From Myxococcota bacterium (GTDB lineage: Bacteria; Myxococcota; XYA12-FULL-58-9; JALHOP01), in NCBI GenBank assembly GCA_041288095.1, contig JBGGMJ010000023.1, positions 1 through 31,348 on the forward strand: a DNA stretch of 31,348 nt, read 5' to 3'. The notes below the pieces were generated by a model. That model was not told the origin of the DNA. It searched no databases and worked only from the letters and a program-made list of their open reading frames with translations. Made by a program: the position numbers and the translations under genes. Of the stretch, positions 1-31,348 are shown one piece after another (within the stretch, counting starts at the first letter, position 1; every line of letters starts with the position of its first letter).

Positions 1-245
1 TAGCCGAGGCCGGCCCAAGCCTCGCAGACGGTCGCTTCGGTCGCGGCGGCCAAGGTGCGCACGTCGGGGAAACGCCCGAGGAACGCTTTCCACCGCGGGG
101 CCACGACGTCGACCTGGGTTTGCTGCAGCATGATCTCAGACACCCAGATGGCGTACGGGTCGCGCGTGCGGCGCCAAGGCAAGTCTCGCTTGTGCGCGTC
201 GTAGTGGGCGAGGATGGCGGCGCGAAGGCTCGCGATGGGCTTCAC
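1..245 (-). CDS. mutY: A/G-specific adenine glycosylase MutY, N-terminal part (runs off the left edge)
   Basis: Not in the ORF track because it is truncated. Reverse strand from GTG at 245 reads MKPIASLRAAILAHYDAHKRDLPWRRTRDPYAIWVSEIMLQQTQVDVV...RFPDV...AWAGLGY, with the MutY signatures RDLPWR, DPY.IWVSEIMLQQTQ and W.GLGY. Confidence 0.95.
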   Translation of the reverse strand, partial: MKPIASLRAAILAHYDAHKRDLPWRRTRDPYAIWVSEIMLQQTQVDVVAPRWKAFLGRFPDVRTLAAATEATVCEAWAGLG

Positions 246-269
246 GTCTGCTGTATGGTCCGCGCCGCG

Positions 270-1301
270 ATGGCGCGCAATCTCCTGGTTCTTCGCTTCA
301 GCTCGGTCGGCGACGTGGTCCTGACCAGCGGTGCGCTCAGCGCCTTGAAGCGGGAAGCGCCCGACGCCGCCATCACCTACGTCACCAAGTCCGCTTTCGT
401 GGACTTAGTGCGCCATCACCCGGCGGTGTCCCATGTCGTGGGTCTCGAGCCTTTCGAGTCGGCGAGCTCGTTGCTCGCGCGCTTGAAGGCGCACGGCCCT
501 TACGACGGCGTCATCGACTTGCACGGCAAGCTGCGCAGCCGTTGGATCTCGGCGCGCACCCGCGCCCGCCGCAAGGTGGTCTGGCAGAAACGCGCGCTCG
601 CCGACACTCTCCTGGTCCCGATGAGGGTGCGGAAGTATCGCGCCGAGATGCCGATTGCCGCCCGCTATCACGGAGCAGTGGAGCGCTTCGCCGGCAAGTC
701 GCTGCCACGCGAGCCGCTCACTTACGTGGCCGGCGAGGCCGCGGTGAAAGCCGCGCGTGACAAGCTCGTGGCCCGCGGTGTCGACCTCGGTCGGCCCACG
801 GTGGTCATGTCGCCGGGCGCGCTCTGGTCGACGAAGCAGTGGCCGGTCGAGCGCTTCGGCGCGCTCGCGGCCAAGGCTTGTGTACGCGGCGCCAATGTCG
901 TCCTGACCGGTAACTCCGCCGAAGCGGACTTGACCAAACGCGTTCATGCAATCGCGCCGCTTACCGTCGATCTCGCGGGCAGCCTCTCTCTCGCGGAGCT
1001 GGGCGGGGTCTTGTCCCAAGCGCGGGCCGTGGTCGCCAACGACAGCGGCCCGATGCACATGGCCCGGGGCCTCGCCATCCCCACCCTCGCCTTCTTCGGC
1101 TCCACCGACCCCGCGCAGTTCCGCTTCGACGGACACGCGTTGGCCTACGCCGCGGTCGAGTGCGCCCCCTGCTCCTTGCACGGGCTTGCGCGCTGCCCGA
1201 AGGCGCACTTTCGCTGCATGAACGACCTCGGCGTCGACCATGCCTTCTCGCTCCTCGAACGCCTGCTCGACGGTCCAGCGCGCGCCCCGGTGACCGATTG
1301 A
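270..1301 (+). CDS. Glycosyltransferase family 9 (LPS heptosyltransferase, WaaF/WaaQ-like)
   Basis: Motifs LVLRFSSVGDVVL, IDLHG, PGA..STKQWP, DLAG, NDSGPMHMA, FGST and C-terminal C.PC......C....CM. Start moved to ATG 270 (ATG 255 is an alternative) because the ORF-track start at 120 overlaps mutY. Confidence 0.9.
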   Translation: MARNLLVLRFSSVGDVVLTSGALSALKREAPDAAITYVTKSAFVDLVRHHPAVSHVVGLEPFESASSLLARLKAHGPYDGVIDLHGKLRSRWISARTRARRKVVWQKRALADTLLVPMRVRKYRAEMPIAARYHGAVERFAGKSLPREPLTYVAGEAAVKAARDKLVARGVDLGRPTVVMSPGALWSTKQWPVERFGALAAKACVRGANVVLTGNSAEADLTKRVHAIAPLTVDLAGSLSLAELGGVLSQARAVVANDSGPMHMARGLAIPTLAFFGSTDPAQFRFDGHALAYAAVECAPCSLHGLARCPKAHFRCMNDLGVDHAFSLLERLLDGPARAPVTD

Positions 1302-2257
1302 TCACGACGCTCGTCATCGCCGCCTCGCTCGCCTTCGTCGACGACGCCGGCCGCAAGGTCGAAGTGCCGGCGCATCCCAAGCGCATCGTCGCTTGCGGTC
1401 CACCGGCGGCCCCCTGGATCTACGCTCTGGCTCCCGACGCCCTCGCCGGTTGGACCCGCGCGTTCAAGGCCGACGAGGCCGAGCTCGTGCCCGAGCCCTA
1501 TCGCTCGCTGCCGGTCATCGGCCGGCTCACCGGTCACGGCGGCACCGCGAGCCTCGAGGCGCTCGCCGCCGCGAGGCCCGACGTGTTGGTCGACATCGGC
1601 ACGGTCGACCCATCACACGCCGCTTTGGCGGACAGGGTCCAGGCGCAGCTCGGCATCCCGTACGTGCTCATCAACGGCAGCTTGTGGGACGGCGCCAAGA
1701 CCTTCCGCCGCCTCGGCGAGCTCACCGGCCGCGCCGCCGAAGCGGAGGCGCTCGCGGTCTACGTCGACGAGCTCTTGGCGCTGGCACGCTCCGCCATCGC
1801 CAAGGATCCGACGCGGCCGCGCGTTTACTTCGGCCGCAACGCCACCGGCCTCGAGACGACGCTCGCGGGCTCGCTCTTCGCCGAGGTCATCGACGCGGCT
1901 GGCGCGGTCAACGTCGCCAAGCGCGGCATGACCGACGCCATCGTCACCATGTCCTTCGAGGCGATCGCCGGCGGGCACCCCGAGGTCATCGTCACCCAGG
2001 ACAAGAACTTCGCGAAGCTAGTGCGCACCGACGACTCCTGGCGGGGCTTACGAGCACGCGTCTTGCTGGCGCCGAAAGTGCCCTTCGGCTGGCTCGACGC
2101 GCCGCCGTCGGTTAACCGCGTGCTTGGCTTGCTGTGGCTCACGGCACGCCTGCACCCGCATGACTGGGACGAGCGCGCCGTCGTGCGGACATTCTACCAA
2201 CGGATCTTCCACGTGAATCTCGACGACGCCCAGCTCACGAAAGTGCTGCAACCATGA
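1298..2257 (+). CDS. ABC transporter substrate-binding protein, FecB/BtuF/TroA class (iron-chelate, cobalamin or molybdate; substrate not determinable)
   Basis: FVDDAGRKVEVP..PKRIV start, E.L.A.RPDV, AGAVNV, E.I....PEVI, WLDAPPSVNR. TTG start overlaps the upstream TGA (TTGA). Followed by permease and ATPase. Confidence 0.85.
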   Translation: MITTLVIAASLAFVDDAGRKVEVPAHPKRIVACGPPAAPWIYALAPDALAGWTRAFKADEAELVPEPYRSLPVIGRLTGHGGTASLEALAAARPDVLVDIGTVDPSHAALADRVQAQLGIPYVLINGSLWDGAKTFRRLGELTGRAAEAEALAVYVDELLALARSAIAKDPTRPRVYFGRNATGLETTLAGSLFAEVIDAAGAVNVAKRGMTDAIVTMSFEAIAGGHPEVIVTQDKNFAKLVRTDDSWRGLRARVLLAPKVPFGWLDAPPSVNRVLGLLWLTARLHPHDWDERAVVRTFYQRIFHVNLDDAQLTKVLQP

Positions 2258-3249
2258 TGGCGCGATGGGCACTGCTCGTTGCCGCATTGGTCGCGGCGGT
2301 GATCGTCGGTGTCTCGGTTGGGCCCTACGCGCTCAGCATTCCAGAGCTCGCTCATGCGTTGGTCGCGAAGGTCACGGGTGGCGAGCTCACGCCGCTCGTC
2401 GACACCGTGCTCTTCAACATTCGCGTGCCGCGGGTCCTCGCGGGTGCCCTCGTCGGCGGCGCGCTCGCCATCTCCGGCGCGACCTACCAGAGCCTCTTTC
2501 GCAATCCCCTGGTTTCTCCCGACATCCTCGGGGTGTCCGCTGGAGCGAGCCTGGGCGCGGTGCTCGCCATCGTGCTCCACCTCCCGGTGGTGGCCATTCA
2601 AGCGTTCGCTTTCGCGGGCGGTTTGCTCGCGGTGATCGCGGTCTACGGCTTGGGCTCGGCACTGCGCACGCGCGACCCGGTGCTCGTCTTGGTGCTCTCC
2701 GGTATCGCCGTCGGCGCGCTTCTCGGCGCGGGCCTGTCGCTCCTCAAGATCCTCGCCGACCCGTACAACCAGCTGCCGACGATCACCTACTGGCTGCTAG
2801 GGAGCCTCGCCGCGACCACCGGCGGTGACCTCGTCTGGATGGCGCCGATCGTGCTCGTCGGGCTGGTGCCGCTATTGCTCCTGCGTTGGCGCATCAACCT
2901 CATGTCCTTGGGCGACGACGAGGCCCGCACGCTGGGCGTCGACGTGCGCCGCATGCGGCTCATCATCGTGGGCGCCGCGACGCTGGTGAGCGCCGCGACC
3001 GTCGCGACCACCGGCGTCGTCGGCTGGGTCGGCCTCATCGTGCCGCACATTTGCCGCAACCTCTTGGGCTCGGACTTCCGCAAGCTAGGGCCGGCGACCC
3101 TGCTCGTCGGCGCTACCTTCCTGGTTGTCGTCGATACGCTCGCGCGGACCATCGCCCCCATCGAGATCCCGCTCGGCGTCCTCTCGGCGTTCTGCGGCGC
3201 TCCGTTCTTCGTTTGGGCGCTCGCCGCCGGCCGCAAAGGGTGGAGCTGA
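2254..3249 (+). CDS. FecCD/BtuC-family ABC permease
   Basis: R.PRVL, SGATYQSLFRNPLVSPDILGVSAGA, WLLGS, LGDDEARTLGV, GWVGLIVPHI.R, EIPLGV; many transmembrane helices; ATGA overlap with the upstream gene. Confidence 0.95.
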   Translation: MMARWALLVAALVAAVIVGVSVGPYALSIPELAHALVAKVTGGELTPLVDTVLFNIRVPRVLAGALVGGALAISGATYQSLFRNPLVSPDILGVSAGASLGAVLAIVLHLPVVAIQAFAFAGGLLAVIAVYGLGSALRTRDPVLVLVLSGIAVGALLGAGLSLLKILADPYNQLPTITYWLLGSLAATTGGDLVWMAPIVLVGLVPLLLLRWRINLMSLGDDEARTLGVDVRRMRLIIVGAATLVSAATVATTGVVGWVGLIVPHICRNLLGSDFRKLGPATLLVGATFLVVVDTLARTIAPIEIPLGVLSAFCGAPFFVWALAAGRKGWS

Positions 3250-4028
3250 TGCTCGCGACCGAGCACTTGGCCTTCGGTTACGGCAACCGGCGTGTGGGCG
3301 AAGACGTGAGCCTCGGTGTCGCGCCCGGGGAGATCGCCTGTTTGCTCGGCCCGAACGGCAGCGGCAAGACCACGCTCTTCAAGACTCTCCTCGGCCTCTT
3401 GCCACCCTTGGGCGGCACCATCCACATCGACGGCGCCGACGCCACCAACTGGACACCCCAAGCGCGGGCCCGGTCGGTCGCGTACGTGCCGCAAGCGGCG
3501 GCGACGAGTTTCGCCTACACCGTGCGCGAGATCGTCCTCATGGGCCGCGCCCCGCACCTGCCCGTTTTCGCGGTGCCATCGAAGACCGACCACGAAAAGG
3601 CGGAGAGCGCTCTCGCCCGCGTCGGCATCGCCGCCCTCGGCGCCCGTGTCGCCACCGAGCTGTCCGGCGGCGAGCGCCAGCTCGTGCTCATCGCCCGTGC
3701 CCTCGTGCAGGAATGCCGCACCATGATCATGGACGAGCCGACGGCGAGCCTCGATCTAGGTAACCGTGTGCGCGTGCTGTCGCAGCTCCGCCGCCTCGCG
3801 AGCGAAGGCGTGTCGGCGATCATCGCCACCCATGAGCCCGATCACGCGCTCGCTATCGCGGACCATGCGTTTCTCTTGAGCCAGGGCAGGCTCGTCGGCA
3901 GCGGCAAGCCCGCCGACGTGATCACCACCGAGAGCCTCTCGCGCCTCTACGGCGTCACCGTCGACGTCATCGAGAGCGCCGGCTCGCGGGTCACCGTGCC
4001 GCGGCTCGGTCCAATCGGTACAAGCTGA
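3249..4028 (+). CDS. FecE/BtuD-family ABC ATPase
   Basis: Walker A GPNGSGKTT, Q-loop AYVPQ, signature LSGGERQ, Walker B MDEPT, H-loop THE. Start set at ATG 3249 (TGATG overlap with the permease stop). Confidence 0.95.
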   Translation: MLATEHLAFGYGNRRVGEDVSLGVAPGEIACLLGPNGSGKTTLFKTLLGLLPPLGGTIHIDGADATNWTPQARARSVAYVPQAAATSFAYTVREIVLMGRAPHLPVFAVPSKTDHEKAESALARVGIAALGARVATELSGGERQLVLIARALVQECRTMIMDEPTASLDLGNRVRVLSQLRRLASEGVSAIIATHEPDHALAIADHAFLLSQGRLVGSGKPADVITTESLSRLYGVTVDVIESAGSRVTVPRLGPIGTS

Positions 4029-5580
4029 CGATTGGCACGCCGTCGAACGCCACCATGGCCGTAGGCAGCGTCGCTCCGAGCTCCCACACCGCGTATTCGG
4101 CGTCTTGATACTCGCGCTGGTGGTTGACCAAGGCCCAGTCGGCGCTCGCGATGTCGCTCACGAAAACGAGATCGCGGCGCGCGAGCCCATCGGCGAGGTA
4201 CTGCTGCCAGTCACTGTAGTTCATGCGGTGGGTGTAGACACGGGCGCCAATCGCCGCCTTCTCGTTCAACGCCGCGAGCAACGGCCGCGCGTCGCCTCCC
4301 CAGAAGGTGCGCGGTAGTCCCAACACCGCCGCGCCCTGATGCCCGAGCGTGAGCTCGTTGAAGTACGTGTGGCCGTACGGATGCGTGCGCACGGTGTCGA
4401 TGAGAGGCACCAACAACGCCGCGACGACGACCGCCGGCCGCGCGATGCGATAGCGTACGGCTTCCATCGCTTGCACCAGCGCCAGCGCCGCGGCGATGCA
4501 GAAGAACGGCATCATCGGCATCCAGTGCTTGGTGCCACCGAAGATCGGCACCATGGGAAACGAGATGACGAGCGGCGGCGTAAGGCTGCTCACCAAGAGC
4601 AAGACCAGGCCCATGCGTTCATCGCCCTCCGCGTGGCGTACGCGACGCGCGCACCACACGAGGCCGACGGCGCCCAGCACCAAGGTCATGAGCGGCACGG
4701 TGAGCACCGTCATGCGAAAGGCGTAGCCCCATGGAAACGGCGGCGACGTGTACATGGCGCCGAAGAAGTCGACCGGGTAGTGCTCGTGGTGCGCGTGATA
4801 CTCGTAATACGCGCCAATCCGCTGAAACGGATGAGCCCAACCATACGGGTAGAAAACGTAGAGCACGGCCAGCCCGGCGATAGGCGCGAGCAGCCACGCG
4901 AGCGGCAACGGCGGCAGCGACAGTCGACCCTCGGTGAATGACCAGTCGCGGCTGCGCGCTATCGACACCGCGAGCCCGAGCCCCGCCCAGAGGAACACCG
5001 CGTTGTGCTTGGTGGCGAGCGCGAGTCCGAAGAGCGTAAGCGCCGGCAGCAACCAACGTCGCTCGGTCAGCGCCCGCCAGAACGCATAGGTTGCCGCCAC
5101 CGACAGCCCCATGATTGGCCCGTCGAACGCGGCGAGATGCGCGTGGAAGAACACGTGCGGCGACGTGAACAGGAAAGCGACCGCGAGCAAACCGACGACG
5201 ACGCCGTGCTCACGCGACAACCGCGCGCCGAACAAGAACGTGAACGCCGCGCCCAGAGCGACGAGCAGCATCGAGCCCAAGCGGAAACCCGTGGCGCCCG
5301 AGGTCGCGCCCAGCCAGACGTGCGCGATCTTCCACGTCCAGCCCATGAGGAGCTTCACGAAGCCCGGGTGCTCCGTGTTGTAGCCGAAGTCGTGCGTCAG
5401 AGTGCTGTCCGCGAAAGAGGACAAGCCACGTTCGAAGAGGTGCTCGAACCAGGCGTGATATTCGCGCGCCGCGCGGAAGTAGTAGCCCTCGTCGCGCACG
5501 AACCCCTGCGATGCGGTGCCGAGCAACACGACCAGCACGACGAGGCCGACGCCACACGCCATGAGCCCTTGCCGCTTCAT
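3991..5580 (-). CDS. Membrane GT-C glycosyltransferase (PMT_2/ArnT/GT39-like)
   Basis: N-terminal TM followed by RDEGYY (DE motif), EHPGFVK, AAFDGP, GLALATKHN, a long run of TM helices and a C-terminal soluble domain with HP....YFNE. Confidence 0.8.
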   Translation of the reverse strand: MKRQGLMACGVGLVVLVVLLGTASQGFVRDEGYYFRAAREYHAWFEHLFERGLSSFADSTLTHDFGYNTEHPGFVKLLMGWTWKIAHVWLGATSGATGFRLGSMLLVALGAAFTFLFGARLSREHGVVVGLLAVAFLFTSPHVFFHAHLAAFDGPIMGLSVAATYAFWRALTERRWLLPALTLFGLALATKHNAVFLWAGLGLAVSIARSRDWSFTEGRLSLPPLPLAWLLAPIAGLAVLYVFYPYGWAHPFQRIGAYYEYHAHHEHYPVDFFGAMYTSPPFPWGYAFRMTVLTVPLMTLVLGAVGLVWCARRVRHAEGDERMGLVLLLVSSLTPPLVISFPMVPIFGGTKHWMPMMPFFCIAAALALVQAMEAVRYRIARPAVVVAALLVPLIDTVRTHPYGHTYFNELTLGHQGAAVLGLPRTFWGGDARPLLAALNEKAAIGARVYTHRMNYSDWQQYLADGLARRDLVFVSDIASADWALVNHQREYQDAEYAVWELGATLPTAMVAFDGVPIVSLYRLDRAAAR

Positions 5581-6431
5581 GGCAGCACCCAGGCATCGGC
5601 GCAGAAGTGGGCGCCCCCGTTGTCCCGTGACTTCACGGCAAGCACGATCGGTCCGCTACCGCGGTCGAGGTCGACGACGTCGTACTCCCAGCCGGTCCGA
5701 GGCATGACCTCGCCGCTGAAGAGCTTGGCCTCGCCGCGCCGCACCTCGACCTGGACCGGTGCACGCGTCGCGGCGGAGAGCACGAATCCATGTCCCAGCA
5801 GCAAGCGCGACCCCGACGTCTCGGGGAGGGTCAGCGTGAGCTCACGCCCGCCATTCAGCGGATGCATCCAGACGCAGGCCCGCGGCCCATCCTCGAGGTT
5901 CAATGTGGCGCGGCCTACCCAGCTCCATTCGCTGTCGCGCGGACAGCTCCAGCGCGAGCCATTCCAGCGCGAGCAAGCCGTCGGCTCGGTGCCGCCGTAG
6001 TGAGCGAGCACTTGCACGTCCGCGAGCCGTTCCCGCAGCGCCAGCGTCGGCTGCACCGGCTCACGCACCGTGACCGCGACAGCGTGCACACGCCCCGCGG
6101 AGGCAACCGGCGCGACCGACCCGAGCGCTTCGAGCTCCTCACGCAGCGCCCCGACCGCATCCACCGCCACCACCAGCAAGCGCGGGTGCATCCTCAAGAC
6201 CTGCGGCTCGACCCGGCGCGGCTCGATGAGCGGCAAATCTCCCAGCAATGTACGCGGTGTCGCCTGATGGAACGGCGTCACGACGATGAGGTCGCCCTCG
6301 CGATACGCCGAGCGAACCGCCGCCGCCACGGTCTCGAAGTCCGCTTGCGCCGCTACATGCGCGCACCGCGCCACCGACAAGACGACGCTCGCGACCAGCG
6401 CGACGAGCAGAGGAACGAGATGCGAACGCAC
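5577..6431 (-). CDS. Hypothetical membrane-anchored exported protein, Cys-containing
   Basis: GTG start, N-terminal hydrophobic helix, 4-nt overlap with the GT-C gene start; several Cys and Trp (CSRWNGSRWSC, CVWMHP, FCAD). Confidence 0.6.
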   Translation of the reverse strand: MRSHLVPLLVALVASVVLSVARCAHVAAQADFETVAAAVRSAYREGDLIVVTPFHQATPRTLLGDLPLIEPRRVEPQVLRMHPRLLVVAVDAVGALREELEALGSVAPVASAGRVHAVAVTVREPVQPTLALRERLADVQVLAHYGGTEPTACSRWNGSRWSCPRDSEWSWVGRATLNLEDGPRACVWMHPLNGGRELTLTLPETSGSRLLLGHGFVLSAATRAPVQVEVRRGEAKLFSGEVMPRTGWEYDVVDLDRGSGPIVLAVKSRDNGGAHFCADAWVLP

Positions 6432-6460
6432 GGCGCGTCTCTAGCAACTGCGCCGGCCCG

Positions 6461-7765
6461 CTACAAACGACTGAGGTTCCCGGCCATCCCGTAGCCAACA
6501 CCGATCACCCAATCCGAGACCGGCGTGACGATGCCGTCGTCGCCGGCGCGGACACCGTGATGCATCAGCGTGTAAGCAAACCACGCATCGTGAATGCGCA
6601 CGGCGCCGTCGAGGATCGCCATGCTGTTCGTGCCCATCGCGAACCAGTCGCCGCTGTCGCGCATCGCCCGTTGCGACACGCGCAAGCCGACGTGCCAGAT
6701 GTCGCTCGTCAGCTCGCCATAGAGCGACGCGCGCGTCGGGTTCTCCGCGGTCCGCGCGAAGGTGTGCTCGACAGAAGTGCCGAGAGTGAGCGGGCCGGTT
6801 TGAAACTCGACGCGACCGCGCGTGCCGTAGCCCGCGGGTGCAATCCGCATGGCCTTCGACTCCGAGCCCTCGCGGATGACGTTACGCTCCGCCGCGTACT
6901 GATCGTCGAAGTAGGCAGGGTCATAGCCCGCCCCGGCGACGGTCGCTTCGAGACGCAAGAGCAGCGCTTCACGGCCGCGCGTCCAGTTGAGCTCGGTGCC
7001 GATGTGCGTGCCGAGCGCGCCCGAGCGCGTCTCGGTGAAGAACGAGCCGAGCGAGCCATACAGCGACCACATGAGCTCGTCGCCGACATAGGGCGCCCCG
7101 GTGACCACGAGGTCCGCGCCGCCGATCTGCGTCGTCCCCTCGGTGATCGGCGCGCGCATATCGGTCGCCACTTCGAGCGCCACCGTGAGCGGCTCACCGG
7201 CGGACCTGTCATCGATCTGGAAGGGCGCGATGGCGATCGAGGCTGCGACGAGCCGCGGCCGGACCAAACCGTCCGTGAGGAGCTTTGCTTCGACGACGTC
7301 CGTGGTCACGAGGAAATCGAGCCCACTGCGCGGCATGCTCGGGTCGTAGCTGCCGGTGTAATCGTCGACCAAGGTGCCGTGGCCGAGGGTCTGCCGCCGC
7401 AGTCCGCCGGCGCGGAGCTGAATGGCGCCACGCTTCGAGCGGTACGTGAGATCTTCAATCCACGCGGCGTAGGTCTCGAAGTCGCTCCAGTCGTTCTGCC
7501 AGGTGACCGGCATCGTGCGGCTGTCAGCGGTCGGCGACTCGTCGGAGATCTTGAGGAAGAGCGGCGCCGAGAGGGCGACACGCAATTGCGACCCTTCGAG
7601 CGTCGCGCGCGGGCGGAACATCGCGACCGGATCCTCGCTCAAGCGGCCGCCACCGGCCTGCATGCTGAGGGTCCATTGCGGACCGGTCGGCTGCTCTTCG
7701 ACCGTCTGGGTGAGACCAGAAGGCGCTGAAGCCGTAAGCGCCACGATGAGGACCGCGGGGAGCAT
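6461..7765 (-). CDS. Hypothetical exported protein, probable outer-membrane beta-barrel
   Basis: Sec-type signal (MLPAVLIVALTASA); alternating amphipathic strands rich in G/Y/W/F; C-terminal WVIGVGYG strand; co-oriented with the neighbouring genes. Confidence 0.6.
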   Translation of the reverse strand: MLPAVLIVALTASAPSGLTQTVEEQPTGPQWTLSMQAGGGRLSEDPVAMFRPRATLEGSQLRVALSAPLFLKISDESPTADSRTMPVTWQNDWSDFETYAAWIEDLTYRSKRGAIQLRAGGLRRQTLGHGTLVDDYTGSYDPSMPRSGLDFLVTTDVVEAKLLTDGLVRPRLVAASIAIAPFQIDDRSAGEPLTVALEVATDMRAPITEGTTQIGGADLVVTGAPYVGDELMWSLYGSLGSFFTETRSGALGTHIGTELNWTRGREALLLRLEATVAGAGYDPAYFDDQYAAERNVIREGSESKAMRIAPAGYGTRGRVEFQTGPLTLGTSVEHTFARTAENPTRASLYGELTSDIWHVGLRVSQRAMRDSGDWFAMGTNSMAILDGAVRIHDAWFAYTLMHHGVRAGDDGIVTPVSDWVIGVGYGMAGNLSRL

Positions 7766-7870
7766 GTCCGCGCATCATCGAGGCGCGGGATCGCGAGAGC
7801 AATTTTTTGACGTAGTTTTTTGTGGGCGTAGGTGGTGCCAGAGTGACGGTCGCCAGTCACCCGCCCAACA

Positions 7871-8122
7871 TCAAGGCGCGCGTTTTTCCGCGAAGTTTTG
7901 CAGAGTCTTGCTCTGCAAGCTGTCGACCTGACGACCACCCAGCTGCGCCGGGTTGCTGCTGCGGCCAATCATCGCGTTCGCCGAAGCGCCAAAGAGGGCG
8001 CGAATGTTGTCGCCGAAGGCCGTCACCACCGCGATGGTGCCGATCGCAATCAGCGCCACGATGATGATGTACTCGGTCATGCCTTGGCCGCGCTGCCGCG
8101 GCTTAGCCCGGTTCTTCCGCAT
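7871..8122 (-). CDS. flp: Flp/Fap-type (Tad, type IVc) pilin
   Basis: Basic leader MRKNRAKPRQRG, then QGMTEY (Glu+5, Tyr+6 Flp motif), hydrophobic helix IIIVALIAIGTIAVV and FGDNI; 83 aa; GGGAG ribosome-binding site upstream. Confidence 0.85.
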   Translation of the reverse strand: MRKNRAKPRQRGQGMTEYIIIVALIAIGTIAVVTAFGDNIRALFGASANAMIGRSSNPAQLGGRQVDSLQSKTLQNFAEKRAP

Positions 8123-8249
8123 GGCTCGCTCCCAGAAAGAAGTGCGGGGCCGGAAGGTGCCCGCCTTCTACCCCACTTCGTTATCGCTCGTGCGACGCCC
8201 GAGTTGCTCGGGCGCCCTTGGGATTGGAAGCGGAATGGGAACCAGGTGA

Positions 8250-8438
8250 CTAGCCGCGAACGAGGCCCAAGTGCTTGGCGATCGCCCGGAAGTTCACGTC
8301 CCAGCCGATGCCGAAGTTCGTCGGGATGAAGACGCGCTGGTCGTCGCGGGTCCAGTAGTTGTCGAAGGCGTGAACGGCGTCAAAACGCACGGGCATGCCA
8401 AGGAAACGGCCTTCCATCACGGTGTCGCTGTTGAACAT
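8250..8438 (-). CDS. Small DUF5808-like protein (62 aa)
   Basis: YW..DD.RVFIP..FGIGW.VNF motif; start at ATG 8438 with GGAG upstream. Confidence 0.65.
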   Translation of the reverse strand: MFNSDTVMEGRFLGMPVRFDAVHAFDNYWTRDDQRVFIPTNFGIGWDVNFRAIAKHLGLVRG

Positions 8439-8572
8439 CGGGGGTACTCCGGGGGTTGAGCGCAGGAAGAATACGTCACGTTTTTGACCGTTGGTAAGGG
8501 TCTGGGACGGTGCAAGTACGGAAAAATGCAACAAGCTGGCTCTGACCCGCTCGTTAATGCCATATCGGCGTC

Positions 8573-9283
8573 ATGAGCGTGCTCATCGGCGTCCACCCCG
8601 GCGGACGCATGAAGTTCGCGGTCTGCGCCATGTTCTGGAGCGGCAAGCTTCCAGTCACTGTGTTTCGCGCCCGCTCCTACTCCGGCGTCGACGACGTCCT
8701 GGCCGATATCGTCGGCGTCCAAGGCGAGTGGGGCTCGCTCGCCGGCATCGCCATCGACGCACCACTCACCTGGTCGGGGGCGCCAAGCGGTTGGCGGGCC
8801 TGCGACCTGGCACTGCGCAAGGGGCTGCCTCCCTGGGTGCCAAAGACGTGGATCAGGCCGCCGACGACCATCCCCGGCGCCATCTCGGTGCAGGGTCCGG
8901 CGCTCGGCTGGGCGCTCGCGCAGGAGATCAGGACCGGCCAGCTCCCCGAGCACAGCCTGGTCGAGACCAATCCGCGCCTGTCGCTTGCCTGTATCGCGAG
9001 CGATCTGCGCGACGCGGTGCTCGGCTATCGCAACCGCGACGCCTCCGACGAAGAAGTCAGCGCCCACATCGCGCGCCTGGTCGGTCGCCTCGAAGAGACC
9101 GGCATCATCCGCGTCGAAGCCGAGCCCCCCAAGTCGCCCGATGAGCTCGACGCCCTCGCCTGCGCGGTCGTCGCCCTGGGGCGAGCCTATCCCGACAGCG
9201 GTCTCGTCCTTAGCGAGTGGCAAGGCGGCGAAATTCGCCCGATTGGCCGCCGGCAGGTAGCGATCCTCCGCGGCTTGCCCTGA
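8573..9283 (+). CDS. DUF429-family predicted RNase H-fold nuclease
   Basis: IAIDAPL, R.CD..L, ETNP and DELDALACA motifs. The N-terminal strand reads IGVH instead of the usual IG[IV]D. Confidence 0.7.
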   Translation: MSVLIGVHPGGRMKFAVCAMFWSGKLPVTVFRARSYSGVDDVLADIVGVQGEWGSLAGIAIDAPLTWSGAPSGWRACDLALRKGLPPWVPKTWIRPPTTIPGAISVQGPALGWALAQEIRTGQLPEHSLVETNPRLSLACIASDLRDAVLGYRNRDASDEEVSAHIARLVGRLEETGIIRVEAEPPKSPDELDALACAVVALGRAYPDSGLVLSEWQGGEIRPIGRRQVAILRGLP

Positions 9284-9332
9284 CGCCTGCTGCTTGCCAC
9301 GACGCGACCGTTGACCTAGAGCCTTCGTCGCC

Positions 9333-10136
9333 ATGACGACGACCAAGCTTGCCTCGAGCTACGCCGACTACCTGAAGCTCCCGGAGCTCCTCGGGTGTCA
9401 GACGACGCTCACCGAGGCGCACGACGAGCTGCAGTTCATCATCGTCCACCAGACCGCCGAGCTCTGGTTCAAGCTCATGATCTTCGAGCTCGAGTCGACG
9501 CGCGCCGCGATGTTCGAGGGCAAGGTCACCCAGGCGTCGCACTACCTGCGCCGCGTGCAAGTGCTCATCAAGCAGCTCATCGCCGGCTTCGAAGTCATCG
9601 AGACCATGCGCCCCTACGACTTCGCCCAGTTCCGCGACCACCTGATGCCCGCGAGCGGCGTGCAGAGCTTGCAGTACCGCGAGGTCGAGTTCCTCTGCGG
9701 TGCCCGCGACTCGCGCTACCTTTCGTTATGGCAAGGCTACGCGCGCGAGCGCCTGGCCAAGCGCGCCGAAGAGCCCACGGTCTGGGACGCATACATCGCG
9801 GTGCTCCGCTCGAACGGACAGCAGACCGGCGATGAGAAGCAGGTCGTCGCTTCGATCATCGATATCTTGCAACGCGAAGGTAACGACGATCTCGGCATCC
9901 TCTCCGAGCAGCTCATCGAGTTCGACGAGCACTACTCCCTCTGGCGCAATCGCCACGTGCAGATGGTCATGCGCATGATCGGCGCCAAGCCCGGCACCGG
10001 CCAGGTGAGCGTCGCGCAGCTAGCCGAGGCCGGCTATTCACACATGGGCACGAGCGGGGTCGACTACCTACGCACCACCCTGAACCGCGTCTTCTTCCCG
10101 CTCCTCTGGGAAGCGCGCACGTTCATTCAACGTTAG
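9333..10136 (+). CDS. kynA: Tryptophan 2,3-dioxygenase family heme enzyme
   Basis: YADYLKL..LL..Q, HDELQFIIVHQ..ELWFK, FR....ASG.QS.QYR..EF, WR.RH..MV.RMIG.KPGTG, SGVDYL, FP.LW.AR. Confidence 0.92.
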   Translation: MTTTKLASSYADYLKLPELLGCQTTLTEAHDELQFIIVHQTAELWFKLMIFELESTRAAMFEGKVTQASHYLRRVQVLIKQLIAGFEVIETMRPYDFAQFRDHLMPASGVQSLQYREVEFLCGARDSRYLSLWQGYARERLAKRAEEPTVWDAYIAVLRSNGQQTGDEKQVVASIIDILQREGNDDLGILSEQLIEFDEHYSLWRNRHVQMVMRMIGAKPGTGQVSVAQLAEAGYSHMGTSGVDYLRTTLNRVFFPLLWEARTFIQR

Positions 10137-10939
10137 TGCGCATTACCGGCTTATGGTTCTACCCGGTGAAGGGCTGCCGGGGTGTGCAGGCGGCGGAAGT
10201 CCGCTTGAGCGACAAGGGCATCGCCGGTGACCGCGAGTTCGTCATCGTCGACGACAAGGGTCTGTTTCTCACGCAGCGCGATGTGCCGGAGCTGGCGCGC
10301 ATCGAGGCGCTCTATCGCGGGAACACCTTGGTGCTCGCTAGCGACGGACGTGGTGAGCTCATCGTGCCGCTCGACCAACCCGGACGGCAGCGCGAGGTGC
10401 AGGTGTGGAGCTCGCGCGGAACGGCGGCGGATGCTGGTGATGACGCCGCGCTGTGGCTTGGGCGCCTGCTGGGGAGACCCGTACGGCTGGTGCGGGCGGG
10501 TCCACAATGGCAGCGCGCGTTTTCCTACGAGGGGCAGACTGGGCCGCTCGCCTTCGCGGATGGATATCCATTGCTGATGATCAGTGATGCCTCGCTCGCC
10601 GATTTGAACGAGCGGCTGCCCGAGCCGGTGCCGATGGCGCGCTTTCGCCCGAACATCGCGGTCGATGGGATTGCGGCTTACGCGGAAGACACGCTCGCCC
10701 ACGCGCAACACGGCGGCGTCGTTTTGCGCGGCGTGAAGAAGTGCGTCCGGTGCGCGGTGACCACCACCGACCAGATGACGGGCAAGCGTGACGAGCGCTC
10801 GGAGCCGCTGCGAACCTTGGCGCGTTTCCGCAATGACAAGGCACTGCGCGGCGTGACCTTCGGCATGAACGTCTCGGTCAGCGAAGGAGCCGGCGCGATG
10901 CTTCGCGTCGGCGATACCTTCGAGGCGGTCTTTCGCTGA
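10136..10939 (+). CDS. MOSC-domain molybdoenzyme (YcbX/mARC-like)
   Basis: YPVKGC, GDR.F, FLTQR..PELA, FADGYP, SL.DLN, RFRPNI, C.RC.VTT.DQ.TG, EPL.TL, FG.N; GTG start overlaps the TDO stop. Confidence 0.92.
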   Translation: MRITGLWFYPVKGCRGVQAAEVRLSDKGIAGDREFVIVDDKGLFLTQRDVPELARIEALYRGNTLVLASDGRGELIVPLDQPGRQREVQVWSSRGTAADAGDDAALWLGRLLGRPVRLVRAGPQWQRAFSYEGQTGPLAFADGYPLLMISDASLADLNERLPEPVPMARFRPNIAVDGIAAYAEDTLAHAQHGGVVLRGVKKCVRCAVTTTDQMTGKRDERSEPLRTLARFRNDKALRGVTFGMNVSVSEGAGAMLRVGDTFEAVFR

Positions 10940-10945
10940 GCGTTT

Positions 10946-12028
10946 CTACTGCGGGGACGAGAGCAGCTTCGGCTCGTCGGGATACAAGACGCGGATCTCG
11001 GTCCAGGTCGTCTTCGGGATGCTGAGGAAGGCGCGGACCACGTTGGGGTCGAATTGCGAGCCGGCGCAGCTCTCGATCTCCGCGATGGCGGTGTCGATGT
11101 CGCGCGCCGGACGGTAGGGGCGGTCCGAGAGGATCGCGTCGAGGGCGTCGACCACCGCGAAGATGCGGGCGCCGAGCACGATCTCTTCGCCGACCAGGCC
11201 GCTCGGATAGCCGCCGCCGTCCCAGCGCTCGTGGTGCTGCAGGACGATGGCGCGGGCGTGTCGCATCGAGTCGATGCCGTCCAGCAGCTGCGCGCCGATG
11301 GTGGTGTGGCGCTTCAGCACCTGCCAGTCCTCGTCGGTGAGACGGTCCGGCTTCTTGAGGATGCTTTCGGGAATGCCGACCTTGCCGATGTCGTGGAGCA
11401 AGGCGCCCTGCTCGATGGCGACCAGCGGCTGTCCTTTGATGCCGAGCGCGTCGGCGATGACCTTCGCGTAAGCGGCCACGCGCCTGCAGTGAGCGCGCGT
11501 CTCGTTGTCGCGCAGGTTCAAGGTGTTGAGGAGCACCTCGGCCATGCTCGCCTCGACGCTCGACGCGGTGTTCTGCAGACTGCGCCGCTGCGCTTCGATC
11601 TCCCGAGTGGTGTTGATGTTCACCGTCTGGAGCTGGCGCTGGCCGACCTTCTCGTAGTGCGTCTCGATCGAGCGGCGCAACATCGACGAGAGCTCTTCGA
11701 TGTCCCAGGGCTTCGCGATGACGTACGAGACCGAGAACTCGTTGACCGCTTGCAGCGCCAGGTCGAGGTCACACTCGCCGCTCACGAGCATGTACGTCGC
11801 GTCGGGTTGGAAACCCCGCAGGTGACCGACGAGATTCAGACCGTCGATGTCGGGCATGCGGTAGTCGGCGGCGATGACCGCGTACTGGTGCTCGGACACC
11901 AGCTTGGTGGCCTCTGCTTCGCCACCCGCGAGGTCGACCTCGAAGCCCTGCCGGCGCAGCGATCGCGCGAAGGCTGACCGGACCATGGCATCGTCGTCGA
12001 CAAAGAGAATTCGTTCGGAGGTTTGCAT
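10946..12028 (-). CDS. Response regulator with HD-GYP cyclic-dinucleotide phosphodiesterase domain (RpfG-like)
   Basis: REC domain (ILFVDDD, DYRMP, KPW), then ET..H..RVA, LLHDIGK, HHERWDGGGYP, ARIFAVVD, DRPYR, GSQFDP. Start taken at ATG 12028 with GGGAG upstream. Confidence 0.93.
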   Translation of the reverse strand: MQTSERILFVDDDAMVRSAFARSLRRQGFEVDLAGGEAEATKLVSEHQYAVIAADYRMPDIDGLNLVGHLRGFQPDATYMLVSGECDLDLALQAVNEFSVSYVIAKPWDIEELSSMLRRSIETHYEKVGQRQLQTVNINTTREIEAQRRSLQNTASSVEASMAEVLLNTLNLRDNETRAHCRRVAAYAKVIADALGIKGQPLVAIEQGALLHDIGKVGIPESILKKPDRLTDEDWQVLKRHTTIGAQLLDGIDSMRHARAIVLQHHERWDGGGYPSGLVGEEIVLGARIFAVVDALDAILSDRPYRPARDIDTAIAEIESCAGSQFDPNVVRAFLSIPKTTWTEIRVLYPDEPKLLSSPQ

Positions 12029-12056
12029 GATTGTCGGCTCCCGCTGGCGGATAAGG

Positions 12057-12072
12057 TGCAAACCACGGGCCG
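12057..12072 (-). promoter_or_regulatory. Candidate sigma-54 promoter of the HD-GYP gene
   Basis: Minus strand CGGCCCGTGGTTTGCA: exact GG-N10-GC spacing and perfect TTGCA -12 box, about 30 nt upstream of the ATG; the -24 box has two mismatches. Confidence 0.45.
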
Positions 12073-12185
12073 CCCCTGGAGCTCGCTGAATCAACCCTCA
12101 GCGGCCTCAATTGGTGAATCTAAGGCGTTCCGCCTGGGGTTGCGGCACCCAGCGGTCGATGCGACCTGGGATCAGCGCCACCCGC

Positions 12186-13418
12186 TCACAAAGCCCCACC
12201 AAACGGCGCTTTGTCGAACGTGTTGTCCGCGATAGTCGAGTCGGTGACGCTCACGGACCCTCGAAACAACCATCCGCCGGGCCTGCCCTGCGCGTTTTCG
12301 ATCACCGTGGAGCGCGCCACCTCGACGACCAGCGGCTCCTCGCCGTAGGCCACCAACCCTTGCAGCAAGTAGCTCCCCTCGTTTCCCCTGAAGACCGTCC
12401 CGACGAAGCGTGGCTTGGTGACACGCGGCCGCAAGTTGTGTTGGGCCGACACCGCTGACGCACCGTACGCGGTGTTGTCTTCGAACACGGCGTCGACGAA
12501 CTGAGGCGACCCATCGGTGATGTTGATCGCGGCCGCGAAGTCGTAGGCGTAGTTGCGCTCGAAACGCACGCGCACGAACGTCGCGTCGCTGTGCCAGAGG
12601 CTCATGCCGACACCAATGAAGCCCCAGTTGTCGGCGATGACGACGTCTTCGAAGCGCGGGCTCCCGGTATCGAAATACACTCCCGCGCCGTGGCCGTAGT
12701 TCATGTTGCCGTGAATGGCGACGTTGCGAATCACCGGTGACCCGTTCAGGATCAGCACTCCCGCGCCACCCGGCCTGCCGTAGCCGCCCGTGATCGACAA
12801 GCCGTCGAGCACGGTCTTGTCTCCGACGCGGATGATGCGGACCACGAGCTCGCTGTTTTCGACGCGGTACTGTTCCAGATCCCCTTGGTCGTCACCCGCG
12901 AGGTCTCCAGACAAGACCGAGAGATGGCGCGCGGGGTCGCGCGCAGTCCGCCGCGTTTCGTGCCCGGCAAAGCCACCGTAGAGCGCCACACCATCGCGGA
13001 TGACGAAGCTCGCGGCGCGATCGCCGGTTCGGCTCGGCGTGTAGATGCCCGCGGCGATCCAGACGTCGTCGCCGAACGTCGCAACGGCGAGCGCCGCCTG
13101 CAGATCGTTGAACGCCGTCGCCCAGCTCTTGCCGTCACCCGCGTCTCGTGCGCTTTGGCGGACGTACCAGGCCGGGAGCAACGCTGGCTCCTCGGGCGGC
13201 CGCGGCGCCTCCAGATCGGGCTCCCCGGGGTCTGAAACCTCGGGCGCCACCGCGTCCGACTCCTCGGGCGTAGGCTCGGCGGCCGGTGTGCTCGGCGCCT
13301 CCTCGGCTGGCGCATCGATCTCGCAACCTGGACAACCAAGCTCGAGATCTCCCGCCTCGACCGAGCCACCGCAAGCGGCGAGCCAGAAACAGGCGATCAC
13401 GGAAAAGTGTCGTCTCAC
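12186..13418 (-). CDS. Lipoprotein with Pro/Glu linker and right-handed parallel beta-helix domain
   Basis: Lipobox LAAC, P/E/A-rich linker, GDGKSWATAF.DLQ.AL, VWIAAG.Y.P, LYGGFAG.ET, LSGD, then repeated G.G...F..N beta-helix turns. Confidence 0.75.
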   Translation of the reverse strand: MRRHFSVIACFWLAACGGSVEAGDLELGCPGCEIDAPAEEAPSTPAAEPTPEESDAVAPEVSDPGEPDLEAPRPPEEPALLPAWYVRQSARDAGDGKSWATAFNDLQAALAVATFGDDVWIAAGIYTPSRTGDRAASFVIRDGVALYGGFAGHETRRTARDPARHLSVLSGDLAGDDQGDLEQYRVENSELVVRIIRVGDKTVLDGLSITGGYGRPGGAGVLILNGSPVIRNVAIHGNMNYGHGAGVYFDTGSPRFEDVVIADNWGFIGVGMSLWHSDATFVRVRFERNYAYDFAAAINITDGSPQFVDAVFEDNTAYGASAVSAQHNLRPRVTKPRFVGTVFRGNEGSYLLQGLVAYGEEPLVVEVARSTVIENAQGRPGGWLFRGSVSVTDSTIADNTFDKAPFGGAL

Positions 13419-13457
13419 ACCTCATCGGTGCGCGACCCACCCAGAAGTTTCCCGCCG

Positions 13458-14273
13458 CTACAGCCGGCGGTGCTTGAGGCTTGGCACGCGGTTACGGACG
13501 CTCTCGAGAAAGCTCATCGAGACGCGGGCGGTCACGTACCCTTCGCTCTCGGGCGCCACCGCGAGGGTCGTCCCCCAAGGGTCGACGATCATCGACTTGC
13601 CCCAGGAGCTGCGGCCGGCGCCATGCTCACCCCATTGCGCCGGCGCCACCACGTAGCACTGGCTCTCGATGGCGCGAGCGCGAATGAGCGGCTCCCAGTG
13701 ATCCTTGCCGGTGTGCAGGGTGAACGCCGCCGGAATGGCGATGAGGTGCGCGCCGCGATCGACGAGCCCGCGGTAGAGCTCGGGAAAGCGCAGGTCGTAG
13801 CAGATGCTCATCCCGAGCTTGAAGCCGTGGATCGGCTCGGTGACGACGATGTCTTTTCCGGCGGACACCGTGTCCGACTCGCGCAACACTTGCCCACCGG
13901 CGAGCGTCGCGTCGAACATGTGGATCTTGCGGTACGCCGCGATGATCTTCCCTTCGGGCGAGATCACCGTCGAGGTGTTGTAGAAGTGTGTGGCGTCGTG
14001 ACCGGTCTCCGGCACACTGCCCGCTAAAACATACACACCGTGGCGCTTGGCGATGCCCACCAAGCCTTCCAGGTGGGGATGGCCCTCGAGCGCCTTGGCC
14101 TCGAGGAGCCCACCACGCTCGGCCAGAATCCCGAAGGTCTCCGGCAACGCCACGAGCTGTGCCCCGGCCTTGGCCGCACTCTCTGCATGCTCCAAGGCCG
14201 ACGCCAGATTGGTGGCGACATCGGCGGTGCTTCGTGTCTGCACCGCCGCGACGACTACTGAATCAGTAGTCAC
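13458..14273 (-). CDS. Carbon-nitrogen hydrolase, Nit1/deaminated-glutathione-amidase-like
   Basis: Catalytic triad E (LPE), K (YRKIH) and C (ICYDLRFPE); PAAFT..TG..HWE.L.RARAIE.QCY; SMIVDPWG. GTG start at 14273; the ORF-track extension is out-of-frame read of the upstream gene. Confidence 0.92.
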   Translation of the reverse strand: MTTDSVVVAAVQTRSTADVATNLASALEHAESAAKAGAQLVALPETFGILAERGGLLEAKALEGHPHLEGLVGIAKRHGVYVLAGSVPETGHDATHFYNTSTVISPEGKIIAAYRKIHMFDATLAGGQVLRESDTVSAGKDIVVTEPIHGFKLGMSICYDLRFPELYRGLVDRGAHLIAIPAAFTLHTGKDHWEPLIRARAIESQCYVVAPAQWGEHGAGRSSWGKSMIVDPWGTTLAVAPESEGYVTARVSMSFLESVRNRVPSLKHRRL

Positions 14274-14808
14274 CGCCTTCTTCTTCTTCTTCCTCTTCCT
14301 CGTCGTCGTCGGAGGACGAGGAGGAGGTCGTTTCTTCGTCGCTATCGCCGCCGGCCCAGCCACCCTCGTCGTCGCCGAAGTCTTCGGTCATCTCGGAGTC
14401 GGCGTCTTTGCCCTTCGCGGCCACGGGAGCCGCGTCCTCGTCGCCGTCGTCGTTGCTACCCTGCGAGCCGCCGTACGAGCCGCCACGCGACTCGTTCGAG
14501 CTCGGCATGGCGATCGGCGCCGACATTCCGATGGTGGTGTCGCGCTTCACGGGCTTGGCAGCCGCGGGCTTCTTCGCGGGAGCCGCCTTCTTGGGAGCCG
14601 CGGGCTTGGCGGCAGCGGCGGGCTTCTTCGCGGCGGCCTTCTTCTTCGCGGGCTTCGCGGCCTTCTTGGCCTTCGGCTTCGCCTTCTTGGCGGCCTTCTT
14701 CGCCACCTTCTTCTTGGCGGCTTTCTTCTTGCCCGCCTTAGCGGCCTTCTTGTTGCCGGCTTTCTTCTTCTTGGGTGCGGTCTTCTTCTTTTTCTTCTTG
14801 GCGGCCAT
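14263..14808 (-). CDS. Histone-H1-like Lys/Ala/Pro-rich protein with acidic C-terminal tail
   Basis: MAAKKKKKK... with AKK/PAKK/AAKP repeats over about 90 aa, then a D/E/S/G-rich tail ending DDDEEEEEEEEGGDY; GAGG upstream of ATG 14808. Confidence 0.75.
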   Translation of the reverse strand: MAAKKKKKKTAPKKKKAGNKKAAKAGKKKAAKKKVAKKAAKKAKPKAKKAAKPAKKKAAAKKPAAAAKPAAPKKAAPAKKPAAAKPVKRDTTIGMSAPIAMPSSNESRGGSYGGSQGSNDDGDEDAAPVAAKGKDADSEMTEDFGDDEGGWAGGDSDEETTSSSSSDDDEEEEEEEEGGDY

Positions 14809-14898
14809 GGGCAACCTCGCGGATCGTTTTTGTGGACGACTAAGTCAGGTGCGATGCGTAGCGCCGACGCTTGGGTCAACGCAATAGCGACGAAAAAG

Positions 14899-15456
14899 TC
14901 ACGAGCCCCTTGATGCCCAAGCGACGTCGGGCGTGCCTGCCAGGTGATTCGCGTAGCGTGCGTAGACGAACAGGAGGTCGGACAACCGGTTCAAGAAAAC
15001 GACCGCCGTCTCCGCCGTATCGGGCTCCTCGGCGCGCAAGCTCACGCACAGCCTCTCGGCCCGGCGACAAACCCCTCGCGCCAGATGCAAAGCGGCGGCG
15101 ACCGGGTGCCCGCCAGGCAAAATGAAGGATTTGAGGGGCGGCAGCTCGCCTTCGGCCCGGTCGATGGCCTCCTCCATGAGCTTGATGTCGGCCTCGGTGA
15201 CCCCGCTTGGGCGCTTATTCTTGTCGGCCGGCGTCGCCAGCTCGGCTCCCAGCTCGAACAGCAGGTTCTGCAGCGTCGCCAGCAAACCGTCGACTTGCTG
15301 CGGGGGTTTGAGGGCTCTCGCCATCCCGAGCGACGCATTCAGCTCGTCCACGGTGCCGTAGGTTTCGACCCGGATATGGTCCTTGCGCACCCGCTGACCG
15401 CCGAAAAGGCCGGTGTCACCCTTGTCGCCGGTCTTCGTATAAATCTTCAGCGTCAT
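14899..15456 (-). CDS. pduO: ATP:cob(I)alamin adenosyltransferase, PduO/MMAB type
   Basis: KIYTKTGDKG.T.L, RV.K...R...YGTVDELN, FILPGG, AR..CRRAER, LNRLSD.LF..AR. Confidence 0.95.
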   Translation of the reverse strand: MTLKIYTKTGDKGDTGLFGGQRVRKDHIRVETYGTVDELNASLGMARALKPPQQVDGLLATLQNLLFELGAELATPADKNKRPSGVTEADIKLMEEAIDRAEGELPPLKSFILPGGHPVAAALHLARGVCRRAERLCVSLRAEEPDTAETAVVFLNRLSDLLFVYARYANHLAGTPDVAWASRGS

Positions 15457-15514
15457 CGTTGGCCTCGCGAAGGATTGAGAAATCGCGTCGGAATGGCTAT
15501 ACGCCGGCGCCTAG

Positions 15515-16381
15515 ATGCACCCCAAACGCCTCGAGCACCGCATTCTCAAAGCCGTCCACCGCGCCTGCAAGGACTTTGCGCTGCTCAAACCGAACGACAA
15601 GATCCTGATCGCCCTCTCGGGCGGCAAGGATAGTTACGCTCTCGCCTGGGCTTTGCGGCGCATCCAAGCGGCGGCGCCGTTCAAGATCGACCTCGTCGCC
15701 TATCACTTGGACCAGGGCCAACCCGGCCACGACACGCACCCGATCGAAGGGCACATGAAGACCCTCGGCGTGCCCTACGAGGTCGAGTACCAGGACACGT
15801 ACACGCGCGTCGTCGAGAAGACCGAGCCGGGCAAAATCTACTGCTCGCTCTGCTCGCGCTTCCGAAGGGCCATTCTCTACAAGGCGGCGGTCCGCCACGG
15901 CTGCAACAAGGTCGCGCTCGGTCATCACGCCGACGATCTCGCCGAGACCGTGATCCTCAACATGTTCTTCGCCGGCCAGATCAAGACGATGCCGCCGCGC
16001 TTGAAGAGCGAAGACGGCACGCAGGAGCTCATCCGCCCCCTGGCTTATGTGCCCGAGAGCGAGCTCATCGAGCTGTCGGACAACTTCAAGTTCCCGGTCG
16101 TCCCCTGCAAGCTCTGCGGCTCGCAGGAAAAGCAGCGCAAGGCCGTGAAGAACCTCCTGACCGAGATGGACGCCAAGTACCCCGAGATGCGCATCAAGCA
16201 GAGCATCCTCGCGTCCTTAGGGAACGTCCGCCCCTCTCACTTGCTCGATCGCGACCTGCACCCCTGGTTCACCGAGGGCGCGGCCGACCTGCCGGAGCTG
16301 GCGGAGCCGTTGGAGCCCACCGAGCCCGAGGCGGCCCCCGTCGTACGCTCCCGGCTGCCGATCGTCGCGGCCGAAGTATAG
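15515..16381 (+). CDS. ttcA: tRNA 2-thiocytidine(32) synthetase
   Basis: PP-loop SGGKDS, LDQGQPG, CSLCSR.RR, ALGHH.DD, MPP.L, IRPLAY, PC.LCGSQ. Confidence 0.95.
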   Translation: MHPKRLEHRILKAVHRACKDFALLKPNDKILIALSGGKDSYALAWALRRIQAAAPFKIDLVAYHLDQGQPGHDTHPIEGHMKTLGVPYEVEYQDTYTRVVEKTEPGKIYCSLCSRFRRAILYKAAVRHGCNKVALGHHADDLAETVILNMFFAGQIKTMPPRLKSEDGTQELIRPLAYVPESELIELSDNFKFPVVPCKLCGSQEKQRKAVKNLLTEMDAKYPEMRIKQSILASLGNVRPSHLLDRDLHPWFTEGAADLPELAEPLEPTEPEAAPVVRSRLPIVAAEV

Positions 16382-16424
16382 AAGTTAGCGTTTTCCCCCA
16401 ACCTTTGTAATAGTCTCGGCTCGC

Positions 16425-17687
16425 ATGCCGAAGATACTGGTCGTGGATGACGACCGCGCCGTGCAGACCATGCTTGTCGATCTGCTCGAAGAGCGTGGCT
16501 ACGAGGTCGATACCTCGCGCAATGGGCGCCAGGCGCTCGAACGTCTGCGTGAAGGCGACATCGATCTGCTTTTGCTCGACGTCCTGATCCCGCACATCAA
16601 CGGTTTCGCTTTGCTCGAGCAGCTCCGCGGCGATGCCGAGCTCACCGACCTGCCGGTCATCATGATGAGCGGCATCTATCGCAGCCGTAACCACCGCAGC
16701 GAGATGGCGCAGCGTTTCGGCGTCATCGAATATCTCGACAAGCCGCTCCAGCCGACACAGCTCTTGGGCCTCGTCGAAGACGCGGTCGGCCCCGGTCAGA
16801 AGAAGCGCCGCGCCACCGAGCGTGACGAAGTCTCCGTCGTCGAGGAGCCGCCGCTCATCGAGCGCTCGAGCGCCGCGCCATTGTCGGCGCGTGAAGAACG
16901 CCTGGTCGAGCCCGAGGCCCGCGAAGAGAAGGCCGAGGTCGAGGCGGCGGCGCGCGAAGAGTTCAAGCCGAGCGCCTTCCTCCTGCAGGGCTCCATCAAG
17001 AAGACTCCCGTCGCTCCCGTCTTGGGCAAGCTCTGGCGCCAAAAAGAGACCGGCGCTCTGCTATTGCGGAACGACAAGGTCAAGAAGATCATCTACATGG
17101 ACGCCGGTGAAGTCGTCGCCGTGAAGTCCAACCTGGTGAGCGAGTGCTTGGGCCGGCTGCTCGTGCGCGAGCGCCTGATCACGGCCGACCAGTGCACCGA
17201 ATCGATCAAGCGCATGAAGAGCTCGGGCAAGCGCCAGGGCCAAGTGCTCGTCGAAATGAACGTGGTCACCGACAAGAACCTCCAGTTCGGCCTCGAGATG
17301 CAGCTCGAGACCAAGCTCTTCGAGGTCTTCTTGTGGGACGCCGGCGAATACCGCTTCAACTCCTCCATCGCCCCCGAGATGCGCGACGGCATTCAGATCG
17401 AGTGGCGCGGCGGCGCCCTGATCGTCGAAGGCATTCGTCGCGCGTTCGACGAGACGCGCTTGCGCTCGATGATGGTGCCGATCCTCGACGTCCCGCTTAC
17501 CTACCGGGATCCGCAAATCGACCTGCGCGGCCTGCGCTTCAGCAAGCCCGAGCTCGACGCGCTGCAACTCTTGCGTGACGGCCGCACGACCCGCGAGCTC
17601 CTGGGCACGATGCCGCTCGACCCGCCGGATGCGCTGCGCGTCATCTACACGTTGATCGCGCTCGACCTGATCATTCCGCGCACCTAA
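16425..17687 (+). CDS. Response regulator: REC + DUF4388-like domain with degenerate MshEN-like repeats
   Basis: KILVVDDD, LLDVLIP, KP in the REC domain; LQGSI...P...L.....TG.L.L....KK.IY...G; LG.LLV....IT..Q repeats; F.W..GEYRF. Confidence 0.8.
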   Translation: MPKILVVDDDRAVQTMLVDLLEERGYEVDTSRNGRQALERLREGDIDLLLLDVLIPHINGFALLEQLRGDAELTDLPVIMMSGIYRSRNHRSEMAQRFGVIEYLDKPLQPTQLLGLVEDAVGPGQKKRRATERDEVSVVEEPPLIERSSAAPLSAREERLVEPEAREEKAEVEAAAREEFKPSAFLLQGSIKKTPVAPVLGKLWRQKETGALLLRNDKVKKIIYMDAGEVVAVKSNLVSECLGRLLVRERLITADQCTESIKRMKSSGKRQGQVLVEMNVVTDKNLQFGLEMQLETKLFEVFLWDAGEYRFNSSIAPEMRDGIQIEWRGGALIVEGIRRAFDETRLRSMMVPILDVPLTYRDPQIDLRGLRFSKPELDALQLLRDGRTTRELLGTMPLDPPDALRVIYTLIALDLIIPRT

Positions 17688-18133
17688 GGGAGCGGAAATT
17701 CCAGGTGCAGGTGCGTGACCGCTTCGGCGGTCGCCTTGCGGAGCTTCTCGGCGACTCGGTTGCGGTGGCAGGTTTCATGATCGGCCTCGAGGCAAAGGAG
17801 GCAGACGGTCCCGTGGGCCATGAGCTCTTTGGCGCGCTCGAAGTCCGCCTTGGCCTCGGCGGTGGCGAGCTGCTCGTCGACGATCTTCCAGAAGGTCTTC
17901 ATGTCGCCGCGCTTGTTGGCCTCGCGTCCCTCCTTGGGCGTGCCGAGGCCGCGCAGGTGCTCGTAAGCGATGCCCTCGGCGGCGAGGGCCAAGCTCAGCG
18001 CCTTCTTCGAGAAGCCGGGCCTCCTGCTCGCCGGGAGCTCACGCACGTCGATGAGGGTTTTGACCTTCACGCCCTTGAGCGCCTCGAGGAGCGTCTTCGG
18101 GGTCGCGCGCTCGTAACCGATGGTGAAGATCAT
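17684..18133 (-). CDS. DUF488-family protein
   Basis: IFTIGYE, LIDVR..P.SRRPGFSK..L...L...GIAYEHL..LG.P, CLLCLE.D...CHR; ATG 18133 overlaps the kinase stop (ATGA). Confidence 0.88.
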   Translation of the reverse strand: MIFTIGYERATPKTLLEALKGVKVKTLIDVRELPASRRPGFSKKALSLALAAEGIAYEHLRGLGTPKEGREANKRGDMKTFWKIVDEQLATAEAKADFERAKELMAHGTVCLLCLEADHETCHRNRVAEKLRKATAEAVTHLHLEFPLP

Positions 18134-19401
18134 GGCGTCGGAAGCCTCACGCTGAAACGGGCACCACCGAGCGTTGGGCTCTTGTCGGCGGTGATGCTGC
18201 CGTTGGCGGCGGTGACCAGGCTCTCGCATACCGAAAGGCCCAGGCCGGTGCCAATGCCCGCGGCCTTGGTCGTGAAGAAAGGCTCGAAGACTTTTGGGCC
18301 ATGCTCCGGGGCGATGCCGGGCCCGGAGTCGTCGACGGTGATGAGCGTGGCTTTGTCTTCCACGCTCGCGGCGATGACGATGCGTGCGTCCGCCGGTACG
18401 GCATCGAGAGCGTTGAGCGTTAGGTTGAGCAGCACCTGGGTAAGCGAGTCGGTGCTCATGGCGACCTGCTCGGTGCCCACCTTTGTCGCGACGGTCACGT
18501 TCTTCTTGCCGGCTTGCGGCTGAACGAGCTTGCGGACGTGCTCGGCGACATCGACCACCAGCGCGGTGCCGGCGACGCCGCTCGGCGCGCGCGCATAATC
18601 GAGCAAGTCGCGGACGGTCCCTTGGATACGCGCGAGCTCGCGCTCCATCCGCTGGAGCGCATCGTCGCGTTGGGGCTGGGGCAGGCTCGGGTCGCGAAGG
18701 GCCGAGGTGTAACCCGTGAGGACGGCCAAGGGGTTGCCGATCTCGTGCGCGAGCCCAGCGGCGAGCCGCCCCACCGCGGCGAGTCTTTCGGCGCGCACCA
18801 AGCGATCACGCGTCTCCTCGAGCTGGCGATGGGCGACGGTGAGGTCGGCGAGCTGCTGCTCGATACGGCGGCGGTCGGCGAAACTTTGCTCGATGGGCTG
18901 CAAGACGCTGCGGCGCATGAAGCCTAGCGCGATGAGCGTGATGAGCCCGGCGGTGAGCGCGACCAGCGCCAGCACCCGCGGCTGCCGCGCCAGCACCATG
19001 TCGATGGTCTCCTTGAGCGGACGCGACGCAATCACATGGAGCCACGGCTTCGCGGTCGTCCGCATGGCGAGGCTTTCGTAGCCCTCGGCCACCAGCGGCG
19101 CGCTCGCGAACACGTACTTCGCGAGCTGAGGCGCGGAGTGACTCTGCACCAGGCGTCCGTCATCGCCGACGAGGGTGATGACGATGCCGTGCTCCGCCCC
19201 CATGCGCGCGACGTAGGGCTCGACCTGCGCGAGCGCCGGCAGCTCCGCGGCCACTCGCGTCGCGACCCACGCAAGCTCGTGCTGTCGCTGGCGCGCCAGC
19301 GTCCGCTGACCGTCGAAGATATAAAGCAGGTCGAGGATGATGAGCCCGACGAGCGCCGCCACCATGAGGCTGAAGCCGATGCGTGCCGAGAGCGCGTTCA
19401 T
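18130..19401 (-). CDS. Membrane sensor histidine kinase (NtrB-like; positional equivalent of Myxococcus PilS2)
   Basis: Two TM helices, ERLAAVGRLAAGLAHEIGNPL (H box), QVLLNL..NALDA, DSGPGI, FEPFFTTK..G.GTGLGL; ATG 19401 overlaps the pilD stop. Confidence 0.9.
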   Translation of the reverse strand: MNALSARIGFSLMVAALVGLIILDLLYIFDGQRTLARQRQHELAWVATRVAAELPALAQVEPYVARMGAEHGIVITLVGDDGRLVQSHSAPQLAKYVFASAPLVAEGYESLAMRTTAKPWLHVIASRPLKETIDMVLARQPRVLALVALTAGLITLIALGFMRRSVLQPIEQSFADRRRIEQQLADLTVAHRQLEETRDRLVRAERLAAVGRLAAGLAHEIGNPLAVLTGYTSALRDPSLPQPQRDDALQRMERELARIQGTVRDLLDYARAPSGVAGTALVVDVAEHVRKLVQPQAGKKNVTVATKVGTEQVAMSTDSLTQVLLNLTLNALDAVPADARIVIAASVEDKATLITVDDSGPGIAPEHGPKVFEPFFTTKAAGIGTGLGLSVCESLVTAANGSITADKSPTLGGARFSVRLPTP

Positions 19402-20216
19402 TGGACGAGCGGCAAGAGCGCCGTCGCGATACGCGTGGGGATGTCCGCGAAAACGTCCGGCACGAGCATGAGCTCGTAGGTCGCGAGCGCAAGGAACGGT
19501 CCGAACGGAATAGCGCGCGGGTGCGGCACCCAACCATCGTCGCTCGCCGGCTGCGGCGCGGTCTTGTGTCCGCCAGTGGCGATGACGATGACGCCGATGA
19601 TCGCGCCTTGCGTCGCAGCGAAGAACAAAGCGGTCACCGCCCCCATGGGCCCAAGGAGCAAGCCCATGAGGGCGAGGAGCTTCACGTCACCGAGCCCCAG
19701 GCCTTCGCGCTTGGTGACCTTCAAGAAGGCCCACGCGAGGGCCCAGAGCATGAGCGCCGGTGCGAGCCCGAGGAGCGCCGCCAGCCAGCCGATGCCACCG
19801 GGCAGGAACGAGCCGGCGAGCGCCCAGCCCATGGCCGGATAGGTGAGCACGTCGGGAACCCACCAGTGGTCGATGTCGAGGAAGACGATGGCGAGGAGAA
19901 TGGCCGCGATGGGAAACCATACGAGGAGCTGCCAGGTGAGCCCGAGCTGTACGTAGGAGGCCGCGCCGATGCAGCCCATGAGCAGCTCGATGAGCGGATA
20001 GCGCGCGCTGATCGGCGCCTTGCAGTTGCGACACTTGGCGCGGAGCACGACCCAGCTCACGAGCGGTATGTTGTCGTACCAAGCGATCTGCTTTTGGCAA
20101 TTGGGGCACCGCGATCGCGGACTGACGACGGACAGACCCTCGGGTAGACGGCCGATGACCACGTTCAAGAACGAGCCGACGACGGCACCGACGACGCCGA
20201 AGTAGAGGGCGAACAT
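19398..20216 (-). CDS. pilD: Prepilin peptidase / N-methyltransferase
   Basis: GSFLNVVI.RLP, PRS.CP.C...I.WYDNIP..SW..LR.KCR.C..PIS.RYP.IE, catalytic FLDID and GLGDVKL, IPFGPFLA. Confidence 0.96.
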   Translation of the reverse strand: MFALYFGVVGAVVGSFLNVVIGRLPEGLSVVSPRSRCPNCQKQIAWYDNIPLVSWVVLRAKCRNCKAPISARYPLIELLMGCIGAASYVQLGLTWQLLVWFPIAAILLAIVFLDIDHWWVPDVLTYPAMGWALAGSFLPGGIGWLAALLGLAPALMLWALAWAFLKVTKREGLGLGDVKLLALMGLLLGPMGAVTALFFAATQGAIIGVIVIATGGHKTAPQPASDDGWVPHPRAIPFGPFLALATYELMLVPDVFADIPTRIATALLPLVQ

Positions 20217-20238
20217 CCAGTCCGCTATGGGGAGTGCT

Positions 20239-22020
20239 TCACTTGAAATAGTCGTATCCCTCGTGCTCGAGCCTGCCGACCGCGCCGTCGCAGAGCCTGG
20301 GGTCGGCTACCTCCAGCTCGCAAGCGCCTCGTAAACAAGGGACGCAGTACGGAACTCGCGCCAGGCCATCCATGAATGCCTGATGGGCTCCCTGCTTGTC
20401 TCCCTTGGCGAGGAGGTCCTTGCCCCGTGCGAGGTAGTACACGGCGTACTCGGCGAAGATCTCTTTCGTGTCGACATAGTCCGACGAGCCAGCGCGATAC
20501 ACCGGCGGCGTCGGATTGAGCGGCGGCACGTCCGCGATAACAGACCCGGCCCCAGCCGTAAGGGCGCGACCGACGGGGTAATAAGTCGTCTTGCCGCGCG
20601 GAGAGGTGAACGGCATGACGTGGGTGATCGAAAACGCCTCCATGTTGGGCGCGAGGAACTGCGCGTAGATGTCCATCTTCACGCGCGTCCGCACCTTCTC
20701 CTCGTCGTAGTACAGGTGTGGCCAGCGCTTCTTCGCTCGCTCGAGGAGTCGCCGGTCGAAGGTCATGGAACGCGGCAGGATGAAGACATCGTCATACCCG
20801 GGCTCGGTCGCCTGCACGTATCGGGCGCCGAAGAACTTGGTGTCCGAATCGACGATGACGATGGCTGGAGTGCGCTGGCTCACGGCCGTCTTCAGGAGAT
20901 TGCGCATGTACTCTTCGACGACCACATCGCGGCGCAGCCCATAGGTGTCGCCGATCGCGCACTGGACCAGCGCAAGCAGCGCCGTCGCCAGGAGCAATCC
21001 GTGCTGAAACGAAACTCTCAGCGTGTCGACCGATGCGGTGACCGCGAGCGCGGTGAGCATCAGGATGGGTAGCAGAAAGAAGCGCTCGCGCAGGAGCACG
21101 GCGTTGCTGTCGTCACCTGCCAAGTTCATGCGCGGGACGAAAACAAACAGGTAGAGAGCAAGACAGCCGAGCAGGACCCACCAGCTCTGGTGCTCGCGCA
21201 TCGGCCGAGCCTTGGCGGCCCCGAGACCTAAGAGCGCCAACGCCGGGAGGCCGAAGGGTCCAACGGTAACGACGAGGTCGCGAGTCACGGCGCCGATGTT
21301 CGCGACACCGCCGCCGGTGCTCAAGTTGAAGGTACCGTAGTCACGGCGAAGGAAGTGATGGAGGACACCACGGAAGCTCGTCACGCTCCCCCAAGAGTTC
21401 ACGTGCTCCGTATCGAGCAGAGGCAACGACGCATAGAGCGCGACGGAAATGGCTGCGCCAACGAGGAGCGCCGCTCCGCCCCGCAAGCGATTCGGCTCCT
21501 GCCAGACGATGAGCAAGAGCAGCGGCGCGAGAAAGACGATCGAATGGTGATTGCCCGCGGCGAGCCCGAAGACGGCGGCGGCGACGAAGGGTCGGGTCTT
21601 GCTCGCCGGCGAGAAAGCGAGCGCGATGAGCGCGGCCGCGAGCACCTGGTTGAGCCCGAAAACGTCGGGAAGCACGGCGTAGCGCCAGATCGCGGGCAAG
21701 GAAGCCATGGCCGCTATAGCGGCAACACCAAGCCAGCGGCGGCAGACGCGAAGCAAGAACGCGGCGGCGCCCAGGGCGCAGATCGCGGTGATCAGCGCCG
21801 CGCGAAAGAAGACCGTGCTCACGGGCACGGCCTTCATGAGCGCGTGATAGAGCCAAACGTAGAGCGGGTAGCCGGGCGCGTGCGGGACCGTCAGCCCCCA
21901 CGCACTCGTGACGAGCTCACCGCTATCGAGGGTCTGCACCGCGTGGGGCAGGCTCGCGAAGTAGATCGCGGCCAACGGCAACAGCAGCCACCAGCGGTAC
22001 CTCAAGAAGCGGTCACTCAA
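20239..22020 (-). CDS. DUF2723/TMEM260-like GT-C glycosyltransferase, copy 2
   Basis: TM followed by QTLDSGELV.......HAPGYPLY, F.RAA, PDVFGLN, GL..GNHHS, HFLRRDYGTF.L, RERFFL; C-terminal helical region and PYCVPCL...C. Start uncertain; TTG 22020 overlapping the upstream stop region is assumed. Confidence 0.85.
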   Translation of the reverse strand: MSDRFLRYRWWLLLPLAAIYFASLPHAVQTLDSGELVTSAWGLTVPHAPGYPLYVWLYHALMKAVPVSTVFFRAALITAICALGAAAFLLRVCRRWLGVAAIAAMASLPAIWRYAVLPDVFGLNQVLAAALIALAFSPASKTRPFVAAAVFGLAAGNHHSIVFLAPLLLLIVWQEPNRLRGGAALLVGAAISVALYASLPLLDTEHVNSWGSVTSFRGVLHHFLRRDYGTFNLSTGGGVANIGAVTRDLVVTVGPFGLPALALLGLGAAKARPMREHQSWWVLLGCLALYLFVFVPRMNLAGDDSNAVLLRERFFLLPILMLTALAVTASVDTLRVSFQHGLLLATALLALVQCAIGDTYGLRRDVVVEEYMRNLLKTAVSQRTPAIVIVDSDTKFFGARYVQATEPGYDDVFILPRSMTFDRRLLERAKKRWPHLYYDEEKVRTRVKMDIYAQFLAPNMEAFSITHVMPFTSPRGKTTYYPVGRALTAGAGSVIADVPPLNPTPPVYRAGSSDYVDTKEIFAEYAVYYLARGKDLLAKGDKQGAHQAFMDGLARVPYCVPCLRGACELEVADPRLCDGAVGRLEHEGYDYFK

Positions 22021-23818
22021 GGTAGTGGTACTCGCTTTCTTGCAGGTCCTGGAGCGCCTGACCGCAGCGCTCGTCGTGTTGCCCATCGAGAGTGCAGAAG
22101 TTCTTCAGACACGGGATGCAGTAAGGCACGCGCATGAGACCGCCGAGAAAGGCGCCCTTTGCCCCCTCGGCGTCGCCTTGCGCGAGCAACGCCTTGCCGC
22201 GCGCCAAGTGCTGGACGGCGTAGTCGGCGAAGAGCTCTTTCGTCTCGACGTATTCCTTGTTGTCCGCCCTGAAGACCGGAGGGCGTATGACCACGGGCGC
22301 ATCGGCGATGGCGACGCCCATTCCGGGCTCGATGCGTCTACCCAGTGGATAGAACGTCGTCCTCCAGCTCGGATTGGTGACGGGCACCACCGAGAGGACG
22401 GCGAAGGCTTCGAGGTTGGGAGCAATGAAACTGCGAAAGACACCGCGGCGGTCGCCTTCGAAGATCTCTTTCACGTCGTAGACGAAAGCGGGCCAGCGCG
22501 CCTTCATCTTCTCCAGACGGTCGACAAGGAAGATGTTTCCCATGCCGAAGAACGTGACGTCGTCGTAACCTGACTCGACTGCCTTCAAATAATACGACGC
22601 GAAGAGCTGAGTGTCCGTTTCGACGAGCACGAGGGCGGGCTTGCCGGTGCTCTTCGCCGTGTCCAGGAGGTTGCGGACGTAGTCTTCGACGACCGTGTCC
22701 TCGCGCAGACCGTAAGCGTCGGAGGTGGCGACTTGCACGACGGTGAGTAACGTCATGGTGCCCGCCAAAGCGGTCATTGCCCGAGGCACCCGGCGTGAAA
22801 CGACGACGACACGCACCGCGAGCGCCGCGAGCAAAATCATCGGAAACAAGAAGAAGCGCTCGCGTACGCCATCGTGGAGCGCATGCGCCCCCGAGTTCAT
22901 CCGCGGAAAAAACGCCGCGATGTAGGCGATGAGGCAAGCCAGTGCGAGCCACCACGTACGCTGCCCTCGCTCCTTCCAGGTGCCGGCGTATTGCGCGCCA
23001 CCGGCGACGATGACCACCACGGCGGCGACGCCGAATGGACCGCAGGCGCGCGCGAAAGCGCCGAGGACCCAGCTCACGTCCGCCTCGGTCTGGTAGCCGC
23101 TGAGCTGGAAGGTCCCGTACGAGCGCCGGAGAAAATGGTCCACGACGTCCGCGGGGCCGCGCAGAGTGGCCCACGCGGACAGGGACGCGCTATCGAGCGC
23201 CAGGAGAGACGCATAGAGGCCCACCGTGATTGCGCACCCCGCCGCGAGCGCTATGCCCGCGCGAGCGCGGGACGGCTCCTCGAGCGCGACGACGAGTAGC
23301 AGCGGTAACAAGAAGATGATCGACTGATGATTGGCGGCGCCCAAGCCGAACGCCATAGCGGCACCCCAAACCCGAAGGCGGCTCGGGCCCGCGAAAGCGA
23401 ATGTGACCAGTGCCATCGTCAACAGCAGGTGCAAGCCGAAGACATCCGGCAGCACCGCGTAGCGCCAAACGAGCGATGTCGTCCCTACCGCGGCCACCAA
23501 CGCGACAGCGATCCACGAGCGAGCGATGCGCAGCAACAGAGCCATCGTCGCCAGCGCGCAGAGCGCGTTACCCAGAGCCGCGCGATGAAACACGCTGCCC
23601 CACGGGCACAGCTTCATGAACGCGTGCTGCAACCAAACGAAGAGCGGATACCCCGGCGGGTGCGCGAGCGTCAGCTTCCAGGCGGCGGCGACGACCTCAC
23701 CTGTGTCGAGCGTCTGGACGGTGCTCGGCAGAGATACGCAATAGAGGACGGCGAAGCCCACGAGGAGCAACCATCGCAGGCGCCACGCCCGCGGCTCGTG
23801 TGTGTGCTGCTCCTGCAT
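22013..23818 (-). CDS. DUF2723/TMEM260-like GT-C glycosyltransferase, copy 1
   Basis: QTLDTGEVV.AA..L.LAHPPGYPLF, PDVFGLH, GL..ANHQS, HFLRRSYGTF.L, RERFFL, PYCIPCL...C; colinear with the downstream paralogue. Start ATG 23818 assumed. Confidence 0.87.
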   Translation of the reverse strand: MQEQHTHEPRAWRLRWLLLVGFAVLYCVSLPSTVQTLDTGEVVAAAWKLTLAHPPGYPLFVWLQHAFMKLCPWGSVFHRAALGNALCALATMALLLRIARSWIAVALVAAVGTTSLVWRYAVLPDVFGLHLLLTMALVTFAFAGPSRLRVWGAAMAFGLGAANHQSIIFLLPLLLVVALEEPSRARAGIALAAGCAITVGLYASLLALDSASLSAWATLRGPADVVDHFLRRSYGTFQLSGYQTEADVSWVLGAFARACGPFGVAAVVVIVAGGAQYAGTWKERGQRTWWLALACLIAYIAAFFPRMNSGAHALHDGVRERFFLFPMILLAALAVRVVVVSRRVPRAMTALAGTMTLLTVVQVATSDAYGLREDTVVEDYVRNLLDTAKSTGKPALVLVETDTQLFASYYLKAVESGYDDVTFFGMGNIFLVDRLEKMKARWPAFVYDVKEIFEGDRRGVFRSFIAPNLEAFAVLSVVPVTNPSWRTTFYPLGRRIEPGMGVAIADAPVVIRPPVFRADNKEYVETKELFADYAVQHLARGKALLAQGDAEGAKGAFLGGLMRVPYCIPCLKNFCTLDGQHDERCGQALQDLQESEYHYLE

Positions 23819-23843
23819 CGGCACCAAAAGACTACTCCGGCGA

Positions 23844-23891
23844 GTGACGGAGTTTGTCACCGCTGGGGTCGCGGGCGACAGTTTTTGTCAC
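23844..23891. promoter_or_regulatory. Two tandem palindromic enhancer sites (probable PilR binding sites)
   Basis: GTGAC-GGAGTTT-GTCAC (23844-23860) and GCGAC-AGTTTTT-GTCAC (23875-23891), both with a 7-bp spacer, 31 bp apart, upstream of the sigma-54 box. Confidence 0.7.
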
Positions 23892-23941
23892 CACGCGAAT
23901 CGCTAGACGGCTTAGCTAAGGTTTTTTGCCTAAGTTGTCGT

Positions 23942-23958
23942 TTGGCATTACGGTTGCT
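23942..23958 (+). promoter_or_regulatory. Sigma-54 (-24/-12) promoter of pilA
   Basis: TTGGCATTACGGTTGCT: GG at 23944-45, GC at 23956-57 (GG-N10-GC), close to consensus TGGCAC-N5-TTGCW; about 90 nt upstream of the pilin ATG. Confidence 0.9.
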
Positions 23959-24047
23959 CACAGGAGCAGCCGAGCACGGACGTGATTCACACGACGCGCA
24001 CTTCAATTCTTCACATCATCGGAACTGCTGTCAGGAGCACATCGACA

Positions 24048-24533
24048 ATGCGCAAGCTGCAAAAAGGATTCACCCTCATCGAGCTCATGATCGTCGTAGC
24101 GATCATCGGCATCTTGGCGGCTATCGCCATCCCGAACTTCGTCCGCTTCCAGGCAAAGTCGAAGCAGTCGGAAGCCAAGGCAAACCTCAAGGCCATCTTC
24201 GTCGCCAAGAAGTCGAACTTCGCCGAGAACGACACCTTTGCTTGCAACCTCTGTAACTTCATCCCGGAGTCGGGCAACCGCTACACCTACAACGGTGGTG
24301 CCTCGAGCTACGCTTCGCAGAAGCCGGCATCGACCTACACCGGCGCGAGCGTGACGAGCGCCGCGGAGACCGCGACGAGCTTTACCGCCACCGCGATGGG
24401 CAACGTCGATACGGACGCCACCATCGACGGCTGGGAGATCAACGATCAGAACGCGCTCTGCAACGGAACCCGCGGCTCGGCGACCGCGTGCAGCACGGCG
24501 ACGCCGCAGCCGGCTGACGACGTCAGCCTCTAG
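24048..24533 (+). CDS. pilA: Type IVa major pilin (copy 1)
   Basis: AGGAG site at 24033-37; [54 protein letters not shown] and GNVD.D...D.W.I motifs typical of Myxococcus-type pilins. Confidence 0.95.
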
Positions 24534-24546
24534 TTCACCCGTGAGT

Positions 24547-24578
24547 GGAAAGGGCGCGTCATGGAATGCGCCCTTTCC
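24547..24578 (+). terminator. Stem-loop after pilA1 (terminator or attenuator)
   Basis: Perfect 11-bp inverted repeat GGAAAGGGCGC-N10-GCGCCCTTTCC starting 13 nt after the pilA1 stop; only a short U tract. Confidence 0.75.
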
Positions 24579-24600
24579 TGCTTACTGTGAGGGGTTGGCC

Positions 24601-25083
24601 ATGGACGGAAGGCGTAACGGCTTCACGCTCATTGAGCTGATGATCGTCGTCGGCATCATCGGCATCCTGGCTGCTATAGCAATCCCGAACTTCGCCCGCT
24701 TCCAGGCAAAGTCGAAGCAGTCGGAAGCCAAGGCGAACCTGAAGTCGATCTTCGTCGCCAAGAAGTCCTACGCGGCCGAGTTCGATACGTTCATTTGCGG
24801 CATGGCGAACTTCGTTCCGGAGCCGGGCAATCGCTACACCTATCGCGGCGGGGGCTCCGCGGTGTTTGCCTCGCAGAAGCCGGTGAGCACGTACACGGCC
24901 TCGACGGTCGAAGCAGCATCGGAGGCCGACTCCGCCTTCATCGCGACGGCAGCCGGCAACGTCGACGCGGACGCCTTCGTCGACGCCTGGCGCATCGACG
25001 AGATGAATCTCCTCTGCAATGGCACCGCTGCCTCAGCGACCTCTTGCACGGCGCCCGCGCAAGGTGACGATCTAGCGAACTGA
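24601..25083 (+). CDS. pilA: Second type IVa pilin, close paralogue of pilA1
   Basis: [48 protein letters not shown]; colinear with pilA1 to the C-terminus; GAGGGG upstream of ATG 24601. Confidence 0.9.
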   Translation: MDGRRNGFTLIELMIVVGIIGILAAIAIPNFARFQAKSKQSEAKANLKSIFVAKKSYAAEFDTFICGMANFVPEPGNRYTYRGGGSAVFASQKPVSTYTASTVEAASEADSAFIATAAGNVDADAFVDAWRIDEMNLLCNGTAASATSCTAPAQGDDLAN

Positions 25084-25084
25084 C

Positions 25085-25999
25085 GTGAAGCGGCTCCTGG
25101 TCATCGGCGCACTCGTGACGTTTGCTGGTCTCGCGCATCTGCTCCATGTGCGACTCGACCAAGCCCTGCTCACCGCGCCGGACGAGCTCGTCGAGACTCT
25201 GCCCACCGTGGGCTCGCTGCAGCTCATCAGCCTGGGCTACGACCAGGTCGTCGCCGACTACTACTGGATGCGCGCGCTCGAGCACTTCGGCACGCCGGCC
25301 TACAACGCGGTTGCGTATCCCCTGCTCGAGCCGCTGCTGCGGCGCGTGCTGACGCTCGACCCCTATTTCAAGACCGCCTACACGTTCGCCGGCACGGCGC
25401 TCACGGTGCAGCGGATGGATCCCGCGAAGGCGAACGCGCTGCTCGAGCAAGGCCTCACGTACCGGCCCGACGTCTGGCAGATCCCGTACTTCCTCGGCTT
25501 CAACCGCTACTACTTCCAGCAGGATTACGTTGGCGCCGCCGAGGCGTTGAGCATCGCCTCCAAATATCCGGACGCTCCCCCACTCACGGCGCAACTGGCG
25601 ACGCGCATCGCGGCGCACGCCGGCCGGCCGGACGTCGGCATCCAGCTCATCGACGAGATCCTCGAGCGCACCAAGGACGAGCAGCTACGCGCGAGCTACA
25701 TCGAGCGGCGCAAGGCGCTGCAGCTCGATCTCGAGCTCGGCTACTTGAACCGCCTCGTGCCGCGCTACCTGAGCGAGCACGGGAAGGCCCCAACGGCGAT
25801 CGGAGACTTCGTGAAAGCCGGCTACCTTCGCGAGCCACCACGCGATCCCTATGGCAAAGAGTACCGCCTCGATAGCGATGGTTTCATTCACACCGAATCC
25901 GAGGGCTCGCGCCTGCGCTTGAAACCGCAGGCTGCCGGCTCCATTTTTGCGGACGGCTGGCATCCTCCGTATCGTGAAGACCAGTTGCCACCCGAATGA
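25085..25999 (+). CDS. pilG: Pilus accessory membrane/TPR-like protein (Myxococcus PilG-type)
   Basis: N-terminal TM, GY..VVADYYW.RA...FG, LDPYF..AY.FAG, LLE.G....PD.WQIPY.LGF..Y, P.DPYG..Y; located between pilA and the ABC genes as in M. xanthus. Confidence 0.8.
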   Translation: MKRLLVIGALVTFAGLAHLLHVRLDQALLTAPDELVETLPTVGSLQLISLGYDQVVADYYWMRALEHFGTPAYNAVAYPLLEPLLRRVLTLDPYFKTAYTFAGTALTVQRMDPAKANALLEQGLTYRPDVWQIPYFLGFNRYYFQQDYVGAAEALSIASKYPDAPPLTAQLATRIAAHAGRPDVGIQLIDEILERTKDEQLRASYIERRKALQLDLELGYLNRLVPRYLSEHGKAPTAIGDFVKAGYLREPPRDPYGKEYRLDSDGFIHTESEGSRLRLKPQAAGSIFADGWHPPYREDQLPPE

Positions 26000-26928
26000 G
26001 TGTCCTAACCGTCGATAACCTCACCTACTCGGTGAAACCGCACTTCTGGTCGAAGACCACCCAGATCTTGAAGGGCGTCACCTTCGCGGTCGCCGAGCGC
26101 GAAATCTTTGGCTTCCTGGGACCGAACGGCGCCGGCAAGACCACCACAATCAAGGCGATCCTCGGCTTGCTGCAGCCGGATGGTGGCGACATCCGGCTCT
26201 TCGGCCGCCCACCGACCCAAGCTTCGAGCCGCGCCAAGCTCGGTTTCTTGCCGGAGCGTGCCTACTTCTCCGAGCACCTCAGCGGCCGCGAGGTGGTCAT
26301 TGCGCACGGCCTGCTCGCCGGCTTGTCGCGGCACGATGCCAAGACGCGAGCGCAAAAGCTGCTCGAGCGCGTGGGCCTGGCCGCTGCGGCGGACAGACGC
26401 TTGAAAGGTTACTCCAAGGGCATGCTCCAGCGTGTCGGCATCGCCCAAGCGTTGGTGTCGGAGCCCGCGCTCGTCGTCTTCGACGAGCCGATGAGCGGCC
26501 TCGACCCGCTAGGCCGCGCCGATGTTCGCGACATCATGCTCGAGCTGCGCGCCAAGGGCACGACGGTGTTCTTCTCGACGCACATTCTCCCCGACGCCGA
26601 GATGATCTGTGACCGCGTCGCCATCGTGATGAACGGCCGCACCACTCGCGTCGGCAAGCTCGCTGAGCTCGTACCGGTATCGGGCCAGGGCGTCCAGATT
26701 GTCGTCGCCGCGCTGCCGGCCGACCAACGTAGCGCGCTCTCGTCCATCGCCGCGCGCATCGAGGAGCGGCCTGAAGCCGTGGTCTTGCACATGCGTGACC
26801 TGAAGAGCGCCAACAACGCCGTCGATACGCTACGCAAAGCCGGCATCGACATCGTCGAGATGCACGGCCAGCGCTCCTCGCTCGAGGACTTGTTCATCGC
26901 CGACGCGAAAGGAGCGAAAGCGTCATGA
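25996..26928 (+). CDS. pilH: ABC transporter ATPase of the pilus locus
   Basis: GFLGPNGAGKTT, YSKGMLQRVGIAQAL, DEPMSGLDPLGR, FSTHIL.D.E..CDRV, SLEDLF; synteny pilA-G-H-I. Confidence 0.88.
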   Translation: MSVLTVDNLTYSVKPHFWSKTTQILKGVTFAVAEREIFGFLGPNGAGKTTTIKAILGLLQPDGGDIRLFGRPPTQASSRAKLGFLPERAYFSEHLSGREVVIAHGLLAGLSRHDAKTRAQKLLERVGLAAAADRRLKGYSKGMLQRVGIAQALVSEPALVVFDEPMSGLDPLGRADVRDIMLELRAKGTTVFFSTHILPDAEMICDRVAIVMNGRTTRVGKLAELVPVSGQGVQIVVAALPADQRSALSSIAARIEERPEAVVLHMRDLKSANNAVDTLRKAGIDIVEMHGQRSSLEDLFIADAKGAKAS

Positions 26929-27707
26929 ACGACCTGCGCGCCGCCGCCGTCGTCGCCTGGACCACGACGCTCGAAGCACTCCGCAACAAGCTCCTGCTCA
27001 TCGCCCTTGCTTTCGGCATCGTCCTCGTCGGCCTGTCCGTTACAGCGGCCGCCGTCGCCATCGGCGAACGGGCGCGGCTCATCGTCGACATCGGCCTCGG
27101 CGCCGCGAGCGTCATCGGCAGCGCCATGACCATTGCGCTTGCGGTCGTGAGCTTCGCCGGCGAAATCTCGAAACACACGGCGTTCCCGGTCCTCGCCCGC
27201 CCCATGCCGCGCTGGGCCTTCATCCTGGGCAAGTATCTCGGCGTCGTCTTCGCGATGTGGGCCGTGGTCAGCACCATGGTCATCGCCACCGCGGTGACGA
27301 CGTGGATCTACGGCGACCCAGTCCCCACGGCGTTGTGGATCCAATGGCCGCTCGCGCTCGTCGAAGTCGCCGTCGTCGCCGCCATCGCGCTCATGTTCTC
27401 GACGATGGCCGTGCCCGCTTTAGCGGCCTCATACGCCGCCGGCATCATCGTCGCCGGCGGTCTCGCGGACGACGTCATGCGCATCGCCAACCGTCAGATC
27501 GCGGACGGCAAGAGCACCGGCTACGTGTTGCGCCTCGCCTATTACTTCTTGCCCGACCTGCAGAACCTCTCGGTCCGCGGCCAAGCCGCCAACGCCTTGC
27601 CGGTCCCCGGGGCCTTCGTGGGCTTCGGGGTAGGTTACGGCGTGGTCTACGCGGCGGTCGTCTTGATGGTGGCGATGGTGGTGTTCACCCGTCGCCGGGC
27701 CATCTAG
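26925..27707 (+). CDS. pilI: ABC transporter permease of the pilus locus
   Basis: About 6 TM helices; EA.RNK, D.GLG, EI...T....LARP..R..FILGKYLG, YY.LPDL, F.RR terminus. Confidence 0.85.
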   Translation: MNDLRAAAVVAWTTTLEALRNKLLLIALAFGIVLVGLSVTAAAVAIGERARLIVDIGLGAASVIGSAMTIALAVVSFAGEISKHTAFPVLARPMPRWAFILGKYLGVVFAMWAVVSTMVIATAVTTWIYGDPVPTALWIQWPLALVEVAVVAAIALMFSTMAVPALAASYAAGIIVAGGLADDVMRIANRQIADGKSTGYVLRLAYYFLPDLQNLSVRGQAANALPVPGAFVGFGVGYGVVYAAVVLMVAMVVFTRRRAI

Positions 27708-28084
27708 AGCTCCGCGTCACCCGCGACGACGGTGTTTCCGACATCGCGGCTCACCACTGCGGGCTTACGATTGGCCGGCGCCGTGAATTGCGCCGTGTAC
27801 GCGGCAGCGCGCACGCAGCTCTCGAGCTTTTCGGAATAACCCTTGGGCTCGATGATCTTCACGTCTTCAATGTGACCGTCACCAGCGACCTGCCAGGTCA
27901 CCTTCAAGGGACCTTCGTCGCCGGCACACTTCTGGAGCGCCGGATCCAGCTCCGCGAGCTCGGGCTCTTGGGCCTTCGCATAGAGACGCTTGTCGAAGCG
28001 CCGTGCAGTGCTTTCTGTCCCAGCTCCGGCACATGCGGTTCCAAAACACCCCAACGCAATCACCCAAAACAGACGCTTTCGCAT
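27704..28084 (-). CDS. Small lipoprotein with TonB-C / AgmX-PglI C-terminal-like domain
   Basis: Signal peptide ending GTAC; C...G.L.V.W.V..DG.I.DV.I......LE.CV........F.AP pattern with a Cys pair. Confidence 0.65.
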   Translation of the reverse strand: MRKRLFWVIALGCFGTACAGAGTESTARRFDKRLYAKAQEPELAELDPALQKCAGDEGPLKVTWQVAGDGHIEDVKIIEPKGYSEKLESCVRAAAYTAQFTAPANRKPAVVSRDVGNTVVAGDAEL

Positions 28085-28160
28085 TGTTTACCCCACCCCC
28101 GCGGTCACACAGGGTGGGTAAAGCAACTTACCTGCCAGTCGCCACGGTGGGCGATCCGGG

Positions 28161-28670
28161 TCAGCGCGCCGCGATGATCCATTCGCAGATGTCGCGCACC
28201 GCGCCATGACCGCCGAGGCGGACTGTGTGGATGCGCGTGGCGGCGAGGACCTCGGGCTCGGCGTCGGCCACCGCGATTGCGGTGCCGGCCCAACCGAGAC
28301 AGTCGAGGTCGTTCACGTCGTTGCCGACGTAGGCTACGTCCGCCTGCGCGAAGCCGAGCTCCGCCATCCAGGCAATGAGCGCGGGCAGCTTGTCGTCCAC
28401 GCCCTGGCGGCAAGGGATGCTCAGCTTCTTGCAACGCGCCGACACCACGAGGTTCTGCTCCTTCGAGAGCACGGCGCAGAACACGCCCGCGGCGCGCAGC
28501 CGGCCGACACCCATGCCATCCCCGCGAGAGCAACGCACCGACTCGACGCCGTTTTGATCGACGTAGACCGCGTTGTCGGTCATGACGCCGTCGAAGTCGA
28601 AGACCACCGCGCGAATGCGGCCTGGCTCGACGCGCGTGCCGGGCGCTATGACGACGCGCGGCGTGCTCAC
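28161..28670 (-). CDS. KdsC-family (C0 HAD) ulosonate-phosphate phosphatase
   Basis: VFDFDGVMTDN, RGDGMG, LSKE, R..KL.I...QG..DK, YVGNDVND, AVADA, GG.GAVRDICE; GTGA overlap with hldE. Confidence 0.85.
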   Translation of the reverse strand: MSTPRVVIAPGTRVEPGRIRAVVFDFDGVMTDNAVYVDQNGVESVRCSRGDGMGVGRLRAAGVFCAVLSKEQNLVVSARCKKLSIPCRQGVDDKLPALIAWMAELGFAQADVAYVGNDVNDLDCLGWAGTAIAVADAEPEVLAATRIHTVRLGGHGAVRDICEWIIAAR

Positions 28671-30130
28671 GAGCCGCGCATCTTTTCGACGATGCGGGTG
28701 GTCGAGCGGCCCTCGACGAGGGGTACCAGCACGAGTCGTCCACCCTGGCGCTCGACGGCCTCACGACCGACGACGCTCGACGGCGCGTAGTCGCCGCCCT
28801 TCACCAGGACGTCGGGGGTGCAAACATCGATGAGCGCGTAAGGGGTGTCCTCGTCGAAGACGACCACGGCGTCGACGCTCTCGAGAGCCGACAGTATCAT
28901 CGCGCGCTCGTCTTCCCCGATGACCGGCCTGCCCTCACCTTTGAGGCGCCGCACCGATGCGTCGCTGTTGATGGCGACGACCAGCACATCGCCTTCGGCG
29001 CGCGCCTGCCGCAGCAAGCTCACGTGGCCCGCGTGCAGAACGTCGAAGCAGCCGTTGGTGAGCACGACCTTCTTCTTCTGCAAGCGCCACCAGGCCATGC
29101 GCTCGCCTAGCTCATCGCGCGTCAGGACCTTGCTCTCGAGGGACGGCGCGCAGGCCGCGAGCAGCTCTTGGGGGACCACCACGGCCGTGCCGACCTTCTC
29201 GACGACCAACCCGGCGGCGATGTTCGCGAGCTCGGCGGACACGGTGAGCGGTAAGCGGGTCGCAAGCCCCAAGGCGAGCATGGCGATGACGGTGTCGCCG
29301 GCGCCGGTCACGTCAAAGACTTCGCGCGCGGCCGCCTGGATGTGCAGCGATGGCCCGTCGCGCGGGACCACCATCATGCCGTTTTCGCCGAGCGTGACCA
29401 CCATGGCGTCGCACTCGGAGCGCATCACCAGCGAGCGCGCCCCACCCTCGACGGTGCGTAGGTCGCCGACCTGACTACCGGAGGCCGCCGCCAATTCCTT
29501 GGCGTTAGGCGTGATCACGGTGGCGCCACGGTAGGCCTCGAAGTCATTGCGCTTGGGGTCGACGAGCACCGGCACGCCCTGCTTGCGGGCCCAAGCGATC
29601 ATGTGTGCGATAGCGGTGTCGTTCAAGGTGCCCTTGGCGTAGTCGCTGAGCACGATGACGTCGGGCGGCTCCCCCGAAAGCTTTTCGAACGCGGCGATGA
29701 TCGGCGGCGCGGGATACGGGCGCACTTCTTCCCAGTCGAGGCGCAAGACGTGTTGGTGGCGCGCAACCACGCGCAGCTTGCGTGTGGTCGGACGGGCGCT
29801 GTCGACGATGAGCCCGTCGCAGCCGATGCCGGCCGTGGCGCAAGCCATGCGCACCTGCTCGCCGGAGGGGTCGCTGCCGATGACGCCGATCAGCTCGACG
29901 TGAGCGCCGAGCGACGAAACCCCGTGCGCGACGTTCGCGGCTCCGCCAAGGCGGACATAGGCGTCGGAGACGTTCACGACCTGCACCGGCGCGTCCGGCG
30001 AGATTCGGCGCACGTCACCGGTGATGTACTCGTCGAGCATGACATCGCCGACGACCCACACTCGGGCGCCCGCGAAGGCCTTCACCACGTCGCGTAGGCC
30101 GCTGGCCGACAGCTCAAGCCTCGTCGTCAT
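28667..30130 (-). CDS. hldE: Bifunctional heptose-7-phosphate kinase / heptose-1-phosphate adenylyltransferase
   Basis: GDVMLD.Y..G...RISP.APV, GGAANVA, SDYAKG, VDPK, TPN..E, DVTGAGDT; then TNGCFDVLHAGH, NSDASV.RLKG..RP, LVKGGDY, STT. Start ATG 30130 within the pilR 3' end assumed. Confidence 0.95.
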   Translation of the reverse strand: MTTRLELSASGLRDVVKAFAGARVWVVGDVMLDEYITGDVRRISPDAPVQVVNVSDAYVRLGGAANVAHGVSSLGAHVELIGVIGSDPSGEQVRMACATAGIGCDGLIVDSARPTTRKLRVVARHQHVLRLDWEEVRPYPAPPIIAAFEKLSGEPPDVIVLSDYAKGTLNDTAIAHMIAWARKQGVPVLVDPKRNDFEAYRGATVITPNAKELAAASGSQVGDLRTVEGGARSLVMRSECDAMVVTLGENGMMVVPRDGPSLHIQAAAREVFDVTGAGDTVIAMLALGLATRLPLTVSAELANIAAGLVVEKVGTAVVVPQELLAACAPSLESKVLTRDELGERMAWWRLQKKKVVLTNGCFDVLHAGHVSLLRQARAEGDVLVVAINSDASVRRLKGEGRPVIGEDERAMILSALESVDAVVVFDEDTPYALIDVCTPDVLVKGGDYAPSSVVGREAVERQGGRLVLVPLVEGRSTTRIVEKMRGS

Positions 30131-31348
30131 CACCCTCGCCCTCGCCACCCTGCATGCCGAGCTTCTTCAAGCGATAGCGCAACGAGCGGAACGTGAGTCC
30201 CAACAGCTCCGCGGCGCGTGTCTTGACGCCGGCGCTCTTCTCCAGCGCTTGCTGGATGAGGCTGCGCTCCAGTGCATCGAGGGTCGCTTCGAGGTTCATG
30301 CCCTGCTCGGGCAAGGTCATGGCGCTCGAAGGCGCGCTCGACGCCGCCTTGCGTACCTCGTCGGGCAGATCAGTGAGCTCGATGACCGGCCCGCCCGCCA
30401 AGGCCACGGCGCGCTCGACCACGTTTTCGAGCTCGCGGACATTACCGGGAAAGGGAAAGCTCTTGAGCGCGTTCATGGCGGCGTCGTTGAAGCCCTCGAG
30501 GGTCTTCCCCAGCTCGCTCGCGAACTTCGCCAGGAACGTACGCGCGAGGAGCGGCACGTCGTCGCTGCGCTCGCGCAACGGCGGTACGCGAATGCGGACG
30601 ACGTTCAAGCGATAAAACAGGTCCTCGCGGAACTTTCCCTGCTGCGCCATCTGCTGCAGGTCGCGATTGGTCGCGGCGACGATGCGCACGTCGACCTCGC
30701 GTTCCTTCTCTTCGCCGACGCGGCGCATGGAGCGCTCTTGGATGACGCGCAAGAGCTTCACCTGCATGGGCTGCGGCAGCTCGCCGATCTCGTCGAGGAG
30801 CAAGGTGCCGCCGTGGGCCGTCTCGAACAGACCGGCGCGCGCTTTGGTGGCGCCGGTGAAGGCGCCTGCCACGTGCCCGAACAGCTCGGCCTCGATGAGG
30901 GTCTCGGGGATGGCGCCGCAGTTGACCGCGACGAAGGGCCCGGCGGCGCGCGGCGACGCGTCGTGGATGGCACGGGCAACCAGCTCCTTGCCGGTGCCGC
31001 TCTCGCCTTCGATGAGCACGTTGGCGCGCGACTTCGCGACCTTCTCGATCATCGCCACCAGCTCGGTCATCCGCGGACTGCGGCCGACGATGTTGGTGAA
31101 CCCATAGCGCCCCTGCAGCTGCCCGATGAGCTCGCGGTTCTCGCGGATGAGCTCACGCTTCTCGAGCGCCTTCTGCGTGAGGACGCGGATCTCGTCCATC
31201 TTGAAGGGCTTGATCTGGTAGTCGTAGGCGCCCAGCCGCATCGCCGACACCGCGTTCTCGGTGGTCGCGAAGGCGGTCATGATGATCACCTGGGTCTCCG
31301 GCAGCGCCTCGCGCACGCCCGTGAGCACCTCCATGCCCGAGCCGTCGG
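30114..31348 (-). CDS. pilR: Sigma-54-dependent response regulator (PilR-like), 5' end outside the window
   Basis: REC remnant (IIMTAFA, GAYDY.IKPF), [68 protein letters not shown] typical of PilR; the frame stays open to the window edge. Confidence 0.85.

Follow-up and report, generated by a model that had tools for sequence, protein, structure and literature searches.

Two genes for membrane proteins that resemble human TMEM260 lie between the genes of the main pilus subunits and the gene of the pilin-processing peptidase, and the question raised by this locus is what these proteins do there and which molecule they modify. The window, i.e., the whole stretch of 31,348 nucleotides that was analysed, is an entire contig (C23) of a 5.85-Mb genome that is 90% complete. 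A preliminary description of this DNA proposed that both proteins, here called GT1 and GT2, glycosylate the adjacent pilins alongside PilD processing, possibly one enzyme per pilin or as a priming and an extending step. The features that bear on this proposal are as follows:

18130-19401, minus strand: sensor histidine kinase, PilS2-like by position (Pfam HisKA and HATPase_c)
19398-20216, minus strand: pilD, prepilin peptidase/N-methyltransferase (Pfam A24_N_bact, E 1e-34; Peptidase_A24, E 1.8e-11)
20239-22086, minus strand: GT2, 615 aa, paralog of GT1
22013-23860, minus strand: GT1, 615 aa from the GTG at 23860, with an alternative in-frame ATG at 23818
23861-24047: divergent intergenic region between GT1 and pilA1, containing a sigma-54-type promoter-like element
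23982-24533 (ORF; likely ATG at 24048), plus strand: pilA1, major type IV pilin (Pfam N_methyl and Pilin_PilA)
24541-25083 (ORF; likely ATG at 24601), plus strand: pilA2, second PilA-type pilin (Pfam N_methyl and Pilin_PilA)
from 25085, plus strand: 304-aa protein encoded after pilA2, pilG-like by position only (no Pfam or NCBIfam family)
25996-26928, plus strand: ABC ATPase (Pfam ABC_tran, E 8.8e-29)
26925-27707, plus strand: ABC-2 membrane protein (Pfam ABC2_membrane_2, weak, E 6.5e-4)
30114-31334, minus strand, at the contig end: sigma-54-dependent response regulator, PilR-like (Pfam Sigma54_activat, E 2e-75; HTH_8; partial Response_reg)

All of the features described for the locus are present in the sequence. 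GT1, GT2, pilD and the kinase gene are tightly packed on the minus strand in the manner of an operon and lie head-to-head with pilA1 and pilA2, from which approx. 190-230 bp separate them. The spacings given in the preliminary description also hold: 22 bp separate the GT2 stop from the pilD start on the same strand, and the distance to the pilA1 ATG is 229 bp from the GT1 ATG (187 bp from the GTG). From its ATG, GT2 shares 74 nt with the end of GT1, and a start at the TTG at codon 23 would leave nearly no overlap. Judging from the coordinates, the kinase gene likely starts at an ATG at 19401, whose overlap with the pilD stop codon reads ATGA, and the listed ORF extends to 19533. Within the intergenic region, TGGCATTACGGTTGC at 23943-23957 (plus strand), approx. 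90 bp upstream of the pilA1 ATG, has one mismatch to the sigma-54 pattern; however, matches to this pattern with up to two mismatches are not above chance in the window (27 vs. 31.8 expected), and the element is therefore suggestive by position only. The order of the three genes 3' of pilA2 (25085-27707) is kept within the genus, and these genes may correspond to pilG, pilH and pilI of Myxococcus xanthus.

The identification of GT1 and GT2 as TMEM260/DUF2723-like GT-C enzymes, which was originally based on sequence motifs, is confirmed by several comparisons. Both proteins match PF11028 (TMEM260-like, the former DUF2723) above its curated cut-off of 24.2 bits (GT1, 37.2 bits; GT2, 45.9 bits), and a six-frame search of the genome with this profile returned exactly two matches, GT1 and GT2. 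Human TMEM260 (9rql_A) is also matched directly in phmmer searches by GT1 (E 2.5e-19, residues 34-418) and GT2 (E 2e-27, residues 37-456), and a family profile built from 80 relatives (A3) matches 9rql over its full length (E 2.9e-153). The motifs themselves were correctly read as D[S/T]GE...H[AP]PGYPL[YF], i.e., D52-T-G-E with H67-PPGYPLF in GT1 and D54-S-G-E with H69-APGYPLY in GT2. According to a recent preprint, D52, H67, R264, Y267, R355 and D441 of the human protein are each required for activity or donor binding (bioRxiv 10.64898/2026.03.17.711096). In the alignments, all six residues are present in GT1 (D52, H67, R245, Y248, R335, D416), in GT2 (D54, H69, R247, Y250, R335, D415) and in their orthologues, and D52, H67, G70 and P72 are invariant among the 80 family members. 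The two paralogs share 46-47% identity, and their orthologues within the genus are 61-77% identical in every domain. Neither protein matches Wzy_C (Pfam, E <= 0.01), and GT1, GT2 and the pilG-like protein are not covered by any NCBIfam model. Thus, as judged by sequence, GT1 and GT2 are GT-C enzymes of the TMEM260/DUF2723 family in which the predicted donor-binding and catalytic residues are intact.

Structure prediction is in agreement with this assignment. The AF2 model of GT1 (pLDDT 90.7, pTM 0.91) is confidently a GT-C fold, with a predicted periplasmic beta/alpha domain (strands 409-518), followed by four C-terminal helices that form a short tail of helical repeats. A Foldseek search with this model against a PDB copy without 9rql gave seven matches at E <= 0.001, all to lipid-donor GT-C enzymes (ALG12, ALG9, ArnT and AftA), and the nearest structural neighbour of GT1 in the ESM Atlas is a cluster of chordate TMEM260 proteins (TM 0.85 over residues 34-607). 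The C-terminal, acceptor-binding module of the bacterial enzyme, as modelled, comprises four helices and four Cys residues, whereas that of human TMEM260 is a five-helix TPR; thus, the choice of acceptor cannot be read by homology.

The candidate acceptors at the locus are two type IV prepilins. PilA1 (161 aa; mature form 154 aa with four Cys residues) and PilA2 (160 aa) are 66% identical (alignment A4), carry class III signal peptides (KGFTLIELM and NGFTLIELM), and possess the N-terminal hydrophobic helix and the C-terminal Cys pair. Both match NCBIfam typeIV_PilA_Myxo below its cut-off, PilA1 with its N-terminal part only (E 1.5e-36) and PilA2 with E 1.7e-32. They are the only two PilA-type pilins in the genome, and further pilin-like genes are found on contigs C138, C181 and C197. 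The preliminary description saw both pilins as Ser/Thr-dense in their C-terminal halves, which is borne out in part: the peptide that it quoted is present in PilA1, where a Ser/Thr-rich stretch spans approx. mature residues 76-115, but PilA2 is not clearly enriched. Ser and Thr make up 19.5% of mature PilA1 (25 of the 94 residues of its C-terminal part) and 14.4% of mature PilA2 (16 of 93). Among 4544 long ORFs of high GC3 from the same genome (mean 13.4%; some spurious frames are included), these values are reached by 13.5% and 24.8% of ORFs, respectively. As this content is unremarkable, the richness is local and clear in PilA1 only. Ser/Thr richness was accordingly rejected as a diagnostic of the acceptor, and the Ser/Thr argument for a pilin is weak. 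The Ser/Thr-rich stretch could not be placed on a fold, since the structure of PilA1 predicted from eight sequences has a pLDDT of 46.4, which makes the head domain unusable for this purpose. Prediction of a complex between GT1 (A3) and mature PilA1 (A4, residues 8-161) gave a score of 0.00 in two runs without controls and counts neither way.

The one line of evidence for a pilin as the probable acceptor is the gene neighbourhood. The only two PF11028 genes of the genome adjoin its only two PilA-type pilin genes, and the arrangement of pilA gene(s) opposite GT gene(s), followed by pilD and the kinase gene, is kept in all four genomes of the genus, which do not constitute independent evidence. 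Both GT paralogs occur in three of these genomes, and the fourth (G002) has a GT2-type gene only, located between pilA and pilD. The pilin:GT ratios in the genus (2:2, 3:2, 2:1 and 1:2) vary and do not support the idea of one enzyme per pilin.

Beyond the genus, a survey of diverse phyla with a 5-sequence alignment yielded 79 loci, 73 of which cover the nearest 1-kb upstream bin. In 12 of these 73, an ORF with a pilin motif ends less than 150 bp upstream of the GT gene on the same strand; in the other 1-kb bins, 0-5 of 36-78 loci have a pilin-motif ORF. Two gene orders were recognised with Pfam, namely pilB-pilT-pilC-pilin-GT (seven Patescibacteria-type loci) and sigma-54 activator-pilin(s)-GT (five Myxococcota-type loci), and a locus from a different family of this phylum has a 4-bp overlap between a pilin-like ORF and the start of the GT. 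The linked GT genes are co-directional with the pilin gene in other clades and divergent from pilA here. In some Myxococcota loci, the GT is separated from the pilin gene by a gene for a protein of approx. 650 aa. This protein has TPR matches only; it matches no GT-C family, shows no relationship with A3 (hhalign probability 12%) and has no homologue in this genome. In a tree of 110 rows, pilin-linked members fall into at least four separate clades, and the starred branches force at least five changes of label. Linkage in several separate clades indicates that the pairing of pilin and GT is not a one-off. Nonetheless, a pilin was found within 4.5 kb at 18 of 49 places sampled evenly across the phylum, with none in view at the remaining 31, and 77 of the 110 tree rows have no pilin in view. 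Hence, the family overall has other acceptors or acts on the products of unlinked genes. The sister clade outside the genus (three Bdellovibrionota loci, 100* support) has housekeeping surroundings, with no pilus gene in 9-12 kb at each locus.

Because GT1 and GT2 are encoded between the genes of the main pilus subunits and of the pilin-processing peptidase, they probably glycosylate pilus subunits, and we consider it reasonably probable that they are polyprenyl-phosphate-sugar-dependent pilin O-glycosyltransferases. As GT-C glycosyltransferases of the TMEM260 family, both would reside in the inner membrane. A cytoplasmic glycosyltransferase of family GT2 (distinct from the protein GT2 of this locus) encoded elsewhere in the genome would load a sugar onto undecaprenyl phosphate, after which the lipid would be flipped and GT1 and GT2 would each take the sugar from it. 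The donor would be held by the Asp of D-[ST]-G-E and the His of H-P-P-G, and an Asp of the periplasmic domain (D416 in GT1, D415 in GT2) would act as the base. The sugar, which might be mannose by analogy only, would be moved with inversion onto hydroxyls in the exposed Ser/Thr-rich part of a pilin anchored in the membrane, at a stage that precedes or roughly coincides with cleavage by PilD and assembly of the pilus. The old paralogs probably differ in site or sugar and would not be allotted one per pilin. The modification might alter the surface properties of the pilus or mask it from pilus-specific phages.

As stated in the preliminary description, there is no lipid-linked donor synthase among the genes of the window. 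PF00535 matches 15 places in the genome, and of the 13 compared with NCBIfam, four (L121, L122, L127 and L128) resemble polyprenyl-phosphate sugar synthases, all below the NCBIfam cut-offs; none could be tied to the pilA/GT locus. A family-GT2 glycosyltransferase from a pilin-linked locus in Patescibacteria (L103) has a weak match only in this genome (E 4.2e-7). No flippase is linked to the locus, and no stand-alone GtrA was found in the genome, its sole GtrA-type domain being fused to a CDP-alcohol phosphatidyltransferase.

The same observations can be read in other ways. The neighbourhood might be functionally meaningless, or the GTs might be non-catalytic, acting as a pilin chaperone or an assembly accessory. 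The divergent orientation would fit this, as would the non-enzymatic pilin accessory genes that adjoin pilA in Pseudomonas (PMC11841053). We regard it as very improbable, given that the six functional residues are kept in both paralogs and their orthologues, that orthologues across the genus are 61-77% identical in every domain, that linkage recurs in distant clades, and that the chance of a gene pair lying within 1 kb of a pilA pair in 5.85 Mb is, by a rough estimate, approx. 1 in 2000. Only marginally more credible is an arrangement in which pilin is still the acceptor, but GT1 and GT2 form one obligate heterodimer like yeast Pmt1-Pmt2. Their genes are in tandem and overlap, both paralogs occur in three of the four genus genomes, and O-mannosyltransferases of the PMT type are dimeric, to judge from the titles of PDB entries 6p25 and 9i5k. 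However, G002 makes do with a GT2-type gene between pilA and pilD, every catalytic residue is kept in both paralogs, and the human TMEM260 structure was solved with C1 symmetry (bioRxiv 10.64898/2026.03.17.711096).

The most serious competitor, although unlikely, is that GT1 and GT2 are active TMEM260-type enzymes whose main acceptor is not the major pilin, and that they lie in the pil cluster for co-regulation only. Envelope or periplasmic proteins (in general O-glycosylation), other parts of the pilus machine, minor pilins or a surface glycan would then be candidates. Consistent with this are the absence of a nearby pilin in most tree rows and places of the phylum sample, the sister clade that is unlinked to pilus genes, and the co-transcription with pilD, which serves all prepilin-type proteins, including possibly those encoded on the three other contigs. 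The human enzyme owes its specificity for a single fold to the TPR module, which seems not to be conserved here. On the other hand, pilin and GT genes are directly adjacent in three different arrangements, spread over several separate clades, and in this genome the sole two family genes adjoin the sole two PilA genes. On balance, pilin O-glycosylation is the reading that we prefer.

In the literature searched, no paper was found that ties the TMEM260/DUF2723 family to pili, and none that establishes an acceptor for a bacterial member, as the preliminary description had supposed. If pilin glycosylation by GT1 and GT2 is true, it would provide the first acceptor for the bacterial relatives of a human disease gene and would extend the known routes of pilus glycosylation by a new enzyme family. 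The glycosylation of pili influences adhesion and motility as well as the sensitivity of cells to phages that are specific for pili. More tentatively, bacterial TMEM260-family enzymes might, next to PglL/TfpO and TfpW, make up a third class of enzymes that is widespread and dedicated to pilin O-glycosylation, and type IV pilus loci might have acquired them on several independent occasions; the old GT pair of this genus, co-transcribed with the prepilin peptidase, might form one maturation module that introduces two distinct pilin modifications, and the animal enzyme might descend from a bacterial family some members of which modify pilus subunits. This wider proposal is possible, and we hold it with less confidence than the function suggested for GT1 and GT2. 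With its paralogs in tandem, the locus lends itself to a test of specificity for site or sugar. Relatives among the myxobacteria can be cultured and manipulated genetically, and the proposal may be easier to examine in this group than in ultrasmall bacteria that are uncultured.

Among the known systems are PglL and TfpO (PilO) of Neisseria and P. aeruginosa 1244, in which type IV pilins are O-glycosylated in the periplasm by a membrane enzyme whose gene often adjoins pilA, as is proposed for GT1 and GT2. PglL and TfpO are Wzy_C-type enzymes that move a preassembled oligosaccharide linked to undecaprenyl pyrophosphate, whereas GT1 and GT2 lack Wzy_C and are members of a family whose enzymes transfer a single sugar carried by a lipid monophosphate. 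TfpW of P. aeruginosa group IV (Pa5196, PA7) is a GT-C enzyme that is encoded next to pilA and adds D-arabinofuranose oligomers to pilin Ser/Thr residues (bioRxiv 10.1101/2020.04.19.049825). In both cases a GT-C gene adjoins the major pilin gene, that of GT1 on the opposite strand and 187-229 bp away, and TfpW may, by analogy, serve as a working model for the action of GT1 and GT2. As compared by description, it differs in having a DDX motif (it was modelled on ArnT) in place of D-[ST]-G-E...HPPGYP, in lying directly downstream of pilA and in needing the D-Araf (DprE1/DprE2) pathway, whereas GT1 and GT2 are two genes, divergent from pilA and joined to pilD. In three-component systems of periplasmic glycosylation (PMC11127046), a GtrB-type polyprenyl-phosphate sugar synthase, a GtrA-type flippase and a GT-C transferase act together. 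This logic of donor supply is expected of any GT-C enzyme like GT1 and GT2; here, the GT-C part alone is present at the locus, with candidate synthases elsewhere in the genome. Human TMEM260, a protein-specific O-mannosyltransferase (PDB 9RQL/9RQM/9RQN; PMC10214176; bioRxiv 10.64898/2026.03.17.711096), shares with GT1 and GT2 the PF11028 family, a direct sequence match and the six donor-binding and catalytic residues and, as predicted from the model of GT1, a GT-C membrane core, probably with a beta/alpha domain beyond the membrane and a helical-repeat tail. It resides in the ER membrane and uses a dolichyl phosphate donor lipid, whereas the bacterial enzymes would reside in the inner membrane and use undecaprenyl phosphate. 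Its five-helix TPR bears an asparagine ladder, in contrast to the shorter predicted bacterial tail of four helices with four conserved Cys residues. Its acceptor is an IPT domain, whereas two tandem paralogs are found on the bacterial side, and the acceptor proposed for them is a pilin.

The feature singled out in the preliminary description is real, and its reading is correct at the family level; the motifs, spacing, quoted peptide and pilD listed there are all present in the sequence. The 31,348 bases are the whole of contig C23, and the source genome comprises 5.85 Mb, is 90% complete and has approximately 66% G+C. Four minus-strand genes in a row diverge from two PilA-type pilin genes:

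Features of the contig
120-1301, plus strand: GT9 heptosyltransferase (outer-membrane core heptose chemistry)
18130 to about 19401, minus strand: histidine kinase, fourth in the row, after pilD
19398-20216, minus strand: pilD, prepilin peptidase, third, after GT2
20239-22086, minus strand: GT2, TMEM260-like, second, after GT1
22013-23860, minus strand: GT1, TMEM260-like, first
23943-23957, plus strand: sigma-54-type promoter-like site TGGCATTACGGTTGC, in the divergent gap, about 90 bp 5' of the pilA1 ATG
24048 (ATG), plus strand: pilA1, divergent from GT1 (gap 187-229 bp)
24601 (ATG), plus strand: pilA2, after pilA1
28161-28670, minus strand: HAD-type phosphatase (outer-membrane core heptose chemistry)
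28667-30148, minus strand: bifunctional PfkB kinase/cytidylyltransferase, HldE-like (outer-membrane core heptose chemistry)
30114-31334: PilR-like sigma-54 activator gene, at the contig end

Read from its ATG, the GT2 gene shares 74 nt with the end of GT1 (an alternative TTG at codon 23 would leave almost no overlap), 22 bp separate GT2 from pilD, and the likely ATG of the kinase overlaps the pilD stop codon. Downstream of pilA2 lie three more genes, including those for an ABC ATPase and an ABC-2 membrane protein. In Myxococcus xanthus, pilG/H/I follow pilA, and pilA depends on PilR and sigma-54; the present layout resembles that cluster. For the divergent GT1 operon, no promoter was identified. 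The heptose genes probably have nothing to do with the pilin locus. The window also holds a further, unrelated gene of the GT-C type (PMT_2, E 6.1e-6; 3991-5580, minus strand). It is the last of three overlapping genes (3991-7765, minus strand); for the other two (6461-7765 and 5577-6431), neither Pfam nor NCBIfam gave a match.

The proposed DUF2723/TMEM260 membership was borne out by profile and sequence comparison. GT2 (45.9 bits) and GT1 (37.2 bits) exceed the Pfam TMEM260-like gathering score of 24.2 bits, both match solved human TMEM260 (9rql) directly (E 2e-27 and 2.5e-19, respectively), and a profile built from 80 relatives aligns with the 9rql chain from end to end (E 2.9e-153). The preprint on the human structure (bioRxiv 10.64898/2026.03.17.711096) gives D52, H67, R264, Y267, R355 and D441 as required for donor binding or catalysis; in the HMMER alignment, their partners are D52, H67, R245, Y248, R335 and D416 in GT1 and D54, H69, R247, Y250, R335 and D415 in GT2. 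The predicted GT1 structure (pLDDT 90.7, pTM 0.91) combines a multi-helix membrane core with a beta/alpha domain and four C-terminal helices. Its Foldseek matches at E <= 0.001 are ALG12, ALG9, ArnT and AftA, all of them GT-C enzymes using lipid-phosphate sugar donors, and a chordate TMEM260 cluster aligns to the ESM Atlas model of GT1 at TM 0.85. Thus, for family membership and for catalytic competence, the support is as strong as sequence analysis can give; this does not extend to the sugar or the acceptor. Four Cys in the C-terminal module are conserved in both proteins, and the module is shorter than the TPR of human TMEM260.

All of the PF11028 genes (two) and PilA-type pilins (two) of the genome reside at this locus, and pilB-pilT-pilC lie on a different contig, C140. 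The layout, pilA gene(s) followed by oppositely oriented GT gene(s), pilD and the kinase, is kept in 4/4 genomes of the genus. A wider scan found 455 stretches encoding relatives, of which the best 80 (79 loci) were kept. The 1-kb bin immediately upstream is covered in 73 of these loci, and 12 of them have a co-directional pilin-motif ORF whose end lies within 150 bp of the GT gene; the remaining 1-kb bins out to 7 kb hold such ORFs in 0-5 of 36-78 loci each. A Pfam check of 105 ORFs from 14 loci confirmed the GT in all 14 and an N_methyl pilin in 13, with the order pilB-pilT-pilC-pilin-GT in seven Patescibacteria-type loci and sigma-54 activator-pilin(s)-GT in five Myxococcota-type loci. The fourteenth, L035, belongs to a different family of the phylum; there, a pilin-like ORF with no Pfam match shares 4 bp with the start of the GT gene. 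An even sample of the phylum yielded the TMEM260-like family in 37 of 201 genomes (including G186, flagged as unpublished); among 49 places examined, G186 being left out, a pilin lies no more than 4.5 kb away at 18, namely 12 in family f10, five in f1 (the window's genus) and one in f11.

Several of these loci have peculiarities of their own. The 12 f10 loci (L142, L144, L145, L147-L151, L154, L156, L158 and L164) have a pilin-GT space of approximately 2.7 kb; f10 loci encode between the two genes a membrane protein of approximately 650 aa with C-terminal TPR repeats (L045 4947-6914; L112 4703-6682), whose family matches are to TPR only, and further pilin genes converge from the opposite side. 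In the f10 enzymes (L142-L158), D-[SG]-P-E and H-P-P-G-S replace D-S-G-E and H-P-P-G-Y. At five Patescibacteria-type loci (L075, L077, L097, L103 and L104), the TMEM260-like gene is followed by a convergent gene, on the opposite strand, for a YfhO-like GT-C protein of approximately 730 aa; at L103 this convergent gene is adjoined by a small GT2-type gene and a methyltransferase, a possible donor arm. A second phylum genome has a tandem TMEM260-like pair (L153; G112:C7, 38787 and 40592), with no pilin in the surrounding 14 kb.

A quick maximum-likelihood tree was built from 110 full-length proteins (truncated and over-long ORFs were left out, including the pilin-linked L047, L111 and L114). In it, GT1 and GT2 each cluster with their own orthologues within a single genus clade (100*), and the duplication is therefore older than the genus. 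Pilin-linked rows are spread over four or more separate clades (Patescibacteria; f10 with f11; the window's genus; and a Polyangiales/Labilithrix group), and starred branches force at least five changes of the pilin-link label. The sister of the genus clade consists of three Bdellovibrionota proteins whose neighbourhoods contain housekeeping genes and no pilus genes, and 77 of the 110 rows have no pilin in view. The link to pilins is thus recurrent, yet far from universal, and in the window's genus it appears to have arisen separately, in a divergent arrangement of its own that is joined to pilD.

Pilin glycosylation is the best supported function of GT1 and GT2, and we consider it moderately likely. 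By homology with human TMEM260, each would bind a polyprenyl-phosphate sugar within its membrane core and transfer the sugar with inversion onto a hydroxyl activated by an Asp of the periplasmic domain. The acceptor would most simply be pilin, which is anchored in the same membrane by its N-terminal helix and exposes its head domain to the periplasm. The suggestion of one enzyme per pilin is disfavoured by the pilin:GT gene counts in the genus (2:2, 3:2, 2:1 and 1:2); GT1 and GT2 may act at different sites or with different sugars, or may form a heterodimer. Candidate donor synthases lie elsewhere in the genome: four GT2-type (PF00535) enzymes are similar to synthases of polyprenyl-phosphate sugars, none of them reaching a curated cut-off. 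The only GtrA/DPMS-type membrane domain occurs as a fusion with a CDP-alcohol phosphatidyltransferase domain (G000:C172 3073-4323; L167 631-1881).

The description of both pilins as dense in Ser/Thr suits PilA1 (19.5% of the mature protein; 11 of 30 residues at positions 91-120) but not PilA2 (14.4%, against a mean of 13.4% over 4544 long ORFs of the genome). Because 13.5% of these ORFs reach the PilA1 level, such richness is no evidence on its own. In the genome without GT1, the pilins carry fewer Ser/Thr right behind a conserved Q-K-P motif, a comparison covering only four genomes. Inside the C-terminal Cys loop, C-N-G-[TS], which reads as an N-x-S/T sequon, is kept in 8/8 genus pilins (PilA1 residues 138-141).

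No publication joining TMEM260 with a pilin was found among the papers searched. The 2023 TMEM260 paper (PMC10214176) makes a sole bacterial statement, that distant bacterial homologues exist; among the matches listed, later TMEM260 work includes none on bacteria, and papers naming PF11028 are all Plasmodium studies unrelated to the family. A search on pilin GT-C mannosyltransferases of type IV pili likewise returned none on the TMEM260 family. In their accessible portions, the M. xanthus pilus structure paper treats glycosylation only in general terms, and a preprint on Saccharibacteria pili gives predicted sites of pilin O-glycosylation and names no enzyme. The closest working model is TfpW of P. 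aeruginosa, which a preprint (bioRxiv 10.1101/2020.04.19.049825) presents as an 11-helix GT-C enzyme encoded next to pilA; it has a TPR domain in the periplasm and adds arabinose to Ser/Thr of the pilin.
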